Both the position numbers and the translations under genes were made by a program. Below, in pieces: positions 1 to 64,000 of a stretch of 64,000 nucleotides of DNA (the first letter of the stretch is position 1; each line of letters begins with the position of its first letter). The stretch is from an uncultured Alphaproteobacteria bacterium. Lineage in GTDB: Bacteria; Pseudomonadota; Alphaproteobacteria; RF32; CAG-239. The notes under the pieces are model-generated. The model worked only from the letters and a program-made list of their open reading frames with translations, did no database searches and was not told the DNA's origin. The stretch covers positions 83,078 through 147,077 of the forward strand of contig CAKQDU010000001.1 of NCBI GenBank assembly GCA_934229625.1. The letters are read 5' to 3'.

Positions 1-286
1 GCGTCAGCAAAAAGAGCAGATGGCAGCAATAAAGCAATATTGGAAGTCTGTGCAGCCAGAACTCAAAAGCTTTAGCCATAGTTCTGATGACGCGGTTAAA
101 AAAACTGCAGGTATGAAAATTTTGGAAATATCTGAAGAAAACTTTTCTTTGGACTATCTGAAACAGCAATACCGCCATGTTTTAACCGATTATGTGCAGC
201 CTTTGCAAGAAAGTGAGACAGATAAGGCAAAAAAAGAAAAAGTGCTGGAGGCTGTCTTTCAGGAATTGTACGGTTGGGCAATTTAG
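1..286 (+). CDS. hypothetical protein, 5'-truncated at window edge
   Basis: Open frame runs from the window start with no stop, through the listed ORF 20-286. No recognisable domain; faint J-domain-like YRHVLTDY segment but no HPD motif. Confidence 0.35.
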   Translation, partial: RQQKEQMAAIKQYWKSVQPELKSFSHSSDDAVKKTAGMKILEISEENFSLDYLKQQYRHVLTDYVQPLQESETDKAKKEKVLEAVFQELYGWAI

Positions 287-355
287 TTTTTGATGATACA
301 GCCGTATTGTTAAAAATTGAAAATGTTAATTCACTAAATGTTGTATTAAATTTTA

Positions 356-781
356 TTGACTATGAATATTGTAATTTTTATTGTATCTGCACTGGCAACA
401 TTAGCCTTGTGTATAGTTATTGTCAAATGTTTCGGCATAAGTCTTTTTGTTAAGTCAAGAGCTGAAGATTATATAAGTAATGTTTATACTATGATTGAAA
501 ATGAGAAGAATGGTTATCTTTATAAAAAAAGTGACTGTCCGCAGGATATAAAAAGTCAATATAAACATCTTATTGGGCATTGTAAATTTGAATATCTTTA
601 CGAAGATGCAAAAAAACTCTTGCATATTGGCAGTAGTTATTCGTTAGACGAACTGAACAAAAAGTGTAACAAACTCGGCAAACAGTATATGCCATCGCCG
701 GACTATACAGACAGTAAAAATATAGAGCTGCTGGATGAGCTGTGGAAATTATTTCAAGCCAAATATATATTATGGTCTTAG
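356..781 (+). CDS. hypothetical membrane-anchored protein
   Basis: 141-aa ORF with an N-terminal hydrophobic helix, followed by a terminator hairpin at 827-868. No recognisable family. Confidence 0.4.
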   Translation: MTMNIVIFIVSALATLALCIVIVKCFGISLFVKSRAEDYISNVYTMIENEKNGYLYKKSDCPQDIKSQYKHLIGHCKFEYLYEDAKKLLHIGSSYSLDELNKKCNKLGKQYMPSPDYTDSKNIELLDELWKLFQAKYILWS

Positions 782-878
782 TAGTATACTGTTCATATAA
801 TGTTGTAATCATATAATGTTGTAAACAAAAAAACTGCGGAAGTGACTATGCTTCTGTGGTTTTTTTTATGTAAATAAC

Positions 879-930
879 TTGACAAAAAACAAAATATCGC
901 TAAACTAAACGCATAATTTTATTTTTATGT
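879..930 (+). promoter_or_regulatory. conserved promoter-leader cassette (TTGACA 879-884, N16, TAAACT 901-906, leader CGCATAATTTTATTTTTATGT)
   Basis: Near-identical cassette recurs at 23250, 25299 and 26600. It drives ORF 951-1298. Confidence 0.55.
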
Positions 931-950
931 ATTCTTAATTTTTTTACAAG

Positions 951-1298
951 ATGTATAATTGTTATTTTAGATTGTTGGTCACAATTTTATTTTGTGTTTC
1001 AATTGTTTTATTGCCATTCAGTTCGAAAAGTGACATGCTCACAATGTTCTTTATCTTTTTGTTATTAGCATTTATGAGAATGCTGATGTCTTTTTATCTT
1101 CTTTTGAAGTGTAAATTGGAAGAAGAAAAGATATGGCAAAAAGCTTATAGTCCAGCTGAAATTGAAGCTGAATTGAATAGTAAAAAAGGACTTGGTTTGA
1201 TTTTATGCTGTGGCGTTCTGGTGCTGATTTTGGCTTTGATAGTTAATTGGAATGAAATTTTCAGAAATTTTTATGATTATGTGAGGTCTTTTTTTTAA
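951..1298 (+). CDS. hypothetical small membrane protein (2-3 TM)
   Basis: 115-aa ORF downstream of the conserved promoter-leader cassette. Hydrophobic segments flank a charged central loop. Confidence 0.45.
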   Translation: MYNCYFRLLVTILFCVSIVLLPFSSKSDMLTMFFIFLLLAFMRMLMSFYLLLKCKLEEEKIWQKAYSPAEIEAELNSKKGLGLILCCGVLVLILALIVNWNEIFRNFYDYVRSFF

Positions 1299-1387
1299 TT
1301 GAAACTCAAATCATTTAATTTGAAATTTATTGTCTATAAAGAACATTGGCGTTTTTATGTCGCCAATGTTTTTTTTGATTACTGTTT

Positions 1388-1657
1388 TTGCGGTTGTTTC
1401 AGTTAGTGAGCTGGAAAATTTTTGCCGCATTTTTGATTGTAATGTTTTGGGTTTTAATCAATGCCTTTTTACAGTTAGGTCTTAGCTATGTGTGGTATAA
1501 CAAACGCATAGAGCAAATGGCTGCCGGAAGTACAGTAAAATGCCGCAATGAATCCGACTTGGAAGATGAACTAGGTTCATCCGCCGCTTTGTTGAGCTAT
1601 ACAGTTACAACGCTTATAGGCAGGGCAGTGCTTGTATACATTTTCTTTTGTATGTAG
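1388..1657 (+). CDS. hypothetical small membrane protein
   Basis: 89-aa ORF, hydrophobic, followed by a hairpin terminator at 1664-1702. Weak evidence. Confidence 0.25.
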   Translation: MRLFQLVSWKIFAAFLIVMFWVLINAFLQLGLSYVWYNKRIEQMAAGSTVKCRNESDLEDELGSSAALLSYTVTTLIGRAVLVYIFFCM

Positions 1658-1663
1658 ACTGAT

Positions 1664-1702
1664 AAAAAAACTGTAAAATCATTAAGACTTCACAGTTTTT
1701 TG
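1664..1702 (+). terminator. intrinsic terminator of the recurring ACTGTnAAnTC...GACTTCACAG plus T-run family
   Basis: Imperfect hairpin ctgtaaaatc / gacttcacag followed by TTTTTT. Relatives at 25255, 26555 and 27162. Confidence 0.5.
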
Positions 1703-1728
1703 TGTAACAAAGCTTTTTTTTGATTAAG

Positions 1729-2196
1729 TTAATCTATATTACCAAGCAGGCGGTTTTTAACCATATCACCAACTTTTATATTGTTAGCTTTAACCTGACC
1801 AGCGTTTAGTTCCAGCACAGCGCGTGGGCGTTTCGGAGGATAAATTCCGGTTGTAGAAAACGGTTCGGCGTTTTCGTAGATATAGAAAATTTCTCCGTTT
1901 TCATCCAAAAACAACATATCCAGAGAAATAATTGTATCTTTCATCCACATGGCAACTTGCATATCCTGCGGAACAATTGTCACATCTAAAATCATTCCTG
2001 CGTTTTCGGACATAGAGCTGCGTCCCATTAAACCATGATACAAAGTCTCTTTTGTGTCAGCCACCTCAACATCATATTCATATTGTTTTTCGCCGGATTG
2101 AATAATCAATTTTTCTGTGGTGTTGTCCTTTTTTTCTGAGCAGGCAGAAAACAAAACTAAAGCCGAAAAAGCCATAACTTTTAATAACTTAAACAT
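1729..2196 (-). CDS. DUF192 (COG1430) periplasmic protein with lipoprotein-like signal peptide
   Basis: 155 aa. LFSACSEKK lipobox-like N-terminus. DMLFLDENGEI, PKRPRAVLELNAG and GDMV segments are typical of DUF192. Confidence 0.55.
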   Translation of the reverse strand: MFKLLKVMAFSALVLFSACSEKKDNTTEKLIIQSGEKQYEYDVEVADTKETLYHGLMGRSSMSENAGMILDVTIVPQDMQVAMWMKDTIISLDMLFLDENGEIFYIYENAEPFSTTGIYPPKRPRAVLELNAGQVKANNIKVGDMVKNRLLGNID

Positions 2197-2347
2197 AATC
2201 GCTCCTTAGTCAGTATTAAACATTACTATACAGTATAAAGAAATTTTTTGCTAAATTCAATGATAAAATTTGTTATAAAATAAATTTTTAAGCTTGCCAG
2301 AAAAGCTGATTTTTATTAAAATGCCCTAAATTAACAGAGGTGGAGAT

Positions 2348-2848
2348 ATGAATATGAAAACTCTTGGAACGCTGTTTTTATCAATTTTGGTGTTATCCGG
2401 TTGCGCAGATTTGCTTAACGGACGTTTTTGCGCTTATTCTCAGACAAAAATCAGTCCGATAGTGCATACCAGAAAAATGCCGAAAATCAACCGGCTTGCC
2501 GCTGTCATTTATTTTGCCGATGGCAGTTCGAAATTAACATCTGACGAAAAGAAAATTATAGCGGAAATTGCGCAAAAGGCTAAAAAACTGAATGCTGATT
2601 TAAAAGTTATAGGTCATGCATCATCTCATACCAGACCAACTACATTGGTTGAGCATACCATGATAAATTTAGGAATTTCAGGCCGCCGCGCCGAAGCTGT
2701 GGTAAGAAGTCTGGCGCAATCCGGTGTACCTCTGCATAAAATGCGTTATGAGGCATTGTCCGACAGCAGACCGGCTGTGCCGGAAATAAACGCTAAAGCT
2801 GCGGCAATGAATCGTCGTGTCGAAATTTTTTACATTTATCAGGAATAA
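2348..2848 (+). CDS. OmpA-family (Pal-like) lipoprotein
   Basis: Signal peptide with LSGC lipobox. C-terminal OmpA-like domain (GHASSHTRPTT...LGISGRRAEAVV...NRRVEIF). RBS GAGGTGGAG. Confidence 0.7.
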   Translation: MNMKTLGTLFLSILVLSGCADLLNGRFCAYSQTKISPIVHTRKMPKINRLAAVIYFADGSSKLTSDEKKIIAEIAQKAKKLNADLKVIGHASSHTRPTTLVEHTMINLGISGRRAEAVVRSLAQSGVPLHKMRYEALSDSRPAVPEINAKAAAMNRRVEIFYIYQE

Positions 2849-2857
2849 AAATTTTAA

Positions 2858-4618
2858 ATGGATAATCAAAAAATATCTTTAGGAGGCAATATTTGGAAAT
2901 TAGCGGCGGCTGATGACGGTTTGGTCGAAAGAATGTCGTTGTCATATAATCTGCCTGCTGTTTTGGCTCGTTTGCTTTGTGTGCGTAAAATATCATTTGA
3001 TGAAGTGAATGATTTCATCAACCCTAAACTACAAAATCTGATGCCGGACCCCTATGTTCTGAAAGATATGCAAAAGGCAGTCGAGCGCGTGGCTCTCGCT
3101 GTTGAAAATAATGAAAAAATTGCGATTATCGGCGATTATGATGTTGACGGCGCCACTTCTACTTCTGAGTTGGTTCGCTTTTTTAGAGCCGTCGGAATAA
3201 ATCCTCAAGTTCATATTCCGAGCCGCGAAGAAGGATATGGTCCGAGCGATTTGGCTTTCGGCGAGTTTGAACGGGAAGGCGCGAAACTCGTTATCACAAT
3301 AGATTGCGGAACAACGGCGTTTGATGTATTGAATCGGGCGGCGCAGAAAGGCTTTGAAATTATAGTTATAGACCATCATGAAGCAGAGGCAAAATTACCA
3401 GATGTTTATGCGGTCATAAATCCAAAACGTTTGGATGAAGATAATCAATATCCATATTTGTCATATATGTCAGCTGTCGGTGTCGGTTTTATGTTTTTGG
3501 TGGCCTTAAACAGAAAATTGCGCGATAGCGGATTTTATAAAAATTCTCCGTCTCCTGAACTGAAAAATCTGTTGGATTTGGTGGCGTTGGGAACCGTGTG
3601 CGATGTTGTGCCTCTGTTGGGATTAAATCGAGCCTATGTTCGACAGGGCTTAAAAATTATGGCTCAGCAAAATAATTTGGGGTTAAAAAGCCTTCTCAAA
3701 TCTGTTCAGACAGATAGCATGCCGACAGCATATCACTTAGGTTTTGTCTTGGGACCGCGTATAAACGCATGTGGCAGAGTAGGCGATGCGTCTTTGGGTA
3801 GCCGTTTGCTTTGCACCGAAAATGAGGCAGAGGCGCAAATGCTGGCCGAAAAATTCAATACGCTTAACGCCGAGCGAAAAGATATTGAAAACTATGTGCT
3901 ATTGAAGGCTATAGAACAAATCGAAGGACAGGTGCAGGAATATCCCATAGCTTTTGCCTATGGCGATGATTGGCATCAGGGGGTGATTGGCATAGTCGCC
4001 GGAAAGCTTAAAGAACGCTATAATGTGCCGTCATTTGTGATGTCAGTTGAACCAGATGAAGTTAAAGGTTCTGCGCGTTCTATAGAGGGAATTGATTTAG
4101 GAGCCTTGATTATTGCCGCCAAAGAAAAAGGTGTGATAACCGGCGGCGGCGGTCATATTATGGCGGCAGGTTTTTCTTTGACAAAAGAACAAATACCGGC
4201 ATTTAAAAAATTTGTTGGCGAATATGTTGAAGAACATTTGGGAAAAGAAAAAATTGCTCCGGTCTTAAATGTTGATTTAGCAATCGCTTTAAGCGGTGTC
4301 ACAGAGAACTTTGCCGACAGTTTGTCAATGCTTGAGCCTTATGGGGCAGGCAATCCCGAACCTCTGATAATGATAAAAAATGTAAACATAAATCGGCCTA
4401 AACCCGTAGGCAGCGGACATATAAGCTGCTTTTTAGGCTCTCCGTACGGCGGAAGTTTGAAGGCCATAGCCTTTAGAGTTGCGGATAATGACATAGGTAA
4501 TGCGATGCTGAATAACAATGCCGAGATGTTTGATGTGGTCGGACAAATAAAAACTGATATATGGCAGGGACGAAAAAAAATTCAGATGATTATCAATGAT
4601 ATTAGAAGAGTGGAATAA
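2858..4618 (+). CDS. recJ: single-stranded-DNA-specific exonuclease RecJ
   Basis: 586 aa. DHH motif IAIIGDYDVDGATSTS, DHHA1 GGGGHIMAAGF, and the RecJ C-terminal OB region. Confidence 0.9.
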   Translation: MDNQKISLGGNIWKLAAADDGLVERMSLSYNLPAVLARLLCVRKISFDEVNDFINPKLQNLMPDPYVLKDMQKAVERVALAVENNEKIAIIGDYDVDGATSTSELVRFFRAVGINPQVHIPSREEGYGPSDLAFGEFEREGAKLVITIDCGTTAFDVLNRAAQKGFEIIVIDHHEAEAKLPDVYAVINPKRLDEDNQYPYLSYMSAVGVGFMFLVALNRKLRDSGFYKNSPSPELKNLLDLVALGTVCDVVPLLGLNRAYVRQGLKIMAQQNNLGLKSLLKSVQTDSMPTAYHLGFVLGPRINACGRVGDASLGSRLLCTENEAEAQMLAEKFNTLNAERKDIENYVLLKAIEQIEGQVQEYPIAFAYGDDWHQGVIGIVAGKLKERYNVPSFVMSVEPDEVKGSARSIEGIDLGALIIAAKEKGVITGGGGHIMAAGFSLTKEQIPAFKKFVGEYVEEHLGKEKIAPVLNVDLAIALSGVTENFADSLSMLEPYGAGNPEPLIMIKNVNINRPKPVGSGHISCFLGSPYGGSLKAIAFRVADNDIGNAMLNNNAEMFDVVGQIKTDIWQGRKKIQMIINDIRRVE

Positions 4619-5283
4619 TGAAAGAAAAAAAAATAGAAGAAGCATCAAAAAAAGTCGGCAGTAAAATTAAAAGTTATTTTTTTACCGGCATTGTCGTAAC
4701 AGCTCCGGTTGCCATTACTGTTTATATGTCTTATCATCTGCTGATATGGATAAACAATGTCACAAGCCGCTTGGTTCCCCAGCAATGGTCAATCGGCGAT
4801 TTTGTGCCGTACGCGGTTCCGGGTGCGGGTTTAATTTTACTGATTTTTTCTATGATTGTTATCGGTATGCTTACAACCGGTTATGTCGGTAAGTTTTTTG
4901 TGCGTCTATGGGAAGCTTTGGTGCAGAAAATGCCTATAGTATCCAGTATTTATTCACTTATGAAACAAATTTTTGAAACATTTTTATCTCAAAAAACACG
5001 CTCGTTCAGTAAAGTTGTTTTGGTAGAATATCCGCGCAGAGGGCTATGGACAATTGCCTTTGTCAGTAAAGATGAAACCGGCGGAGAAGTCGATGAAAAG
5101 ATAAAAAGTAAAACACTCAGCATTTTTGTACCGACAACACCGAACCCTACTTCCGGATTTTTGATTTTTGTCCCTGAAAATGATGTGATTAAGTTGGATA
5201 TGAGTGTTGAAGACGGCATAAAATATGTGATATCTTGCGGTATTGTCACACCAACAGAACTAAAGAATAAGGTGAAAAAATAA
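4618..5283 (+). CDS. DUF502-family membrane protein
   Basis: 221 aa. Two TM helices then MPIVSSIYSLMKQIFET...VVLVEYPRRGLWTIAFV, typical of DUF502. TAATG overlap with recJ. Confidence 0.6.
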   Translation: MKEKKIEEASKKVGSKIKSYFFTGIVVTAPVAITVYMSYHLLIWINNVTSRLVPQQWSIGDFVPYAVPGAGLILLIFSMIVIGMLTTGYVGKFFVRLWEALVQKMPIVSSIYSLMKQIFETFLSQKTRSFSKVVLVEYPRRGLWTIAFVSKDETGGEVDEKIKSKTLSIFVPTTPNPTSGFLIFVPENDVIKLDMSVEDGIKYVISCGIVTPTELKNKVKK

Positions 5284-5825
5284 TGAAAAAAATATTACTG
5301 TCAGCGTTGCTGTTTTTGAGCGTAAGACCGGCAGAAGCCGGAATGTTGACCGATTGGAAAGATTTTTTGGTCGAGGATATCAACACAATCAGATGTATTC
5401 ATAACTATGATATTTATCTGCCTTTTTATGCTTGGCATAACCGTTTGACTTATGATAAAAGCCATATAGATAAATATAATGAAAACGCATGGGGTTTTGG
5501 TTTGGGAATTTCTCGTACAAACAATGAGCAAACCTGGTCCGGACTATATGCTATGGGTTTTAAGGATTCTAACTCGTATTTGGAAACATACTTTGGTTAT
5601 GCTCGCCAATGGAACTGGACCGCGGGCGATGAAAATCAATGGCGAGCCGGCATCGGCTACACATTGGGACTGACACAGCGTCACGAATATGCCTATATTC
5701 CTGTGCCTTTACCTCTGCCATTGTTTGGTGTCGGCTATCGCAATATTAATGTGCAGGCGGCTTATGTGCCTGGGATTAAAAATGACGGCAACGTATTATT
5801 CGTTTTCTCGCGTTTTAGTTTTTAG
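5283..5825 (+). CDS. pagP: lipid A palmitoyltransferase PagP-like outer-membrane beta-barrel
   Basis: Signal peptide. Strong collinear similarity to PagP as recalled from memory (YDKxxxDKYNExxWGFGLGISR...GLYAMGFKDS...YIPVPLPLPLFGVGY...YVPGIKNDGNVLFVFSRFSF). Confidence 0.75.
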   Translation: MKKILLSALLFLSVRPAEAGMLTDWKDFLVEDINTIRCIHNYDIYLPFYAWHNRLTYDKSHIDKYNENAWGFGLGISRTNNEQTWSGLYAMGFKDSNSYLETYFGYARQWNWTAGDENQWRAGIGYTLGLTQRHEYAYIPVPLPLPLFGVGYRNINVQAAYVPGIKNDGNVLFVFSRFSF

Positions 5826-5847
5826 TTGATTTTAAGGAGCAAAAAAT

Positions 5848-6693
5848 ATGGAACAAAAAGTGATTAAAGTCGGTAAAGTTGAGCTTGGTAATAAATTGCC
5901 GCTTGCGATTATTGCCGGTCCATGTCAAATAGAAAGCCGTGAACACGCTATTTTTATTGCTGGTAAAATGGTGGAGATTACCCAGAAATTAGGTGTTCCA
6001 TATATTTTCAAGGCTTCGTTTGATAAAGCTAACCGAACTTCAATAAACGGCGCCCGCGGTGTCGGGTTGGATGAGGGAATGCGTACATTTGAAGAAATCC
6101 GCAAGCTTTATCCTGATTTACCGATTTTAACGGATATACACGAGCGCGAGCAATGTCCTATTGTGGCAAAATATGTTGATATGCTGCAAATTCCGGCGTT
6201 TTTGTGCCGTCAGACCGATTTGGTGGTGGCTGCAGCTAAAACCGGTAAAGTGGTAAATATCAAAAAAGGACAGTTTTTGGCACCGTGGGATGTGAAAAAT
6301 ATTGTGAAAAAAGTTGAAGATTCCGGTAATTTTAATATTTGCGTAACAGAAAGAGGAACAAGTTTCGGATATAACACTTTAGTAACCGATATGCGAGCTT
6401 TTCCGCAAATTGCCAAAGATTGCGGCTATCCGCTGATTTTTGACGCAACTCACTCGGTTCAGCAGCCGGGAGGACTCGGCGGCTGCACCGGCGGTCAGCG
6501 AGAGTTTGCTCCGGTTTTGGCGCGTGCGGCTGTGGCGGTTGGCGTGGCGGCAGTATTTATCGAAACGCATGAAAATCCGGAAAAAGCTTTGTCTGACGGA
6601 CCAAACTCGATTTATCTTTCGGATATGGAAAGAGTTATTGGCGAGCTGATGGCGTTTGATAAGGTTAATAAATCTATCATTCACGAGTATTAA
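5848..6693 (+). CDS. kdsA: 3-deoxy-8-phosphooctulonate synthase
   Basis: 281 aa. AGPCQIES, QIPAFLCRQTDL and FDATHSVQQPGG motifs. RBS AAGGAG. Confidence 0.9.
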   Translation: MEQKVIKVGKVELGNKLPLAIIAGPCQIESREHAIFIAGKMVEITQKLGVPYIFKASFDKANRTSINGARGVGLDEGMRTFEEIRKLYPDLPILTDIHEREQCPIVAKYVDMLQIPAFLCRQTDLVVAAAKTGKVVNIKKGQFLAPWDVKNIVKKVEDSGNFNICVTERGTSFGYNTLVTDMRAFPQIAKDCGYPLIFDATHSVQQPGGLGGCTGGQREFAPVLARAAVAVGVAAVFIETHENPEKALSDGPNSIYLSDMERVIGELMAFDKVNKSIIHEY

Positions 6694-6699
6694 GCCAAA

Positions 6700-7434
6700 A
6701 TGCAGTTCAGCGGCGAGGGATATATAATAAAGCTGAAAAATCACGGCGAAAAGTCGATGATTGCAACTTTAGTATGCCCTGAACACGGGAAAATCGTTGG
6801 TTTTATAAACGGAGCGCACAGTAAACGCAATTTAGGAGTTTTTCAGCTCGGCAACTATATTTCTTTTAATGCCTACGCTCGGGTAGAAGAAAATATGCTG
6901 AGCCTGAAAGGTATTGAGCTGATGGAATCTCATACAGCTGATTTTATGCTTGATACAGATAAGATAGAAGCTTTGTCGTCGCTTTGTCGGCTATTAGATG
7001 TATGTGTTGCCGAAAATGATAATTTAGGACGTTTTTACAAAATAATAGAAGATTTTTTTAAACATATACATAAAGATAATTGGCTGGTATATTATTCATT
7101 TTTTGAATATTATCTGCTGGATTTTTTGGGTGTCGGGCTAGATGTGAGCGAATGCGCTGTAACAGGCAAGACTAATGATTTGTCGTACATCTCGCCCAAA
7201 ACCGGACGAGCGGTGTGCGCTGCTGTTGGTGAGCCGTATAAAGACAAACTCTATGCCTATCCGCACTATATTGTGGATAAAAACTATTGTCCTCAGCGCG
7301 CGGAAGTGGCCGATTTACTGAAAATGACCGGAGTTTTTTTAACAAAAAATTTTTTGTCTGGACATAACTTGCAATTACCGGAAAAACGTGCTAATTTGCT
7401 GAACGTTGTTAAAAAATATCAAATGAAAATGTAG
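6700..7434 (+). CDS. recO: DNA repair protein RecO
   Basis: 244 aa. N-terminal OB-fold pattern with GAHSKRN (compare RecO GARSKRS). Central CAVTG...C zinc-ribbon-like segment. Confidence 0.7.
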   Translation: MQFSGEGYIIKLKNHGEKSMIATLVCPEHGKIVGFINGAHSKRNLGVFQLGNYISFNAYARVEENMLSLKGIELMESHTADFMLDTDKIEALSSLCRLLDVCVAENDNLGRFYKIIEDFFKHIHKDNWLVYYSFFEYYLLDFLGVGLDVSECAVTGKTNDLSYISPKTGRAVCAAVGEPYKDKLYAYPHYIVDKNYCPQRAEVADLLKMTGVFLTKNFLSGHNLQLPEKRANLLNVVKKYQMKM

Positions 7435-7441
7435 GTGAAAA

Positions 7442-9661
7442 ATGGTTGAAGAAAATGCCAAAATAAAAGATGTGCAACTCGGCGAAGAATTGAGCAAACG
7501 TTATCTTTCGTATGCTATGTCAACCATTGTTTCACGTTCTCTGCCGGATGTGCGCGACGGTTTGAAACCTGTTCACCGCCGTTTGATGTATGCCATGCGT
7601 CAGCTGCATTTGGACCCAAAAAACGGTTTTAAAAAATGCGCACGCGTGGTCGGCGATGTTATCGGTAAATATCACCCGCACGGCGATACGGCGGTTTATG
7701 GCGCTATGGTGCGTTTGGCGCAAGATTTTTCGGTGCGCTATCCTTTGGTTGACGGGCAGGGTAACTTTGGTAATATTGACGGCGACGGCGCCGCTGCCAT
7801 GCGTTATACAGAGGCTCGTTTAACCGAATTTGCTATTGATTTGATGGACGGCTTAAACGATGATGCCGTTGATTTTATGGATACGTATGACGGCGAAGAC
7901 AGCGAGCCGGTTGTGATGCCGGCAATGGTGCCAAACTTGCTGTGCAACGGTTCTATGGGTATTGCCGTGGGGATGGCGACCAATATTCCGCCGCATAATC
8001 TGAGCGAAATCAGCGACGCTTTATTGTATTTGATTGAAAATCCTGATTGCGATGACGAACCGCTGGTACGCCGCCTAAAAGGTCCGGACTTTCCGACCGG
8101 AGGAGTGATTGTTGATTCTTTTGACACTATTTTGAATAACTATAAACAAGGCAAGGGAAGTTTTCGTATCCGCGCCAAGTGGACAACCGAAGATTTGGGA
8201 CACGGACAGTATCAAATTGTGGTAACAGAGATTCCGTATCAGGTGATAAAATCTAAACTGATAGAAAAAATCGCCGAATTACTTCTGAATAAAAAACTTC
8301 CGTTTTTAAGCGATGTACGCGATGAATCGGCGCAAGACGTGCGTATTGTGCTGGAGCCTAAAAACCGCACGGTGGACGCCGCCATGCTGATGGAGCAATT
8401 ATTCCGCCAAACCGATTTAGAAGCCAAGTTTAATATGAATATGAACGTGTTGGATTTGGATTGCGTGCCGAGAGTGATGAGTATAAAAGAAGTGCTGCAT
8501 GACTATCTGGTGCATCGCAACGCTGTTTTGCTGCGTAAAATTAAGTTCCGCTTGAGTAAAATCAATGCGCGTTTGGAAATTTTGGAAGGCTATTTAATTG
8601 CTTATTTGAATTTGGACGAGATTATCCGCATAATCCGCGAAGAAGACGAGCCGAAAAAAGTTATGATGGCGGAGTTTAAACTGACTGATAATCAGGCTGA
8701 AGCCATTTTGAATATGAAACTGCGTAACTTGCGCAAGCTTGATGAAGAACAGATTAACGCCGAACATTCCGATTTACTGGAAGAAAAAGCCAATCTGGAA
8801 ATATTGCATAATGATGAGGCGCAGCGCTGGAAGGCTATTGCCGAAGAAATTAAAAAAACTAAAGAAAAATACAGTAAAAAAACGGCATTGGGACGTCGCC
8901 GCACCGAATTTGCCGAAGCTCCGGCGGATATAGATGTTCCGGTGGAAGCGTTGATAGAAAAAGAACCGATTACGGTTATTTTGTCGCAAAAAGGCTGGAT
9001 ACGCTGCATAAAAGGTCATGCCGATTTGAACGATGAGTTTAAGTTTAAAGACGATGACGCGTTGCTCTATGCTTTGCATGCGCAGACTACGGATAAAATT
9101 GTGTTGCTGGATAACAAAGGCAAGTTCTTTAACATTGCCGCTAAAGATATTCCAAGCGGCCGCGGTTTTGGTCAGCCGGTGCGCCTGATGATAGATTTGG
9201 CAAACAATGACGATGTTGTGGCAATGTTTGTATATGAGGCTGGAACAAGCTATTTGATTGCTTCGGACAAAGGCTATGGCTTTATTGTTGATGAAAATCA
9301 TTTACTGGCGCAAACTCGTAACGGGCGTAAAATTATGAATGTCGCCGATGATGAAAATATGAAATTTTGCTTGCCGATGACCGGAGATTATGTGGCTGTT
9401 GTTGGTGAAAATCGTCGTTTACTGGTGTTTAAAGCCGAGGAAATCCCAACTATGGCGCGCGGTCACGGTGTGTTGCTGCAAAAGTATAAGGACGGCAATA
9501 TATCGGATATTCAAATTTTCAAAGGCGAGGACGGTTTCAGCTATAACCGCGCCGGAGGAGTCAGTACCGAAAAAGAGCTTATCGGCTGGCTGGGACACCG
9601 GGCGCAAATCGGTAAAGTCGTACCGTTCGGTTTCCCAAAGAACAACAAGTTTTTGAAATGA
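7442..9661 (+). CDS. parC: DNA topoisomerase IV subunit A
   Basis: 739 aa. Topo IIA A-subunit motifs ([30 protein letters not shown] active-site Tyr region). Length and lack of a GyrA box favour ParC. Confidence 0.85.
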
Positions 9662-9760
9662 AACAATAAATTTTATTCAGCCTGAATGTTTTTTAATGTA
9701 GATTAAATCTTGTTGTAAATTCCCCTTGTTGCTCTATAAAAAGCAATAAGGGGAAAAACG

Positions 9761-10396
9761 TCAAAATTCTAATGATATATTACAATACGCGTTGGAGCTT
9801 TCACAAATTTTACAAGCCTCGTGAATTTCTTCCAATGAGGCTTGGGCAACGCATTTTATTTTCTCGTTGCAATAACTATCGCCATAAAACCATATACTTC
9901 TTCCGGTACCCCAAGCTGATGTTCTAACCGCAAAAACGACAGAGTGTAAAGGTTGTCCGAGATTTTGAAAAATAGAAACACATAGTTTGCTTGAAAAAGC
10001 CGGTGAAAAAAAGGTATCTTTTTTTGAAACTCCTCCGATGTAAAAATTTATTACTAATCTGTTATTGCGAGAAAATATATCAATCAAATTATTTTGACCA
10101 TCTTTTAAACTTTTCCAACCTTCATCATTGATAATCCAAGTTTGCGGTACTAAATTTGCAGCTTGTACATAATCATAAACAGGAACCATAGTATTATCGG
10201 AACTGAGATATTTAAGGTCATTAAGGTGTTCAAGCAATCCATAAATTAAGTAACTGTATTCTTCAATGAGTTTATTGCTTTTATATTTTTCCATGGCTTT
10301 GGAGTAACCGGCAATCCCACCGACGCTTAGTACAGCGATTATAGCAAGTACGCCGAGCATTTCTATCATGGAACGGCCTATTTGATTATATTTCAT
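9761..10396 (-). CDS. type IVb-like prepilin paralog P1 (short leader MKYNQIG, then RSMIEMLGVLAII...)
   Basis: Class III signal peptide with Glu at +5 and hydrophobic alpha1 helix. Conserved EYSYLIYGLLEHL. C-terminal FYGDxxC...CxxC...C motif. RBS AAGGAAG. Confidence 0.7.
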   Translation of the reverse strand: MKYNQIGRSMIEMLGVLAIIAVLSVGGIAGYSKAMEKYKSNKLIEEYSYLIYGLLEHLNDLKYLSSDNTMVPVYDYVQAANLVPQTWIINDEGWKSLKDGQNNLIDIFSRNNRLVINFYIGGVSKKDTFFSPAFSSKLCVSIFQNLGQPLHSVVFAVRTSAWGTGRSIWFYGDSYCNEKIKCVAQASLEEIHEACKICESSNAYCNISLEF

Positions 10397-10742
10397 AATA
10401 ACTTCCTTTCACATTGAAATTACAACAAAAAAGCCGCCGATAAGGCAGCTGGAAGTTCGTAACTACTTACTGTAAAATAGTGTAGCATATTAGCTAAAAG
10501 ATAACATATTTTGCTACCTTCCAGCCGTTAAAGCTAGAAAATTTAACGTCCTAAAGACGTACAGTAATGAGGCTACGACACCCCAGACAGACTATTGCCT
10601 ATCCAAAAGTCATTTTAACGAAATATTACATAAAAGTAAAGATGTTTTTCTTATTACAGCACATTGTTTTAGTAGTTGACTTATGGCGTAAGGCTGGTAT
10701 AGAATAAATGCTGTAATTAAACTAATTTAAGAGGAAAGAAAG

Positions 10743-10799
10743 ATGAAAAATAAGCTAAGCAAAGGTCTCTCTCTCTCTCTGCAAATCCTGAACATCTGA
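10743..10799 (+). CDS. 18-codon mini-ORF containing a (TC)7 tract, strong RBS
   Basis: AAGAGGAAAG SD 8 nt upstream of ATG. (TC)7T at 10766-10780 inside the ORF. Coding status uncertain. Confidence 0.2.
   Translation: MKNKLSKGLSLSLQILNI
10766..10780. repeat. (TC)7 dinucleotide microsatellite
   Basis: tctctctctctctct read directly from sequence. Confidence 0.9.
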
Positions 10800-11009
10800 T
10801 TAAAGGCGCTTTTTCTGCCGTTCAGCACGTTTTTACAGGGTTTGGCAGAAAAATTGATACTTTCGGAAATAACACATTAAAAAATAAAATAACAGGCGGC
10901 ACGTTTCCGCGCTTTTCCACCTCCACTTGCAACGTCATTCTTCGCCGGTACTCCCTGCCGGAAGTACCATGGCGGAGAATCCATAATGTCATTGCGTATG
11001 CAATGGCAA

Positions 11010-11568
11010 GTTGCTGGATAACAAAGGCAAGTTCTTTAACATTGCCGCTAAAGATATTCCAAGCGGCCGCGGTTTTGGTCAGCCGGTGCGCCTGATGATA
11101 GATTTGGCAAACAATGACGATGTTGTGGCAATGTTTGTATATGAGGCTGGAACAAGCTATTTGATTGCTTCGGACAAAGGCTATGGCTTTATTGTTGATG
11201 AAAATCATTTACTGGCGCAAACTCGTAACGGGCGTAAAATTATGAATGTCGCCGATGATGAAAATATGAAATTTTGCTTGCCGATGACCGGAGATTATGT
11301 GGCTGTTGTTGGTGAAAATCGTCGTTTACTGGTGTTTAAAGCCGAGGAAATCCCAACTATGGCGCGCGGTCACGGTGTGTTGCTGCAAAAGTATAAGGAC
11401 GGCAATATATCGGATATTCAAATTTTCAAAGGCGAGGACGGTTTCAGCTATAACCGCGCCGGCGGAGTCAGTACCGAAAAAGAGCTTATTGGTTGGTTGG
11501 GACACCGCGCGCAGATTGGAAAAGTTGTTCCATTCGGATTTCCTAAAACAAACAAATTTTTCAAATAA
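11010..11568 (+). pseudogene. duplicated 3' fragment of parC (C-terminal 185 codons, no own start)
   Basis: 11010-11462 is identical to parC 9103-9555. The last ~100 bp carry mostly synonymous divergence. No ribosome-binding site or native start. Confidence 0.75.
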
Positions 11569-11577
11569 AATAAAAAA

Positions 11578-11612
11578 GTCTGCATTCTGTGCGCAGATTT
11601 TTTTTAAATTAT
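11578..11612 (+). terminator. candidate intrinsic terminator after the parC fragment
   Basis: gtctgc...gcagat hairpin followed by TTTTTTTT. Confidence 0.4.
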
Positions 11613-11625
11613 AATAAATCTGTGC

Positions 11626-12153
11626 TTGACAAAAATTAACAATATAGCTACTCTGACACATACAGAATGTATTATTAACTTTATATTTTTATTTATGGGA
11701 CAGTTATCTAAATTTGCGACGCCTATGCCTTTGGTATATGCTCATGGCAACAATCTTTTGATTGTTTCGGAATTGGATTTGTCAAATAAGGACAGTCTGA
11801 TTGGTATTAAACTGGACAGATTTACCTTGTCTTTAACGCAGGACAGGGTTTCTTGGTATAACGCCTATTGGATGATTGAGCAGAATTGCTTGCTGCACAA
11901 AACTCCGCGTTTGCCTGATGAAACAGACTGCTACGATATGATGCGCAATGTCGATAGAATCAATGCTACATTGCAAATTATCAAAGAACAGGGGATAAAG
12001 GCCGATTTGCTTGATGTAAATGGTATTTATTGGCTTCGTAATGAGTTTTCTCATATTAAATCATTTGCCTATATGATGAGAGAGAGACTTAAAACTTTGC
12101 GCGACAAGTTTGATGAAGATTCTTGTCTGGCAAGAGTGATTTGGTACAACTGA
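11626..12153 (+). CDS. hypothetical protein (true start possibly 11695 or 11722)
   Basis: 175-aa ORF divergent from the Y-family polymerase gene. No recognisable domain. Confidence 0.35.
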   Translation: MTKINNIATLTHTECIINFIFLFMGQLSKFATPMPLVYAHGNNLLIVSELDLSNKDSLIGIKLDRFTLSLTQDRVSWYNAYWMIEQNCLLHKTPRLPDETDCYDMMRNVDRINATLQIIKEQGIKADLLDVNGIYWLRNEFSHIKSFAYMMRERLKTLRDKFDEDSCLARVIWYN

Positions 12154-12161
12154 TTTTTCAA

Positions 12162-12200
12162 AAACTTTCGGTATATTCAAATACCGGAAGTTTTTTTGTA
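12162..12200. terminator. bidirectional hairpin terminator between convergent genes
   Basis: cttccggtat...ataccggaag perfect stem flanked by A-run and T-run. Confidence 0.6.
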
Positions 12201-12224
12201 GACAATCATAAAATGTTATTTTTA

Positions 12225-13376
12225 TCAAAATAACCCGTTTTTAACTATGTCTTTGCCAAATTTTTGTTCCAATTCATCTAAAACCTTGCTTATTTTATCA
12301 TCGTGATATTCCGGTTCGGCAAATAAAAACGGTTGAAAATCGGAACGGCTGAGCAGATGTTCCAGCATTACGCCGCTGCTGCGATATAAAACATTCGGAA
12401 GATATATTTTAGGCAACAGGCTTTGCGCCGCATTAAACAATTCTTGCTCTCCGTTGCAGGGTTGCGGTAATTTGGCATAAGTGCTGTAGACCTGAAAATC
12501 TTTGGTTCTTAACATAATTCCTACGACATTGCAAAAACAATCTTCTTCACGCATTTTACGTCCGGCGCAATGAACATGATGTTTTATAGAAGCGCGCAAG
12601 ACAGCCATATCAGAAGTGAATTTACTTAAAAAAGAAGTGCTTTGAATAGATTTCGGCAGACTTTTTAGAGTTTTAATTTTGTTTACGGCGTATCCTTGTA
12701 ATTCATATTTAAGATTCAGGCCATTTATACCCAAATTTTTACGTATCCAGCTATCATTTTGTTTTATAAATTCCAAACAGTTGAAAATTCCGTATATTTT
12801 CATTTTAGCTGTATTTTTCTGTCCAAAACCGCACACATCTTCAAGCGAAGTTTTTTCTAAAACAGATAATAGAGACGCCTGATTGATTAAGTAAACACCG
12901 CCGTTGTTTTTAGCTTTATCACTAGCCAGCTTAGCCAATAGTTTTGAACTGCTAACCCCGACAGAAACCGGAATTTTGCATTTATTCCAAACAGTTTGCC
13001 GTATATCTGTTGCCAGTTCGGTAAAATCTTTTTTATACAGTTTATCCAAGCCTTGCAGATTTAAATAAGCTTCATCTATAGAACAAACCTCTACATCGGG
13101 TGTAAATTCTCTTAAACAATTCATAACTTTCGCGGAGTATTCTTCATAACGTGAATGCCGTCCTTTCAGATAAATTGCGGATGGAAATTTTTTTTTAGCC
13201 ATAAAATATGGTTCGCCCATTTTTATTCCCAAAGTTTTAGCTTCTCTTGAACGAGAAACTACACAGCCGTTTCCGCCTGATATAACGCATAATGCTTTAC
13301 CTTGTAAATCGGGATTATCAGCCTGTTCGCAAGAAACAAAAAAACTATCGCAGTCCACTAATGCAATTTTTGACAT
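12225..13376 (-). CDS. Y-family DNA polymerase (UmuC/DinB-like)
   Basis: 383 aa. IALVDCDSFFVSCE, GNGCVVSRSREAK..GIKMGEPYF and SIDEAYLNL catalytic-core motifs. The N-terminus resembles UmuC more than DinB. Confidence 0.8.
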   Translation of the reverse strand: MSKIALVDCDSFFVSCEQADNPDLQGKALCVISGGNGCVVSRSREAKTLGIKMGEPYFMAKKKFPSAIYLKGRHSRYEEYSAKVMNCLREFTPDVEVCSIDEAYLNLQGLDKLYKKDFTELATDIRQTVWNKCKIPVSVGVSSSKLLAKLASDKAKNNGGVYLINQASLLSVLEKTSLEDVCGFGQKNTAKMKIYGIFNCLEFIKQNDSWIRKNLGINGLNLKYELQGYAVNKIKTLKSLPKSIQSTSFLSKFTSDMAVLRASIKHHVHCAGRKMREEDCFCNVVGIMLRTKDFQVYSTYAKLPQPCNGEQELFNAAQSLLPKIYLPNVLYRSSGVMLEHLLSRSDFQPFLFAEPEYHDDKISKVLDELEQKFGKDIVKNGLF

Positions 13377-13502
13377 GTTACACCTATGTTCTAATTTTGT
13401 TCTATAATAAACAGAATATAGCGGATGTCAAGTTTTGTTTTATTTTTGTATAAATATTCATTAAATATATCAATAAATCAATAAGCTATTGTGTGTCAAA
13501 AA

Positions 13503-13680
13503 GTGTGTAAAAAAAACGACCGTTTAAAATGGACAGTTTTTAGGCTGTTTTTTATAGTCTAGCAAAGGTTGCCGGAATTTGCAATAACTTTTTATATTTG
13601 CGATGTTTTTTGTGGTTTTGTAAGAATTATCAGCGTCTTATTCTGAGTGTGTAAAAATAACGGTCGTTTTTTTTACACAA
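13503..13680 (+). repeat. 178-bp conserved upstream element bounded by 22-bp inverted repeats (gtgtgtaaaaaaaacgaccgtt / aacggtcgttttttttacacaa); second copy reverse-complemented at 59746-59923
   Basis: Direct comparison of the two loci gives about 99% identity. The right end also forms a perfect hairpin just upstream of the RBS. Confidence 0.8.
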
Positions 13681-13695
13681 TTGAGGAGGAATAAG

Positions 13696-14424
13696 ATGTT
13701 TGATGGTATAGAATTTTTCAAAGGAAAGAGCAGAGGTGAGGGTTCTGGAGTGCTTTGCGTTGCTCGCAATGACGTTTGCTCTGCCGGTCGGTCAATGATA
13801 GAAATGCTCGGCGTATTGGCAATTGTCGGCGTGTTAAGCGTTGGCGGCATCGCCGGCTACTCCAAAGCGATGGAAAAGTTTAAGCTTAGTAAGGCTCTGG
13901 ATGAATACAGCTATCTTATTTATGGGTTGCTGGAACACTTAGATGAAATTAAATATTCCACTAAATCAGGAGATGGAAATGCTACTCCTGTTGTGGAATT
14001 AGCTAACAATTTGAATTTGGTTCCTCCGACATGGACAATGATAGCAAACAATCTTGATGTTCGTCATAAAAATTTATTTGAAGACCCATATAACAATCTT
14101 TTATCTATTTACTCAAAAGACGGAAATTTGCGTTTTGATTTTATTTTAGGCGGTTCGCAATTTCCGGACGAAGGCTCTTGGATAACTGAAAATTTTTCAA
14201 CCAAATTCTGTATGGAATTGGTAAACAATGTTGTCAAACCATTGCATTCTTCTTTGGAATTTTTATTTTTTTACAGGTCAAAAGGAAGCTCATCCACTTT
14301 TTATGGTGATAAAAAGTGTTCTTCCGGCCGCAAATGTTTGAGTGATATCAGTATAAAAGAAGTGTATGATAATTGCAAACGTTGCTCAAAAAAAGAAGTT
14401 TGTTCCGTAACTATAGACTTTTAA
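13696..14424 (+). CDS. type IVb-like prepilin paralog P2 with 31-aa leader
   Basis: Strong SD GAGGAGGA before the ATG at 13696. Leader ends ...CSAG then RSMIEMLGVLAIVGVLSVGG. Conserved EYSYLIYGLLEHL and the C-terminal 5-Cys motif ending TIDF. Confidence 0.7.
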   Translation: MFDGIEFFKGKSRGEGSGVLCVARNDVCSAGRSMIEMLGVLAIVGVLSVGGIAGYSKAMEKFKLSKALDEYSYLIYGLLEHLDEIKYSTKSGDGNATPVVELANNLNLVPPTWTMIANNLDVRHKNLFEDPYNNLLSIYSKDGNLRFDFILGGSQFPDEGSWITENFSTKFCMELVNNVVKPLHSSLEFLFFYRSKGSSSTFYGDKKCSSGRKCLSDISIKEVYDNCKRCSKKEVCSVTIDF

Positions 14425-14465
14425 ATTGTATATATTAAATTTTTTTCAAAAAAATGTCTTATACA

Positions 14466-14494
14466 CTTGCATAGGCAAAAATCGCTCCCTATAT
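14466..14494 (+). promoter_or_regulatory. sigma-32-like heat-shock promoter upstream of dnaK
   Basis: CTTGCAT - 14 nt - CCCTATAT resembles CTTGAAA-N13-15-CCCCATNT. Positioned 35 nt upstream of the dnaK RBS. Confidence 0.45.
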
Positions 14495-14529
14495 ACATTT
14501 TTAGAAATGAAAAAGGAGGATTTAAAATT

Positions 14530-16446
14530 ATGAGTAATAAAGTTATAGGTATTGACCTCGGTACAACAAACTCTTGCTTTGCCGTTATGGAAGGCAAAGA
14601 TGCAAAAGTTTTGGAAAACTCCGAAGGCGCACGCACAACGCCGTCTATGGTTGCTTTTACAGATACTGAGCGTTTGGTTGGTTATCCGGCAAAACGTCAG
14701 GCTGTTACCAATCCGGAAAATACCTTGTTTGCTATTAAAAGATTGATTGGCCGTCGTTATGATTCGGCAGAAGTAGAAAAATTTAAGGAACATTGTCCGT
14801 TTAAGATTGTTCCGGGTGACAATGGTGATGCTTGGGTAGAAGTTAAAGGGCAAAAATATGCTCCGTCTCAAATTTCGGCTATCGTTTTGCAAAAAATTAA
14901 GGAATATGCCGAGAGCTATTTGGGCGAAAAAGTAGAAAAAGCTGTTATTACTGTACCGGCTTACTTCAACGACTCTCAGCGTCAGGCTACTAAAGACGCC
15001 GGTAAAATTGCCGGATTGGAAGTTTTGCGTATTATCAACGAGCCGACAGCTGCCGCTTTGGCTTATGGTATGGATAAAAAAGCTTCCGGCACAATCGTTG
15101 TTTATGACCTCGGCGGCGGTACATTCGATGTTTCTATTTTGGAAATCGGCGACGGTGTGTTTGAAGTTAAAGCTACAAACGGCGATACATTCTTGGGCGG
15201 TGAAGACTTTGACCAACGTATTGTCAACTATTTGGCTGATGAGTTCAAAAAAGAAAACGGCATTGACCTGCGCGGCGACAGACTTGCCTTGCAACGTTTG
15301 AAAGAAGCTGCTGAAAAAGCTAAAATTGAATTGTCTTCAACAACTCAAACAGAAATCAATTTGCCGTTTATTACTGCGGATTCAACAGGTCCTAAACACC
15401 TGAACATCAAATTAACCCGCGCTAAATTGGAATCTTTGGTCGATGATTTGATTGAAAAAACAGCTATTCCTTGCCAGAAAGCTTTAGCCGATGCCGGATT
15501 AAAAGCCAGCGACATCAGCGAAGTTATTTTGGTCGGCGGTATGACTCGTATGCCGAAAGTTCAAGAAAAAGTTAAAGAAATTTTTGGACGCGAACCGCAT
15601 AAAGGCGTAAACCCTGATGAAGTTGTGGCTGTTGGTGCAGCTATTCAAGGCGGCGTGTTGATGGGCGATGTCAAAGACGTGTTGCTGTTGGATGTTACCC
15701 CATTGTCTTTGGGTATTGAAACTTTGGGCGGCGTGTTTACTCGTTTGATTGACCGTAACACCACTATTCCGACCAGAAAATCTCAAGTATTCTCTACAGC
15801 CGAAGATGGGCAAACAGCTGTGACAATCAGAGTGTTCCAGGGCGAGCGTGAAATTGCCGCACACAACAAATTGCTTGGCCAGTTTGATTTGGTAGGTATT
15901 CCGCCTGCACCTCGCGGTATGCCGCAAATTGAGGTAACTTTTGATATTGACGCCAACGGTATTGTAAACGTATCGGCCAAAGATAAGGCTACCAACAAAG
16001 AGCAAGCCATTCGTATTCAGGCTTCCGGCGGTTTGAGCGATGCCGAAATTGACCAAATGGTTAAAGACGCTGAAGCCAATGCCGAGTCTGATAAAAAGCA
16101 AAAAGAATTGGTAGATGCTAAAAACCGTGCCGAAAGTCTGGTTCATGAAGTTGAAAAGAACTTGAAAGAATTTGGCGACAAGGTTGCCGAAGCTGATAAA
16201 AACAGCATTACAGCCGCTGTCGATGCCGTAAAAGCCAGCATGGAAAAAGAAGACCTTGAAGACTTGAAGTCCAAGACCGACGCTTTGATGCAGGCTTCTA
16301 TGAAACTGGGAGAAGCTATGTATAAAACACAGCAGGCTCAAGGCGCTCAAGGTGCGGCACAGGGTGCTGATACCGGTGCGGCTTCCGGCGAACAGCCAAA
16401 GAAAGATGACAACGTAGTTGACGCTGATTTTGAAGAAGTTAAATAA
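14530..16446 (+). CDS. dnaK: molecular chaperone DnaK (Hsp70)
   Basis: [23 protein letters not shown] and [17 protein letters not shown] motifs. RBS AAGGAGG. Start chosen at 14530, not the ORF-track 14467. Confidence 0.95.
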
Positions 16447-16468
16447 CGTTGCTTTGTTAAAGAAAATA

Positions 16469-16501
16469 TCCGTTTCAGCAATGAAACGGGTATTTTTTTT
16501 T
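16469..16501 (+). terminator. intrinsic terminator after dnaK
   Basis: ccgtttcagcaatgaaacgg hairpin followed by a T-run of 10. Confidence 0.7.
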
Positions 16502-16506
16502 GCTTG

Positions 16507-16568
16507 TTGACATTTATCCTGAAAAACATATACTAAGCTAAATGTTAAATTTTTAATTCTTAATTTTT
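16507..16568 (+). promoter_or_regulatory. promoter TTGACA-N16-TATACT with type-2 leader (TTAAATTTTTAATTCTTAATTTTTATG)
   Basis: The leader is closely related to the leaders of the genes at 24558 and 25385. Confidence 0.45.
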
Positions 16569-17189
16569 ATGACAAACAATATTATTAAATTTTCGCAGAA
16601 AAACATCCCGAAAATTAAAGCCGGTATGTTTTGGTATGATGACGACACTTTTTCAGCTGATTTAATTGCAGATAAAAAAGTTAAAGCCGTCGTTGAGTTG
16701 GTGGATACGAGCTTAGGTGTTGTTTATGGCGACATTTTAATACCTGATAAAAAAATGAAGTGGGCTAAAGCTGAAAAATATATTGAATTTTTCAACGAAT
16801 ATACCCGAACGGATGATTATTGGGTAAGAAAGGTTTTGTGCGAATATATGGTAAGTATATTTGCAGAAGATGACATGCAGCGCTACATTTTTGAATTTGT
16901 CAGAAGTAAGCACGTTGGTTCGCCAAATGCAAAAATCTGTTTATATGATGATTTTCAGTATCTTGATGTAAAATCTTCTGCCTATAAAATCAAAGCGGCT
17001 TTTGAAAAATTGCATAAAACTTCTCGTTTTGATAAAGTGAAAGGCTTTTTCAAAATAGCGCGGAAAAGAAATTATTGGACTGAAACAGCCGGAAAAAGAG
17101 AACGGTGGAATTTGGCTTTTGTACCGTCCATTGCCGGAAGAAAAATGTATGTTCGTCCGGTTTTGGCAATGGCTGTTTTTGAGTGGTAA
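16569..17189 (+). CDS. hypothetical protein occupying the position usually taken by dnaJ
   Basis: 206 aa, no recognisable domain. Own promoter and a terminator at 17196-17231. Confidence 0.45.
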   Translation: MTNNIIKFSQKNIPKIKAGMFWYDDDTFSADLIADKKVKAVVELVDTSLGVVYGDILIPDKKMKWAKAEKYIEFFNEYTRTDDYWVRKVLCEYMVSIFAEDDMQRYIFEFVRSKHVGSPNAKICLYDDFQYLDVKSSAYKIKAAFEKLHKTSRFDKVKGFFKIARKRNYWTETAGKRERWNLAFVPSIAGRKMYVRPVLAMAVFEW

Positions 17190-17195
17190 GTAATA

Positions 17196-17231
17196 AACAG
17201 TTCTGAAATTTGATTTTCAGAGCTGTTTTTG
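17196..17231 (+). terminator. intrinsic terminator
   Basis: acagttctgaaa...tttcagagctgt hairpin plus TTTTT. Confidence 0.6.
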
Positions 17232-17522
17232 CTTAAAAATTGAACATTGCGCTGAAAAAATCTTGTAATGGCGTGAAAAAAATCGTTATTCAGGCAACAA
17301 AATAATGTGAAACTTGTCACAGACACAGCAGACTCCCAAAAAGTAATGAGCATATTAGACTTTTGTACAGGTTATTAAAAAAAAGATTGCTTTATATAAT
17401 AATATATTATATATTCTCTATTAAGAGCTTATTTTGCGGTGTGATATGTGCCGCTTAACTGTCGCAAGTTAATAATTCAGAGAGCTTTTAATATTCCCTT
17501 AAAGGGAATACATCTCCAACAG

Positions 17523-17638
17523 CGGGGAGTCTTACATATATGTACAAAAAGTGTTAATCGGTTCTGACACTTTTAAAGATGTAAGAAATCAATCTGAATT
17601 ATGATTTGCGAACTCCCCGACCTTTGCGGGTAATTTTT
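17523..17638 (+). ncRNA. candidate structured cis-regulatory leader (nested stems, terminator/antiterminator overlap) upstream of the MATE pump
   Basis: Outer stem cggggagt (17523-17530) pairs with actccccg (17612-17619). Inner stems cttacat/atgtaag and aaaagtgt/acactttt. Terminator-like cccgacctttgcggg plus taattttt shares bases with the outer stem. Confidence 0.35.
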
Positions 17639-17747
17639 AAAAGTTACTTATGTAGTGCAAAATATAAGGAATATGTTTTATCAGGCAGTAGGGTAAAATC
17701 AATTTTTTATCCGTTTTTTTATATTTAAATTAGCTTATGGTGATTTT

Positions 17748-19085
17748 ATGAATTTAGGAACAGACAAAGTAACTCCCTTGTTTTTGCATATTTTTATTCC
17801 AACATTGCTGGGAATGGTCAGCATTTGCGCTCTGACAGCCATAGATGGAATGTTTGTCGGTCACAGTATTGGCAGTGATGGTATTGCCGCGGTTAATATA
17901 ACAGCTCCGCTGTTTATGATATTTACGGGTATAGGACTTATGTCTGGCATTGGAAGTTCGGTAGTGGCCTCGCTGGCTTTAGCTAATGGAAAAATAAAAG
18001 CTGCGCGCATAAATGTAACACAATCTATGTTGTTTGTTTCAATTTTTTCTTTAATATTATCAGGTTTAATATTTGTTTTTCCGGATAAAACTGCTTATTT
18101 ATTGGGCGCTTCTGATACTTTGCTGGATTATGTTAAGACCTATTTACTGTGGTTGTTGCCATCATTTCTTTTTTTAATGTGGTCGTCATTAGGATTGTTT
18201 ATCATTCGTTTGGACGGCGCGCCCAAACTTGCTATGTGGTTTACGGTTATAGAAGCTGTTACCAACACATTTTTAGATTGGCTTTTTATGTTTCCTTTGA
18301 AATTGGGGATTATGGGGGCCGCGTTGGCTTCTACAATATCCATAATTATCGGAGGAACTTTGGCGCTCGGTTATTTACTTTATAGGGCAAAAACTCTGCG
18401 GTTATGTCCAATCAGACGTTTTTCATTGTTTTTCAGTTGCATAGCCAATCAATGCCGTATCGGCTCATCGGCGATGCTTGGAGAAGGCGCAATGGCTGTT
18501 TTGATGTTTGTCGGAAATCAGATTTTTATGCAATATTTAGGAAACAATGGTGTCGGAGCGTTTGGCGTATGCTGTTATTATACACCTTTTGTATTTATGG
18601 TTGGCAATGCCGTTGCGCAATCCGTTCAGCCGATAATCAGCTTTAATCACGGAATTTCAGAAACGGCGAGAGTTCAATCGGCCATAAAAACAGCGTTACA
18701 GACATCTTTATTATTCGGGTTGCTGACAACATTTATATTTATGTTTTTTCCGGATGTTTTGGTTGGTTTATTTTTACAAACGGAAAATCCGGCAGCCGAG
18801 CTTTCAATATCCGGTTTTCCTTATTTTGCCATCGGTTTTACATTTTTTATCTTAAATCTTACTTCCATAGGCTATTTTCAGAGCCTTGAAAAAATACAAC
18901 AAGCTGTGCTTTTTGCGATATTGCGCGGATTTGTTTTTTTGGTTCCGTCATTTGTTTTGTTGCCAAAAGTTTTGGGCATACAAGGAATTTGGCTGGCGAT
19001 GCCTATGTCAGAATGCTTGACTTTTGCTATGATTGCGCTGTATTATCTGAAACAGCATTATCAGCAGAGAACGGAGAAAAAATGA
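17748..19085 (+). CDS. MATE-family multidrug efflux transporter
   Basis: 445 aa, about 12 TM helices, typical MATE (NorM-like) duplicated topology. Confidence 0.8.
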   Translation: MNLGTDKVTPLFLHIFIPTLLGMVSICALTAIDGMFVGHSIGSDGIAAVNITAPLFMIFTGIGLMSGIGSSVVASLALANGKIKAARINVTQSMLFVSIFSLILSGLIFVFPDKTAYLLGASDTLLDYVKTYLLWLLPSFLFLMWSSLGLFIIRLDGAPKLAMWFTVIEAVTNTFLDWLFMFPLKLGIMGAALASTISIIIGGTLALGYLLYRAKTLRLCPIRRFSLFFSCIANQCRIGSSAMLGEGAMAVLMFVGNQIFMQYLGNNGVGAFGVCCYYTPFVFMVGNAVAQSVQPIISFNHGISETARVQSAIKTALQTSLLFGLLTTFIFMFFPDVLVGLFLQTENPAAELSISGFPYFAIGFTFFILNLTSIGYFQSLEKIQQAVLFAILRGFVFLVPSFVLLPKVLGIQGIWLAMPMSECLTFAMIALYYLKQHYQQRTEKK

Positions 19086-19453
19086 GGGTTTTGCTATCAA
19101 TAAAACCTAAATATGCTGAAAAAATTTTCAGCGGTGTAAAACGTTACGAGTTTCGTAAACAGGCATTTAAAAAACCTGTGGATGTTGTTGTTTTATACGC
19201 GACTAAACCGGTTGGCAAAATTGTCGGAGAATTCAGGCTTAAAAGCATACTTCAAGGTTCTCCGGATGAAATTTGGCAGAAGACAGCGCAATTTTCGGGA
19301 ATCAGCCGTGATTTTTTTGATAGATATTATAAAAATCATAAACGAGCGTATGCTTTAGAAATTGAACACCCCGTACAATATAAAAGACCTATAAAACCTT
19401 TTGAATTTATGGCTGATTTTACGGCTCCGCAAACATATAGATATATTCCGTGA
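19082..19453 (+). CDS. ASCH-domain protein
   Basis: 123 aa starting MRVLLSIKPKYAEKIFSGVKRYEFRK, a PUA-like ASCH fold signature. ATGA overlap with the MATE stop. Confidence 0.55.
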   Translation: MRVLLSIKPKYAEKIFSGVKRYEFRKQAFKKPVDVVVLYATKPVGKIVGEFRLKSILQGSPDEIWQKTAQFSGISRDFFDRYYKNHKRAYALEIEHPVQYKRPIKPFEFMADFTAPQTYRYIP

Positions 19454-19459
19454 AATTTG

Positions 19460-19488
19460 TTGACGATAAAAATAAAATTTGGTAATAT
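19460..19488 (+). promoter_or_regulatory. sigma-70-like promoter TTGACG-N17-TAATAT for the arsR-family gene
   Basis: Read directly. It lies inside the N-terminal extension of ORF-track 19457, so the true start is placed at 19511. Confidence 0.5.
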
Positions 19489-19510
19489 CAGCGAAAATGA
19501 AAGATTTGTG

Positions 19511-19864
19511 ATGGAAAAAATACCGCATTTACATCAACATGAAAATGAAAAACATCTGCAAGATGTGCCGGATGAAAAAGCATTTATCCGTACGGCTGAA
19601 ACTTTTCAGCTGATTTCTGACGCTACGCGTCTAAAAATTTTGTGGCTACTGTGTCATAACGAAATTTGTGTAAATAATATAGCCGTATCGCTCAATATGA
19701 GTTCTCCAGCGGTTTCGCATCATTTGCGTCTGCTGAAACAAGCCGGACTTATTGAAAATCGCCGCGAAGGCAAAGAAATGTATTATAAGCTGACTGCAAC
19801 GGCCGAGGCTGCTTTGCTTCACCGCGCGCTGGATGATATATTGGACATCAAATGTCCGCTTTAG
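19511..19864 (+). CDS. ArsR/SmtB-family transcriptional regulator
   Basis: Winged-HTH segment LKILWLLCHNEICVNNIAVSLNMSSPAVSHHLRLLKQAGLI. Confidence 0.7.
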   Translation: MEKIPHLHQHENEKHLQDVPDEKAFIRTAETFQLISDATRLKILWLLCHNEICVNNIAVSLNMSSPAVSHHLRLLKQAGLIENRREGKEMYYKLTATAEAALLHRALDDILDIKCPL

Positions 19865-19923
19865 AAAATGAAAAATCTTCGGCTTTATATAAAGGCGAAG
19901 ATTCTTTGATTATCCTAACAAAA

Positions 19924-20205
19924 TTAGTATTCATAACGTACTTCCCAACGGAAATCGGACGGCTCTTTAGGGCAAAAATAATAACCTAAAAGCTGATGAT
20001 TTTCAGCTAAAATACGCCAATTACCGGGAATTGTGGAATTAATTTCCAAAACAGGAACTTTGTCTATCGACCATACAGACTTATTGCTGTACTTACCGTT
20101 GAAGGTCATAGAATGTGTGTTGTGACTGACTCGTTTGCCTTTCACACACTTTAAAGGAATAACTTTGTTTTCCTTTAATTCATTAAGTTCAATTTTTTTA
20201 GCCAT
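19924..20205 (-). CDS. hypothetical protein
   Basis: 93-aa ORF, no recognisable domain. Confidence 0.35.
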   Translation of the reverse strand: MAKKIELNELKENKVIPLKCVKGKRVSHNTHSMTFNGKYSNKSVWSIDKVPVLEINSTIPGNWRILAENHQLLGYYFCPKEPSDFRWEVRYEY

Positions 20206-20334
20206 AATTATAAAATATTAGTGAAACAAAATAATTTAAAATACTTAGTATATATAGTTTCCTAAATTCAAAATGTAAAGAACTTTCGGTGTTTTTATTC
20301 AGAATGCGTTTCTGCGTGGTGATTAAAAAAATTG

Positions 20335-20736
20335 TCAGTTTTGTTTTTTGTTTTTTTTCCAAGCTTCTTCGGTCATTTCTTTGCTTTCATCCCAAAGTTC
20401 TTCAGATTTTTCTGAAATTTTATGGGCCATTTTTTGTGAATTTTCTTTAGTTTTATCCCATAATTCTTCAGCTTTTTCCGTGAAGTTATCTTTAGCAGTA
20501 TGTAATGTTTCTTTAGCTCTGTTTAAATTATGTCTGGTTTGGTTTTGCATTCTAACATCTCCTTTCTGATGTATTTGCGTTGTTTTTTGGATAGCGGCCG
20601 TAGTTTGTCTGACTTGCAAAATAGATTGCTCGGCTGTAGGCGTATAATTTTTTTCCTGTAAATTCAATTTACGCCCTGTATAGCAGACCAAACCAGCCAA
20701 AACAACCACGGTCAGCGTTTTATATAAAATGCGCAT
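20335..20736 (-). CDS. hypothetical secreted/membrane-anchored protein with tandem EELWDxxKE repeats
   Basis: Start placed at the Met preceded by AAAGGAGA SD. N-terminal hydrophobic segment. Repeated EKAEELWDKTKEN / EKSEELWDESKEM units. Confidence 0.5.
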   Translation of the reverse strand: MRILYKTLTVVVLAGLVCYTGRKLNLQEKNYTPTAEQSILQVRQTTAAIQKTTQIHQKGDVRMQNQTRHNLNRAKETLHTAKDNFTEKAEELWDKTKENSQKMAHKISEKSEELWDESKEMTEEAWKKNKKQN

Positions 20737-20914
20737 AATTTTTTCTCCTTTGACTATTCTGGAAAATATATAAATACTGCTGTGCATATTTTTATCTAAT
20801 AAAAAGGTTAGGCCGTTTTTATTAAAAACTGTGCAAAAGTTGCGGCAAGTGTATACTTTTGTTCAATTTTAGTTAGAATAAACTTGTTTGATATACTTTT
20901 AAAAGGAGCGTAAT

Positions 20915-21370
20915 ATGAAAAAAATTTTAAGTACATTAGCGGTTTTGTCCGTTGTATGTTTAGCCGGCACAGCTCACGCTGTAGACAGTACAGGAGGTTG
21001 CGGCTTAGGCTCTATGGCTTGGCGCGGTCAAAGCGGTGTGATTCCTCAGTCTTTGGCTATGACAACTAACTCTTGGTTTTCTAACACTATCGGTGTAACA
21101 ATGGGAACTTCCGGCTGCGACCCTAACGGTCGTGTAACAGGCGGTACAGGCCGTATGACTTTGGCCTTTTTGCAAGATAATATGGAACAGTTTGCTATGG
21201 ACGCTGCTGCAGGACATGGTGAAACTATTGAAACTTTGGCCGGCATTTTGGATGTTGACAGCGAAACCTTAGGTAAAGAAGTTCAACAAAAGTTTGCTTA
21301 TATTTTCCCTAATGACAATGTAGAGGCTGCTGATGTGGCTTTGAAAGTTATGGAAATTGCCAGAGCTTAA
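20915..21370 (+). CDS. DUF3015-like secreted protein
   Basis: Signal peptide, GGCGLGSMAW and TSGCDPNG segments reminiscent of DUF3015. RBS AAGGAG. Confidence 0.45.
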   Translation: MKKILSTLAVLSVVCLAGTAHAVDSTGGCGLGSMAWRGQSGVIPQSLAMTTNSWFSNTIGVTMGTSGCDPNGRVTGGTGRMTLAFLQDNMEQFAMDAAAGHGETIETLAGILDVDSETLGKEVQQKFAYIFPNDNVEAADVALKVMEIARA

Positions 21371-21443
21371 TTTCTAAAATACGGGGAGAGCCGTTCTGTT
21401 ACCGAAAATAATTTTACGGTGAAAAAAGAACGGCTCTTTTGTT

Positions 21444-23243
21444 TTGTATATGTATAAGTTTTTGATTTTTTTGAGTGCTTTATGGTGGTGCAACGCGGCA
21501 ATGGCGGCGGAAATTCCGGCGTATGACGAGGCGTGGCTTAAATTGTTGCATTATCATAAAACGCTCGGCGGCTATCGTGGTTTGGTAGAAAATCAGGATT
21601 TTTATATAAGTCCGGACGGACGGGAAAATCCCATTGCAGAATTTGAGGCGGAAATTAAGGCTTTTGCTGATGGAGCAGAAAAGTGCCGTTTTCCGGCAAG
21701 ATTCAATTATTTGAAACAGTTGGGAAAAGTGCAGGGTGATTTAAAAAATTGCAATGATTATCAGCAATTTATGCAAGATGTGCGTCCGAATGGTATTACT
21801 ATTTTGTTTACCAATGCTTATATGAGTAATCCGGCTTCGTTGTTCGGTCATACGCTGGTGCGTATAGATACGGCGCGCAAAGGGACGCAAATGTTAGCGC
21901 ACGGTTCAAATTTTGGGGCGGATTCCGGAACAGAACACGGTGTTATGTTCGCACTCAAAGGCTTATTCGGCGGATATCTTGGAGTATATAGCGTCAGTCC
22001 GTATTGGGAAATAATAAATACCTACAATAATATCGAAAATAGAGATATTTGGGAATATAATCTTAATTTAACAGATGAAGAAAAACAAAAGTTTGTCGAC
22101 CATCTTTACGAAATGCGGCAAGCCAAAATCCGCTACTATTTTTTAAGTAAAAACTGCTCGTATCTGATTTTGGAATTACTGGAGGCGGTGCGCCCGAGTT
22201 TGGAGCTGACCAGACAATATCCGGCGTGGGTAATTCCGTTGGATACGCTCAAAACAATCAATAACGAGCCGAATTTGGTTAAGTCACAAAACTATCGTCC
22301 GGCGCGCTATACGCAAATTCAAAATTTGATAAAAGCAATGAATAAGCAACAATATGCCGCATTTTTGCGCGGTATAAAAGAATATGATTTTACGGCGGAA
22401 AATTTATCAGATGAGGAAAAATCAGCTGTTTATGAGGCGATTTATCAATATTTTCAATATGAATACACCGCTGGAAATATGCCGCTGAAAGAATATCGAA
22501 AGGCTAGTTTCGGCGTGTTGCGCAAACGCAGCGCTTTGCCGATTGGGGAAAAAGTTCAGCCAGTTGGTGAAAATCCGGCGTTGTCGCACGATTCTATGCA
22601 AATATCATTCAGCGGCGGGGCGGAACGCCATAAAAGCTTTGAAGAAGTGGAAATCCGTCCGGCTTATACGGCGTTGACAGATAGCAGTTTCGGATTGGTT
22701 AAAGGGGCGGAAATCAGCGTGATGTCCAGCAAATGGCGCTATTATAACCAATCTCACAAAACTGTTTTGCAAAATTTTGCGCCGATAAAAATTAAATCCT
22801 TAGTGCCGGCGGGCAGGGTGTTTGACCCGATTTCTTATGCCATCGGTGCGGAAATTAAACGCGATTATAATCCGCAGAATTATGATGAAGGTTATGTCGG
22901 TTACGGCTATGGCGGAGTAGGTAAAACCATTGCGTTTCCGGCAAATATTTGGCTTTATGGTTTGCTGAAAGTTAACGGTGCGTACGGCGGTTTTATTCCG
23001 CACAACAGCTGGGGCGGATTGGCGCCGGAAATTGGAATTTTAAAAGATTTTGGCGCGGTGCGGCTGCATTTTAACGCCGAAAAAACATGGGCTACCCGTA
23101 AATTCGGCGACAGGCTGATTTATAAAGCTGCCGCTTCGCTAGGTATAACGGATAATTTATCGCTGGAAATCGGCTATGAGGGAAGTCACAATATTGGCCG
23201 CAACAGCGAAAGCTGGCAGCTTTGGCTGCAAAAAAGCTTCTGA
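21444..23243 (+). CDS. DUF4105 (Lnb N-terminal domain) protein with C-terminal beta-rich domain
   Basis: 599 aa, signal peptide. AWLKLLHYHKT...YISPDGRENP...CRFPARFNYL pattern typical of DUF4105. Confidence 0.5.
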   Translation: MYMYKFLIFLSALWWCNAAMAAEIPAYDEAWLKLLHYHKTLGGYRGLVENQDFYISPDGRENPIAEFEAEIKAFADGAEKCRFPARFNYLKQLGKVQGDLKNCNDYQQFMQDVRPNGITILFTNAYMSNPASLFGHTLVRIDTARKGTQMLAHGSNFGADSGTEHGVMFALKGLFGGYLGVYSVSPYWEIINTYNNIENRDIWEYNLNLTDEEKQKFVDHLYEMRQAKIRYYFLSKNCSYLILELLEAVRPSLELTRQYPAWVIPLDTLKTINNEPNLVKSQNYRPARYTQIQNLIKAMNKQQYAAFLRGIKEYDFTAENLSDEEKSAVYEAIYQYFQYEYTAGNMPLKEYRKASFGVLRKRSALPIGEKVQPVGENPALSHDSMQISFSGGAERHKSFEEVEIRPAYTALTDSSFGLVKGAEISVMSSKWRYYNQSHKTVLQNFAPIKIKSLVPAGRVFDPISYAIGAEIKRDYNPQNYDEGYVGYGYGGVGKTIAFPANIWLYGLLKVNGAYGGFIPHNSWGGLAPEIGILKDFGAVRLHFNAEKTWATRKFGDRLIYKAAASLGITDNLSLEIGYEGSHNIGRNSESWQLWLQKSF

Positions 23244-23249
23244 AATTTC

Positions 23250-23310
23250 TTGACAAAAATTACAAAATAGGATAAATAAAAGACATAATTTTATTTTTAT
23301 GTGTAACTTA
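23250..23310 (+). promoter_or_regulatory. conserved promoter-leader cassette (TTGACA-N17-TAAATA; leader CATAATTTTATTTTTATGT)
   Basis: Sequence identity with the cassettes at 879, 25299 and 26600. Confidence 0.55.
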
Positions 23311-23323
23311 AATTATTTGGCTT

Positions 23324-23794
23324 ATGAATTTTTATCGTAATTTTATGGCTAAGCATGAGGAAAAAATTTCCGGCTTTGAAGTTCTTTTAATGCTTGTTAT
23401 TACCGCATTTTTAGGAGAAATGTTTATTTTTTCCTTGTCTGTGGCGGATAGAACATCTAGCTTGGTTCTTTTTGTGATGCTTGTTTTAAGCTTGGCGTCT
23501 GTTCATTACTTTTGGGTGTTTTTGGCAGACTATAAACAGTTTGGCAAGGATATTGATGAGGCCTGTAAGCAAGCAGAAAAGAAATGGGGCGAGGCTAAGA
23601 AAAAATTTGAAAAAGAAAAGGATGCTGAATTTAGGATTGCATTTAGAAAAATTAAGCTGGATGTGGTTAAGTTTTGTATCTGTTTTCTGCCCGTAGGTTT
23701 GCTCGGGTATAAAGTTGACTGGTTGCCGATTTTTCATAATGTAAATGAATGGCTGAATGTACTGAGCAATATCTTTGTTGGAATTTTAAACTAA
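23324..23794 (+). CDS. small membrane protein, family A copy 1
   Basis: 156 aa. Paralog of 26673-27155, collinear similarity (VLFVMLVLSLASVHYFWVFLADYKQFGK... versus VLFAMLILGLLSIYWFSVFLADNKKFAK...). Confidence 0.5.
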   Translation: MNFYRNFMAKHEEKISGFEVLLMLVITAFLGEMFIFSLSVADRTSSLVLFVMLVLSLASVHYFWVFLADYKQFGKDIDEACKQAEKKWGEAKKKFEKEKDAEFRIAFRKIKLDVVKFCICFLPVGLLGYKVDWLPIFHNVNEWLNVLSNIFVGILN

Positions 23795-23799
23795 ATTTA

Positions 23800-23838
23800 A
23801 AAACTGCGGAGATATAACAATTTCCGCGTTTTTTTATT
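23800..23838 (+). terminator. intrinsic terminator
   Basis: gcggagatataacaatttccgc hairpin plus TTTTTTT. Confidence 0.6.
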
Positions 23839-23845
23839 TTAAAAC

Positions 23846-23910
23846 TTGACAAAATATCAAAATATCTTAGAGTAACTGACATAGTTTTATTTTTATGTAT
23901 AATTTAAATT
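23846..23910 (+). promoter_or_regulatory. variant promoter-leader cassette (TTGACA ... TTTTATTTTTATGT)
   Basis: Shares the -35 element and leader core with the other cassettes. Confidence 0.45.
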
Positions 23911-23918
23911 ATTAAGGT

Positions 23919-24362
23919 ATGAAAAATGTTTTATATGTTTTATTTGTTGGATGGCTTATATATTTAGGCATTCCTATGCTGTTTGTCACAAAATTTGGCA
24001 TTATAGCATTGTTTATTTTTTCTTTTTGTCTTTCGATGTTTATCGTTAGGCTAATTAAAAATAATGAAAAGTACGAGCTGTATTCGGATATTTATGATAA
24101 AATAGAAGCTGCTCGAACTGATTGTATAGATTCAGAAACAAAGATTAAGGAAATTTTGGACGAATATAATCTTAATATTGACGCATTTAAAATTGTCGGT
24201 TTGGAAATATTGAACAGAAAGTCGGAGGCGCGTACTGCTTCTGTAGATAATGAACATGCGATTCTATATACTTTGTTACTTGGGTCGTTATTTGTATTTC
24301 CGGCTATGATTGATGAGCCTTTTACGATTATAAATAAATTTTGGGAATCTGTGATATTTTAG
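23919..24362 (+). CDS. small membrane protein, family B copy 1
   Basis: 147 aa. Paralog of 26099-26545 (shared EKYELYSDIYDK / EKYELYSEVYDK and NLDI motifs). Confidence 0.5.
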   Translation: MKNVLYVLFVGWLIYLGIPMLFVTKFGIIALFIFSFCLSMFIVRLIKNNEKYELYSDIYDKIEAARTDCIDSETKIKEILDEYNLNIDAFKIVGLEILNRKSEARTASVDNEHAILYTLLLGSLFVFPAMIDEPFTIINKFWESVIF

Positions 24363-24480
24363 AACAGAGTGATAAAAAACGTGAAAGCGATAAAGTTTTT
24401 GCCGTTTTTATATATAAATCCATGCAGAAAAGAGAGATTTATCAGTTTGGCTGAAAAATCTCTTTTTTTGTGCAATTATC

Positions 24481-24557
24481 TTGACAAAAAAACAAAGATA
24501 TGTTTAATATAAAATGAATTTTGTATATTTATGTTTAATTTTTAATTCTTTTTTATT
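24481..24557 (+). promoter_or_regulatory. promoter TTGACA-N18-TAATAT plus type-2 leader (TATGTTTAATTTTTAATTCTTTTTTATTATG)
   Basis: The last 36 nt are identical to 25349-25384. Confidence 0.5.
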
Positions 24558-25199
24558 ATGATTGTAAATATTAATGCAAGTGCTGATAGTCCTGTTTATT
24601 TTGAGCTGAACGAAGCTGATGAAATTGTTATCGTCGGTGACAAAAAGGATGAGCTACTACGTTATTATATGGGTAAAAGTTTAAATGGACCTGAAATAAA
24701 ACATCCAACAAGACCGAAATTGTGTGTTGATGACTGTAAGGATTGGCATATTATCGTTACATTTAGATGCACTCAGAATGTTATGGTTAATGGTCTAGTT
24801 GCCGAGTTAACTAATGATATTGTAGTTCATGGTTTAGTTGCTGAGGTAATTAAGGAGTGTTTAAAAAAAGGTTCTTCATTTGATTACAAAGATGAAAATT
24901 TGCATTTTGTGGATGAACAAATACAGTTAAAAAGTAAGGTTGATATTCTTGAAAGATGTGTTAGACGTCTCGCAAAAATGCAAAATAAGGTTAATACTAT
25001 AGAAGGTCATATTGCTGGTTTTGCGCAAATGCAAAATAGAATTAACACACTTGAAAACTGTGTGAAACGTCTTGCGCAAATGCTTAATAAGGTTAATACT
25101 AACAGACGCTCTATTGCAGGTAATATTGATATTCTTGCACGTAAACTCAAGGATATTGAAGATGACCGTAATCACGCATACGATGATTGGCAGAGTTAA
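24558..25199 (+). CDS. coiled-coil protein with two ~35-aa C-terminal repeats
   Basis: 213 aa. Repeats ERCVRRLAKMQNKVNTIEGHIAGFAQMQNRINTL / ENCVKRLAQMLNKVNTNRRSIAGNIDILARKLKDI. Confidence 0.45.
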   Translation: MIVNINASADSPVYFELNEADEIVIVGDKKDELLRYYMGKSLNGPEIKHPTRPKLCVDDCKDWHIIVTFRCTQNVMVNGLVAELTNDIVVHGLVAEVIKECLKKGSSFDYKDENLHFVDEQIQLKSKVDILERCVRRLAKMQNKVNTIEGHIAGFAQMQNRINTLENCVKRLAQMLNKVNTNRRSIAGNIDILARKLKDIEDDRNHAYDDWQS

Positions 25200-25254
25200 A
25201 TTTGATAATGAGCCTTATTATAACTAATAGCTTTTTACCATGTATTTATCTAAA

Positions 25255-25289
25255 TTCAAAGAAACTGTGAAGTCATTATGATTTCACAG
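25255..25289 (+). terminator. intrinsic terminator (ctgtgaagtcat / atgatttcacag plus T8); identical copy at 26555-26588
   Basis: Near-perfect 12-bp stem with one mismatch, then TTTTTTTT. Confidence 0.7.
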
Positions 25290-25298
25290 TTTTTTTTG

Positions 25299-25384
25299 TT
25301 TAAAATGATTGACAAAAATTAAAAGCATCGCTAAACTAAATACATAATTTTATATTTATGTTTAATTTTTAATTCTTTTTTATT
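25299..25384 (+). promoter_or_regulatory. conserved promoter-leader cassette (TTGACA-N17-TAAACT) fused to type-2 leader
   Basis: About 110 bp including the upstream terminator is near-identical to 26550-26660. Confidence 0.6.
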
Positions 25385-25966
25385 ATGAGTGCAGAATTTT
25401 GGAATTATGTTACAAATCATCATTTGGATGTTTTTGTATTTGTTGCAATGTGTGTAATGTTTTTTTCATGTCTGCTGTTAACAATTTTATTTTTTGTTTT
25501 TAAACAAAATTATAAATGCAAGCAGCAGGAAACGGAAGGTAAACTTCTTGAGGCAGAGCGCAAGCAGCAAGAAGCGGAAAGCAAACTTCTTGAGGCAGAA
25601 CGCAAGCAGCAAGAAATCAACCAGCAGTTTCAACAAGCCAGGAAAAAACTTTTTGAGTCTGAAAAACTTCGCTTTAGCATGGTCGGAATTCCCGGAGATG
25701 AATATTGGAAAAGCGCCATTTCTAAATACGAAATATTTAGAACGTATGACGATTTTAACGATGAAAGCAAAATGAAGCGCCAAGCTATCGCTCTCCAAAT
25801 TTTTAAAATGCCGAACAAAGAGTTTACAAAGGCTGAATTGTACAAACAATTTAAGCAGTTGTATAAGGACTATATTGGCATTTTGCCTGGTTATGATGTC
25901 ATGAAGCCTGCCAAAGAATATATATTGAAATCTATTTATACCGAATTGTACTTTAGTGTAAGTTAA
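25385..25966 (+). CDS. membrane-anchored coiled-coil protein with tandem KLLEAERKQQE repeats
   Basis: 193 aa. N-terminal TM helix. 42-bp tandem DNA repeat at 25541-25615. Confidence 0.5.
   Translation: MSAEFWNYVTNHHLDVFVFVAMCVMFFSCLLLTILFFVFKQNYKCKQQETEGKLLEAERKQQEAESKLLEAERKQQEINQQFQQARKKLFESEKLRFSMVGIPGDEYWKSAISKYEIFRTYDDFNDESKMKRQAIALQIFKMPNKEFTKAELYKQFKQLYKDYIGILPGYDVMKPAKEYILKSIYTELYFSVS
25541..25615 (+). repeat. about 1.8 copies of a 42-bp in-frame tandem repeat
   Basis: aaacttcttgaggcagagcgcaagcagcaagaagcggaaagc repeated with one substitution. Confidence 0.8.
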
Positions 25967-26098
25967 TACATTACTTAATAGATATTACCCCGAATTTACA
26001 GGTGAATATCTATAGAAAAGCCAACTTTCAGGCTTTTTCTTATTGCTGCAATACGTTATATTGATTTTCAATAGTTCTCATTTTAAATTATTAAGCGC

Positions 26099-26545
26099 AT
26101 GAAAAAGTATGTATATGTTTTTGGTATCTTATGGTTAATAGCTATAGGTGTACCATTATTATTTAATCCAACCATTGCTTTAGGAGTTGTGTTTTTTCTA
26201 TCGTGCATCGGCGTTCCATTTTGGGCATCAGAATTTGAAAAAATTGAAAAATATGAGCTTTATTCTGAAGTGTATGATAAGTTATATGCTATTAAGGAAG
26301 AAAATTTTGATGTATATTATAAGACTCAAAAAATTTTAGCTTCATATAATCTTGATATTTGGACTAAGAATGCTTTAAATATCGTTAAATCTAAAAGAGA
26401 TGCTGCTTTTGAGGAGTGTCAGGAAAATTATGTAACTTTTAGATTTTCGCCTATAGTTATAATAATATGGTTTATGTTACCATTGTTTGGAAATGAGGCT
26501 CCTTTTGAAGTGGTTTGGGGATTTTGGAAGACAATGATACTTTAA
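26099..26545 (+). CDS. small membrane protein, family B copy 2
   Basis: 148 aa paralog of 23919-24362. Confidence 0.5.
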   Translation: MKKYVYVFGILWLIAIGVPLLFNPTIALGVVFFLSCIGVPFWASEFEKIEKYELYSEVYDKLYAIKEENFDVYYKTQKILASYNLDIWTKNALNIVKSKRDAAFEECQENYVTFRFSPIVIIIWFMLPLFGNEAPFEVVWGFWKTMIL

Positions 26546-26554
26546 TGATAAAAA

Positions 26555-26588
26555 AACTGTGAAGTCATTATGATTTCACAGTTTTTTT
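26555..26588 (+). terminator. intrinsic terminator, copy of 25255-25289
   Basis: Identical hairpin plus T-run. Confidence 0.7.
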
Positions 26589-26599
26589 GTTTAAAATGA

Positions 26600-26672
26600 T
26601 TGACAAAAATTAAAAATATTACTAAACTAAACGCATAATTTTATTTTTATGTTTTACTCAAATTATTAGCTT
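26600..26672 (+). promoter_or_regulatory. conserved promoter-leader cassette (TTGACA 26600-26605, N17, TAAACT 26623-26628)
   Basis: Identical core to the cassettes at 879 and 25299. Confidence 0.6.
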
Positions 26673-27155
26673 ATGATTTTGAATGAGATTAACAACTATG
26701 AGGAAAAAATTGCAAAAGAAGAAAAATACTCTGAATTTGCGTTTTTTGTAGGTGTGATTTATGTAATGTTTTTTGGCTTTGCATTTATTCATTCCCTGTC
26801 TTCAGCGGATAAAACTTCAAGTTTTGTTTTATTTGCAATGCTGATTTTAGGACTGTTGTCTATCTATTGGTTTTCAGTATTTTTGGCGGATAATAAGAAA
26901 TTTGCTAAAGAAGTATTTAAAGCTTGGAGACAAAGTGAAAAAATGTGGGGAGATGCTAAAGAAAAGTTTGACAAAGAAAAAAATGCCGAATTTGAAATTA
27001 TGAGTAAAAAAGTTAAGGGCAATATTGTTAAATTTGGAATTTTCTTTTTCTCTACTGCCTTGTTGAGTTTAAAAGTTGATTGGCTGACTGTTTTCCATAA
27101 TATGGCAGAATGGCTGCATAATTTAGGAGCTATCTTTGTTGGAATTTTCAGCTAG
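26673..27155 (+). CDS. small membrane protein, family A copy 2
   Basis: 160 aa paralog of 23324-23794. Confidence 0.5.
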   Translation: MILNEINNYEEKIAKEEKYSEFAFFVGVIYVMFFGFAFIHSLSSADKTSSFVLFAMLILGLLSIYWFSVFLADNKKFAKEVFKAWRQSEKMWGDAKEKFDKEKNAEFEIMSKKVKGNIVKFGIFFFSTALLSLKVDWLTVFHNMAEWLHNLGAIFVGIFS

Positions 27156-27161
27156 ATTCAA

Positions 27162-27198
27162 AAAAACAGTGAAATCGTTAGGACTTCACTGTTTTTTT
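27162..27198. terminator. bidirectional terminator of the same hairpin family (cagtgaaatc / gacttcactg)
   Basis: Hairpin flanked by A7 and T7, between convergent A2 and def. Confidence 0.6.
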
Positions 27199-27199
27199 G

Positions 27200-27742
27200 T
27201 TATTTCTTTTGTTCAGCTTCTCTGGCTTTGTCTTCATAGTATTTATCTAGTTTTTTTAAAAGCCTGCTGCGTTTTAGGCGGCTCAAGTGGTCAATGTATA
27301 AAATGCCATCCAGATGGTCTATTTCATGCTGCAAGATAATAGCTAAAAAATCATCAGCCAAAATCTCTTGTTCTTTGCCGTTATAGTCAACATAGCGCAC
27401 ACGGACTTTTTCGTGACGCTCCACATCGGCGCTTTGATTTGGCAGGGAAAGACACCCCTCGCAAAACAGCACAGTTTCTTCCGATTTCCAGATAATTTCA
27501 GGATTTACTAAATACATCGGGCGGCGAGCAGATAAATCTTCATCGCTTGGGTTAGGGTCTATCACAATCACACGCTTATCCGAACCGACTTGCGGAGCAG
27601 CCAAGCCAACACCCTTGTCGGCATACATTGTTTCCAGCATATCGTCTAAAAAGCGGCGCATTTCATCGTCAACTTTTTCTACCTTACGGCATTTTTGCCG
27701 CAAAACATCATCAGGATAAGTATATAATTTCAAAACAGCCAT
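27200..27742 (-). CDS. def: peptide deformylase
   Basis: GVGLAAPQVG, EGCLS and QHEIDHLDG motifs. Confidence 0.9.
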   Translation of the reverse strand: MAVLKLYTYPDDVLRQKCRKVEKVDDEMRRFLDDMLETMYADKGVGLAAPQVGSDKRVIVIDPNPSDEDLSARRPMYLVNPEIIWKSEETVLFCEGCLSLPNQSADVERHEKVRVRYVDYNGKEQEILADDFLAIILQHEIDHLDGILYIDHLSRLKRSRLLKKLDKYYEDKAREAEQKK

Positions 27743-27757
27743 TTTATTCCTTCTTTT

Positions 27758-28246
27758 CTAATTCCTAACCGCGTGGGCAATTTGGTCGAGTAGGGCATTT
27801 ACCATTTTCGGCTCATTTTTTGTAAAGAAAGCATACGCCAAATCAACGTATTCTTGAATAAGAACTTTAGTATCTACCGAAGTGTTTGCCGTTAATTCAT
27901 AAACAGCCGTCAAAAGCAAAGCCTGCATAATACCGTTCATGCGGTCATACGACCATTCGCCGCGCAGATAGGCGTTAAGAGATTTTTCCAAATCCTCTTT
28001 GCGAGATTGAATGCCGCGCACCAATTTTTCAAAATATTCTTTATCAATCGGGCCGACTTCTACCATATTTTCTTTATCTTCGCTTTCGCTGTCATCAATC
28101 ACAAAACGACCGACTTTTCCTTGCACAAAATCTTGAATAACCTCGTCAACCGGCAGCTGACTAAAGGCAATCATATAATTTGCCTGTACGGCGGCCAAAC
28201 GAGCGCCTGATTTCATTTTGATTTTTTCTGAAACAAATTTAGACAT
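27758..28246 (-). CDS. nusB: transcription antitermination factor NusB
   Basis: 162 aa, all-helical. ARLAAVQANY N-terminus and overall NusB pattern. Confidence 0.8.
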   Translation of the reverse strand: MSKFVSEKIKMKSGARLAAVQANYMIAFSQLPVDEVIQDFVQGKVGRFVIDDSESEDKENMVEVGPIDKEYFEKLVRGIQSRKEDLEKSLNAYLRGEWSYDRMNGIMQALLLTAVYELTANTSVDTKVLIQEYVDLAYAFFTKNEPKMVNALLDQIAHAVRN

Positions 28247-28247
28247 T

Positions 28248-28736
28248 TTAGTTTTCCTTAATAAGTTTAGTGTCTTCGTGATTGGTTAATTTTTCTATTG
28301 TGGCGACAAAATCTTCTAAGTCTTGCAAGGTTCGAAAATCCTTGTAAACAGAGGCAAAACGGATATAGGCTATATTATCCAAATTAGCCAACACTTCCAT
28401 AACGCTTTGTCCTATCTGTTCCGTAGATATTTCAGCTTCGCCGGAGCTTTCAAACTTACGCTGTAAAGAGGTAACGATTTTTTCCACTCTTTCGGCAGAA
28501 ATAGGACGTTTGCGAACGGCGAGGGCAATAGAACGCTCAAGCTTGTCGCGGTCAAATTCCGTTCGGTCGCCGTTACGCTTGACGACAATAAGCTCTCTTA
28601 GCTGCACACGTTCAAATGTGGTAAAACGAGAGCCGCATTCCGGACATTCACGGCGGCGGCGCACCGAAGTATTGTCTTCGGTGTTGCGAGAATCTTTTAC
28701 TTGTGTTTCTTCACAGCCGCAAAAAGGACATTTCAT
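28248..28736 (-). CDS. nrdR: transcriptional repressor NrdR
   Basis: MKCPFCG...[12 protein letters not shown] zinc ribbon plus ATP-cone. Confidence 0.9.
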
Positions 28737-30074
28737 TTAAGCCGCACTCCCATTTTTCAAAAGTTCTTCCGTCACTTGATATAGTTTAGATGAATATCTA
28801 GCTCCTTTTATAAGGACTGTATCATTATTTTGCAAGAGTTTATTTAACAAAAAATCAGCAACTTGGTCTTTATTTTCAAAGTAATACTGCTGTTTTTCGA
28901 CCGGCAACTGCGCCAACATATCTTTCATTTCCGGACAAACCCCGACAACCACATCAATAGAGCTGTTTGCCAGCTGTTTTCCTATTTCTATGTGCCGTGC
29001 TTTGGAGGTGTCTCCAAGCTCTGCCATTTTACCCAATACTACAATTTTACGTCCTGCCGTATGGGTTTTATCCAAAGCTTCTATGCCGAGTTTCATCGCT
29101 TCCGGCTGTCCTGAATAGCTGTCATCAATCAAAGTATAATGACCGTCATGAATTTTTAAATTATGATGTTTGCCTCGTCCGTCCAGCGCGCCAAAATCTT
29201 TGATATAAGAAGCGGCTTTGTTTACATCCAAACCCAAAGCCTGCACCACGGTAAGAGCGCACCAGGCGTTATATAAATATTGTTCGCCTTCTTCTTGAGT
29301 GGTAAAATTATCGGTAGGGTGGGTGTTTTTGCCAAAGGTAATAATTTTGGCGTTATGCTTTTCAGCCTCGTTTTTCAGAATATCGGCAAAGTTGGTGTCT
29401 TCATTTATAACAGCTATTCCGCCGTGTTTCGGCAAACCTTCAAAAATTTCTGCCTTAGCATGGGCGATTCCTTCAAAATTTGGAAAAAATTCGATATGCA
29501 TCGGATAAACGTTGGTAATCACGGCGATATCCGGTTTAACCAAGTTTACGGAATGAGAAATTTCGCCTTTGGAACTCATACCCATTTCAATTATGGCGTA
29601 GCTTGCATCCATATCCATCTCGCACAAACTTTGCGGCACGCCGATTTGATTGTTATGATTACCTGCTGTGGCATAGGTTTTGGCAAAATGTGAGAGCAAA
29701 AAAGCGATTTCTTCTTTGGTGGTGGTTTTGCCTGCGCTTCCGGTTAGACCGATAACCTTGCCTTTAAATTGACTGCGGTTATAAGCGCCGATTTTGCCAT
29801 AGGCTTCCAAAGTGTCCGGCACAATCAGCTGTTTTTCTGCCGGAATATCTTTCAGCAAATGGTCCACAACGACCAGAGGACAACCTTTAGCCACAACGTC
29901 TTTTACAAAATCATGTGCATCAAATCTTTCACCGCGCAAAGCTATAAATAAAGAATGCTCGTCAACTTTGCGGCTATCGGTAGATATGTTATTTATTTCA
30001 ATATCTGCGGATACCGAGTTGCTGCCAATAATTTCCGCCAGTTTTTCTGAGTTTATCTTTATCATAATCAGCAC
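28737..30074 (-). CDS. murF: UDP-N-acetylmuramoyl-tripeptide--D-alanyl-D-alanine ligase
   Basis: DSRKV...SLFIALRGERFDAHDF and GLTGSAGKTTTKE match MurF. Mur ligase middle and C-terminal domains present. Confidence 0.85.
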   Translation of the reverse strand: MLIMIKINSEKLAEIIGSNSVSADIEINNISTDSRKVDEHSLFIALRGERFDAHDFVKDVVAKGCPLVVVDHLLKDIPAEKQLIVPDTLEAYGKIGAYNRSQFKGKVIGLTGSAGKTTTKEEIAFLLSHFAKTYATAGNHNNQIGVPQSLCEMDMDASYAIIEMGMSSKGEISHSVNLVKPDIAVITNVYPMHIEFFPNFEGIAHAKAEIFEGLPKHGGIAVINEDTNFADILKNEAEKHNAKIITFGKNTHPTDNFTTQEEGEQYLYNAWCALTVVQALGLDVNKAASYIKDFGALDGRGKHHNLKIHDGHYTLIDDSYSGQPEAMKLGIEALDKTHTAGRKIVVLGKMAELGDTSKARHIEIGKQLANSSIDVVVGVCPEMKDMLAQLPVEKQQYYFENKDQVADFLLNKLLQNNDTVLIKGARYSSKLYQVTEELLKNGSAA

Positions 30075-31510
30075 TCGATGTCTTTACTGGTTTTTACATA
30101 ATTTTCCACTAATACAGTTCCGCGTTTTGCCGGAATAATTGCTCCGGGGCCGGCAATACAGCCACCTTCACAGCACATAACTTCGACCATGTTAGCATCT
30201 TCGGGAGCTTTGGCGGCAAAACGTTTTAGAAGTTTGCAGCTTTCTTTTGTCAAACCGTCAATTTTCAGCGGTTTATATTCTGCTTTGTTGCCAACTACAA
30301 ATTGCACGGCACCGGCTACGCCTCCGGAAATTGGAAAACGTCTGCCTTGAGCCGAAGATTCCACGGCGAATTTATCGGCTTCTAACGCAGTCGGGTTGAT
30401 TTGCGCGGCATCAAAGGCGGCTTGAAGTTCTTCAAAAATCAAAACATAGTCAACATTAGGATTACGCTCGGCTTCTAAACGTTTAGCCAAACAAGGTCCG
30501 ACAAATACGGTTTTGTATTCCGGAAATTCTTTTTTCATCACTTCGGCAATGTAATACATCGGACTGCCTGAGGTGGAAACATATTCTTTAAGTTCCGGCA
30601 TATGTTTTTCCATTGCCTGAACCCAAGCCGGACAGCAAGATGTAGTCATGAATTTTGCACCTTCATGCATACGTTCCACAAATTCTGCCGCTTCATTTTT
30701 AGTTGTTATATCCGCGCCTTGCGCCACTTCGACCACTTCGTCAAAGCCAAGTTTTTTGAAGGCGGTTATAACTTTTCCCAAATCGTTGCTGAACTGACCG
30801 ATAACAGCCGGCGCCAGCATGGCAATAGTTTTTTTCTGCGGATTTTTCAGGGTTTTCAAAACGTCCAGCAGCTGCGAATTGTGAGCAATTGCGCCAAACG
30901 GACAAGAAACAATACATTTGCCGCAAGAAATGCATTTATCATAGTCAATATGTTCTATTCCGTTTTCATCTTTGCTGATTGCGCCAACCGGACAAGCATC
31001 TTCACAAGGAACAAGAGCTTTGTTAATGGCATTATAAGGGCAGTTGCCGGCACAAAGTCCGCATTTAATGCAGTTATCTTGTAAAATTACTGCTTTTTTA
31101 GCGACAATGATTGTCTTTTTAGGGCAGTTTACGGCGCAAGGACGGGCATAGCAGCCGTGGCAAGCGCTGGTTACTTCATAATGAGTTGATTTGCAAGCGT
31201 CGCAAACACCTGGCAAAACCGAAACAGTTGCTTTTTCTGCTTTTGTACGGGCTAAAAAATCTTTAGCCGCGTCAGTTAGATTTTTTTCAGAATCAACGTC
31301 ACAAGGAGTAAATCCCAATGCCGCTAAACAAAGCTGCTTTACGGCATTGCGGTCTTTTTCCAGAGAGCCGCGCGCCGGTTTAGAAGTATCCGGCACCAAA
31401 TTTTCGGGGATATTTTCAATATCGGATAAATTATTTTCTAAAAAACTTTTGGCAACACTAGTTAAAACAGAAAGCCGTAAAACAGCGGCATTGTTTTTTG
31501 GATTAAGCAT
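30068..31510 (-). CDS. [FeFe]-hydrogenase-like protein (ferredoxin-like N-terminus plus H-cluster domain)
   Basis: Several CxxCxxCxxxCP ferredoxin motifs. H-domain motifs L1 TSCCPAW and L2 GPCLAKRLE. L3 is EVMCCEGGCIAGPG, which deviates from the canonical MACxGGCxxGGGQP. LGFDEVVEVAQGADIT segment. Confidence 0.7.
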   Translation of the reverse strand: MLNPKNNAAVLRLSVLTSVAKSFLENNLSDIENIPENLVPDTSKPARGSLEKDRNAVKQLCLAALGFTPCDVDSEKNLTDAAKDFLARTKAEKATVSVLPGVCDACKSTHYEVTSACHGCYARPCAVNCPKKTIIVAKKAVILQDNCIKCGLCAGNCPYNAINKALVPCEDACPVGAISKDENGIEHIDYDKCISCGKCIVSCPFGAIAHNSQLLDVLKTLKNPQKKTIAMLAPAVIGQFSNDLGKVITAFKKLGFDEVVEVAQGADITTKNEAAEFVERMHEGAKFMTTSCCPAWVQAMEKHMPELKEYVSTSGSPMYYIAEVMKKEFPEYKTVFVGPCLAKRLEAERNPNVDYVLIFEELQAAFDAAQINPTALEADKFAVESSAQGRRFPISGGVAGAVQFVVGNKAEYKPLKIDGLTKESCKLLKRFAAKAPEDANMVEVMCCEGGCIAGPGAIIPAKRGTVLVENYVKTSKDIEC

Positions 31511-31675
31511 AAGAATTAGGCCCTTTCAATAAAATCGTTCAAATTAACCTAATCTTATACAATAACTTACGTAAAAAGCAATAGTTTTTGCGGATGCGTC
31601 TACAAGCTTTTGAAGTAAAAAAATTGGTTAAGTATTATTTATCGCTGCTTAACCAATTCTCTATAAAATTTTGCT

Positions 31676-34015
31676 TCAGGCTCTGCGGAGATAAGTTCCC
31701 ATAATTTTGCGGCGGCCAAATTTTTCAAATTCCACTTCACAAGTCTGACCTTCTACGTTAGTTATTTTACCATATCCAAAACTTTCGTGATATACTTTTG
31801 TGCCAACCAGACTGGACGCTTTGCTGCTTTGATACGAATCATAATCGGCATAATCGTCGGGTTCATAGTCATAGTCGGCTTGATAACTCGGTTTGGTCGA
31901 AAACTTTGGCTTGTTGCTGTATTTGCTGCCGTATTTTTTGTATCCGCCGTTATAGCCGCTGTTGTTGCCGTATGAATTGTAACCAGAACCGCCGCCGTTG
32001 TAGCAGCTGCTGGTTTGGTTGACAATATCCAACGTCGAAGTTGGAATTTCATTCAAAAAGCGTGACGGCATATTGTTTTGCCATTGTCCGTAAATACGGC
32101 GGCAATAAGTGGTTGTGATATAGAGTTTTTGCTTGGCGCGCGTGATGGCCACATAGGCTAGACGGCGTTCTTCTTCAAGCGAGTTAGCTCCTTCTTCCAA
32201 ACTTCTTTGATGAGGAAACAAACCTTCTTCCCAGCCTGGCAAAAAAACGATGTTAAATTCCAGACCTTTGGCAGAGTGCAGAGTAATAAGCATAACCTTA
32301 TTATTGTCAACGGCGTTGTCGTTATCCATTACCAAACTGACGTGTTCCAAAAATTCCGATAAATTCGGATAGTTTTCGGTGTCGCCCATCACGCCGACCA
32401 GCTCTCGCAAGTTTTCTATACGTCCCGGAGCGTCAGCCGAAGTATCATTTTTCAGCATTTCCAAATAGCCGGACTCGTCCAAAACCTGTTCAGCCAAATC
32501 GTTTGGCGAAACAGCGTCGGACATGCGCTGCCATTCGGCAAATTTTGCCATAAGTTCGCTTAAATTTGCTTTTGCTTTGCCGCTTAATCCGCCGTTTTCC
32601 AACAAAATATGAACCGCCGCAAACATAGATGTATGGTTATCGCGAGCGGTTTCTTGCAATTTTTCAATAGTTTTGGCGCCAATGCCGCGTGCCGGCTTGT
32701 TGATGATACGCTCAAACGCCAAATCATCGCCAGGCTGCAAAATAACTCTGAAATAAGCCAATAAATCACGAATTTCAGCACGTTCATAGAATTTTGGTCC
32801 GCCGATAACCTGATATGGTATGGCTTCGCTGATAAATTTTTCTTCAAATTCACGGGTTTGAAAAGCCGTGCGCACCAAAACTGCAAAATCGGAGTAGGGA
32901 TGTCCGCCGCGGTGTAAACGCTCAATTTCAGAGGCAATCCATTTGGCTTCTTCCTCACCGCTGTAAATGCTTAACACTTTGATTTTTTCGTTAATTCCTC
33001 GGCACGCCGGACTATTTTCGGCCACGCGCAAAGTTTTTCCCAAACGTGTTGAATTGTGGGCTATCAGCGCTGAAGCGGCGTTTAAAATGTTGGCCGTTGA
33101 GCGATAGTTACGCTCCAAACGGATAACTTTGGCGTCTTCAAAATCTTTTTGAAAGCGCATAATATTTTCAATTTCCGCTCCGCGCCAAGAATAAATGGAT
33201 TGGTCGTCATCGCCGACACAGCACAAATTGCGGTATTTTTGCGAAAGCAGACGCAAAAACAGATATTGCGTAACGTTGGTGTCTTGATACTCGTCCACCA
33301 TAATATATTTGAATTTTTCTTGGTATTTGCGCAAAATTTCGGCGTCAGACATTAAAATAGTGAGCGTATCCAGCAAAATATCGCCAAAGTCAACACAATT
33401 CAGCTCCACCAAACGGGTCTGATATTTTTTATAGACTTCAAGCAAAACATTAGAACGATAATCTTGCTCTGCTTTATCAACTGTAATTCCTTTGTCTTTT
33501 AAACGAGAAATTTTTTCCATTATGCTTTGCGCCGGATATTTTTTTTCATCAATGCCGGAAGATTCGCAAATTTGTTTAATCAAGCGTTTTTGGTCGTCTT
33601 CGCCTAAAATTGTGAAATTTGAATGTAAGCCGACCACTTCGGCGTGAACGCGTAAAATTTTGACACAGATGCTGTGAAAAGTTCCAAGCCAGACGCTGTT
33701 TGCCATATCGCCGATAAGATTTTGCACACGCTCTTTCATTTCTTTGGCTGCGCGGTTGGTGAAAGTGACTACCAGACAATTCCACGGCTGAGCTTTCTGC
33801 ATGGTTAAAATGTAAGCTAGTCTGGTTGTCAGCACCTTAGTTTTTCCCGTACCAGCGCCGGAAAGCACCAAAAGCGGTCCTTCGGTTGTTTCCACGGCCT
33901 GTTTTTGCTCAGGATTAAGTTCATTCAGCCACGGCACAGAGGGGCGCAAAGCGCTGATATTGTCATAAATCTGCGGCGCGCAGCTGCTGTCGTCCAAATC
34001 AAATATGTCACTCAT
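31676..34015 (-). CDS. UvrD/Rep/PcrA-family DNA helicase with Gly/Tyr/Asn-rich linker and Tudor-like C-terminal domain
   Basis: GAGTGKT Walker A and helicase motifs I-VI. Low-complexity GGGSGYNSYGNNSGYNGGYKKYG. C-terminal GTKVYHESFGYGKITNV...VEFEKFGRRKIM. Confidence 0.85.
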   Translation of the reverse strand: MSDIFDLDDSSCAPQIYDNISALRPSVPWLNELNPEQKQAVETTEGPLLVLSGAGTGKTKVLTTRLAYILTMQKAQPWNCLVVTFTNRAAKEMKERVQNLIGDMANSVWLGTFHSICVKILRVHAEVVGLHSNFTILGEDDQKRLIKQICESSGIDEKKYPAQSIMEKISRLKDKGITVDKAEQDYRSNVLLEVYKKYQTRLVELNCVDFGDILLDTLTILMSDAEILRKYQEKFKYIMVDEYQDTNVTQYLFLRLLSQKYRNLCCVGDDDQSIYSWRGAEIENIMRFQKDFEDAKVIRLERNYRSTANILNAASALIAHNSTRLGKTLRVAENSPACRGINEKIKVLSIYSGEEEAKWIASEIERLHRGGHPYSDFAVLVRTAFQTREFEEKFISEAIPYQVIGGPKFYERAEIRDLLAYFRVILQPGDDLAFERIINKPARGIGAKTIEKLQETARDNHTSMFAAVHILLENGGLSGKAKANLSELMAKFAEWQRMSDAVSPNDLAEQVLDESGYLEMLKNDTSADAPGRIENLRELVGVMGDTENYPNLSEFLEHVSLVMDNDNAVDNNKVMLITLHSAKGLEFNIVFLPGWEEGLFPHQRSLEEGANSLEEERRLAYVAITRAKQKLYITTTYCRRIYGQWQNNMPSRFLNEIPTSTLDIVNQTSSCYNGGGSGYNSYGNNSGYNGGYKKYGSKYSNKPKFSTKPSYQADYDYEPDDYADYDSYQSSKASSLVGTKVYHESFGYGKITNVEGQTCEVEFEKFGRRKIMGTYLRRA

Positions 34016-34122
34016 TTTAGAAATCTTCTTGTTTTTAACATTTTTAAAACCTATATATCGTAAATATAAAAGAAAGAAAAGTTTTTATTTAGACTTGCGT
34101 ACAATTTTTTGAAAGGCTTAAA

Positions 34123-35112
34123 ATGTCAGAAATCAGAAATAAAATAACAAACTTAAAACAATTTATGGAAAGCCGTATTTTGGGGCAGGAAGCTTTAGTC
34201 AGAAAGCTGATAATATCCATGCTTGCAGATGGCCATGTGTTGGTTGAGGGCGCTCCCGGACTGGCAAAAACAAAAGCAATAAAAACATTGTCCGAATGTA
34301 TTGATGCTTTGTATAGCCGTATTCAATTTACCCCTGATTTGCTGCCGTCAGATATTACCGGAAGTGATATCTATGTTGCTTCTACGGGAGTGTTTGAATT
34401 TAGAAAAGGTCCGATTTTTGCTAATTTGGTTTTGGCCGATGAAATTAACCGCGCGCCGGCAAAAGTTCAATCCGCGCTACTGGAATCGATGGCCGAAAGA
34501 CAAGTCAGCGTCGGCGGAAAACTTTATAAATTACCAAAATTGTTTATGGTTATGGCTACACAAAACCCGATTGAACACGAAGGAACATACAATCTTCCTG
34601 AAGCTCAGCTTGATAGATTTTTGATGTATATAAAAATAAATCAGCCGGACGCGGTTACGGAACGAAAGATTTTGCAGCTGGTGCGAAATGAAGACAACAA
34701 TACTCAAACCTCGGCTGACAGTTTAGCTCAATTCAAAGCCAAATTCGGTACTCTTAAATATGACGATATCAACGCCGCACGGCAAGAAGCCTATAAAATT
34801 CATTGCAGCGACGCTATTGAAGAATATCTAATTCAGCTGATTATGGCTACACGGCATCCGGAACGCTATGACGAATCGCTGAAAAACACCATTGCATTCG
34901 GCGCAAGTCCGCGTGCCACAATTGCTTTGGATAAATGCGCTAAAATAAACGCTTGGCTTGCCGGCCGCGATTTTGTAACACCAGAAGACATTCATTCTGT
35001 TGTTTATGATGTGTTGCGCCATAGAATTATTTTAAGCTTTGAAGCTCAGGCAAGCGGTCTAACAAGTGATGAAATTATAACAAAATTGCTAAAGGTTGTA
35101 CCTTTGCCGTAA
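34123..35112 (+). CDS. MoxR-family AAA+ ATPase
   Basis: HVLVEGAPGLAKT Walker A, LLADEINRAP Walker B, 329 aa. Confidence 0.85.
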   Translation: MSEIRNKITNLKQFMESRILGQEALVRKLIISMLADGHVLVEGAPGLAKTKAIKTLSECIDALYSRIQFTPDLLPSDITGSDIYVASTGVFEFRKGPIFANLVLADEINRAPAKVQSALLESMAERQVSVGGKLYKLPKLFMVMATQNPIEHEGTYNLPEAQLDRFLMYIKINQPDAVTERKILQLVRNEDNNTQTSADSLAQFKAKFGTLKYDDINAARQEAYKIHCSDAIEEYLIQLIMATRHPERYDESLKNTIAFGASPRATIALDKCAKINAWLAGRDFVTPEDIHSVVYDVLRHRIILSFEAQASGLTSDEIITKLLKVVPLP

Positions 35113-35115
35113 GGA

Positions 35116-36045
35116 TTGATTGCTATGCTGTTTTTTAAAAAAAATAAAAAGCAGAACGTAATAAACGGGTTGACCGTCGCGGTGCCGGATTTGATTGCAC
35201 AGCAGCGTTTTTTGCCATATTTGCTACGGCAACACGATTTTATAACTTCAAGCCGCTCAGGCAATGTTAAATCTGCGTTCAAGGGCAGGGGAATAGAACT
35301 TGAAGAAGTGCGCGCCTATAATTTTGGCGATGATGTGCGCGATATAGATTGGCGTATTACCGCTCGAAAATCAGAACCGTTTACCAAAGTGTATTCTGAG
35401 GAAAAAGACCGGCTTATAACTGTTGTGCTTGATTTGTCGGCAACAATGATATTCGGCTCCAAAAAAGAGTTGAAATCAGTCGCCGCTGCCAAAATAGCCG
35501 CATTGCTTGGATGGCTTTCGGTTCGTAATAAGGACCGTTTCGGAATTTTAATATATGACGGAGAAAATTCTTTTTATTTTAAACCGCAGGGAAATATGAA
35601 TAATTTGATGTCGGTGTTCGGTAAAATTTCTGAATTCAGCAAAAAAGCTTTGAACGGCGGCAGAATCGGAAATTTGGGCGATGCTCTTAAAACATTGGAA
35701 TATCATCAAAAAGGACAGGGTACAATTTTTATAATAAGTGATTTTTATCATTTTGATAACGAACAGTTTAAAAATATTGCGGCGTTGGCCAAAAATAATA
35801 AAATTTACTGCGTGCAAGTGTTTGATATTTTGGAAGACATCGCTCCGCCCAATGGAGAATACCGAATAATTTATAACGGACAGGAACTGGAGTTTAACAG
35901 CTCATCCGATAGTTTTAAGGCGGAATATAAAAAATATTTTGCCCAAAATCGAGAAAATATTAGAAGAAATTGCCAAAAATTTTTATGCAAATATCTTGAA
36001 ATTCGTACTGATATGCCTATTTTCAAACAGTTACAGCTTATGTAA
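35116..36045 (+). CDS. DUF58 (vWA-like) protein, MoxR partner
   Basis: GRGIELEEVRAYNFGDDVRDIDWR is typical of DUF58. Translationally coupled to MoxR. Confidence 0.7.
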   Translation: MIAMLFFKKNKKQNVINGLTVAVPDLIAQQRFLPYLLRQHDFITSSRSGNVKSAFKGRGIELEEVRAYNFGDDVRDIDWRITARKSEPFTKVYSEEKDRLITVVLDLSATMIFGSKKELKSVAAAKIAALLGWLSVRNKDRFGILIYDGENSFYFKPQGNMNNLMSVFGKISEFSKKALNGGRIGNLGDALKTLEYHQKGQGTIFIISDFYHFDNEQFKNIAALAKNNKIYCVQVFDILEDIAPPNGEYRIIYNGQELEFNSSSDSFKAEYKKYFAQNRENIRRNCQKFLCKYLEIRTDMPIFKQLQLM

Positions 36046-36117
36046 AAAAACTTGACATAATAATATTATTGTGTTAACACTTCAAAAGAATTATTATTGT
36101 ATAATAAAGAGGTAAAA

Positions 36118-37083
36118 ATGGTTAAATTAAATGAAAACACAGCATACAAAAGAGGACAGGAACTTTTAGATGCCGGTCAATACGAAGAAGCTATACAAAA
36201 ATTTGCAGAAGTGATAGCTGAAAATCCAAGAGCTTGGAAAGCAATGAACAGCCAGGGATTTGCTTATCAAAAAATGAGTAAATATACAGATGCGGTTGAG
36301 TGCTTTGATAAAGCATTGGCTGTTAATCCTAAATCTGTCGAAGTCTTGAATAATAAAGGCGTGACTTTGAGTATGCGTGGACTTTATAAAGAAGCAATCG
36401 CTTGTTTTGATGAAGCTTTTGCCAATGATTGCACCTCTTTGGAAGCTTTAAACGGTAAGGCTATTGCCTTGCAGCACATGTTTTCATACAAAGAAGCTTT
36501 GGATGTTTTGGAAGAAGCTATGAAAATTGACAGCAAACATCCTCAAACATTACTAAGTATCGCAGTAACTTTACAAAAATTGAAACAATATGACCGTTCA
36601 ATTTCTTTTTTCAAAAAAGTTTTGTCAGGCGATAAATACAATACAAAAGCTTGGAATGGTATCGGTGTTACATATCAGCTGATGGGGGATAATGAATCCG
36701 CTTTGAAATGTTTTACAAAAATTCTGAATATTAACAGCCAGGAATTGCAGGCATGGATAAGCATCGGCTATGTATATCAAAAAATGTTTAAATTTAAAGA
36801 TGCTTTGAAATGCTATAAAAAAGCTCAAGCCATTGTCGGCGGACGTTATACTCACAAACTTTATGACGGTTTGGCTTCTTGCTTAACCAAACTTTCAGAA
36901 TTTGACCAGGCTATTGAGGTTTATAAGCTTATTTATCAAAGTGAAGAAGGTAAAAGAAAATGGGACGCTCAGCGCTCTATAAAATTTGTAAACAAATTAA
37001 AGCGTAAACAAGCTGTCGGTCAGTTGCCGGATATCATGCCTAAAACAGACATAGAAGATGCCGAAACCTCTGTCGCCGAATAA
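36118..37083 (+). CDS. TPR-repeat protein
   Basis: At least seven 34-aa TPR units (AxxxxGxAYxxxxxYxxAxxxFxxAL pattern). RBS AGAGG. Start chosen at 36118. Confidence 0.7.
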   Translation: MVKLNENTAYKRGQELLDAGQYEEAIQKFAEVIAENPRAWKAMNSQGFAYQKMSKYTDAVECFDKALAVNPKSVEVLNNKGVTLSMRGLYKEAIACFDEAFANDCTSLEALNGKAIALQHMFSYKEALDVLEEAMKIDSKHPQTLLSIAVTLQKLKQYDRSISFFKKVLSGDKYNTKAWNGIGVTYQLMGDNESALKCFTKILNINSQELQAWISIGYVYQKMFKFKDALKCYKKAQAIVGGRYTHKLYDGLASCLTKLSEFDQAIEVYKLIYQSEEGKRKWDAQRSIKFVNKLKRKQAVGQLPDIMPKTDIEDAETSVAE

Positions 37084-37267
37084 AAATTTGGTCAAAATAT
37101 TTCAAGAAATAAAAACGGTTGTGTTAAAACAGCCGTTTTTTATATTGAAAATTGTAGATTAAAATCGTTTGTTTTCTGTTTTTAGGTTACATTTTATCGT
37201 TGCTTTAATTTTTTGCTTGATTATTAAGCATTCTATACTCTATACTAGCAATGTACTGAGAAGTGCA

Positions 37268-37448
37268 GGGCGTCAGAAACCCTTTATACATACAGTCGTT
37301 GAGCATAATACGACTTAAAATTTGTTATGCCGATTTTCTGTTCGCTGGACGGATGTCGGCTAAATAAGGTTTCGGCCAAATAAGCCGAGCCGTTTGTATG
37401 TATACGGTTTCTGAACATCCGCCCGCTTTGCAGCGGGTTTTATTTTTT
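37268..37448 (+). ncRNA. candidate terminator/antiterminator leader RNA upstream of pilin P3
   Basis: Imperfect 28/35-nt inverted repeat (37268-37295 versus 37390-37424). Its 3' arm overlaps the hairpin cccgctttgcagcggg plus U-run (37420-37448), which ends 25 nt before the RBS. Confidence 0.4.
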
Positions 37449-37471
37449 GTGTTTTTAGGAGGTTTGGAAAT

Positions 37472-38119
37472 ATGAATAAAAATGTTAAAAACAGGCAGTG
37501 CAGCGGTCGCTCAATGATAGAAATGCTGGGGGTACTATCTATCATCGGCGTGCTGAGTGTCGGCGGTATTGCCGGTTATTCCAAAGCTATGCTGAATTAT
37601 AAATTAAATAAATCTGTCGAAGCACATCGCGATGTTATATTTGGTCTAGTTCATTATAAAGATAGGCTAAAACCGGCAGAAGGTCAGAATTTAATCAATG
37701 AAGAAGTGGCATCTTTAGGACTTAAACCTAATAATTGGCGCAAAGATGGTGTTTATCTGATTGATGATATGAATAACACGATATTTATTGGTATTTATGG
37801 CGATGATAAACATATAGGATATGAAATCAGAATGCCTGCCAGAACGATTTCTCATAATGCAGATGGAAAAGTAGTGCAAAGCTATCCTTATAATTTTTGC
37901 GTGACAGCTATTAAACAACTGATTATTCCGTTGTCGGAAATGATTGAGGAATTTTCTTTTTATAGAACTAAAAGCGGTTGGGATTCTTTTTATGGCAGTA
38001 AATTTTGTGGTAAAGATTGCAAATGCATAAGTCAAATAAATGTTTCTCAGATGTTCGCCGAATGCCAGACTTGCGGTAAATCTGACGGTGAAGGTTGTTC
38101 AATTATCTTAAAATTTTAA
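37472..38119 (+). CDS. type IVb-like prepilin paralog P3 (12-aa leader)
   Basis: MNKNVKNRQCSG then RSMIEMLGVLSIIGVLSVGGIAGYSKAM. C-terminal FYGSKFCGKDCKC...CQTCGKSDGEGCSIILKF. RBS AGGAGG. Confidence 0.65.
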   Translation: MNKNVKNRQCSGRSMIEMLGVLSIIGVLSVGGIAGYSKAMLNYKLNKSVEAHRDVIFGLVHYKDRLKPAEGQNLINEEVASLGLKPNNWRKDGVYLIDDMNNTIFIGIYGDDKHIGYEIRMPARTISHNADGKVVQSYPYNFCVTAIKQLIIPLSEMIEEFSFYRTKSGWDSFYGSKFCGKDCKCISQINVSQMFAECQTCGKSDGEGCSIILKF

Positions 38120-38297
38120 ATGATTGATAAGATATATATTGATGCAAAATCGTCTGGTGGCTTAGGTTGACTTAATTTATTGCGAAGCGGTTAAATCTTT
38201 GAAACATATTTTATATAATAGCCATTTGTCGCATAATGTTTATTATGTATATTTAATGATACTAAAAAGCCATCAGCAGCTGAATTAATCTATAATT

Positions 38298-39878
38298 TTA
38301 CAACAAAGAAGCTCTAATTAACTGTTGTGTGTATGGTTGCTGCGGTTGCTCAAATATCTGTTCTGTTGAGCCTTGTTCAATAATTTTGCCATTTTGCATA
38401 ACCATAACACGATGCGACATTGCTCGAATTGCAGTCATATCATGAGAAATAAAAATATATGAAATATTATATTTGTTTTGCAGATTCTTCAAAAGCTCTA
38501 TAATTTGGGTTTGAACCGTTAAATCTAAAGCTGACGTTGGCTCGTCCAATATAATAATTTCAGGCTTCAATACCAATGCTCTTGCCAAAGCTATTCTCTG
38601 GCGTTGTCCGCCGGAAAACTCATGCGGATATTGAGATAAAACTGAAATATCTAAATTAACTTCTCTTATTATTTCATTGATTTTATTTATTTTTTCTTCT
38701 TTATTAAGTTTTTTAAAATGCACATTAAGACCTTCCATTATAATTTGTCTGATTGTCATTCTGGGATTCAATGAATTATACGGGTCTTGAAATACTATTT
38801 GTAAATTCTTATTAAAGCGCTGTTGTTTTTTGTTATTATCACCGCTAAATATTTTTACATTTCCACTATGTTTTAATAAGTTAATCATAGCTAACGCCAA
38901 TGAAGTTTTCCCCGAGCCGGACTCTCCGACAATCCCTATTGTTTCGCCTTCTTTTAATTCAAAACTTACGTTATCAACGGCTTTAAAATCAGATATCACC
39001 CTTCCCCATATATTTCTTTTGCGCGGAAATCTGACTTCTATATTTTGCACAGACATAACAACCTTATTTTTGTATTTTTTACGTAAATTCAATAATAAAG
39101 TTGAAGATATTAACCTTTTAGTATAAGCATTTTGCGGATTTTCAAAAACATCTTTTGCTGTTCCATATTCAACTAAATTTCCTCTATACATCACAGCTAT
39201 ATAATCTGAAATTTTGTGAACTAAACGCAAATTATGACTGATGAAAATTATTGACATATTAAGTTTGCGTTTTAAATCCAATAATAAATCAATAATTTGC
39301 TCCTGAATTGTCACATCCAGCGCCGTTGTCGGCTCATCGGCAATCAAAATCTGCGGATTATTTGCTATAGCCATAGCTATCATAACACGTTGCCTTTGTC
39401 CTCCTGACAGTTCAAAGGGATAAGCGTTAATTTTTTGCTCAGGATTTGGAATATTTACTAAATTTAGTAATTCCAAAGTCTTAGCTTTGATTTCAGTTTT
39501 GCTTAAATGTTGATGCAACAGCAAACTTTCTGCAATTTGCGCACCGATTTTATGCAAAGGATTCAGCGATGACATAGGTTCTTGAAAAATAAAAGATATT
39601 TTATTTCCGCGTATTTGTCTGAATTTTTCTTCAGCCAAACCTATAAGTTCCTGCTGATTAAATAAAATTGAGGAATTTTCGGAATGATAAGCTTTAGGAA
39701 ACGGTAATAATCCCAATATAGACAAGGCCGTAACCGATTTTCCTGAACCTGATTCTCCAACAATTCCAAGTATTTTCCCCTGCTCTAAACTTATATTAAC
39801 GTCATTTACAGCACAAAAATCAGTCTGTTTGTTGTTTTTGAAATATACCGATAGATTTTTTATTTTTAATATTTTCAT
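38298..39878 (-). CDS. ABC transporter ATP-binding protein with two fused ATPase domains (YejF/DppDF-like)
   Basis: Two Walker A motifs (GESGSGKS twice), LSGGQRQR signatures twice. Confidence 0.85.
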   Translation of the reverse strand: MKILKIKNLSVYFKNNKQTDFCAVNDVNISLEQGKILGIVGESGSGKSVTALSILGLLPFPKAYHSENSSILFNQQELIGLAEEKFRQIRGNKISFIFQEPMSSLNPLHKIGAQIAESLLLHQHLSKTEIKAKTLELLNLVNIPNPEQKINAYPFELSGGQRQRVMIAMAIANNPQILIADEPTTALDVTIQEQIIDLLLDLKRKLNMSIIFISHNLRLVHKISDYIAVMYRGNLVEYGTAKDVFENPQNAYTKRLISSTLLLNLRKKYKNKVVMSVQNIEVRFPRKRNIWGRVISDFKAVDNVSFELKEGETIGIVGESGSGKTSLALAMINLLKHSGNVKIFSGDNNKKQQRFNKNLQIVFQDPYNSLNPRMTIRQIIMEGLNVHFKKLNKEEKINKINEIIREVNLDISVLSQYPHEFSGGQRQRIALARALVLKPEIIILDEPTSALDLTVQTQIIELLKNLQNKYNISYIFISHDMTAIRAMSHRVMVMQNGKIIEQGSTEQIFEQPQQPYTQQLIRASLL

Positions 39879-40888
39879 CGGTTATTTTTCCTTGTATCAA
39901 AAACATCACGCACGCCTTCGCCAATAAAAATAAGCATTGAAAGCAACCCTGAAAGCACAACAAAAATGCTGATTCCTATCCACGGAGCCTGCAAATTGTC
40001 TTTTCCTTGACGCACTAAATCGCCTAAAGATGGATAATCTGTCGGCAATCCAAGTCCCAAAAAATCTAAAGCACTCAATGATGTTATAGCTTCGGCCATA
40101 ATAAACGGAATAAAAGTAATAGAGGTCACTAAGGCGTTTGGCAGAATATGTCTGAACATAATACGAAAATTGCTAACTCCTAAAACTTGAGCCGCTTTAA
40201 CAAATTCAAAATTTCGTAGTCTCAAAAACTCAGCGCGCACCATACCGGTTAGTCCGGTCCAAGAAAAAAGCAACAAAATAATCAATAAACTCCAAAATGT
40301 CGGTAAAAAAACACTAGCAATAATTATTAAAATAAAAAGCTGAGGCAAAGAATCCCAAATTTCTATAATTCTTTGTAAAATAATATCAGTTTTTCCGCCA
40401 AAATATCCTTGTATGGCACCTATAAATATACCTATACCTGATGAAATCAGAGTTAACAATGCAGCAAAAATCAATGACAATCTGACGCCGTATAAAATGC
40501 GCGCCAACACATCACGCCCCTCCTCGTCTGTTCCCAACCAATGTTTTTTATTTGGAGCCGAAGGTGTCGCGCTTGCTAGATAATAGTCTACAGTATTATA
40601 AGAAAACGGTATCGGAGGCATAATCATCCAACCGTTTTGTTTTATATTTTTTTGAATCAGACTATCGCTATAATCAGCCGAAGTCGGAAAATCCCCGCCC
40701 CAAAATTTGTCTGTATAATCATGAAATATCGGAAAATATATTTCATTTTTATACTTTACAATCAAAGGCTTATTATTGGCTATGACATTAGAAAACAAAG
40801 ACAGAACAAATATTGCCGAAAGCAATAGCAAAGAAACATAAGCTCTTTTAGTTTTTTTGAAAATGCCGTTTTTTTTACTAAAAAACAT
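39875..40888 (-). CDS. ABC transporter permease (YejE/OppC-like)
   Basis: 6 TM helices. EAA-like motif region AAQVLGVSNFRIMFRHILPN. Confidence 0.75.
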   Translation of the reverse strand: MFFSKKNGIFKKTKRAYVSLLLLSAIFVLSLFSNVIANNKPLIVKYKNEIYFPIFHDYTDKFWGGDFPTSADYSDSLIQKNIKQNGWMIMPPIPFSYNTVDYYLASATPSAPNKKHWLGTDEEGRDVLARILYGVRLSLIFAALLTLISSGIGIFIGAIQGYFGGKTDIILQRIIEIWDSLPQLFILIIIASVFLPTFWSLLIILLLFSWTGLTGMVRAEFLRLRNFEFVKAAQVLGVSNFRIMFRHILPNALVTSITFIPFIMAEAITSLSALDFLGLGLPTDYPSLGDLVRQGKDNLQAPWIGISIFVVLSGLLSMLIFIGEGVRDVFDTRKNNR

Positions 40889-40890
40889 GC

Positions 40891-43077
40891 TTATAATCCA
40901 AAATCAATTTCATCGTTTTCTTCTTCTGTTTCATTTGCGTTTTCAGCAGCTTTATCTTTTTCTTCTATTTTTTCTTCTTTTTCTCCTATTTTTTCAACAT
41001 CTTCCGTAAGTTTTGTTTTATCGTCTTCAATTTTATCATTTTCGTTTTTTCCCGATAAATTATCTTCAGAAGGTTGATTGATAATGTCTGTTTCATCCGT
41101 AGTGGATGTTGACGTTTCTATTGCATCTGCATCTTTGAGATTTTCTGTTTTTTTATCATCAGTAGTCTCAAAATGTTCATTTTTTTCAATCAGAAGTTTT
41201 TGATTTTTATTTTCCAGACGTTCTTTGTTTATAACTTTCCAACTTTCAAACCATGTTTCAAAATTTTTGCTGACATTGTCAGAAATATTTAAAGAAAGTT
41301 TACCAAGCTCATTATTCAGATTGCTGACAATTTTTTCATGCACGCCTAAATTAAGTTTTTTATCACATTCGTTTTTGCCATGCAATAATGACAACAATAT
41401 TTGATTTGTACTGCAAAAACGCCAATCAACCGGCTTTTTCTGTAATGTTTTATCAAAAACGGCCATATTTACGGAACGATTAGCAATAAATTCATCATTA
41501 AACATTGCTTCTTTTTCTTTTTTGAAATTATTTACGCTGGATGTTCCTTGTATAACAATCGTTGTGTTATCGAGTAGATTTTTATTGCGCATCTGCTGCA
41601 TAAAATATTCTAGCTCACCATATAAACAGCGAGTTTGCTGCAAATACGCCAGTTGCCGCTGTTGGCTTAAATCATTTTTTATCCACGGAAGGCTCGAAAT
41701 ATCATACCATTCATCTGTTGGTTTAATTTGGCAAAACTCATTATAAATATACATGTTTGACGGCAAATCGACAAACACAAAATAAGCCTGCTGTCCTTTA
41801 TCTTCTTCTATGTTTTGTAATAAAATATCAAAAGTTTTAATGGAGTTAACAACATATAAATTGCTGTAGTCAATTCCCACCATAGGCGCATTATCTAAAT
41901 CGGCAAACTTGGTTAAGAATGAAAAAACAGATGACATATTATTAACAATCTGCATACTAGCCAGCCATTCCATCAACAATATATTCATTTTAGATAAAAT
42001 TGACAGGCGAATATCATAAATATTTACAGGTTGATTTATTTTTTCTATACAACGGTCGACACTAATTTCATGATTGGTATGGCACATATCAAAATCGCGA
42101 GATTTATACGCAGAAATCATATAGTTTTTATTGCGGAAATAATCATACAGACTGTTGTCTTTCAGGTTTATCAATTCATGGCGAATATTAAAGAAACGCC
42201 AATATTCGGAAAGAAGCCTCGTCTTTAAAATATGCTCCGTGCTTAATTTTTTGGAGTCCGGATTTAGCGACAAAGTCATATTATGGAGAAACGAATCTTC
42301 TAATGTAAAAGCTTTTGGATATACCGTAAAATTATTTTTTTGATAAAAACCCTGCATAACGGTTTGTGTGCGAGCTGATTCAGGGTTATTAAATTTAGAT
42401 AAATAAGCATAAGATGACAGATTTGGCAGCATAAAATACACAAAACGTTTATTTTGACCTGTTACCTGTTTATCTGACCGATATGTTTCTAAAAATTCCG
42501 GTGAATTAGGTTGTCCTATATATGATGAATAAATGTGAAAAAACAAAATACCGGACGCGACCATAAATAAAAAGCGTGCAAATAGATTGCCGTAATAAAA
42601 TATGCAATAGCATATCAGAGCAAAAACCAGACCTATTACTGTGTGAACCGGCACAGAAGTTGTACCGATGGAAAGTATTTGCTGAATTGTTGAAAATTGG
42701 CGATATAGCACAAATACCAAAGCAAATGTAACTAATGACGCCACACAATTTTTCAGAATATTGTTAAAATGCACCAAATAAACAATTAGTGATGAAAACA
42801 CCAAAAAACCTAATAAAATTAAAGATACTTCAGGAATTGGAAAGATAGAATCTCTGAAAAGTTCAATATTACCAGAACCCGAAAATAGAATAAAATCTAT
42901 AGAAAGCAAAAATGTAATATATAGCGTTAATATAGAGTTTTCCATAAATGCTTTTTTTAATGGGCTTTGTTTATTGGGGATACCGTGACGGGAAAATCTT
43001 CCTTCTATATCATGCTTCAGAGGTGCCGCAGTATTCTGTGGCACCGGAGAAGTATAATTAAAATCATTCATAAACAT
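40891..43077 (-). CDS. polytopic membrane protein with large periplasmic domain and highly acidic C-terminal tail
   Basis: 728 aa. About 5 N-terminal TM helices, a ~400-aa soluble domain and a terminal Glu/Asp/Lys-rich tail. The architecture resembles EptA/LtaS-type transferases, but catalytic motifs were not confirmed. Confidence 0.5.
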   Translation of the reverse strand: MFMNDFNYTSPVPQNTAAPLKHDIEGRFSRHGIPNKQSPLKKAFMENSILTLYITFLLSIDFILFSGSGNIELFRDSIFPIPEVSLILLGFLVFSSLIVYLVHFNNILKNCVASLVTFALVFVLYRQFSTIQQILSIGTTSVPVHTVIGLVFALICYCIFYYGNLFARFLFMVASGILFFHIYSSYIGQPNSPEFLETYRSDKQVTGQNKRFVYFMLPNLSSYAYLSKFNNPESARTQTVMQGFYQKNNFTVYPKAFTLEDSFLHNMTLSLNPDSKKLSTEHILKTRLLSEYWRFFNIRHELINLKDNSLYDYFRNKNYMISAYKSRDFDMCHTNHEISVDRCIEKINQPVNIYDIRLSILSKMNILLMEWLASMQIVNNMSSVFSFLTKFADLDNAPMVGIDYSNLYVVNSIKTFDILLQNIEEDKGQQAYFVFVDLPSNMYIYNEFCQIKPTDEWYDISSLPWIKNDLSQQRQLAYLQQTRCLYGELEYFMQQMRNKNLLDNTTIVIQGTSSVNNFKKEKEAMFNDEFIANRSVNMAVFDKTLQKKPVDWRFCSTNQILLSLLHGKNECDKKLNLGVHEKIVSNLNNELGKLSLNISDNVSKNFETWFESWKVINKERLENKNQKLLIEKNEHFETTDDKKTENLKDADAIETSTSTTDETDIINQPSEDNLSGKNENDKIEDDKTKLTEDVEKIGEKEEKIEEKDKAAENANETEEENDEIDFGL

Positions 43078-44537
43078 CAGTTATCTAACTTTTCTCTTAC
43101 TAATTTATTAACAATCGCGGGATTAGCCTTACCTTGAGACATTTTTAAGGTTTGTCCGACAAACCATCCAGCCAAATTTGTCTTACCATTTTTGTAGGCT
43201 TCGACATTTGTTGGATTTGAAGCAATTACTTCGTCTATAATAGCCTCAATAGCACCGGTATCAGTAACTTGTTTTAAGCCTTTTTCTTCGACAATTTTTT
43301 CAGGATTTTCACCGGTTTCGCTCATAATTTCAAAAACATCTTTGGCGATTTTACCAGAAATAACTTCTTTACTGATAAGTTCTACCAATTTGCCAAGATT
43401 TTCGGCACTGACAGGGCTATGCTGGATATCCAACTTTTTCTTGTTAAGCATAGCAAAAAAGTCGCTCATCATCCAGTTTGCTACTTTTTTAGCGTCGTGA
43501 CCGGCAGCCGCTTGCTCAAAGAAATCGGCAACTTCTTTATTTTCGCATAAAACAGCAGCATCATAAGATGTTAATCCCAATGTATCAACAAAACGTTGTT
43601 TTTTAGCGTCAGGAAGTTCCACCATTTCTTTTTTGATTTGTTCAATATATTCATCGCTCAAAACTAACGGCGGCAAATCAGGTTCCGGAAAATAGCGATA
43701 ATCATGGGCAAATTCTTTTTTGCGCATTACTTTAGTTTGTCCGGTTGCCGCATCAAACTGACGTGTTTCCTGACATATTTCTCCGCCGTTTTCATATACT
43801 TCAACATGACGTTTTGCCTCGTTTTCAATAGCTTGCATAACAAACTTAACGCTGTTTACATTTTTCATCTCACAGCGTGTACGCAGCTCATCAGAACCAT
43901 ACGGACGGACAGAAACATTGACATCGCAGCGCATAGAACCTTCGTCCATATTACCATCGCAAGTTCCCAAATAACGTAAAATTGAACGCAGTTTACGCAA
44001 AAACGCTCCAGCTTCTTCCGGCGCACGAAAATCTGGTTTAGTCACAATTTCCATCAATCCAACGCCAGCGCGATTTAAATCAATAAAACTCTTATGCGGA
44101 CTCAAATCATGAATAGATTTTCCGGCGTCTTGCTCAATATGCATACGCTCAATGCCTATCACCTTTGAACTGCCATCACTTAAATCAATGCGTATATTGC
44201 CCTCGCCGACAATCGGAAAACGAAACTGCGTAATCTGATAACCACTTGGTAAATCGGCATAAAAATAGTTTTTGCGCGAAAATTCAGAATATTTGTTGAT
44301 TTTAGCATTTAAACCCAAACCTGTTTTAACCGCTTGATGTACACATTGTTTATTCAATGTCGGAAGCATTCCCGGCATACCGGCATCAACAAAAGACACA
44401 TTGACATTCGGGTCATCTCCAAATTCAGTTGATGCTCCGCTGAATATTTTAGATTGGGAAATAATTTGGCAATGAATTTCCAAACCGACAACAATTTCCC
44501 ATTTGCCTTTGGCTGTTTCAATAATATATTCCGCCAT
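43077..44537 (-). CDS. gatB: Asp-tRNA(Asn)/Glu-tRNA(Gln) amidotransferase subunit B
   Basis: Start set at MAEYIIE with AAGGAA SD. GatB/YqeY C-terminal domain. Confidence 0.9.
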
Positions 44538-44538
44538 T

Positions 44539-45993
44539 TTATTTCCTTTCAAACTTTGCATCGGCTTCAATTTTAGCCGCAACATTGAATATTGTTCCCT
44601 CATCAAAAGGCTTGCCAATCAGCTGCATGCCATAAGGCAATCCATCTTTAGACAAACCAATCGGCAAACTAAGTGCCGGTAGTCCGGCTAAGTTTATAGA
44701 AACGGTGAACACATCATTTAAATACATATTTATCGGGTTGTTTTTCATGCTTTCATCACCGATTGGAAAAGCGGTGACAGGCGATGTCGGAGTTAGAATA
44801 ATGTCGCATTGTTTAAAAGCATTTAAAAAGTCATCATGAATTAAACGGCGCATTTTTTGAGCTTTAATATAATAAGCATCATAATAACCGGCAGACAAAA
44901 CATAAGTGCCAATCATAATACGGCGTTTTACCTCAGCTCCAAAACCTTCTGTGCGGGTGTTTATATAGAGCTTGTCCAATGTTTCTCCGTCTTTGCGCAA
45001 ACCATAGCGAATACCGTCATAACGGGCCAAGTTTGAAGATGCTTCGGCTGGCGCCAAAACATAGTATGTTGCCAAAGCGTATTTTGTGTGAGGCAAAGAA
45101 ATTTCCACAACTTCGGCTCCGCGGTCTTTCAAATAGGCAGCAGCCTTATCCCAAAACGCACAAATTTCAGGATTCATTCCTTCAGGACGATATTCTTTAG
45201 GCAGACCGACTTTCAAACCCTTGATATCTTTACCTAAAAAACTAACAAAATCAGGAACTTCTTTATTGCAAGATGTGGAGTCTTTAGCATCATATCCGGA
45301 CATGCTTTGCAATAAAAGCGCGCAGTCTTTAACATCTTTGGCAATAGGACCGGCTTGGTCCAATGATGAAGCAAAAGCTACAATACCATAACGAGAGCAA
45401 CGTCCGTATGTTGGTTTTATGCCTACACAACCGCAAAAAGCAGCCGGCTCGCGAATAGAACCTCCTGTATCGGTTGCGGTGGCGCCGGCACACATATTGG
45501 CGGCAACGGCAGCCGCAGAGCCGCCGGAAGACCCACCGGGAACCAAGTCTACATCTTTGCTCCACGGATTGATAACCGGACCGAAATAGCTTGTTTCATT
45601 GCTTCCGCCCATAGCAAATTCATCCATATTCAATTTGCCTAAAAAGATGGCGCCGTTGTCAAGCAATTTTTTTGTTACCGTAGATTCATACGGCGGAATA
45701 AAATTATCCAAAATGTGAGAACATGCTGTTGTGCGAATATTTTTTGTGCAGAATAAATCTTTGACACCCAGAGGTATTCCTTCTAAAAATCTATTTGTTC
45801 CATCAGCATAATGTTTATCGGCAATCTGCGCTTGTTCCAAAGCCTGAGCGCCGCATTCTGTCACATAGGCATTATAGCGTTTACCTACTTTCATATTTTC
45901 CAAATAAGCTTCTGTCAGCTCAACGGCGCTGAACTCTTTGTTTTTTAGCTTATCTATGGTTTCATGAACAGTTAACTTAGTAATTTCTTTCAT
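44539..45993 (-). CDS. gatA: Glu-tRNA(Gln) amidotransferase subunit A
   Basis: Amidase signature [13 protein letters not shown], 484 aa. Confidence 0.9.
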
Positions 45994-45996
45994 TTT

Positions 45997-46284
45997 TTAC
46001 TCCACAACCTTTGGCACCGCAAAATAATCATATTCTTTATCTGGAGCATTGGATAATACAGCTTCCTGATAATTTCCGTCTGTAATTTCATCTTCTCGCA
46101 AACGCAAAGTTGAGTCATTAACAGAGATTAAAGGCTCAATATTATCAGTATTTACCTCATTGAGTTCTTCAATCCAACTCAGAATTTTATTAAATTCTTC
46201 TTTTGTCGCTTCTATTTTTTCGTCATCAACTCTCAGACGAGAGAGAAAAGCCACTCTTTTGACGGTTTCATTATCTATAGCCAT
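45997..46284 (-). CDS. gatC: Glu-tRNA(Gln) amidotransferase subunit C
   Basis: 95 aa, positioned immediately upstream of gatA. KRVAFLSRL pattern. Confidence 0.8.
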   Translation of the reverse strand: MAIDNETVKRVAFLSRLRVDDEKIEATKEEFNKILSWIEELNEVNTDNIEPLISVNDSTLRLREDEITDGNYQEAVLSNAPDKEYDYFAVPKVVE

Positions 46285-46301
46285 TGCTTTTTTACCTCTG
46301 T

Positions 46302-48059
46302 TTACATATTTATTTTTATCGGCAACATTACAGTATCATATTGTAAGCATTTGAAAAGTTTTAAATTCGTGATATCAACACCGCTTTGTTCTATCAATTG
46401 TTCTGCACTTATGCTTCCGGTATCGGCAATCAAATCACTCAGTTTTTCACCGAAACTTTTTGCTTTAGGATAAGATGTTATTATAATATTTTGATTTTTA
46501 TCAATTTTTCTTAATTCCATTGCTTTAATAATAGCTTCTGAGCTGCCGCCAAATTCATCAATCAATCCCAAAACAAGAGCCTGCCGTCCTGTCCAAACCC
46601 GACCGCGGGCAATTTTATCCATCGGCTGAGTTAGTTTACGATTTTCTGCAACTTTTGCCGTAAAATCATCATAAACATCATCTAAAGATTTATTAAATAT
46701 CTTTTTTTCCGAATCGTTAAAATGCCGGTTGGGACTTAATATACCGGCATTATCGCCAAAGTTTAGTCGATTCCAATTAATTCCCAATTTTTTCCATAGT
46801 TCGGAAAATACAATTTTTCCGCCCAAAACCCCGATAGAACCTGTAATTGTCATCGGTTCGGCAAAAATATAGTCGCCGGCCAATGAAATAAAATAGCCTC
46901 CGGATGCCGCATATGCCGATTGAGATACAACAACCGGAACTTTTGCAGTTTCTTTTAACTGTTTTAGTGCAAAATAAATTTCATCTGCCGCATTATAACT
47001 GCCTCCCGGACTGTTAATCCGCACAACAACGGCTTTTAGGTTAGGCAGTTTTTTAATTTCATTTATATCCTCAATAACATTTTGACTGTTTATTACATTG
47101 TTTTGCCTGATATTATTTTTGTTATCATCATCAATTATTTCTCCAGTCAAATTCAACATGGCAATAGTCGGCAAATCTCCGCTGTTAGAATATAATCCGG
47201 CAGCATAATCGCGTATATTTATAAAATGTTCCGCTCCGTCTTCTTTTTTCAATTTATCTTCAAGCTGAGACATATACATAATACCGTCAATCAGTCCGAG
47301 TTTTAGTCCTTCATCTGCAGTTAAAGGTGCTTTATTTATAATATTTTCAAACGAATCTTTCAGTTTGCGGTTTGCCGAAATATCTAATTTAAGCTCTCCC
47401 ATCAAACTTCCGCCCAAATTATTCATTTCTTCGGCATAAGCTTTAGAAATCTTAGAATCCGTTAATGATGCCATAGCGTTTTTATATTCATAACGAGAAT
47501 AAAATTCCGGAGAAACCCCTATTTTATTCAGTAGATTTTTTAAAAACGGAATTTCTATGCTTATTCCCGTCAATCCTATATAAGTATGCGGCTGCATATA
47601 GATTTGTTTGAAAAATGAAGCTAAATAATATTCGCTGCTTCCCTGCCCTAAATTTCCGAATCCTTGCGAAAAAACAACAGTTTTTTTGCCGGTACTATTA
47701 AATTTAACTATAGTTCTTGCCACATCTTGCAATTGCGCCGGTTCTAAATTTATGTTATTTATTTTGACAATTATTCCGTTAATATCATCATCATTTGCCG
47801 CAAATTCCACAGCTTGAAGCATTTTAAAAAATGATATAGGTTTTTCATCCGTTAACTCTGTTAAAATTCCCGTATTGTCAGATTCGTTAAAAGGTTTATT
47901 GAAATCAATTGTTAGAAACGAATTTTTTTCTACAGGTTTTGGATATCGGTTTATTATACCAAACACCAACAGACCGATAAGGCTGATTAACGTTACAGCG
48001 CCTACAGTAATACATAGAACTTTGACAAAGTTTTTTATTTTATTCAAAATAACAAACAT
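46302..48059 (-). CDS. sppA: signal peptide peptidase SppA (67K type)
   Basis: 585 aa, N-terminal TM, tandem ClpP/crotonase-like domains with SQSAYAASGGY serine motif. Confidence 0.8.
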   Translation of the reverse strand: MFVILNKIKNFVKVLCITVGAVTLISLIGLLVFGIINRYPKPVEKNSFLTIDFNKPFNESDNTGILTELTDEKPISFFKMLQAVEFAANDDDINGIIVKINNINLEPAQLQDVARTIVKFNSTGKKTVVFSQGFGNLGQGSSEYYLASFFKQIYMQPHTYIGLTGISIEIPFLKNLLNKIGVSPEFYSRYEYKNAMASLTDSKISKAYAEEMNNLGGSLMGELKLDISANRKLKDSFENIINKAPLTADEGLKLGLIDGIMYMSQLEDKLKKEDGAEHFINIRDYAAGLYSNSGDLPTIAMLNLTGEIIDDDNKNNIRQNNVINSQNVIEDINEIKKLPNLKAVVVRINSPGGSYNAADEIYFALKQLKETAKVPVVVSQSAYAASGGYFISLAGDYIFAEPMTITGSIGVLGGKIVFSELWKKLGINWNRLNFGDNAGILSPNRHFNDSEKKIFNKSLDDVYDDFTAKVAENRKLTQPMDKIARGRVWTGRQALVLGLIDEFGGSSEAIIKAMELRKIDKNQNIIITSYPKAKSFGEKLSDLIADTGSISAEQLIEQSGVDITNLKLFKCLQYDTVMLPIKINM

Positions 48060-48824
48060 TTACATTTCCTTATCTGCAATCATTTTTTTGACATAAGGAT
48101 ATTTTTTCACAGCTTCGGCATTTAGTTCTGCACATTTATTTTCTATAGTATTCTGCAATTCGGTCATAAATTCTTCTTTGGTCTTATTTTTGGCGCTTAT
48201 TGGCGGTAAAAATTCAAACACAGCGGTTCCAGAATAGCGCATAAATGAATTTTTTGCCCAAAACAATCCCGTGTTGATGGCAACCGGAACAACAGGCAAA
48301 TCCAAATTTTCCGCTAAAAAGAAAATACCCGATTTATAGCCTTTGGTCGTTCCGGGTTTGCAGCGTGTACCTTCCGGAAAAATAACAACCGGACGACCGG
48401 TATCTGTTTTCTTTTTTACTTCGGATAACATATGTTTCATAGCGCTTGCTCCGCCTTTGCGGTTTATGGGTATCATTCCGTAAAAGTATTGCGCCCAACC
48501 AAAAAACGGCAAAAAAATCAGCTCGCGTTTCAAAATATAAGTTGTCGTTGGTGAAAATTGCGTAAAGGAATATGTTTCCAGCGCTGATTCATGTTTACAA
48601 GCATACAAAACATTGCGATGACGGATATTTTCAGCGCCGCGCACTTCAAGCTTTATGCCTCCGAACACGCGTACCCAAAACAAAGCCACAGGCATAACGA
48701 CCTTATCCCAATATTTAATCGTAACTTTTTGCGGCAATAAAGCCAGAGGCAGCTGAATTATACAGCCGATACCCAAAGTTCCGAAAAAAAAGATATTAGT
48801 CAATAAAGAACGAATAAACAACAT
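48060..48824 (-). CDS. lysophospholipid acyltransferase (PlsC family)
   Basis: CKHESALE (HX4D/E variant) and VIFPEGTR motifs, N-terminal TM. Confidence 0.75.
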   Translation of the reverse strand: MLFIRSLLTNIFFFGTLGIGCIIQLPLALLPQKVTIKYWDKVVMPVALFWVRVFGGIKLEVRGAENIRHRNVLYACKHESALETYSFTQFSPTTTYILKRELIFLPFFGWAQYFYGMIPINRKGGASAMKHMLSEVKKKTDTGRPVVIFPEGTRCKPGTTKGYKSGIFFLAENLDLPVVPVAINTGLFWAKNSFMRYSGTAVFEFLPPISAKNKTKEEFMTELQNTIENKCAELNAEAVKKYPYVKKMIADKEM

Positions 48825-48836
48825 ATTGCTTTCTCC

Positions 48837-49514
48837 TTAATAAATATGTAAATGCCGGCAGATATACACCAACAAAAACTTATTATATTCCATAACCAAC
48901 AATCGGAATGTTCCCCAGCTTTTCCACCATTTGATATTAACATTCGGCGAATAAATAGGATTTAAAATAACTTCCAAATCATTTTCTTTTGTCACATAAA
49001 TAATAAATTCCTGCAGACTGCGCGGAATATGATAGCTGGATGTCACCAATCGGATGGATTTGATATTATTCTTTTTAATCCATTCTTCAGCTTCTATGGC
49101 ATTTTCAATAGTGTTTTTTGCTTTGCGTCCAAGTTCTATTTTACTTTCATCATCGGCTTTTATCTTTGCTTGTTTTTCTATTTGGCTGATAGTGATATTT
49201 TCCGGTACTCCCGATATAAAAAGTTTATCAGCCAAATTTTCATTTAAAAGCTGTATACCTTCCAAAATGCGGTTTCGCCCACCGGTTAAAACGATAATGG
49301 CATCTGTTTTGGTTGTTTTATCTATTTCATACGAATTTATATAGTGTGCAAAATAAACAAACCCCAAGCACCAAGCCGCCAATAAACTTAATCCGCCATA
49401 TAAAATCAAACGCCGAATCAAATCATTTTCTCCAAAGATTTGCGAACTGTCCAATAAGACATTCCCATAGCATAAAGAGAGGACAACAATGGTGTAACCA
49501 TTATCAAACTCCAT
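48837..49514 (-). CDS. DUF218 (ElyC/YdcF-like) protein
   Basis: AIIVLTGGRNRILEGIQLL and IRLVTSSYHIPRS motifs. The N-terminus as listed overlaps the ftsX 3' end, so the true start is uncertain. Confidence 0.55.
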   Translation of the reverse strand: MEFDNGYTIVVLSLCYGNVLLDSSQIFGENDLIRRLILYGGLSLLAAWCLGFVYFAHYINSYEIDKTTKTDAIIVLTGGRNRILEGIQLLNENLADKLFISGVPENITISQIEKQAKIKADDESKIELGRKAKNTIENAIEAEEWIKKNNIKSIRLVTSSYHIPRSLQEFIIYVTKENDLEVILNPIYSPNVNIKWWKSWGTFRLLVMEYNKFLLVYICRHLHIY

Positions 49515-50332
49515 GCCAATGTTGAAAGTTGCGCACCTTTAATAAGTCCGCTGCCGGTTGAAATTCCGTATTTTGCCACCAGAATAATACTTGGCACAGC
49601 CGCCATAAGTCCGATAATTCCCGAAAAAAAGCCGATTTTGGCAAAATTCTTGGCATATTGACGCGCGATATAGTCATCTTTTGCACCGATGATATGTAAA
49701 ATTTCTATCGTATTCAGATTTATACCTAAACTGGTGCGAGTTGAATAATAAATAGAAAAAGCGCAAATACCGATAACCATCAGCAAAACTGACAAAGCTA
49801 TATTTTTAAGCGATGAAGCAAACTTTATGAGACGATTAAGCCACAGCCGGTGATTGTCTATTGACGCATTTTCTGAAATTTGCCGCAAACCTCGTGTAAC
49901 TTCATCATAGTTAAGCTCCGTATTTGGTTTTAATTTTACATCCAGCAACATGGGAATCGGCAGCGAAGATATATCAACTTTGTTGCCAAGCCACGGTGTC
50001 ATGAGTTTTTCAACTGTTTGCGCGTCTAAAGCTTTAACACTTTTAACATCTGACAAATTCTCCACATATTGCAAAACTAAATTTTGAATTTCCTGAGTTT
50101 TAGCCACATCCACATGCTTGCTTTCATCTTCAATCGGAATAATTTGAACCGTAACCGAACCCATAATATCTTTTTCCCAGTTATCGGCCATGGCGTTAAT
50201 AGCCATTACGATTGCCAGCACCACAATAAACAGATACATATAAATAGAAGTCAAAACATACATAAAAGCTGATGTATCATCATCTTCTGTATTGATTTCG
50301 CTGCGGCGTCCTGTTACTAAATCGCTTTTCAT
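49418..50332 (-). CDS. ftsX: cell-division ABC transporter permease FtsX
   Basis: 4 TM with large periplasmic loop, downstream of ftsE. Start placed at the internal Met (MKSDLV) to limit overlap. Confidence 0.7.
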   Translation of the reverse strand: MKSDLVTGRRSEINTEDDDTSAFMYVLTSIYMYLFIVVLAIVMAINAMADNWEKDIMGSVTVQIIPIEDESKHVDVAKTQEIQNLVLQYVENLSDVKSVKALDAQTVEKLMTPWLGNKVDISSLPIPMLLDVKLKPNTELNYDEVTRGLRQISENASIDNHRLWLNRLIKFASSLKNIALSVLLMVIGICAFSIYYSTRTSLGINLNTIEILHIIGAKDDYIARQYAKNFAKIGFFSGIIGLMAAVPSIILVAKYGISTGSGLIKGAQLSTLAWSLIMVTPLLSSLYAMGMSYWTVRKSLEKMI

Positions 50333-50345
50333 CCGTAAATTCTCC

Positions 50346-51065
50346 CTAAATCTTTTTAAGTGCCGGATATAATTTAGCCGCGTGATTAGACAAAACAATG
50401 CGCGGATAATTATAGGTGGAGGTCAATTGTTCGTTGTGTGTTGCCAAAACAACGGTGGTTCCCACCTTATTTAATTCCACAAACAAACGCATAAGTTTTC
50501 CGGCGATTTCTGTGTCAACGCTGCCTGTCGGTTCATCGGCAAACAAAATTTCCGGACGGTTTATCACGGCTCTGGCAATAGCCACGCGTTGTTTTTCGCC
50601 GCCGGAAAGCGAAGAACATATCTTATAAATGCTTTTATGCAGTTCCACCCATTGCAGCAGTTCTGTAACGCGCTTATAAATTTCTTTTTCTCCCATACCG
50701 CGCACTCTTAAAGGCAGCGCGATGTTATCGAACACGCTTAAATGCTCCAACAGCCGGAAATCCTGAAATACAACTCCGATTTTTTGCCGTAAGCCGGCCA
50801 AAGTATCGCGATTGGAAAAATTTATATTATTTCCAAACACTTTCAAAGTTCCCTTATGAGGTTTCTTTATCAAATATAACATATTAAGAAGAGTGGTTTT
50901 GCCGGCTCCGCTCTTACCGGTTATAAAAGTGAAAGACCCTGGTAAAAGTGAAAAATAGACATTTTGCAAAACATCCTCGTTGCGTTCATAGCCTACTGAA
51001 ACATTTTGCAAATCTATAATCGGCTGTTTTACGCCAGTTTGGTTATTTTCCATGCATTCCTCCAA
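50346..51065 (-). CDS. ftsE: cell-division ATP-binding protein FtsE
   Basis: GKSGAGKTT Walker A, LSGGEKQRVAIARA signature, 239 aa. Confidence 0.85.
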   Translation of the reverse strand: MEECMENNQTGVKQPIIDLQNVSVGYERNEDVLQNVYFSLLPGSFTFITGKSGAGKTTLLNMLYLIKKPHKGTLKVFGNNINFSNRDTLAGLRQKIGVVFQDFRLLEHLSVFDNIALPLRVRGMGEKEIYKRVTELLQWVELHKSIYKICSSLSGGEKQRVAIARAVINRPEILFADEPTGSVDTEIAGKLMRLFVELNKVGTTVVLATHNEQLTSTYNYPRIVLSNHAAKLYPALKKI

Positions 51066-51163
51066 TTTTATATTAAGAATATATCAATAATCCGTATAAT
51101 AAAATACTTTTTTTCTTTTAATCTGCAAATTTTTAGAATATAGTGCAAAAAAAAGAGGTTAGT

Positions 51164-51991
51164 ATGTTAATAAGTTGTCCAAAATGTAATGCCGTATATC
51201 AGATTCCAGATGCTCAAATTCCTGTTGACGGCAAAAAATTTAAATGTGCAGAATGCGGCGGCGTGTGGACCGTATATCCGCAAGATGTAAAAAAAGCCAC
51301 CTCTGAAACAGCTGTTCCTTCAGTATCGGATTCTGCTGCCGAACGCGTATCTGAAAGCAAAACAGATGCTCCGCAAGCGTCTGCTCCGGCTCCGCAGATA
51401 AAATCACAAATTGTCAGTCCGCAAACACAAGCTGACGATGATGTGGAAAAAATGTTTAACCGTCTGTCTCAAGACACAAAAGGTTTGTTTAACGGTAATT
51501 CTTCTGCCAACACCAGATGGGATAAATATAAAATCAAATTAAGAATGTTTTTTTCACCGTTTGTGGTTAACTGCACTTTGGTACTTTTGCTTTTTGCCTT
51601 TACGTTTTATATCGGATACGCCAATCGTTTTTATATTGTTTCTAAAATACCTCAATTGGAAGGTTTTTATAAAAACATGGGATTATACAGCCTTTACAAA
51701 GGACGCGGATTGATTTTTAAAGGCATAAAAACCCGCTATATGACACGCCGCGGTAAAATACATTTGGAAGTATCCGGTTTAATTTATAATGAAAGCGATA
51801 TGAAAACTGCCGTATTGCCGATTAAAGCCGAGCTATACAATAAGCAAGGTGAAAAACTTAATGAAGTTGTGAAAGTTTTGACCATTGACCGATTGGCTCC
51901 GAGTTTCAGCGCTGTTTTCAGGGTACTTATTCCTGATAATACTCTGGAAGAAAAAACTGTCATTTTGAGCTTTACGGAAAATGCCGAATAA
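51164..51991 (+). CDS. MJ0042-type zinc-ribbon protein with C-terminal DUF3426-like domain
   Basis: MLISCPKCNAVYQIP...KCAECGGVW zinc ribbon, Pro/Ala/Ser-rich linker, TM helix. RBS AGAGG. Start chosen at 51164. Confidence 0.6.
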   Translation: MLISCPKCNAVYQIPDAQIPVDGKKFKCAECGGVWTVYPQDVKKATSETAVPSVSDSAAERVSESKTDAPQASAPAPQIKSQIVSPQTQADDDVEKMFNRLSQDTKGLFNGNSSANTRWDKYKIKLRMFFSPFVVNCTLVLLLFAFTFYIGYANRFYIVSKIPQLEGFYKNMGLYSLYKGRGLIFKGIKTRYMTRRGKIHLEVSGLIYNESDMKTAVLPIKAELYNKQGEKLNEVVKVLTIDRLAPSFSAVFRVLIPDNTLEEKTVILSFTENAE

Positions 51992-52010
51992 ATAATTAAA
52001 GGAGATAAAT

Positions 52011-52463
52011 ATGTTAAGAGAAGATTTGCAAAACAGCTTGAAAGAAGCTATGAAAAGTAAGGATATGAAAACTGTAAACGCCGTGCGTTTGATTATCGCC
52101 GGACAAAAAGAAAAAGACGTTGAAGCTCGCGGCAAAGGTTTGGAAAAAGCCGGCGATGCCGAATTGCTGGCAATGATGCAGACAATGATTAAACAAAGAA
52201 ATGAATCTATAAAAATTTATACTGAAGGCAATCGTCCGGATTTGGCTGAAAAAGAGCAAGCAGAAATTGATGTAATCAACCGCTTTTTGCCAAAACAAAT
52301 GGACGCTGCCGAAATTGATGAAGCCATCAAAGCCGCTATTTCTGAGACCGGCGCTGCCGGCATACGCGACATGGGTAAAGTTATGGGTGCTTTAAAAGCA
52401 AAATATGCAGGTAAAATGGATTTTGGAGCTGCTTCTGCCGCCATTAAAAAGTTCTTGGCTTAA
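52011..52463 (+). CDS. GatB/YqeY-domain protein
   Basis: 150 aa. LKEAMKSKD...TVNAVRLI and RDMGKVMGALKAKYAGKMD are typical of YqeY. RBS GGAG. Confidence 0.75.
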   Translation: MLREDLQNSLKEAMKSKDMKTVNAVRLIIAGQKEKDVEARGKGLEKAGDAELLAMMQTMIKQRNESIKIYTEGNRPDLAEKEQAEIDVINRFLPKQMDAAEIDEAIKAAISETGAAGIRDMGKVMGALKAKYAGKMDFGAASAAIKKFLA

Positions 52464-52488
52464 ATTATAAAGGCTGAACGGCTGCATA

Positions 52489-54339
52489 ATGAACGACGAT
52501 TTGCAAAAATTTTTAGATGAACTCCGTAGCAGAATTTCTATTGCCGATGTTGTCGGAAATAAGGTGAAATTGACAAAGAGAGGACGGGAATATCTTGGAT
52601 TATGCCCGTTTCATAATGAAAAAACACCGTCATTTACCGTTAATGAAAGCAAAGGCTTCTACCATTGTTTCGGCTGCGGAGCGCACGGAGATATTGTCAA
52701 ATTTGAAATGGACGCTAACGGACTTCCGTTTATTGAAGCCGTCAAAAAACTTGCCGATAAGGTCGGAATGCAGCTGCCTGTTTGGTCTAAAGAAAGCCAA
52801 GAACAAAACCTAAAGCGCAAATCGCTATACGAGATTATGGATATTGCCTGTGCCTATTTTGAAAAAAATCTGCGCATGCCGGTCGGAGCGCACGGCTTAT
52901 CCTATTTTAAAGAAAAGCGCGCTTTAAGCGAAGAAACCATCAAAAAGTTCCGTTTAGGCTATGCGCCAAGCGGTAATGGTCTAAAAGCATTGCTATCCTC
53001 TAAAGGAGTGTCGGAACATGATATGGCTGAGCTTGGACTTATAGCTGTGCCGGAAGACACCTCGCGCGCATCTCATGATTTTTTCCGCGACAGAGTAATG
53101 ATTCCGATTATGGATAAGCAAGGCAATGTCATTGCTTTCGGTGGGCGCATTATGGACAATAGTCAGCCTAAATACTTAAATTCGCCAGAAACACCGATTT
53201 TCAATAAACGCCGTATCCTTTATAATATGAATAACGCTCGTGAGCCGGCATATAGCGCCAAACGTCTGATTATCTGCGAGGGTTATATGGATGTGATTGC
53301 TCTGGACAGTTTTAGTTTCAGCTACGCCACAGCTCCGCTCGGCACGGCTCTGACCGAAGAACAGATTCTTGAAGCATGGAAAGTGTGCAATATCCCTACC
53401 CTATGCTTTGACGGAGACGGCGCCGGAATAAAAGCGGCAATTCGTTCCATAGACAGAGTTTTACCTATCTTGAAAGCTGGCTATTCGGTTAATTATATTT
53501 TTCTTAAAGAAAAAAAAGACCCTGATGAACTGCTGCATAGTTTGGGAGCTCCGGTGTTTGAGCAATATTTGCAAAAAGCCAAACCTTTAGTGGATATTTT
53601 GTGGCACAAATGCAAAATGAACAAAAACACCGACACGCCGGAGCAAAAGGCGCTGATAGAGAAAGAGACTTTTGAAGAAGTCGCAAAAATCAAGGATGAG
53701 CAAATCCGCAGTTATTATGCGCAAGAAATGAAAAAGCGTATTTATTACACTTTTGGCAAAGGTTCTCTGTATAAAAGCTCTCAAACCGCGCAAAACGGCA
53801 CTCAGCAGCCGTCAGAACAACAAATTAAACAAACTTATGCGCCGCGACGTAAAAAGCCTGACACAGAACCTATTTATCATTTTGTTAAAAAACCGCCGCT
53901 TAATGATTTGGTTATCCGCGGAATTATTGCCGCCATGCTTTTATATCCGGAACTTATTGAAAAATACGAAGAAAAATTGACGGCTTTTGAAATAAATGAT
54001 TCTAAAATGGCAAAAATTCTGGCTGAAATTATGGAAATTCATCAAGAAGACGAACACTTGGACAGCGAACGCCTGATTGAAAAATTAAAACTAAATTTTG
54101 CCGCAGAAATTGGTGATTTATGGGAAATAAATATGTATAAATCCCAAAAATCCACCCTACCGAGTCTCAAATCTGAAATAGACAACGGATTATTAGAAAT
54201 ACAATTAAAACAAATTGATAGCGAGCTAAAAGAATGTACATCTTTAATGGCTAAACAACCAGAAAACTCAACAGAGATTTATAATCGCTATCAACAACTT
54301 GTAACAGAACGCAATAATTTGATTCTGGCTAAAGAATAG
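52489..54339 (+). CDS. dnaG: DNA primase
   Basis: CHC2 zinc finger CPFHNEKTPSF...HCFGCGAHGD, RNA-polymerase core, Toprim (EGYMDVIAL, DGDGAG). Confidence 0.9.
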   Translation: MNDDLQKFLDELRSRISIADVVGNKVKLTKRGREYLGLCPFHNEKTPSFTVNESKGFYHCFGCGAHGDIVKFEMDANGLPFIEAVKKLADKVGMQLPVWSKESQEQNLKRKSLYEIMDIACAYFEKNLRMPVGAHGLSYFKEKRALSEETIKKFRLGYAPSGNGLKALLSSKGVSEHDMAELGLIAVPEDTSRASHDFFRDRVMIPIMDKQGNVIAFGGRIMDNSQPKYLNSPETPIFNKRRILYNMNNAREPAYSAKRLIICEGYMDVIALDSFSFSYATAPLGTALTEEQILEAWKVCNIPTLCFDGDGAGIKAAIRSIDRVLPILKAGYSVNYIFLKEKKDPDELLHSLGAPVFEQYLQKAKPLVDILWHKCKMNKNTDTPEQKALIEKETFEEVAKIKDEQIRSYYAQEMKKRIYYTFGKGSLYKSSQTAQNGTQQPSEQQIKQTYAPRRKKPDTEPIYHFVKKPPLNDLVIRGIIAAMLLYPELIEKYEEKLTAFEINDSKMAKILAEIMEIHQEDEHLDSERLIEKLKLNFAAEIGDLWEINMYKSQKSTLPSLKSEIDNGLLEIQLKQIDSELKECTSLMAKQPENSTEIYNRYQQLVTERNNLILAKE

Positions 54340-54340
54340 C

Positions 54341-55063
54341 TTATTTAAATTCAAAACTTACGTCGCAGTCGGTATTTTTCTTGTCACAGGAAGCGCAAAC
54401 TTCCTGAAAATCTTTTAATGTAGCCGTAGGTAAACATTTTTCTCCGTCTTGACAATACTTTGCTCCATAAAAATATATGTTATGCGACCCCTGCCACGAC
54501 CTTGCCAAATAAATTTCAGAGGACAAAGGCATAGCTATATTCTTAAACAACTCCAAACAAAAATCTTCTGCAAATCCTTCTGTAGTGGTTACATTATCAG
54601 CACTTTTAGTAAAACCGCCGATTTTTATGCTTACTGAAACAGCGCCTTTTCTAGTATATGGATAAACAATATTACCGAAAGTGTCATAAAAGGTATTGGT
54701 TGATTTTGTATAACTATCTGGTAACAACCCCAACGCATAAACGGTGTCTGCCAATGGTATTTGCCTAACCTGTTCATCTGATTTTAAGCTATCCAAATGC
54801 TCCAGAAGTCCGGCAAAAAACATAGAGTATTCTCCGATTGTCTTGTTCATTTTCCACATTCTCATTGCTTTGCTATAGCCTGCAATACCGGCAACGGACA
54901 GAACACCGACAATCGCCAGCACGCCGAGCATTTCTATCATACTCCGCCCAGCTGAAACCGCGTATAGCTGCGCTTCTAAAGCAGTTTTACGCTGTCTCAA
55001 AAAATTTATGTATTCCCCATATACACTAGGATTTTTTGTATTTTCTTTTAATTTATCAGACAT
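54341..55063 (-). CDS. type IVb-like prepilin paralog P4 (39-aa leader)
   Basis: AGGAG SD before the Met at 55063. ...AVSAG then RSMIEMLGVLAIVGVLSVAGIAGYSKAM. C-terminal FYGAKYCQDGEKC...CASCDKKNTDCDVSFEFK. Confidence 0.65.
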   Translation of the reverse strand: MSDKLKENTKNPSVYGEYINFLRQRKTALEAQLYAVSAGRSMIEMLGVLAIVGVLSVAGIAGYSKAMRMWKMNKTIGEYSMFFAGLLEHLDSLKSDEQVRQIPLADTVYALGLLPDSYTKSTNTFYDTFGNIVYPYTRKGAVSVSIKIGGFTKSADNVTTTEGFAEDFCLELFKNIAMPLSSEIYLARSWQGSHNIYFYGAKYCQDGEKCLPTATLKDFQEVCASCDKKNTDCDVSFEFK

Positions 55064-55407
55064 ATATTGAACTCCTAAAAAATTACAGAAAAACCGCTTA
55101 AAATAAGCGGTCGGAGAGTTCAACAATCATATCTGCTTAAATGATTCTTTTAGCCTTTAAAGCCATATTGTGTCAGAGATATATTATACAGCTTTTGAAC
55201 ATACGCTAAAAGCTCCCCGACCATATTGCTATGTATCGGGGATATATTTAGCTATCGGCAATAATCAAACCGCCGATAATTTAACGATGTTATATCCTAA
55301 CACCGAAGCAGATAAGAGCCGTTGAAAGCTCCGCGCTAACCGCGCTTGTTTTAATATATAAAGAAATAAAATAAAAAGCAAACAAATTCTTATGGGATAA
55401 AATTTTA

Positions 55408-55863
55408 TTACGCACCCTGACTGTTTTTAATTTTAGCCACTTCACCGCGAGCAAGAGCATCGCAGCGTTCGTTTTCGGGGTGGCCGTTATGTCCTTTCAC
55501 CCACAGCCAGCGAATTTCATGCTGTTGCGTCAGCTCGTCCAAACGCTGCCATAAATCAATGTTTTTAACCGCCTGTTTTTTATTTGCCGTCTGCCAGTTG
55601 TTGCGTTTCCAATTTGCCAGCCATTCGGTTATACCGTTCATCACATACTTGCTGTCGGTGTAAAGTGAAATATTGCACTTGGTTTTAAGCGCGCTCAATG
55701 CCATAATCACAGCCATCAGCTCCATACGGTTGTTGGTGGTGTTTTCTTCTCCACCGCTTAACTCTTTTTCAATATCCTTATAGCGTAAAATCGCGCCCCA
55801 ACCGCCTACTCCGGGGTTGCCGGAACAAGCTCCGTCCGTAAAAATCTCCACTCTTGCCGTCAT
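55408..55863 (-). CDS. rnhA: ribonuclease HI
   Basis: [25 protein letters not shown] and WVKGHNGH motifs. Confidence 0.9.
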
Positions 55864-56937
55864 TTATTCCACTTTTCGTAAAAACTCGTTAAAAAATTCA
55901 TTAATCAGCCACTCGTTATTTTTTTCATCAGTCCGCAAAGCCTTAGCCACAAATGAGCGTAAATTATTTTTCAGCCCGCTTATTCTAAATGATTTCGGCG
56001 CGGCGCGCTCTGCCCCAACCACGCCATCCAGCAGCAAATCATCGTCAACCAGCGGTGACAAAATTATCTCAATTCTTGTAAACTTCAAAATTCCGCGCGG
56101 TGGCAAACGCAATTCCGGCTTAGTTATCAGGTTCAAATGCCCTGCTATTCCCTGAATAGAATACATTTGGTTATAATCCAAAAACCGCACTTTATTATTA
56201 ACGCCGCCATAATTTTCGGTAGTGCAAGTAAGATAAAGCTCGCTGGCAATCACATTGCTTTCATTTTTACAAAATACATCAAACGAAACTTTGACATATT
56301 TGTGCACTGCTTTGCCTTTTTTACTTTTCAAATAAAGAATTTCAGCTTCATCATTCTGCACAATTTCCAGCTTGCGGTTTTCTATCATCAGTTCCACATT
56401 AGGCTGTGGTTGGCGTCCAAACATTCCGGCAATCACCGAATATGGAGCCGGCACATTGTTTGAACCCGAACGAATGTAAATATGGCTGCCGATTGTTGTC
56501 ATCAGCGGAGCCAAATCGGATTTTGGAATATATGTTGCCAAATAGCCGTCACCATTTTTATCGCAAGCAATTATGTGGTTGCGCACTTTATTATGACTTG
56601 GAATAGTGCAGCCGGAGATGGCGTTTTCTACCCAGCTCATAAAACGATGCACATTGTGAACTTTGACTTTGCTTTTCGCCACATCACCGACTTCACAGTC
56701 GCGAGAACATTCAACACCCCAAATAATCACTCCGCCTTCGGAATTGCCAAAACCGGATATACACTTAGAAAGATTGCGCCTATCGTCACTACACAGAGCC
56801 TGACCATGCTTGCCGGTAGAAGCCGCCTGCTTAAAATCCAAAAACAACTCCTCTGTCTGCCGCTCGCGGATAAATTCATCAAGCGCGTCTTCGCCAAAAT
56901 AAACCAGCTTTTCAAATATATCTTCAGCTCTTGACAT
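55864..56937 (-). CDS. AlbA_2 (Schlafen-like putative DNA-binding) domain protein
   Basis: N-terminal EELFLDFKQ...LSKCISGFGNSEGGVIIWGVE matches the AlbA_2 pattern. 357 aa. Its stop abuts the rnhA start. Confidence 0.6.
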   Translation of the reverse strand: MSRAEDIFEKLVYFGEDALDEFIRERQTEELFLDFKQAASTGKHGQALCSDDRRNLSKCISGFGNSEGGVIIWGVECSRDCEVGDVAKSKVKVHNVHRFMSWVENAISGCTIPSHNKVRNHIIACDKNGDGYLATYIPKSDLAPLMTTIGSHIYIRSGSNNVPAPYSVIAGMFGRQPQPNVELMIENRKLEIVQNDEAEILYLKSKKGKAVHKYVKVSFDVFCKNESNVIASELYLTCTTENYGGVNNKVRFLDYNQMYSIQGIAGHLNLITKPELRLPPRGILKFTRIEIILSPLVDDDLLLDGVVGAERAAPKSFRISGLKNNLRSFVAKALRTDEKNNEWLINEFFNEFLRKVE

Positions 56938-56986
56938 GGCGGCATCTCCTGTTGTTGCATTTATGGCTTATAATATCACAGTCCGC

Positions 56987-58249
56987 TTAAAAACGCAAAT
57001 ACTTCTCTACAATATCATAGCTAGGATAGTCATGCAGATTGCCCAAAAGCGTATAAGTCGGCTTACTGGCAAACAAACGCCTCGCCACACGCTGAATATC
57101 ATCTTTATTGATAGCGTTGATTTTTTCCACAATTTCTTCAACCGGAATCACGCGGTTATACAAAAGATGCTGACGGGCGATAACTTCGGCTGTGGAAGAA
57201 GAACTTTCCAAAGCCATCAGCATACTTGCCTTGAGCTGAACTTTCACCCGTTCCAATTCTTTGTCGGTCACATATTCATTAACAACTTTTTTCAGCTCAT
57301 CAGCCACCACCGGAACATATTGCTTGATTTCTTCTTCATTCAAACCGGCGTAAATACCAAACATACCGCTGCCGGTGTGTGCGTTGGCAAAGCTGTATAC
57401 CGTATAAACCAAACCGCGCTTTTCTCTAATTTCTTGGAACAAACGCGAAGACATGCTGCCGCCCAGCAAGGTTGAAAGCACAGTTACCGGATAATAGTCC
57501 GCATCGTTATACGGCACTCCCTCAAAGCCAAGCAAAACCTGAGCTTGTTCAATATCACGGGTTTTGATAGATGAACCTCCGGTATAATGCTGCGCGTCTT
57601 TAACATAGTCTGTTTTTTCACGCAAACCAGACATACGGTCCTCCACCATTTTAACAAATTCATCATGGTTCAAATTACCGACAGCGGCAACCACCATATT
57701 TTCGGCGGCGTAGTTGTGTTTCATATAATCATGCAGCTTATCGGCATTAAATGAGCGGACTTTTTCCGCCGGACCAAGAATACTGCGCCCCAAAGCCTGA
57801 TTAGCAAAGGCTGTTTCTTGAAAATAGTCATAAACAATATCGCTTGGGTCATCGTTAGTCTGTTTGATTTCCTGCACCACGACTTCTTTTTCTTTTGCCA
57901 GTTCGGCAGCGTCAAAAGTCGGCGCCATAATCAAATCCGACAACACGTCAGCAGCCAATTCTACGTCATTTTTCAGCATTTTAGCATAAAAAGCCGTAAA
58001 TTCGCGCGAAGTATAAGCATTGGTTTGACCGCCAACATTTTCGATATCTTCGGAAATTTGCAAAGAGTTACGTTTTTTTGTACCTTTAAACACGGTATGT
58101 TCAACAAAATGCGAAATTCCGTTTCTTTCCAGCGTTTCGCAAGCGCTTCCAGTGTTTACCCAAATACCCAAAGAAACAGTTTCAGTCTGCGGACGTTCAA
58201 CAGAGGCAACTCGCAAACCGTTTTTTAACGTTGTTAATTTAACTTCCAT
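56987..58249 (-). CDS. M16-family zinc metallopeptidase (pitrilysin/MPP-like)
   Basis: HFVEHTVFKGT inverted zincin motif, 420 aa. Confidence 0.85.
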   Translation of the reverse strand: MEVKLTTLKNGLRVASVERPQTETVSLGIWVNTGSACETLERNGISHFVEHTVFKGTKKRNSLQISEDIENVGGQTNAYTSREFTAFYAKMLKNDVELAADVLSDLIMAPTFDAAELAKEKEVVVQEIKQTNDDPSDIVYDYFQETAFANQALGRSILGPAEKVRSFNADKLHDYMKHNYAAENMVVAAVGNLNHDEFVKMVEDRMSGLREKTDYVKDAQHYTGGSSIKTRDIEQAQVLLGFEGVPYNDADYYPVTVLSTLLGGSMSSRLFQEIREKRGLVYTVYSFANAHTGSGMFGIYAGLNEEEIKQYVPVVADELKKVVNEYVTDKELERVKVQLKASMLMALESSSSTAEVIARQHLLYNRVIPVEEIVEKINAINKDDIQRVARRLFASKPTYTLLGNLHDYPSYDIVEKYLRF

Positions 58250-58342
58250 AAAAAATCTTGCCTTATTCTAAAAAATTACATATGACAGTATTATATTGTC
58301 TGATTAGGATAAATCAACATAAAACTTATAAGGGGGTATATA

Positions 58343-59020
58343 ATGGGGAAAAAATTACATTTTGCCGTTGTGCTTTCAGGCTGTGGCCGTGCTGATGGCT
58401 CGGAAATTCACGAAGCGGTCTGTGCCTTGCTTTGCATAGAGAATATGGGTTGCACCTATCAATGCTTTGCGCCGGATATTGACCAAGCGGCGGTGGTTAA
58501 TCATCTAAACAACCAAGCGATGAATGAAAAACGCAATGTTTTGGTGGAATCTGCTCGCATTGCCCGCGGCAATATTTTAGATTTAAAGGCATTTAACACC
58601 AAAGATTTTGACGCCATTATCTTCCCCGGCGGACTCGGCGCTGTCACCAACTGGTGCGATTTTGCCGGACGCGGGGTTTCCTGCAATATCAACACCAGCG
58701 TAAAGCAGGTTATCCGCAAATGCTGGGAAGACAAAGTCGTTATCGGCGCAATGTGCATCGCTCCGGTTTTGATTGCTTTGGTTTTGGCCGACAAACACGT
58801 TAAATTCACGCTCGGCGCCGGCGGCGATACCGCCCAAAAGCTGGAAGAACTCGGCGCGATTCACGAAGAAGTAGGCGTTTCCGATGTTTGTGTAGACCGC
58901 GAAAATCTGGTTTGCAGCACTCCGGCATATATGCTTGCTACAAATATGCTTGACGTTTGTCAAGGCGCGCAAAATATGGTCGGGGCAATCTGTCAGCTTT
59001 TAGAAGAGCAAAGAAACTGA
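58343..59020 (+). CDS. elbB: DJ-1/PfpI-family ElbB-like protein (glyoxalase / isoprenoid biosynthesis protein)
   Basis: MGKKLHFAVVLSGCGRADGSEIHE N-terminus and IIFPGGLGA are typical of ElbB. Confidence 0.75.
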   Translation: MGKKLHFAVVLSGCGRADGSEIHEAVCALLCIENMGCTYQCFAPDIDQAAVVNHLNNQAMNEKRNVLVESARIARGNILDLKAFNTKDFDAIIFPGGLGAVTNWCDFAGRGVSCNINTSVKQVIRKCWEDKVVIGAMCIAPVLIALVLADKHVKFTLGAGGDTAQKLEELGAIHEEVGVSDVCVDRENLVCSTPAYMLATNMLDVCQGAQNMVGAICQLLEEQRN

Positions 59021-59025
59021 CATAA

Positions 59026-59730
59026 TCACAACGGAAAACGGATAGTTATACAGCATACTCCTGAAGCATCGCAATGTTCACAGGCCGATTTTATTTGAGC
59101 CAAAGTAGCATTGCTTAAACACATACGCCCGTTTGAGCAATAAGCATCGCCATAAAATGTTATATCGCCTTTAGTTGAATTAAAAGTGTTTATTGAATAA
59201 ACAGCGGAATGCAGTGGCGTCATAATATTGTTAAACATCTCAACGCAAAGCTTCGATGAAAAGTTTGCGGATATCTTGCTGTCTGCGGTTTCTTGCCAGC
59301 CGCCTAAATAAAAATCCAGAAGCAAAACATTGCCGCCGCTATAAGACTGCACAATATTGCCGCTGTTATCCCACATTGCCTTATTATCTTCGGCTGTCCA
59401 GCTGGACGGAACAATATTTGTGGCGCGGGCAAAGTCTGTGAAATTAAATTTTCCCATACCGACCGGAACACTTTTTAAATCATCTATATGCTCCAGCAGA
59501 CCATATATAAGATAGCTATATTCGCTGATAGTTTTATTAAGTTTGAACTTTTCCATCGCTTTGGAGTAGCCGGCAATGCCTCCGACCGAAAGAACTCCGA
59601 CAATAGCAAGCACGCCCAGCATTTCTATCATTGACCGACCGGCTGAACAAATGTCATTGCGAGCAACGCGAAGCAATCCAGAACCCTCGCCCCTGCTCTG
59701 TTCTCTTAAAAATTCTATACTCTTAAACAT
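59026..59730 (-). CDS. type IVb-like prepilin paralog P5 (31-aa leader)
   Basis: GAGGAGGA SD before the Met at 59730. Leader and first ~85 residues nearly identical to P2. C-terminal FYGDAYCSNGRMC...CEHCDASGVCCITIRFPL. Confidence 0.7.
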   Translation of the reverse strand: MFKSIEFLREQSRGEGSGLLRVARNDICSAGRSMIEMLGVLAIVGVLSVGGIAGYSKAMEKFKLNKTISEYSYLIYGLLEHIDDLKSVPVGMGKFNFTDFARATNIVPSSWTAEDNKAMWDNSGNIVQSYSGGNVLLLDFYLGGWQETADSKISANFSSKLCVEMFNNIMTPLHSAVYSINTFNSTKGDITFYGDAYCSNGRMCLSNATLAQIKSACEHCDASGVCCITIRFPL

Positions 59731-59745
59731 CTTGTTCCTCCTCAA

Positions 59746-59923
59746 TTGTGTAAAAAAAACGACCGTTATTTTTACACACTCAGAATAAGACGCTGATAAT
59801 TCTTACAAAACCACAAAAAACATCGCAAATATAAAAAGTTATTGCAAATTCCGGCAACCTTTGCTAGACTACAAAAAACAGCCTAAAAACTGTCCATTTT
59901 AAACGGTCGTTTTTTTTACACAC
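59746..59923 (-). repeat. second copy of the 178-bp inverted-repeat-bounded upstream element (reverse complement of 13503-13680)
   Basis: Base-by-base comparison. One substitution noted. Confidence 0.8.
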
Positions 59924-60084
59924 TTTTCATTCAAATCTCCGCCAAAATCAAGAATTAAAAGACCAATATTTTGACACTATATATTTTATAGGTTGAAAAT
60001 ATTGATAAAACTCTTGCATTAAGCAATTTTTAGTCTATGCTGAGAATAATTTATAAAAAATTATATTAAAGGATTGCTATAATA

Positions 60085-61524
60085 ATGAAAAACAGAACCA
60101 GATTTGCGCCAAGTCCTACCGGCTACATGCATATCGGCAACTTGCGTACAGCTTTATATGAATATTTGATTGCCAAGTCTGCGGACGGCGATTTTATTCT
60201 ACGCATTGAAGACACCGACCAAAAACGCTATGTTGAAGGTGCTACTGATATTATATTTAAAACCCTGAAACGCGTTGGCATGAATTGGGATGAAGGTCCG
60301 GATATCGGCGGCGAATTTGGTCCATATATACAATCAGAACGCCGCGGAATTTATCAGGAATATGCCCATAAATTAGTTGAGCTTAGGGGCGCGCATTATT
60401 GTTTCTGCGCTCAAAAAGAAGAAAACGAAGATGTTGATGAAGACACTCCTGAAGCTCATATAAAATTCAAAGACCCTTGCTTGAAAATTTCTTTAGAAGA
60501 AGCTAAAAAACGTGTTGCCGCCGGTGAGCCTTATACCATCCGCCAAACCATAAATAAAAAAGGGACTTCCATTTTTCATGACGTGGTTTATGGCGATATT
60601 GAAATTGATTATGACGAGCTTGACGAAGGAGTGTTGCTAAAATCTGACGGATTGCCTACCTATAATTTTGCCAATGTGGTGGATGACCATTTGATGCAGA
60701 TAACTCATGTTGTGCGCGGTAATGAATATATTTCTTCCACCCCTAAATATAACTTGATTTACGAGGCTTTCGGCTGGACACCGCCGATTTATGTGCATGT
60801 TCCGCCGGTTATGAAAGACGCTCAGCACAAATTAAGCAAACGCAACGGCGACGCCTCTTTCCAAGATTTGGTGGCTAAAGGCTATTTGCCGGAAGCTATT
60901 TTGAACTATATCGCCCTACTCGGCTGGAATCCAGGAACAGAACAAGAAATCTTTTCTTTAGAAGAGCTTAAACAATGTTTTTCAAGTGAAAGATTAAATA
61001 AATCTCCTGCTATTTTTGATATTACTAAACTTACATGGATGAATGGTTGCTATATCCGCAATCTTTCAGCCGAGGATTTTCATAGGCTGGCTTTGCCATA
61101 TTATAAAGATTTAGAAAATAAAAATATAGATTTATTCTTTTTAAGCAAAGTGTTACAGCCGCGTATTGAAGTTTTAAATCAGATTACAGAACAAACAGAT
61201 TTCTTAGCAAAAATGCCGGAATATGATGTGTCTTTGTATGAAAATAAAAAAATGAAAACTAATTCGGAAATTGCCGCTAAAGCTTTGCAAATTGTTTTGC
61301 CGATTTTGGAAAATGTTACAGATTGGACTAACGAAAATTTGTTTAACACCCTAAAAGAAACGGCCGTTGCCAATGAAATGAAAAACGGACAAATTCTTTA
61401 TCCGGTGCGCATTGCCCTTTCCGGCAAAGAAACCACACCTGGCGGTGCAACCGAATTAGCTCATGTTTTGGGAAAAGCCGAAACTTTACTGAGAATTTCC
61501 GAAGCTATTAAAAAACTGTCTTAA
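60085..61524 (+). CDS. gltX: glutamate--tRNA ligase
   Basis: TRFAPSPTGYMHIGNLRTAL (HIGH) and KLSKRNG (KMSKS), 479 aa. Confidence 0.9.
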   Translation: MKNRTRFAPSPTGYMHIGNLRTALYEYLIAKSADGDFILRIEDTDQKRYVEGATDIIFKTLKRVGMNWDEGPDIGGEFGPYIQSERRGIYQEYAHKLVELRGAHYCFCAQKEENEDVDEDTPEAHIKFKDPCLKISLEEAKKRVAAGEPYTIRQTINKKGTSIFHDVVYGDIEIDYDELDEGVLLKSDGLPTYNFANVVDDHLMQITHVVRGNEYISSTPKYNLIYEAFGWTPPIYVHVPPVMKDAQHKLSKRNGDASFQDLVAKGYLPEAILNYIALLGWNPGTEQEIFSLEELKQCFSSERLNKSPAIFDITKLTWMNGCYIRNLSAEDFHRLALPYYKDLENKNIDLFFLSKVLQPRIEVLNQITEQTDFLAKMPEYDVSLYENKKMKTNSEIAAKALQIVLPILENVTDWTNENLFNTLKETAVANEMKNGQILYPVRIALSGKETTPGGATELAHVLGKAETLLRISEAIKKLS

Positions 61525-61549
61525 ACACATACCTATAAGGAGTTAAATT

Positions 61550-62365
61550 ATGCCCGATTTGCATATGAAAAAATCTACGAACCGAGTAAAACATTATAGC
61601 TGGTTTGGCTATCTTATTTGCATTCTCGGAGTATCATTCTATTTCTTCCCCGAATATCCTTTACGCTTGTTCTTTCAGCAAACTATCGGCAAAGAAGATA
61701 ACGAAAAGTTGACAATAAACAAAACTGAAAACTTTAACGTTGCAGACAAAAAAATCATTGAGTTAAAAAGGAATAAAAAGAATTATAAGCTTATTCCTCA
61801 TGCGCAATATTCAATCACAGCCAAAGTCGGATACGCTCATCCCTATGATGATATTGTTAAAAACACTATAGACAAGCTTTTAAAAAAGAAGAACAAAGAC
61901 GTCAAAGATACTAATTTAACAACAGCAAACCTGTTTTTATTATGGGGGGAAATGGCAAAATCAGACGTGTTCTCTTTATTTAACTATAAGCACAAGTCCG
62001 GAACAGGTTATTTGCTTTGCAAAGGCGTATCATATGAGAAATCATTTGCTGCTTCTTTTGCAACTCAGGCTTCCAAAAAAGAGCAAGAAAAATATAATCT
62101 TTGTAATGCCTATTCTTTAACAGGTACTTTCAATAATTATCGCATCATACCTGCCAACGAGCGTATAAACAAAGCCGTACACACTCTGATGAAAGGCGAT
62201 ATTATTCATATTGAGGGATATTTGGTAGACGTGCCTCAGCTTGAAATAACAACTGCTTATAAAGCAAATAAAAAGAATAATGGACTGTTAGAGGGAGCAA
62301 ACCTCAATCAGCATTATTACTTGTATACGACTAAAATCATCAGCGATGGTTTTATATACAAATAA
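61550..62365 (+). CDS. hypothetical membrane-anchored protein, tandem paralog 1
   Basis: 271 aa, N-terminal TM. Collinear similarity with 62397-63206 (PEYPxR, SxxAKxGY, GYxxCKGVxYxxSF, NNYxxIPANExxNK, IxIEGYLVxV, YTTKII). RBS AGGAG. Confidence 0.5.
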   Translation: MPDLHMKKSTNRVKHYSWFGYLICILGVSFYFFPEYPLRLFFQQTIGKEDNEKLTINKTENFNVADKKIIELKRNKKNYKLIPHAQYSITAKVGYAHPYDDIVKNTIDKLLKKKNKDVKDTNLTTANLFLLWGEMAKSDVFSLFNYKHKSGTGYLLCKGVSYEKSFAASFATQASKKEQEKYNLCNAYSLTGTFNNYRIIPANERINKAVHTLMKGDIIHIEGYLVDVPQLEITTAYKANKKNNGLLEGANLNQHYYLYTTKIISDGFIYK

Positions 62366-62396
62366 AAATTAGGCTCTGAGCCTGCTGGAGCAAACC

Positions 62397-63206
62397 ATGC
62401 CCGATATTTACTCAATACGCTATTTTAAGAATAGACGTCAAAAAAGTAAGACTTATATTGTATGTATTGTGCTTGGTTTGCTTATGTTTTTATATCCTGA
62501 ATATCCAAAGCGTATGTTTTATCCGTTTTTATTCGGACAAAAGACAAATGAAAAATTAGAGATTTCTCAAGATGCTTATTACGAAGATTTGAATACTGCT
62601 CCGATTACGTTTGTCCGCAATAATATAAAATACATCTTATATCCGCAAACAAAATACAGCGTATCCGCCAAAATCGGATACGTTGACTCTTATGACACGA
62701 TTCTAAACAAAATCTACCGCGGTCACAGCCAAAGCGATTACATAAACTTAGCGCCTATTGATTTATTTATGATTTACGGCGATATGGCAAAACCAGAAAT
62801 CTATAAATTGTTTGAATTTGACCACGAAGAACGAACTGGTTATATCAAATGTAAAGGCGTAAAATACAAGGAATCCTTTTTCTCATTTTACCTTTCTGAC
62901 TCTGAACGTGAAAAAAGTGAAAGAAATTTGGCAGTCTGCAATCCGCATATAAACGAAAATCAATTCAATAACTATCACCCTATTCCGGCCAATGAAAATG
63001 TTAACAAGGGTCTGCATACACTGCTTGCCGGAGATACAATTTATATAGAAGGCTATCTTGTAAATGTAAAAGCGCCAAATTTCACTTTAGCCACAGGTAC
63101 GCGCACCAATCAACATCACCCTTTTGTGATGAACGGAGAAAACCCTGGAATGTGTTTTATTATCTACACCACTAAAATTATTGTTAACGGTTACGTCTAT
63201 CAATAA
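62397..63206 (+). CDS. hypothetical membrane-anchored protein, tandem paralog 2
   Basis: 269 aa, same architecture as 61550-62365. Confidence 0.5.
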   Translation: MPDIYSIRYFKNRRQKSKTYIVCIVLGLLMFLYPEYPKRMFYPFLFGQKTNEKLEISQDAYYEDLNTAPITFVRNNIKYILYPQTKYSVSAKIGYVDSYDTILNKIYRGHSQSDYINLAPIDLFMIYGDMAKPEIYKLFEFDHEERTGYIKCKGVKYKESFFSFYLSDSEREKSERNLAVCNPHINENQFNNYHPIPANENVNKGLHTLLAGDTIYIEGYLVNVKAPNFTLATGTRTNQHHPFVMNGENPGMCFIIYTTKIIVNGYVYQ

Positions 63207-63218
63207 AAGGAGAATTTC

Positions 63219-63824
63219 ATGAAAATAATCTCAGTTTTCTTGATTATATTATTATTAAGCCATCCGGCATTTGCTAAAAAATGGAATTGGGTGCCGCGCC
63301 GAACTCAAAACAACATTATGGAAACTCAAACCTCATCGGAGTCTTTTTCTGACAGCTCAGAAAAAAAAGTTTCTGAGGAAGAAAACACTGAAGAAGAAAT
63401 AAATAGTCTGATTTTTTTCAGCAAAGAAGAATTTAACAAAGCCGACATCAACAACGATGGTAAAATCAGCGAAGATGAATTTCTATTGTTTCAGGAACAA
63501 GACTTCGGCAAAATTGCTGCTAAAAATTTTATAGAATTTGACCTTAATAAAGATAAAAAAATAAGCCGGGAGGAAATTTATACTCACCTCAAACAAAATG
63601 AAGATTTTTCTGAAGATGAACAATCTGTTACTAAAAACTTTATTGACGCGGATATTGACGGCGATGATTTTTTGGACGAAAATGAATTTAAGCACTATCA
63701 GCAAACATCGCTTTTAAGCAACAATAAAGCTATTTTCAGACTATTTGACGCCGACGGAGACGGGGTTATAACCTATGAAGATGTGGAACAAATTTTGAAA
63801 ACTTTTCAAAGTCTTACGGATTAA
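63219..63824 (+). CDS. secreted EF-hand calcium-binding protein
   Basis: Signal peptide. Four DxDxDG-type loops (DINNDGKISEDEF, DLNKDKKISREE, DIDGDDFLDENEF, DADGDGVITYEDV). RBS AAGGAG. Confidence 0.65.
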   Translation: MKIISVFLIILLLSHPAFAKKWNWVPRRTQNNIMETQTSSESFSDSSEKKVSEEENTEEEINSLIFFSKEEFNKADINNDGKISEDEFLLFQEQDFGKIAAKNFIEFDLNKDKKISREEIYTHLKQNEDFSEDEQSVTKNFIDADIDGDDFLDENEFKHYQQTSLLSNNKAIFRLFDADGDGVITYEDVEQILKTFQSLTD

Positions 63825-64000
63825 CCAAGTTCCAAAGCCTGATAGCAGCGCTCTGATAGTGACATTTCATCTAAAACCAACTGATTTAATTCTGCCACTT
63901 TTTCATCTTCTATATTCAAAAATTTACTTACTTTGATAACAAAATCTATCTCGCTATCGTCCAAATCTTCATCTGAATTTGCAACGGTCAGCAATTCTTT
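63821..64000 (-). CDS. 3' end of a gene continuing beyond the window (acidic helical C-terminus)
   Basis: Open frame on the minus strand from the window edge to TAA at 63821-63823. Translation ...VANSDEDLDDSEIDFVIKVSKFLNIEDEKVAELNQLVLDEMSLSERCYQALELG. Confidence 0.35.
   Translation of the reverse strand, partial: KELLTVANSDEDLDDSEIDFVIKVSKFLNIEDEKVAELNQLVLDEMSLSERCYQALELG

Follow-up and report, generated by a model that had tools for sequence, protein, structure and literature searches.

Does the hydrogenase-like gene found in a 64-kb stretch of DNA from an uncultured gut alphaproteobacterium (the window, in what follows) encode a working [FeFe]-hydrogenase, or a protein that only resembles one? 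The initial annotation had quoted its L1 to L3 motifs, pointed out a non-canonical L3 and the lack of maturase genes, and left the choice between an enzyme of anaerobic H2 metabolism and a sensory, degenerate or Narf-like protein, considering either one unusual for the lineage. Our analysis indicates that the gene product is very probably a working [FeFe]-hydrogenase of group B (B1/B3), monomeric and ferredoxin-dependent, from an anaerobic gut alphaproteobacterium.

Family and class assignment

The gene is one uninterrupted ORF, and at least 22 public metagenome contigs carry a gene for the identical protein.

30068-31510, minus strand: complete gene for a monomeric group B (B1/B3-type) [FeFe]-hydrogenase of 480 aa, as assigned from the ORF and TIGR04105

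The NCBIfam model TIGR04105 (‘monomeric [FeFe] hydrogenase, group B1’) scored the protein at 495.5 bits, above its cut-off of 450 (E = 1.3e-148), and matched residues 6-458 to positions 3-459 of a profile 462 positions long. Pfam PF02906 (Fe_hyd_lg_C) was matched over its whole profile (positions 1-245, E = 2.6e-61). Together with the location of the three motifs (see below), these values, which chance matches would not come near, bear out the family membership proposed previously. The relatives of the protein are named ‘monomeric [FeFe] hydrogenase’ by NCBI, and one of them ‘[FeFe] hydrogenase (group B1/B3)’ by JGI. In line with what has been published on group B, the window protein has F336, G338, A235 (Ala for S232) and TSCCP at P1, and it ends 29 residues after the bridging cysteine, without the C-terminal small-subunit-like extension. 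A short architecture and additional N-terminal Fe-S motifs have been described as group B traits (PMC4967309, PMC12578642).

Regarding the other classes, group A was rejected: the model TIGR02512 gave 179 bits, below its cut-off of 406, and the protein shows GPC and GPG in place of the MPC at L2 and the GGGQP at L3 found in the group A sequences of loci L054-L065. Group B2 was also rejected, given that its supernumerary-cysteine motif TSCCCP is missing; TSCCP is present in the window protein and in 117 of the 120 homologues among the matches listed. The B2 enzyme CpIII from Clostridium pasteurianum shares with our protein the Ala for S232 and the F/G pair for T351/M353 (described for CpIII in PMC12138974), but has the B2-defining TSCCCP.

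H-cluster domain and catalytic residues

We aligned the protein to CpI (Clostridium pasteurianum, group A1, solved structure) and analyzed conservation among homologues, which located the following features:

30146-30835, minus strand: H-cluster domain, residues 226-455 (full-length PF02906 match; Foldseek)
30623-30643, minus strand: L1/P1 motif TSCCPAW, residues 290-296 (alignment to CpI and conservation)
30473-30499, minus strand: L2/P2 motif GPCLAKRLE, residues 338-346 (alignment to CpI and conservation)
30143-30184, minus strand: L3/P3 motif EVMCCEGGCIAGPG, residues 443-456 (alignment to CpI and conservation)

The loss of H-cluster cysteine ligands, which the initial annotation had asked to be checked, was not observed in the alignment: C293, C340, C447 and C451 correspond to CpI C300, C355, C499 and the bridging C503, and all four are invariant in 51 sequences. 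The proton-transfer residues are aligned too (C292 with CpI C299, E273 with E279, S312 with S319, E276 with E282 and R280 with R286), as are those of the 2Fe site (K343 with K358, E346 with E361 and M445 with M497). All of them are invariant in the 51 homologues, with the exception of R280, which is R or K, and of one gapped sequence at K343/E346.

With respect to CpI, L3 carries C446 for A498 and P455 for G507. It had been described as non-canonical, which is correct when compared with the group A textbook consensus, but this is no peculiarity of the gene. G454-P455 is invariant in the 51 homologues, and the GP form is also present in the group B enzymes of Treponema and Chitinispirillales; the variant seen in EVMCCEGGCIAGPG is what the group B1/B3 clade normally has and not a gene-specific oddity. 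L2 is non-canonical as well (GPC versus the group A MPC), a departure previously overlooked: G338 replaces M353, and F336, just upstream of the motif, replaces T351. The L1-L3 motifs of the textbooks hold for group A alone, while the group B norm is FxGPC at L2 and (C/S/A)CxGGCxxGP at L3. By sequence, the window gene thus looks like an ordinary group B [FeFe]-hydrogenase of a kind already known.

The hallmarks of groups C and D are a signalling domain (e.g. PAS) and/or the loss of proton-transfer residues. The Pfam scan of the window hydrogenase found Fer4 and Fe_hyd_lg_C only, with no PAS or other signalling domain, and the proton-transfer pathway is intact, so this sensory class was rejected. 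One could still argue for a sensory or regulatory role, as in the HydS of groups C or D, with the protein reporting the H2 level without turnover, because the L2 methionine M353 is replaced by Gly and sensory hydrogenases differ at this position as well. However, the same M353G/T351F pair occurs in the catalytically active CpIII, the protein passes the B1 model and falls with group B in the tree, and the whole pathway that is lost in groups C and D is kept here, invariant or nearly so. We therefore regard a sensory role as extremely unlikely.

Accessory iron-sulfur region and predicted fold

Upstream of the H-cluster domain, the protein presents two further regions:

31217-31510, minus strand: N-terminal helical region, residues 1-98, without invariant (cluster-ligand) cysteines (AlphaFold2 model; inside the TIGR04105 match)
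30899-31204, minus strand: accessory iron-sulfur region, residues 103-204 (16 invariant cysteines; Fer4 Pfam matches)

The AlphaFold2 model shows four helices in the first of them, with pLDDT 94-98 past the first 10 residues. The second, between residues 103 and 203, holds the ferredoxin-like 4Fe-4S motifs noticed in the initial annotation: C103, C106, C117, C120, C125, C129, C147, C150, C153, C157, C169, C173, C193, C196, C199 and C203 are all invariant in the 51 sequences. These 16 cysteines lie in ferredoxin-type spacings and would be enough for four [4Fe-4S] clusters. In the CpI alignment, C147-157 and C193-203 match the pair of [4Fe-4S] motifs that adjoin the H-domain.

The model of the whole protein has a pLDDT of 90.3. 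When it was compared with the PDB using Foldseek, the best 50 matches were all [FeFe]-hydrogenases, the top ones being CbA5H, CpI and DdH (E about 1e-22), and the predicted structure accordingly has the hydrogenase fold. CpI and the window protein are about 22% identical when aligned by structure, and have in common the fold of the H-domain, all four cysteines of the cluster, the proton pathway and both proximal [4Fe-4S] motifs. In contrast, our protein is devoid of the N-terminal [2Fe-2S] and His-ligated cluster domains of CpI and of its C-terminal extension, and has GPC and GPG where CpI has MPC and GGGQP.

Maturases and redox partners

As previously stated, the window contains no hydE, hydF or hydG: no ORF of at least 150 aa has the radical-SAM CX3CX2C motif, and in Pfam scans the larger ORFs matched housekeeping or unknown families only, with no respiratory partner genes. 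We also read the flanks, ~8-10 kb past each window end, on a 270-kb scaffold reached by exact-protein look-up. Three window proteins served as queries, the hydrogenase and an ORF close to either end, and the scaffold encodes all three in identical form. No maturase-like gene was found in either flank, nor were maturase, PFOR or ferredoxin genes detected anywhere in the ~82 kb inspected (window plus flanks). Among the radical-SAM ORFs of 300-520 aa located in the 10 kb on each side of the hydrogenase in 53 related loci, there was only a HemW-like gene and no maturase. Since none of these loci has a maturase within 10 kb, maturases are normally unlinked to the hydrogenase, and their absence near the window gene is therefore to be expected. 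A stretch of 64 kb without them gives no information on what the remaining genome encodes.

We then scanned metagenome contigs with two HydG query sequences rebuilt from PDB alignments for which E. coli ThiH had been the bait. From the 80 loci kept, those closest to clostridial HydG, none carried a lineage marker, the markers being a pilin-like paralogue and the window proteins (none above 46% identity). In 2016, gut alphaproteobacteria were reported to have HydE, HydF, HydG, PFOR and ferredoxin alongside this short type of hydrogenase (PMC4967309). By analogy with these related MAGs, the three maturases are probably encoded elsewhere in the genome.

Selection and the Narf-like alternative

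Compared with orthologues that are 92-93% identical, the hydrogenase gene gave a dN/dS of 0.04-0.05, with dS about 1, which indicates strong purifying selection. These values bear on the proposal of a Narf-like protein. Narf/Nar1 is a eukaryotic hydrogenase-like Fe-S assembly factor that has lost the 2Fe-site and proton-transfer determinants and is maturase-independent. Judged against these general features, Narf/Nar1 was rejected, as the proton-transfer cysteine of TSCCP and K343 are kept and invariant.

A degenerate or Narf-like protein, carrying Fe-S clusters only in a genome without HydE, HydF and HydG, would fit the lack of maturases in the ~82 kb inspected, and hydrogenase genes without maturases have indeed been reported in Rhodospirillum rubrum and some other alphaproteobacteria (PMC4967309). 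Yet C292, K343, E273, E276, S312 and M445, which are required solely at the 2Fe subsite and in proton delivery, are invariant across a clade reaching 53% identity, and dN/dS is about 0.04. Besides, all three maturases are reported in related gut alphaproteobacterial MAGs (PMC4967309), and they are unlinked to the hydrogenase in 53 of 53 related loci. Degeneration hence appears exceedingly improbable; like the sensory role, it is countered by the retention of the H-cluster ligands and the proton pathway.

Gene neighbourhood and inheritance

The gene lies between a UvrD-family helicase gene upstream (31676-34015) and murF downstream (28737-30074, with its ATG at 30065), as the initial annotation had placed it.

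27200-30074, minus strand: co-directional downstream genes murF, nrdR, nusB and def (block conserved in relatives)

Only 2 nt separate the hyd stop codon (30070-30068) from the murF ATG, and the order hyd-murF-nrdR-nusB-def is kept in relatives with hydrogenases 62-93% identical to ours. The five genes form a conserved block, which is probably read as one transcript. A promoter and terminator scan of positions 27000-32000 was uninformative on operon structure, because sites were no commoner than in shuffled sequence. Elsewhere in the window, gatA is intact at 44539-45993. It seems to us very unlikely, taken as a single either-or proposal, that either hyd, as first gene of a conserved transcription unit with murF, nrdR, nusB and def, has the expression of the cell's main electron sink tied to growth-rate housekeeping functions, or a lineage without HydE, HydF and HydG keeps the protein for an H-cluster-independent activity.

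The claim that the gene is unusual for its lineage is contradicted by its distribution: in gut alphaproteobacterial MAGs, whether of human, ruminant, rabbit or mouse origin, it keeps its synteny and forms a monophyletic group. In a neighbour-joining tree with four group A sequences as root and without bootstrap support values, the gut alphaproteobacterial clade is monophyletic within group B and apart from group A. The nearest relatives outside this clade come from gut Spirochaetes, Bacteroidales and Melainabacteria, which makes an ancient transfer between gut anaerobes plausible. They could also be taken as a sign of recent horizontal acquisition of the gene by the window genome. Nevertheless, its 2-kb windows have a GC of 0.42, inside the range of the whole window, the hyd-murF-nrdR-nusB-def order is unchanged in relatives with as little as 62% identity, and the alphaproteobacterial sequences are monophyletic in the tree (neighbour-joining, without bootstrap). 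A recent acquisition is thus highly improbable, and the sequence comparisons indicate vertical inheritance within the lineage.

A hydrogenase of this type was reported in the same host group in 2016: the ‘Type A’ [FeFe]-hydrogenase of the human-gut MAGs Azospirillum sp. CAG:239, CAG:260 and Acetobacter sp. CAG:977 (Degli Esposti et al. 2016, PMC4967309). Like the window protein, ‘Type A’ is short, has no C-terminal small-subunit-like domain and carries extra N-terminal Fe-S motifs. Our homologues include the gut MAGs ‘Acetobacter sp. 46_36’ and ‘Azospirillum sp.’, and the ‘Type A’ MAGs fall in the part of the clade that is 53-59% identical to the window protein. The published hydrogenases CDB53824, CDB39301 and CCZ21919 were not among the cluster members listed. 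A group B [FeFe]-hydrogenase is not unusual for gut alphaproteobacteria.

Proposed function and significance

The nearest assayed enzymes to the alphaproteobacterial group B1/B3 proteins are those of Bacteroides. [quoted passage not shown] 2025, PMC12578642). They belong to the same group, are monomeric and gut-borne, and have the same predicted architecture, with an H-domain, two on-path [4Fe-4S] clusters and two further clusters, although their host phylum differs. The Bacteroidales and Rikenellaceae homologues that we retrieved are only about 40-42% identical to our protein; their L3 is also without GGGQP, but ends in GVN or GCD instead of GPG, and L047 has TSCCH at L1. The Bacteroides enzymes bind an H-cluster, produce H2 and rely on ferredoxin reduced by PFOR, and work published in 2025 showed that group B enzymes are a major source of H2 in the gut (PMC12578642).

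By analogy, pyruvate:ferredoxin oxidoreductase would reduce ferredoxin during fermentation, this being the most likely source of low-potential electrons. From ferredoxin, the electrons would enter the hydrogenase via the accessory [4Fe-4S] clusters and cross the two CpI-homologous clusters to the H-cluster held by C293, C340, C447 and C451, while protons would be delivered through the conserved R280-E276-S312-E273-C292 relay and H2 would be released. Both the electron donor and the catalytic direction are inferred in this scheme. The enzyme could instead work mainly in uptake (H2 oxidation) or be freely bidirectional, passing electrons from gut H2 to ferredoxin and not disposing of reductant: [FeFe]-hydrogenases are reversible, the catalytic bias of group B differs from that of CpI and CpII (PMC8924675), and nothing in the window fixes the direction. 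Given that the characterised gut group B enzymes serve PFOR-coupled H2 production (PMC12578642) and that the window is devoid of respiratory partner genes, we consider this option unlikely and favor H2 production.

Beyond a correct annotation, the finding has little significance, as it adds one species to the many gut bacteria with a group B [FeFe]-hydrogenase. As one more such species, it lends support to the idea of uncultured gut alphaproteobacteria as fermentative producers of H2.

The hydrogenase gene and its family

The gene studied here is a single uninterrupted ORF of 480 codons (30068-31510, minus strand) and, as the initial annotation stated, lies between murF downstream and a UvrD-family helicase gene upstream. 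All three H-cluster motifs quoted there were located in the protein, with ferredoxin-type cysteine motifs N-terminal to the H-domain.

H-cluster motifs of the hydrogenase
L1 (also P1), TSCCPAW, residues 290-296
L2, GPCLAKRLE, residues 338-346
L3, EVMCCEGGCIAGPG, residues 443-456

L2, missed in that first reading, is likewise non-canonical, with GPC instead of the MPC of group A. The stop codon (30070-30068) is 2 nt from the ATG of murF (30065) and overlaps an alternative GTG start (30074). This spacing (30063-30074) suggests that the hydrogenase is translationally coupled to a cell-wall gene, and relatives with as little as 62% hydrogenase identity keep the arrangement.

Pfam searches gave a full-length match to the iron-hydrogenase H-cluster domain PF02906 (residues 226-455, E = 2.6e-61), with 4Fe-4S domains ahead of it. 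With NCBIfam, the protein matched TIGR04105 ("monomeric [FeFe] hydrogenase", subfamily FeFe_hydrog_B1) end to end with 495.5 bits, over the curated cut-off of 450, whereas the group A model, with its cut-off of 406, gave only 179 bits. In published group B sequences TSCCP is the commonest P1, while TSCCCP is the defining form of subgroup B2 (bioRxiv 10.1101/2023.06.23.541094). By sequence, we assign the protein as a B1/B3-type [FeFe]-hydrogenase, not B2. Several relatives are already annotated as "monomeric [FeFe] hydrogenase" (NCBI), and one as "[FeFe] hydrogenase (group B1/B3)" (JGI).

The closest solved structures by sequence were CpI, the group A reference from Clostridium pasteurianum, and other group A enzymes (E about 1e-32). 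An AlphaFold2 model built from 51 homologues was confident (pLDDT 90.3), and its top PDB matches were all [FeFe]-hydrogenases (CbA5H, CpI, HydABC and DdH). No identified group B hydrogenase was among the PDB sequence or structure matches listed.

Active site and accessory clusters

We carried the CpI numbering to the protein through a phmmer alignment, and aligned 51 homologues, 53-93% identical, to assess conservation.

Catalytic residues of the hydrogenase, with CpI equivalents in brackets
H-cluster ligands: C293, C340, C447, C451 (C300, C355, C499, C503)
Proton-transfer chain: C292, E273, S312, E276, R280 (C299, E279, S319, E282, R286)
2Fe-site residues: K343, E346, M445 (K358, E361, M497)

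Apart from an R/K exchange at R280 and a gap at K343 and E346 in one sequence, these positions are invariant among the homologues. Loss of cysteine ligands was thus not seen, since all four align to CpI and never vary. Five CpI residues are replaced: S232 by A235, T351 by F336, M353 by G338, A498 by C446 (C, S or T among the homologues) and G507 by P455. The 16 accessory cysteines, all invariant, are by count enough for a predicted four [4Fe-4S] clusters, and two of their motifs align with the two CpI clusters nearest the H-domain. This architecture agrees with that of Bacteroides group B enzymes, where two of the four predicted accessory clusters lie outside the direct path (PMC12578642).

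The L2 and L3 motifs are family traits

Among the 120 best database homologues, the L3 consensus is E[VI]M[CS]C[EP][GS]GC[IV]x GP[GC] (x usually A or G), the 25 commonest variants listed all lack GGGQP, and L2 is F[VI]GPC with a single exception. Treponema, Chitinispirillales and Clostridia have group B homologues with these forms, and GGGQP is also absent from Bacteroidales, Rikenellaceae and Melainabacteria-type sequences. In contrast, group A sequences from the same scan carry the textbook MPCxxKKxE and GGGQP. CpIII, a group B2 enzyme of C. pasteurianum, is described with the T351/M353 pair as F/G and S232 as Ala (PMC12138974), exactly the substitutions found here. As homologues and the published group B description share them, the deviations in L2 and L3 are family traits. 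L3 is therefore non-canonical against the group A consensus, as first claimed, but no anomaly.

Synteny and evolution

At least 22 public metagenome contigs, the longest of 270 kb, carry a gene for the identical protein. Nearest to it, at 91-93% protein identity, are genomes of human-gut MAGs (Hadza, Nepal, UMGS, HGM), mostly labelled uncultured Alphaproteobacteria; of the twelve closest loci, four lie in bins assigned to Eubacteriales, Bacteroidaceae or [Ruminococcus] gnavus, probably through mis-binning. Relatives at 53-73% are alphaproteobacterial gut MAGs of ruminant, rabbit and mouse, and those at 40-47% belong to Treponema, Melainabacteria, Chitinispirillales and Bacteroidales. Contrary to what had been proposed, such hydrogenases are hence not unusual for the lineage, and the type was reported there earlier (PMC4967309).

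All relatives with at least 62% hydrogenase identity share the order hydrogenase-murF-nrdR-nusB-def, with rearranged flanks. In a neighbour-joining tree drawn without bootstrap values and with group A as root, all the alphaproteobacterial sequences form one clade inside group B, where ours groups with its 93% relatives. dN/dS against the closest orthologues is 0.04-0.05, at dS about 1 (Nei-Gojobori). From synteny, tree and dN/dS, we conclude that the gene is old in the lineage, vertically inherited and under strong purifying selection. Recent transfer into the genome, the horizontal acquisition raised initially, is not supported, given the conserved synteny and alphaproteobacterial monophyly; nor, at this dN/dS, is a decaying gene. 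A sensory hydrogenase and a maturase-less Narf-like protein were considered as well. Against both stand the low dN/dS, the lack of any signalling domain, and a proton pathway and 2Fe-site residues that are invariant.

Divergence from the twelve closest MAG loci is uneven within the block 27161-31589: protein identity is 96-100% for NusB and 93-99% for Def, but just 88-91% for MurF and 91-93% for the hydrogenase. Seven of these MAGs were also compared as DNA, with 84-87% identity across the block.

Maturases

No window ORF of at least 150 aa contains a radical-SAM CX3CX2C motif, and in Pfam scans the larger ORFs fell into housekeeping or unknown families only. Maturases (HydE, HydF, HydG) are also absent from roughly 8-10 kb beyond each window end, as read on a 270-kb scaffold whose versions of the three window proteins looked up are identical. 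The initial annotation was right that the window lacks these genes, but none of 53 related loci has one within 10 kb of the hydrogenase. Since linkage is not the norm, finding no maturase here is uninformative. In a search of metagenome contigs for the lineage's HydG, the 80 loci kept were all of clostridial type.

Human-gut alphaproteobacterial MAGs are reported to encode HydE, HydF and HydG, which would be the maturation machinery, along with pyruvate:ferredoxin oxidoreductase (PFOR), ferredoxin and a short "type A" hydrogenase with extra N-terminal Fe-S motifs and no C-terminal small-subunit-like domain (PMC4967309). Our protein, with only 29 residues after the bridging cysteine, fits this description. 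Because the published accessions were not found in the homologue clusters read, we only infer that it is the "type A" enzyme.

Other features of the window

An exact 300-nt direct repeat (9103-9402 and 11010-11309) involves a topoisomerase IV/gyrase A-like gene (7442-9661): a piece of its 3' part recurs where a 185-aa ORF (11011-11568) begins. Between the copies lies a pilin-like gene, and the ~1.9-kb repeat segment is missing from a related contig (L082), which looks like an insertion or duplication polymorphism. That gene is one of four prepilin-like paralogues sharing the N-terminus GRSMIEMLGVL[AS]I, none with a Pfam match.

Prepilin-like paralogues
9761-10396, minus strand
13681-14424, plus strand
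37472-38119, plus strand
59026-59745, minus strand

A 455-nt inverted repeat (13499-13953/59473-59927, 89% identity) holds two of them. In three of the closest loci (L001, L005 and L010), the 5' region of the paralogue at 37472 occurs in copies that adjoin or separate blocks ordered differently from the window.

An array at 23324-27155, where the GC content of the window is lowest (0.31-0.34), consists of six small plus-strand ORFs of 147-213 aa. None has a significant Pfam family, and the N-termini of most are hydrophobic and membrane-like. A diverged 119-nt element, 62-71% identical to a copy at 828-946, lies in two of the array's intergenic gaps, at 25259-25377 and at 26550-26668.

Proposed function

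Going by homology to characterised group B enzymes, reduced ferredoxin, the presumed donor, would be re-oxidised at the accessory clusters; in Bacteroides, PFOR supplies it to the group B hydrogenase (PMC12578642). Electrons would pass on to the H-cluster, protons would come via the conserved relay, and H2 would exit the cell as a fermentative electron sink, as for group B enzymes (PMC12578642). By sequence alone the protein could also, with low probability, be an uptake enzyme. The gene is of an ordinary, already-annotated kind, in a lineage reported with such a hydrogenase a decade ago, and the motif that drew attention to it is the normal form of group B.

What the first reader, a model, noticed from the sequence alone, without database searches (positions are those of the whole stretch)
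37268..37471. Terminator/antiterminator-type leader RNA directly upstream of pilin P3
An imperfect long inverted repeat (gggcgtcagaaaccctttatacatacag at 37268-37295 versus ccgtttgtatgtatacggtttctgaacatccgccc at 37390-37424) can close a ~95-nt structured core. The 3' arm overlaps the left arm of the intrinsic-terminator-like hairpin cccgctttgcagcggg plus U-run (37420-37448), which ends only ~25 nt before the AGGAGG RBS. The two structures are mutually exclusive. That is the hallmark of a riboswitch or attenuator expression platform. c-di-GMP riboswitches are known to control type IV pilin genes in other bacteria, but the consensus was not convincingly matched by eye.
Basis: partly seen in the sequence, partly recalled or inferred. 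Interest (0 to 1): 0.55.

Follow-up and report, generated by a model that had tools for sequence, protein, structure and literature searches.

The report
New multi-copy attenuator leader RNA family
The stretch in front of this pilin-like gene is one copy of a previously uncatalogued, widespread leader RNA of gut Alphaproteobacteria; it can fold in two exclusive ways, one stopping transcription before the gene and one letting it through, and it sits in front of many cell-surface protein genes.

Summary
Window 37262-37452 (+) is a structured 5' leader (fold z = -5.5) with its own promoter-like site and an intrinsic terminator 23 nt before the pilin-like ORF.

It is one member of a large family. 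More than 118 exact-pattern hits occur in species-representative genomes, almost all gut or rumen Alphaproteobacteria MAGs, with at least 9 copies per assembly. No Rfam 15 family reaches threshold and I found no paper describing it.

Covariation supports a four-way junction (P1-P4, plus a P2-loop pseudoknot) followed by the terminator. It also supports a second, exclusive fold. In that fold GGACGGAUG (37347-55) pairs with CAUCCGCCC (37416-24), which is the 3' base of P1 plus the terminator's left arm. This antiterminator covaries through about ten sequence variants and several diverged leader types. Two of those types lie upstream of other pilin paralogues in this window.

The same CAUCC segment is complementary to the Shine-Dalgarno region, so one switch would gate both termination and translation.

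Its specific antiterminator pairing is not the conserved one, and the c-di-GMP link is unsupported. The effector is unknown. I rate it a new variant of a known kind.

The parts
37217..37246 (+). Promoter-like site: -35 TTGATT (37217-22), 18-nt spacer, -10 TATACT (37241-46). The inferred TSS is about 37253.
   Evidence: Consensus scan. Across 125 family members the best -35/-10 match ends 19-23 nt upstream of model position 1 in 67 cases, peaking at 22 nt with n=32 (15 nt in the window copy). The family consensus is TTTACA-17-TAnnnT. The TSS is inferred, not measured.
37262..37452 (+). The whole leader element (type 1), as matched by covariance model R1.
   Evidence: cmsearch gives 223.5 bits, E about 1e-54. 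The reverse strand scores only 23 bits. Fold z-score is -5.5.
37267..37283 (+). P0: alternative 5' hairpin A-GGG[CGUCAGAAA]CCC-U. It excludes the lower part of P1.
   Evidence: On A4 it is 96.5% paired, with A-U to G-C changes in 4 sequences and CGGA/UCCG in L107. The same hairpin occurs in type 2 and type 3.
37268..37293 (+). P1 5' strand: base GGGCGU, lower stem CAGAAACC, internal loop CUU, and the hypervariable distal stem UAUACAUAC.
   Evidence: It pairs with 37396-37420. Helices 1-4 are 75-97% paired (90-97% for all but the isolated one-pair helix 2). All 7 pairs of helices 3-4 (distal stem) and the single-pair helix 2 show double changes. The compensatory changes are visible.
37294..37315 (+). 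P2 hairpin (AGUCGU...ACGACU) with loop GAGCAUAAUA.
   Evidence: Helix 5: 97% paired, 6 of 6 pairs with double changes.
37303..37307 (+). PK1 5' strand: P2-loop GCAUA, pairing with UAUGC at 37326-37330.
   Evidence: Own-complement test: GCAUA/UAUGC in 67 of 74, GCACA/UGUGC in 8 of 10, GCAAA/UUUGC in 3 of 3, GCAUU/AAUGC in 1 of 1. An analogous pairing is seen in type 2 (read by eye).
37326..37330 (+). PK1 3' strand UAUGC. It overlaps the first two nucleotides of P3.
37329..37360 (+). P3 hairpin, the '1:2' helix. Strand 1 is GCCGAUUUUCUGUUC and strand 2 is GGACGGAUGUCGGC.
   Evidence: Helices 7 and 8 are 99% and 92% paired. Type-2 equivalents CCUUCUGG/CUGGAAGG are 95.9% paired.
37347..37355 (+). 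X: the antiterminator strand GGACGGAUG, which resembles a Shine-Dalgarno sequence.
   Evidence: It pairs with 37416-24 (duplex -13.9 kcal/mol). X and Y covary across variants.
37368..37391 (+). P4 hairpin (GGUU.CGGC...GCCGAGCC).
   Evidence: Helices 9 and 10: 96% and 92% paired, all 8 pairs with double changes.
37389..37408 (+). H5: alternative hairpin GCCGU (37389-93) with ACGGU (37404-08). Its loop is the 3' strand of distal P1.
   Evidence: On A4 it is 94% paired, with G-C to A-U in 7 sequences. Type 2 has ACUAU/AUAGU and CCAU/GUGG.
37396..37420 (+). P1 3' strand (GUAUGUAUA, ACGG, GGUUUCUG, ACAUCC).
37416..37424 (+). Y: CAUCCGCCC. It can pair with the 5' P1 base, with X (antiterminator), or through GCCC with the terminator 3' arm.
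37414..37420 (+). Anti-SD part of Y, AACAUCC. It is complementary to GGAGGUU at 37458-64 in 6 of 7 positions here.
   Evidence: In the family, AACAUCC goes with an exact GGAUGUU in 36 copies and GGAGGUU in 19. Type-2 AACUUCC goes with GGAAGUU in 12 of 13, with no cross matches. Type 3 has UUGAAC/GUUCAA.
37421..37448 (+). Intrinsic terminator: GCCCGC-UUUGCA-GCGGGU, then the U-run 37439-48.
   Evidence: Scan. Helix 11 is 99% paired and 6 of 6 pairs show double changes. Hairpin energy is -11.6 kcal/mol.
37457..37474 (+). Shine-Dalgarno AGGAGG (37457-62) and the start codon (37472-74) of the pilin-like ORF 37472-38119.
   Evidence: There is no room for a second promoter between the terminator and the RBS.
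10418..10589 (-). Diverged paralogue (type 2 leader) upstream of pilin-like ORF 9761-10396. X is 10518-26, Y is 10447-55, the terminator is 10427-50 and the SD is 10400-06.
   Evidence: R1 gives 34.4 bits, E about 3e-7. Coordinates come and covariation.
55067..55340 (-). Further diverged paralogue (type 3 leader) upstream of the pilin-like ORF ending at 54341. P0 is 55316-32, X is 55213-22, Y is 55109-18, the terminator is 55089-55114 and the SD is 55067-76.
   Evidence: The same type occurs in L155. R1 gives only 16 bits at 55078-55161.

Best explanation
This is a cis-acting transcription-attenuation leader, riboswitch-like in design. It gates the pilin-like gene at two levels.

A sigma-70-type promoter (37217-46) starts a 5' UTR of about 220 nt. 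The default fold (fold A) is a four-way junction. The long helix P1 (37268-93 / 37396-420) encloses hairpins P2, P3 and P4, and a P2-loop pseudoknot braces it. In fold A, X (GGACGGAUG) is locked inside P3. The segment GCCCGC is then free to pair with GCGGGU, the terminator forms, and RNA polymerase stops at about 37446-49. This is the OFF state. In any read-through RNA, AACAUCC can also cover the Shine-Dalgarno region.

In the alternative fold (fold B), lower P1 is open, and the 5' hairpin P0 and the hairpin H5 form. X pairs with Y (CAUCCGCCC), which removes the left arm of the terminator and also frees the SD. This is the ON state.

Fold A is favoured thermodynamically and probably kinetically. 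Expression therefore needs an unknown effector that blocks closure of lower P1 or stabilises fold B. I consider a small ligand or an RNA-binding protein about equally likely.

Shown here: both folds, their mutual exclusivity, their covariation, the family and its gene contexts. Inferred: the TSS, actual termination, the direction of the switch, and the existence of an effector.
For: - The fold is far more stable than shuffles (z = -5.5).
- The terminator consensus is met.
- The family is large: more than 118 loci in species-representative genomes, and 110 plus 33 plus 22 CM hits.
- Fold A: 95% of cells are paired against 35-44% when the partners are slid. 46 of 57 pairs carry double changes and 0 of 500 shuffles reach this. 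Type 2 behaves the same way.
- Fold B and the antiterminator. X/Y variants are all complementary: GGACGGAUG/CAUCCGCCC, GUGGGGAUG/CGUCCCCAC, GGCUGGAAG/CUUCCAGCU, GACCGGAAG/CUUCCGGUC, GACUGGAAG/CUUCCAGUC, GAUCGGAAG/CUUCCGGUC, GGCAGGAAG/CUUCCUGCC, GGCUGGAAG/CUUCCAGCC, GGUCGGGGAG/CUCUCCGACC and CGGGGGAG/CUCCUCCG. The type-2 AT helix is 99.2% paired with 3 double-change pairs.
- The terminator's 3' arm covaries with Y.
- H5 and P0 covary.
- The anti-SD/SD match is type-specific.
- An ORF starts 40-62 nt after Y, on the same strand, in nearly all loci.
- The promoter-like site sits at a fixed distance.
- The structure is strand-specific. G-U pairs are frequent and the reverse strand scores 23 bits against 223.
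- Energies: AT -13.9, terminator -11.6, distal P3 -5.8 kcal/mol. The full-length MFE is the terminator fold at -77.4.
Against: - There are no expression data, so the TSS, the termination and its conditionality are all inferred.
- The nested fold B is about 21 kcal/mol less stable than fold A for this copy. Switching needs strong help or kinetic control, and no effector was identified.
- In this copy the SD match to the anti-SD has a central G.A mismatch (6 of 7).
- X and Y were fixed by my search pattern in most type-1 copies. Their covariation therefore rests on the roughly 25 divergent copies.
- Those X/Y pairs were partly identified by eye.
- The covariation counts are not corrected for phylogeny.
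- Alignment A4 was fitted to the fold A model.
Confidence: 0.72

Rival explanations
1. It is an independent small-RNA gene of about 195 nt with its own promoter and terminator, acting in trans. One possible action is through its anti-SD-like CAUCC segment on the GGAUGUU ribosome sites of the same regulon. Under this reading its position before the pilin gene matters only because read-through feeds that gene.
For: - It has its own promoter-like site and a strong terminator.
- It is present in many copies per genome.
- It shows a weak resemblance to the trans-acting sRNA-Xcc1 (30.7 bits).
- The anti-SD motif is complementary to the family's SD regions.
Against: - It is always on the same strand as an ORF and at a fixed 40-62 nt before it.
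- Only 8 nt separate the U-run from the RBS, so the downstream gene has no promoter of its own.
- The X:Y antiterminator and the type-specific Y:SD complementarity are cis features that covary.
- The Xcc1 score is below gathering, and types 2 and 3 give no hit at all.

The two roles are not exclusive. Terminated leaders could also act in trans.
Confidence: 0.1
2. It is a constitutive structural 5' UTR, for example an RNase III or stability element with a leaky terminator that merely sets the expression level. There is no sensing.
For: - Long near-perfect P1 duplexes are typical RNase III substrates (my own knowledge).
- Fold A is strongly favoured energetically.
- No ligand or protein was identified.
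Against: Four features have no role in a static element: the second exclusive fold, the covarying antiterminator, and the P0 and H5 hairpins. The architecture is also kept through several sequence-diverged types.
Confidence: 0.08
3. It is a c-di-GMP (or other known class) riboswitch controlling a type IV pilin gene.
For: - c-di-GMP riboswitches control pilin genes elsewhere (my own knowledge; reviewed in PMC11477304).
- The regulon of surface proteins resembles a second-messenger regulon.
Against: - No Rfam family reaches gathering in the window or in 18 related loci.
- No riboswitch family appears even at E<=10 in 37080-37520.
- No GGDEF domain was found in 1.45 Mb of related loci (a weak negative from a biased sample).
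Confidence: 0.03
4. It is a DNA-level repeat, such as a miniature transposable element, an invertible promoter (inverton) or a recombination site. On this reading the inverted repeat matters as DNA.
For: It is multi-copy, it has an inverted repeat flanking a core, and it is often found at gene 5' ends.
Against: - The arms differ in sequence and length between copies and are kept only by compensation.
- Many G-U pairs make the structure strand-specific, and the reverse strand scores about 10-fold lower.
- The asymmetric internal loop is conserved.
- The candidate promoter lies outside the repeat.
- There are no plasmid hits, and the single 'phage' hit is an unverified faecal contig carrying an autotransporter gene.
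Confidence: 0.02
5. It is a classical ribosome-mediated attenuator, in which translation of a leader peptide starting at AUG 37327 uncovers X.
For: A start-like codon (ATG 88, GTG 11, TTG 3) precedes strand 1 of P3. Short ORFs of 10-18 codons run across X.
Against: - The reading frame across X is not conserved (frames 0/1/2 = 39/29/45).
- There is no SD upstream of that AUG.
- The AUG/GUG/UUG variation is explained by covariation with the P2 loop (PK1).
- Type 2 has no such codon.
Confidence: 0.02

Closest known systems
Terminator/antiterminator expression platforms of riboswitches, for example the c-di-GMP-II riboswitch upstream of pilA1 in Clostridioides difficile (my own knowledge; PMC11477304)
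   Same: Both are a structured 5' UTR with a multi-helix junction closed by P1 and a tertiary pseudoknot. Both have an intrinsic terminator just before the RBS and a mutually exclusive antiterminator. Both occur in multiple copies per genome in front of surface and pilus genes.
   Different: There is no sequence or structure match to any Rfam riboswitch. The ligand is unknown and may not exist. The antiterminator strand lies inside P3 rather than being the 3' strand of P1. Closure of P1 accompanies termination.
Protein-dependent attenuators with dual control, such as the Bacillus subtilis trp leader with TRAP or the pyr leaders with PyrR (my own knowledge)
   Same: Both use chained exclusive helices (anti-antiterminator, antiterminator, terminator). 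In both, read-through transcripts are additionally subject to SD sequestration, so one decision acts on termination and on translation.
   Different: There are no GAG/UAG repeats or PyrR-box-like motifs. No candidate binding protein is known in these uncultured bacteria. Here the SD-sequestering strand is the same segment as the 5' flank of the terminator, and X mimics the SD.
Classical 1:2 / 2:3 / 3:4 leader-peptide attenuators (E. coli trp; my own knowledge)
   Same: The topology of three overlapping alternative helices ending in an intrinsic terminator is the same.
   Different: There is no conserved leader peptide. About 60 nt (P4 plus the P1 3' strand) lie between segments 2 and 3. The whole module is embedded in a long-range helix.
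sRNA-Xcc1 (Rfam RF02221), an integron- and island-borne sRNA found upstream of symE (bioRxiv preprint 10.1101/2025.06.18.660453; PMC12189769)
   Same: The best, though weak, Rfam hit covers 37347-37432. It is a three-way junction closed by a G+C-rich stem and followed by U's, which coincides with fold B (X:Y closing two hairpins).
   Different: The score is 30.7 bits against a gathering score of 53. Types 2 and 3 give no hit. The hosts and genetic context differ. I treat the match as a resemblance of shape, not homology.

Membership tests
Intrinsic (Rho-independent) terminator | A G+C-rich hairpin immediately followed by a U-run. | tested here: met
   37421-37438 has 7 pairs, 5 of them G-C, a loop of 4 and tail UUUAUUUUUU. 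Energy is -11.6 kcal/mol. The stem is kept by double changes in 6 of 6 pairs across 110 sequences.
Transcription attenuator (terminator/antiterminator leader) | An alternative helix that shares nucleotides with the terminator and is itself conserved. | tested here: met
   X 37347-55 pairs with Y 37416-24 and overlaps the terminator's left arm by GCCC. X, Y and the terminator's 3' arm covary together.
Transcription attenuator (terminator/antiterminator leader) | The element lies within the transcript, downstream of the TSS and upstream of the regulated ORF. | tested here: inconclusive
   A promoter-like site sits at a conserved distance and an ORF follows at a fixed distance on the same strand. 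No TSS data exist.
Transcription attenuator (terminator/antiterminator leader) | Condition-dependent premature termination. | not testable with these tools
   This needs Term-seq, northern blots or in vitro transcription.
Riboswitch (any class) | Direct, specific binding of a small ligand by the RNA. | not testable with these tools
   Only indirect evidence exists: a four-way junction, a pseudoknot and conserved unpaired nucleotides.
c-di-GMP-I / c-di-GMP-II riboswitch (RF01051 / RF01786) | A match to the family covariance model. | tested here: not met
   There is no hit at gathering and none at E<=10 in 37080-37520.
c-di-GMP-I / c-di-GMP-II riboswitch (RF01051 / RF01786) | The organism makes c-di-GMP, i.e. 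has GGDEF-domain cyclases. | tested here: inconclusive
   A motif scan of 1.45 Mb of related loci found no GGDEF domain. The sample covers only small parts of many genomes.
sRNA-Xcc1 (RF02221) | A score at or above Rfam's gathering threshold of 53 bits. | tested here: not met
   The score is 30.7 bits. The type 2 and type 3 paralogues give no hit.
Leader-peptide attenuator | A conserved short ORF with a ribosome site overlapping segment 1. | tested here: not met
   The frame is not conserved (39/29/45) and there is no SD. The start-codon-like variation is explained by PK1 covariation.
MITE / inverton (DNA-level inverted repeat element) | Terminal inverted repeats conserved in sequence among copies, with a strand-symmetric structure. 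| tested here: not met
   The arms are hypervariable and kept by compensation, with frequent G-U pairs. The reverse strand scores 23 bits against 223.

The most novel reading that the evidence does not exclude
The leaders are a new class, or several related classes, of sensor RNA. These could be riboswitches for an unrecognised signal, or targets of an unknown RNA-binding regulator. They would switch a large part of the cell-surface proteome of gut Alphaproteobacteria on and off: dozens of variant pilin-like proteins, lipoproteins, outer-membrane proteins and autotransporters. The diverged types (1, 2, 3 and more) coexisting in one genome would respond to different signals and so choose which pilin variants are displayed.
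Probability: 0.3. Interest if true: 0.85.

Novelty: new variant of a known kind. Interest (0 to 1): 0.65.

Why it matters
These uncultured gut Alphaproteobacteria are common in humans and livestock, and almost nothing is known about their gene regulation.

A single portable promoter-leader-RBS module sits in front of at least 9 genes per genome, mostly pilin-like and other envelope proteins. That points to a global switch for surface display, and hence for host interaction, adhesion and phage or immune exposure.

For RNA biology it offers three things:
- an orphan structured-RNA family with hundreds of members;
- unusually clear covariation for two alternative folds;
- a compact design in which one segment serves as P1 base, terminator arm and anti-SD, while an internal SD mimic acts as antiterminator.

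The design is directly testable with in vitro transcription and ligand screens.

Tried and rejected
- **Rfam.** I ran gathering searches on the window and on 18 related loci, and E-value mode on all three leader regions. Only a sub-threshold sRNA-Xcc1 hit came up.
- **Second copy by blastn.** None was found in the window. The diverged copies appeared only with the covariance model and by eye.
- **Leader peptide.** Rejected.
- **Trans partner in the window.** No other site resembles the P1-lower 3' strand or X.
- **Plasmid or phage mobility.** There were no plasmid hits. The one 'phage' record looks bacterial.
- **Literature.** I searched sRNA-Xcc1, RNA motif with Alphaproteobacteria and pilin, the paper on candidate structured RNAs of human microbiomes (including 200 of its 408 supplementary files), and the literal sequence GGACGGATGTCGGC. 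Nothing describes this motif.
- **GGDEF scan.** Negative.
- **PK1 on alignment A4.** The variant loops fall in insert columns, so I counted pairing directly on the sequences instead.
GGGCG:CGCCC is energetically possible, but neither register is discriminated within type 1 and it is absent in type 2.
- **CsrA idea.** X and the SD resemble the CsrA SELEX consensus. This is only my recollection and was not tested.

Full report
**1. Observation**

The repeat finder reports the inverted repeat 37273-86 / 37401-14, and also a second one, GGACGGATGT 37347-56 / ACATCCGCCC 37415-24.

Folding 37240-37475 gives -83.5 kcal/mol. Two hundred dinucleotide shuffles average -58.3 +/- 4.6, so z = -5.54 and none folds as well. 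In this fold a long helix encloses three hairpins and is followed by the hairpin 37421-38 with a U-run. The terminator scan finds that hairpin too, and the promoter scan finds TTGATT-18-TATACT at 37217-46.

The U-run ends 8 nt before AGGAGG and 23 nt before the ATG. An inverted repeat followed by a T-run that looks like an intrinsic terminator follows the upstream TPR gene (37111-46). The pilin-like gene would then depend on its own promoter.

**2. It is one copy of a large family**

The pilin-like protein has thousands of relatives in gut metagenomes. Contigs encoding close relatives carry the same intergenic region:
- 99.5% identity in L006;
- 81% in L001 and L002;
- 80% in L008, where the protein itself is only 52% identical.

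These three lineages already show fully compensated changes in the long helix.

I then scanned one genome per species for the pattern GGACGGATGTCGGC-N40-70-GAACATCC. Nearly all are uncultured Alphaproteobacteria from human, ruminant, rabbit, mouse and chicken guts. A few hits have no leader and are chance matches.

Several assemblies have many copies: CAVGVF01 has 9, UQAB01 has 6 and CAKQLF01 has 5, all within a truncated scan. In almost every locus an ORF starts 40-62 nt after the pattern on the same strand.

**3. Fold A**

A covariance model built from four sequences (R1) scores the window copy at 223.5 bits and its reverse strand at 23 bits. It finds 110 matches in 100 sources, 33 in 80 pilin loci that were fetched without regard to the RNA, and 22 more.

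On the 110-sequence alignment:
- 95.0% of cells are paired, against 35-44% when the 3' partners are slid;
- 46 of 57 pairs have double changes;
- no shuffle out of 500 reaches the observed values.

All the helices are supported:
- P1, in three parts: base, lower stem, and a distal stem that is hypervariable in sequence and length but always complementary;
- P2, P3 and P4;
- the terminator.

This alignment was fitted to the model. However, the raw sequences show the same compensation.

Many G-U pairs and the low reverse-strand score show that the structure belongs to the RNA of the + strand.

The P2 loop GCAUA (37303-07) is complementary to UAUGC (37326-30) and covaries with it: GCACA/UGUGC in 8 of 10, GCAAA/UUUGC in 3 of 3 and GCAUU/AAUGC in 1 of 1. 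This is a pseudoknot of the kind seen in compact aptamer folds.

**4. Fold B and the antiterminator**

Copies that escaped my exact pattern show that X (GGACGGAUG, the 3' strand of distal P3) and Y (CAUCCGCCC, the last five nucleotides of P1 plus GCCC of the terminator) change together.

| Copy | X | Y |
|---|---|---|
| L052:380 | GUGGGGAUG | CGUCCCCAC |
| type 2 variant | GGCUGGAAG | CUUCCAGCU |
| type 2 variant | GACCGGAAG | CUUCCGGUC |
| type 2 variant | GACUGGAAG | CUUCCAGUC |
| type 2 variant | GAUCGGAAG | CUUCCGGUC |
| type 2 variant | GGCAGGAAG | CUUCCUGCC |
| type 2 variant | GGCUGGAAG | CUUCCAGCC |

In every case the terminator's 3' arm follows suit. On a 14-sequence type-2 alignment the X:Y helix is 99.2% paired, with three double-change pairs. 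Fold B as a whole is 97.4% paired against 31-50% when slid. Fold A is also supported there, at 94.5% paired with 23 of 38 pairs showing double changes.

Two further helices exist only when P1 is open, and both covary:
- the 5' hairpin P0 (GGG...CCC);
- H5 (GCCGU/ACGGU, with variants GCCAU/AUGGU, ACUAU/AUAGU and CCAU/GUGG), whose loop is the 3' strand of distal P1.

The RNA therefore has two evolutionarily maintained, mutually exclusive folds. Its chain of helices is 1:2 (P3), 2:3 (X:Y) and 3:4 (terminator).

**5. Anti-SD**

The 5' part of Y is complementary to the ribosome-binding region, and the match is type-specific:
- type 1 AACAUCC has an exact GGAUGUU in 36 copies and GGAGGUU in 19 (the window copy is one of these, 6 of 7 pairs);
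- type 2 AACUUCC has GGAAGUU in 12 of 13;
- there are no cross matches.

Type 3 has UUGAAC/GUUCAA, and a further type has AGCUCC/GGAGCU. X is thus an SD mimic that competes with the real SD for Y. This also explains the frequent 'MF.M' N-termini, which come from GG-AUG-UU.

Common descent of the leader plus RBS module could produce part of this correlation. The repeated independent complementarity across types argues for function.

**6. Gene contexts**

I classified 97 downstream ORFs:
- 37 are pilin-like;
- 30 fall into two families with lipoprotein-like N-termini (judged by eye from their signal sequences);
- the rest include Cys-rich secreted proteins, glycosyltransferases, OMP-like and autotransporter-like proteins, two XRE-type regulators and singletons.

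The leader is therefore not pilin-specific.

The window has five pilin-like genes scattered among housekeeping genes:
- P3 carries type 1;
- 9761-10396 (-) carries type 2, at 10418-10589;
- the gene ending at 54341 (-) carries type 3, at about 55067-55340;
- the other two share a different 190-nt leader.

**7. How it most likely works**

Energies for this copy are:
- X:Y duplex: -13.9 kcal/mol;
- terminator: -11.6;
- distal P3: -5.8;
- P1 base: -2.1;
- full-length MFE, which is the terminator fold: -77.4;
- best nested fold with X:Y forced: -56.4.

MFE folds of growing transcripts close P1 as soon as its 3' strand is out. I therefore infer that the default state is OFF. Read-through would need an effector that prevents closure of lower P1 or stabilises fold B. 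This part is inference.

There is no conserved leader peptide. No trans partner lies in the window.

**8. Comparison with known families**

No Rfam 15 family reaches gathering in the window or in 18 related loci. The only weak hit, sRNA-Xcc1 at 30.7 bits against a gathering score of 53, coincides with the X...Y three-way junction. It is absent for types 2 and 3. That sRNA belongs to integron or island cassettes upstream of symE.

No c-di-GMP riboswitch match was found, and no GGDEF domain appears in 1.45 Mb of related DNA. Literature searches, including the literal sequence, found no description. I cannot exclude that the motif is listed in files that are not held.

**9. Verdict**

The feature is real. 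It is a new family, in fact a superfamily of diverged types, of terminator/antiterminator leaders with coupled SD control. The mechanism class is known. The family, its architecture and its surface-protein regulon are new. The effector is unknown.

Noticed in passing
window 10418-10589 (-): A diverged 'type 2' copy of the leader sits upstream of another pilin-like gene (9761-10396). It has the same logic with different sequences: X is GGCUGGAAG, Y is CUUCCAGCU and the SD is GGAAGUU.
   Followed up: yes
window ~55067-55340 (-): A 'type 3' leader sits upstream of the pilin-like gene ending at 54341. X is GGUCGGGGAG, Y is CUCUCCGACC and an extra hairpin is present. The ORF list starts this gene at TTG 55126, but the likely start is the ATG near 55059-61, downstream of the terminator.
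   Followed up: partly
window ~13510-13695 (+) and ~59750-59935 (-): Two further pilin-like genes (13681-14424 and 59026-59745) share a different leader of about 190 nt that is 99% identical between them. It is closed by a 21-bp long-range stem ending just before GAGGAGG (fold z = -3.9). Its relation to the family was not established.
   Followed up: partly
L003-L005 versus window ~37225-37665: Some strains carry a deletion of about 440 bp. It removes the -10 box, the whole leader and about the first 65 codons of pilin P3, leaving a truncated 150-aa ORF.
   Followed up: partly
L002 1261-5068: In one contig the 81%-identical pilin gene is followed by microvirus-like genes (Phage_F capsid, REP_ORF2-G2P replication protein).
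   Followed up: no
L011, L012, L016, L037, L039, L042, L048, L049, L072, L082, L097, L104, L112, L116: Species-representative records titled Eubacteriales, Bacteroidaceae or [Ruminococcus] gnavus carry this alphaproteobacterial leader and pilin-like genes. The bins or their labels are probably wrong.
   Followed up: no
L207 (MT836653.1) 572-3443: An 'UNVERIFIED Bacteriophage sp.' faecal contig carries the leader (117 bits) in front of an 890-aa autotransporter-like ORF. It is probably a bacterial fragment.
   Followed up: partly
window 37273-81 / 37406-14 and the family alignment A4: Lower P1 occurs in two discrete forms, CAGAAACC/GGUUUCUG (63 sequences) and CGAAAACC/GGUUUUCG (44), rather than as a spread of variants. 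The reason is unknown.
   Followed up: no
window 37349 / 37422: The type-1 antiterminator has an A.C mismatch in 100 of the 108 alignment rows that have a base on both sides. In the 8 variant rows this position is a Watson-Crick pair. This could hint at tuned weakness or pH dependence.
   Followed up: no
window 37472-38119 and paralogues: The pilin-like proteins have no Pfam match. Their class-III-like signal has Arg at +1 after the Gly and Glu at +5, and the C-terminal half has conserved cysteines. Five paralogues lie among housekeeping genes (RecJ, ParC, DnaK, DinB, UvrD, MoxR), not in a pilus operon.
   Followed up: partly
L167 (-) around 5100-5386: Yet another leader type lies upstream of a pilin homologue. 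X is CGGGGGAG, Y is CUCCUCCG, and the anti-SD AGCUCC faces the SD GGAGCU. This suggests the superfamily has more types than the three seen in the window.
   Followed up: no

Follow-up and report, generated by a model that had tools for sequence, protein, structure and literature searches.

Paralogous signal-anchored proteins of a nameless family, one with a candidate Asp-Arg-His-Cys site, and a predicted periplasmic EF-hand protein behind gltX in an uncultured alphaproteobacterium

The gene string led by gltX in this uncultured, gut-associated alphaproteobacterium ends in two tandem paralogs, which we call A and B, and a gene encoding an EF-hand protein. The explanation that best accounts for these three genes, to which we assign a probability of roughly 0.55, is that B is a member of a nameless family and carries a functional site, that A has lost this site and is still evolutionarily constrained, and that the EF-hand protein is an accessory protein of the periplasm. 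Our best guess at the roles of the paralogs is that B would be an envelope thiol enzyme, or would hold a metal or ligand site, and that A would serve as its non-catalytic partner. We use 'the window' for the whole stretch of DNA that was analyzed (64,000 nt).

Four open reading frames were called, all on the plus strand: gltX (60085..61524; glutamate--tRNA ligase, TIGR00464, E=3.9e-143), A (61550..62365; 271 amino acids), B (62397..63206; 269 amino acids) and the EF-hand gene (63219..63824; 201 amino acids). The gaps between them are 25 nt (gltX to A), 31 nt (A to B) and 12 nt (B to the EF-hand gene), and each of the last three genes has AAGGAG or GGAG about 7 nt upstream of its ATG (for A, the Shine-Dalgarno AAGGAG at 61538..61543), just as an earlier note on this DNA had described (separate ribosome-binding sites and tight spacing). 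The same note had proposed a single transcript for the three genes; their spacing is compatible with this, the 12-nt spacer between B and the EF-hand gene is kept in ten other loci, and a scan of the plus strand over 61500-63824 found no terminator-like sites. Most likely, the transcript includes gltX as well. Its end is marked by a convergent TerB-like gene on the minus strand (63821..64000), of which the window end leaves only the 3' part and whose stop overlaps that of the EF-hand gene by 4 nt; the full-length protein, taken from the identical contig L001, has 142 amino acids and a weak match to PF05099. This downstream position of the TerB-like gene is kept in 17 loci. Scanning the window for Rfam families, tRNAs and tandem repeats gave nothing relevant to these genes.

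A and B align from end to end in BLASTP with 37% identity and 60% positives (E=1e-62), and the alignment contains all four motifs (CKGV, NNYxxIPANE, IEGYLVxV and YTTKII) on which the earlier note had based its description of tandem duplicates with about 35-40% identity. That note had also seen no recognizable family in the pair, and this held: both proteins fall below every Pfam and NCBIfam threshold, Pfam, NCBIfam, PHROGs and PADLOC had nothing above threshold for either paralog or for 10-16 distant relatives, and neither protein matched a known enzyme family; a match to a known periplasmic enzyme family is what the note had named as evidence against its view. A PDB profile search with 47 B-type sequences gave no matches at E<=10. 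The same set of 47 sequences, used as a profile against 1.84 billion cluster representatives, matched 1,539 proteins at E<=1e-3 (clusters at 50% identity) and 385 at E<=1e-10, mostly 200-300 amino acids long, and B is therefore a member of a large family without a name; all source names retrieved for its members read 'hypothetical protein'.

The predicted architecture of this family is an N-terminal signal anchor (in some members a lipoprotein anchor) followed by an extracytoplasmic OB-fold barrel of about 200 amino acids with extra helices and strands. The AlphaFold2 models of B (pLDDT 90.2, pTM 0.83) and of a minimal lipoprotein member of 212 amino acids (pLDDT 94.4) both consist of an N-terminal helix and then a beta-barrel with inserted helices; the barrel is five-stranded, closed and superimposable on known OB domains. 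In B, six of the first 20 residues are K or R, and the predicted signal-anchor helix spans residues 19-33 (62451..62495; modeled as a helix at residues 18-32); the corresponding helix predicted for A, a hydrophobic stretch at residues 17-33 behind a K/R-rich N-terminus (61598..61648), aligns with it. Both paralogs are thus predicted to be membrane-anchored, as had been suggested, and because the K/R-rich segment precedes the hydrophobic helix the barrel is predicted to be extracytoplasmic. Such an N-terminal segment, K/R-rich and then hydrophobic, is present in 198 of 239 family members, and 22 of the 239 have a lipobox. Envelope OB-fold proteins that are membrane-anchored or lipoproteins are represented by CcmE, CusF, YgiW/BOF, Bacillus subtilis YobA (4qy7) and PilY2 (3tdq); compared with these, the family domain is twice as large (about 200 residues, against about 90 aligned), has no sequence relationship and is alone in having an invariant D-R-H-C site.

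Across 238 diverse family members, Asp122 (codon 62760..62762) is kept in 236, Arg146 (62832..62834) in 226, His194 (62976..62978) in 235 and Cys253 (63153..63155) in 231, with Ser in two, and Gly219 is likewise kept in 236; the pattern D-R-(N/H)-H-G-C occurs in 224 of 239 sequences, and a separate, independent alignment of 68 sequences has D, R, H and C without exception. B has every element that defines the family (the N-terminal anchor, the OB-like barrel and D122, R146, H194, G219 and C253). Loss of these residues has occurred independently in an unrelated member, P0176, which lacks D, R and C. The gut alphaproteobacterial subfamily conserves H143-E144-E145, C152, C181, H241 and M252 in addition, of which C152 and C181 lie in an insertion missing from distant members. 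When an exported protein has a lone invariant Cys accompanied by His, Asp and Arg, a nucleophilic thiol comes to mind, or else a site for a metal or ligand, and from this conservation we infer that the four residues of B probably form a functional site, assuming that they cluster in space.

Two kinds of activity were considered for such a site. B would most likely be an enzyme that depends on a thiol and has its substrate in the envelope, or else it would bind a metal or some other ligand. Membrane-anchored enzymes of the Cys/His type with an extracytoplasmic beta-barrel include sortases and L,D-transpeptidases; what B shares with these is the anchor at the N-terminus, a similarly sized barrel outside the cytoplasm, and a single invariant Cys together with invariant His and Arg, a possible resemblance in mechanism. 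B belongs to neither family, however: it does not qualify as a sortase, for which a match to PF04203, the sortase barrel and the His...Cys(TLxTC)...Arg order would be expected, it has no Pfam match to the YkuD L,D-transpeptidases (PF03734) and the HxxxxxxxxxxxxxxSxGCxR motif of the latter is missing from the alignment, so these enzymes can serve as functional analogies only. The searches made did not turn up any OB-fold enzyme with a Cys/His site, and the enzymatic reading is therefore without structural precedent here. The other possibility, which we regard as possible but rather unlikely, is that the site is not catalytic and that B, tethered to the membrane, binds metal, haem or glycan and serves in the periplasm as a chaperone or receptor, much as the OB-fold proteins CusF or CcmE do. 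The OB fold has classically been associated with binding, Cys, His and Asp commonly serve as metal ligands, H143, E144, E145, H241 and M252 are further conserved in the alphaproteobacterial subfamily, and DsbD adjoins B in four species; C253-x3-Y257 of B is also formally similar to CxxxY, a variant of the CcmE haem motif. As a CcmE haem chaperone proper (PF03100), with H/CxxxY in a flexible C-terminal tail behind an OB barrel of about 100 amino acids, B does not qualify.

Paralog A lacks this site altogether. Fifty positions reach 90% conservation or more among the non-A members; A keeps 31 of them, mostly in the hydrophobic core, and retains the Cys152/Cys181 pair, but the site residues are replaced (D122N, R146G/A, H194R and C253H (H/Y)), the replacements recurring in all three orthologs; R108, Q112, Y115, P120, E144, E145, H241 and G251 are gone as well, through identical or near-identical changes in the three. 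A is thus homologous to the family by sequence and is not a site-competent member of it. Two family genes are present only in the window species and in L008 and L013, compared with one in the loci of the other 39 species and in all distant contigs sampled. In a tree, the B genes of the three species form a clade, which makes one duplication in the common ancestor of these sister species the most parsimonious origin of A, and B is the ancestral gene, the single-copy family member of its lineage. A itself sits on a long basal branch of the neighbor-joining (NJ) tree and not beside its own B. We attribute this placement to long-branch attraction or rate acceleration, with an older origin or transfer also possible; in support of acceleration, A has its best non-self matches among the B genes of its own gltX-linked clade and shares the MPD(L/I) N-terminus of that clade. 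The NJ placement was treated as uninformative, and the origin of A was judged from its species distribution.

The loss of every invariant polar residue of the family, together with the long branch, would fit a duplicate that is decaying and has no function, but several observations make this highly improbable. The ORF of 271 codons is intact in three species, with its own Shine-Dalgarno sequence; core residues and the Cys152/Cys181 pair are kept; 34 near-identical intact variants occur across many samples; and dN/dS is 0.053 for the L013-L008 pair, whose dS of 0.16 is unsaturated, and about 0.06 against the window. These low values identify A as a maintained paralog with an ablated site, and not as a pseudogene. 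A would be unable to carry out the chemistry of B, and may instead assist or regulate B without catalyzing anything itself, or have taken on a new binding role. Bacterial examples of catalytically dead partners of active enzymes are the degenerate LytM factors EnvC and NlpD. Like these and the AdoMetDC prozyme, A appears to have kept its fold, has lost its site residues, and is under purifying selection beside an intact copy. The prozyme is a catalytically dead paralog that partners an active enzyme (PMC5201418), and by analogy with such dead paralogs, which regulate active ones, we infer that A is probably a non-catalytic partner of B.

We examined the distribution of B by a pattern scan with one genome per GTDB species, which gave 42 loci. 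Of these, 37 are labeled Alphaproteobacteria, proteobacteria, Pseudomonadota or Rhodospirillaceae and stem from samples of humans (Hadza, Nepal), of the rumen (roe deer, yak, sheep and reindeer) and of horse faeces; the remaining five are labeled as other taxa. Identical copies of B occur on many ENA and Logan gut-metagenome contigs of up to 306 kb. NCBI labels the cluster that contains gltX 'Alphaproteobacteria bacterium', and the order might be the RF32-type gut lineage. B follows gltX, directly or behind A, in 23 loci, and in the 22 loci with both genes callable gltX and the next gene are 13-32 nt apart, abutting or overlapping. Elsewhere B stands behind HtpX (eight species; the gap of -11 to +4 nt points to translational coupling), behind an outer-membrane beta-barrel gene that follows an ABC transporter (three species), or near DsbD and a periplasmic cyclophilin (four species). 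These neighborhoods share a loose envelope theme and no more, and no common theme was found among the neighborhoods of distant family members on six contigs. Two members of a second subfamily adjoin glgB/glgX, probably through shared ancestry.

The block to the right of gltX has been reshuffled by recombination, as judged from an abrupt drop in identity and from mosaics of dS. Between the window and L013 or L011, nucleotide identity is 98-100% up to the very end of gltX and about 70% from there on; M16, ElbB and gltX have a dS of 0.09-0.47, compared with saturation or values over 1.2 in A, B, the EF-hand gene and the TerB-like gene. L013 and L008 form the opposite mosaic (amino-acid identities of 94% for gltX, 98% for A, 81% for B and 95% for the EF-hand protein), and between these two dS ranges from 0.13 to 1.74 within B. 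The contrast of 99% identity in gltX with 71% in B could be read as fast evolution of B, but dS shows it to be mainly a recombination mosaic. No segment of B has a dN/dS above 0.37, and positive selection on B is therefore not claimed.

The third gene, as the earlier note had recognized, encodes a protein with a signal peptide and four EF-hand loops. Four stretches match Pfam EF-hand_1 (E=9.6e-19; 65.9 bits against a cut-off of 25.4), and the domain-pair model EF-hand_7 is matched with 55.7 bits, where 30 would suffice. The 12-residue loops are DINNDGKISEDE (63444..63479), DLNKDKKISREE (63540..63575), DIDGDDFLDENE (63651..63686) and DADGDGVITYED (63747..63782); they start at residues 76, 108, 145 and 177 (spacings of 32, 37 and 32, giving two pairs) and conform to the consensus D-x-[DNS]-x-[DNSG]-x-x-[ILV]-x-x-x-[ED] (PF00036/PF13499). 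A Sec-type signal peptide, MKIISVFLIILLLSHPAFA, occupies residues 1-19 (63219..63275), with cleavage after AFA and before KK. All 15 orthologs have a signal peptide and the four loops at equivalent positions; in most, there is also a variable acidic linker, and the A-x-A site is followed by a conserved (Q/K)KWNW at the mature N-terminus. Lanmodulin is characterized by Pro at position 2 of its EF loops; the residues here are I, L, I and A, and the score against the LanM model (NF053806) is 23.3 bits, with a cut-off of 135.

On these features we regard the protein as, in all appearance, an ordinary bacterial periplasmic calcium-binding protein. It had been described as rare in bacteria and eukaryote-like, a view that is unsupported, because periplasmic EF-hand proteins are documented in Caulobacter, Pseudomonas and Methylobacterium; orthologs also occupy the same position in 15 related loci, the G+C content of the gene is ordinary for the window, and the eukaryotic PDB matches (Entamoeba CaBP, calcineurin B and calmodulin, at 28-39 bits) are at the level of the motif. 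The Caulobacter protein CaBP is an alphaproteobacterial periplasmic EF-hand protein exported by Sec (PMC13171946), Pseudomonas EfhP is likewise periplasmic (PMC4053335, PMC9132961), and Rhizobium calsymin, CasA, is a further periplasmic bacterial EF-hand protein as cited in PMC4053335. Like these three, the present protein has a Sec signal or anchor and canonical EF loops in the proteobacterial periplasm, and is small, acidic and without an enzymatic domain; like lanmodulin, the lanthanide binder of Methylobacterium (PMC9260416), it would be periplasmic with four EF-hand loops. CaBP has three loops and EfhP two. The present protein differs from them also in its (Q/K)KWNW motif and acidic linker, its fixed position after B is specific to this lineage, and no sequence relationship to CaBP, EfhP or CasA beyond the motif was detected in a homolog search that reached only relatives of at least 60% identity.

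A further reading, prompted by the mention of T4SS or T1SS signals in the earlier note, is that of a eukaryote-like effector exported to the host, resembling XopAW or delivered by a T1SS or T4SS. The lineage does inhabit animal guts, and there is a weak NCBIfam match to the type III effector XopAW (NF041410; 32.9 bits), but this score is far below the cut-off of 120, similarity to eukaryotic proteins is confined to the EF-hand motif, and no secretion-system genes adjoin the EF-hand gene, T3SS genes included. A classical Sec signal peptide is present in 15 of 15 orthologs, so that a T1SS or T4SS route is unnecessary, and the chromosomal position of the gene is fixed across the clade, which argues for vertical inheritance. 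We accordingly rate an exported effector as very unlikely. As a periplasmic protein, the EF-hand protein would bind, buffer or sense Ca2+ and may tune B, which would not depend on it.

The three genes had been proposed to form a module, to be sought in relatives. The pair of B and the EF-hand gene does recur, whereas A is confined to three species and is not a fixed part. EF-hand orthologs stand directly after B in 15 loci (with B identities from 52% to 100%), ten of which have the identical 12-nt spacer. Of the 23 gltX-linked loci, 7 lack the gene (L015, L018, L019 and L020, where B abuts the TerB-like gene, and L023, L025 and L044), as does every lineage in which B does not adjoin gltX. A search with the protein sequence returned only eight clusters at >=60% identity. 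The gene is narrowly distributed, not widely conserved as the earlier note had considered it might prove to be; we class it as an accessory gene specific to the lineage, which the conserved 12-nt spacer links to B. The absences in gltX-linked loci and in the other contexts of B mean that the link may be one of co-transcription only. Another reading holds that the EF-hand gene and A/B are functionally unrelated, sharing an operon tail behind gltX through a permissive insertion site. That most lineages have B without the EF-hand gene, that recombination has made a mosaic of the DNA to the right of gltX and that no functional connection of gltX with envelope proteins is evident are all in keeping with this; but where the EF-hand gene is found in these loci it is always directly after B, ten times across the identical spacer, and no copy of it occurs elsewhere in the DNA examined. 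We consider a purely positional association conceivable, though doubtful.

The interest of these genes lies in B, not in the ordinary EF-hand protein. The A/B pair leads to an uncharacterized family that merits a Pfam entry: predicted membrane-anchored extracytoplasmic proteins in no fewer than 1,500 clusters (at 50% identity), with no Pfam or NCBIfam model, solved structure or annotation. Its confidently predicted fold and nearly invariant Asp-Arg-His-Cys signature offer a testable starting point from which a new family could be defined and, perhaps, a new envelope activity found. A beside B is a natural experiment, a young paralog in which every site residue has been replaced and which is still under selection. 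In its most far-reaching form, which we consider quite improbable, B would represent a new class of OB-fold extracytoplasmic Cys-His-Asp(-Arg) thiol enzymes that is widespread in uncultured bacteria, with A as a dead-paralog partner and the EF-hand protein as a Ca2+ sensor that gates B; if this were true, B, A and the EF-hand protein would together constitute a calcium-regulated module for envelope remodeling.

The junction between the end of gltX (60085-61524, plus strand) and the start of paralog A (61550-62365, plus strand), window positions 61524-61550, is a sharp recombination boundary. Compared with two sister genomes (loci L013 and L011), the window is 98-100% identical in nucleotide sequence up to the gltX stop codon and only about 70% identical past it, and dS across the boundary rises from 0.09-0.18 to above 1.2. 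Relative to this comparison, the mosaic is reversed in L013 and L008, the only loci outside the window species that carry both paralogs. Paralog B (62397-63206, plus strand) is itself a mosaic, with dS varying from 0.13 to 1.74 along its length. Replacement at the strain level also occurs upstream of gltX, as shown by the strain represented by L002, in which gltX, A, B and the EF-hand gene (63219-63824, plus strand) are 100% identical to those of the window, whereas the left flank (compared with window positions 56000-59800) differs, comprising PFOR, an M16_C protein, ArsP_2 and a pilin-like gene that is only 48% identical.

Pilin-like proteins are encoded in the window by five dispersed paralogs (9761-10396, minus strand; 13681-14424, plus; 37472-38119, plus; 54341-55126, minus; and 59026-59745, minus), with mutual identities of 32-52%, prepilin-type N-termini (G|RSMIEMLGVLAI...) and weak matches to N_methyl/TIGR02532. 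Among close relatives the copy beside gltX is variable in both presence and sequence (39-97% identity, or absent).

Downstream, a convergent TerB-like gene of 142 amino acids (partly contained in the window at 63821-64000, minus strand; complete in the identical contig L001 at 11425-11853) has a stop codon that overlaps that of the EF-hand gene by 4 nucleotides. This gene is kept downstream of the A/B/EF-hand block in 17 related loci; beyond it, the gene order of the window species (RuvX, TolB, ThyA) is not common to other species. The spacer between A and B holds a small perfect palindrome, AGGCTCTGAGCCT (62371-62383), which is not an obvious terminator because no T-run follows it on the plus strand.

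Five GTDB-representative contigs with the alphaproteobacterial locus (L008, L009, L015, L018 and L049) are filed in Bacteroidaceae, Eubacteriales, [Ruminococcus] gnavus and Clostridia bins, and look like mis-binned members of public MAGs. The gltX genes of the first four are 93-94% identical to that of the window; L049 is only 1.8 kb long, and its assignment is based on B, EF-hand and TerB matches.

The family of B also occurs in other genomic settings. A second, more distant subfamily (P0258 on L054 and P0291 on L055; about 253-263 amino acids, 'HEYR...GLCKQ' type) adjoins the glycogen genes glgB and glgX divergently on two independent long gut contigs. Eight further species of gut Alphaproteobacteria (L030, L032-L036, L046 and L047) have a B ortholog that is translationally coupled to a gene for an HtpX-type M48 membrane protease (gap of -11 to +4 nucleotides); leaving gltX aside, no other recurring neighbour of the family is so tightly linked.
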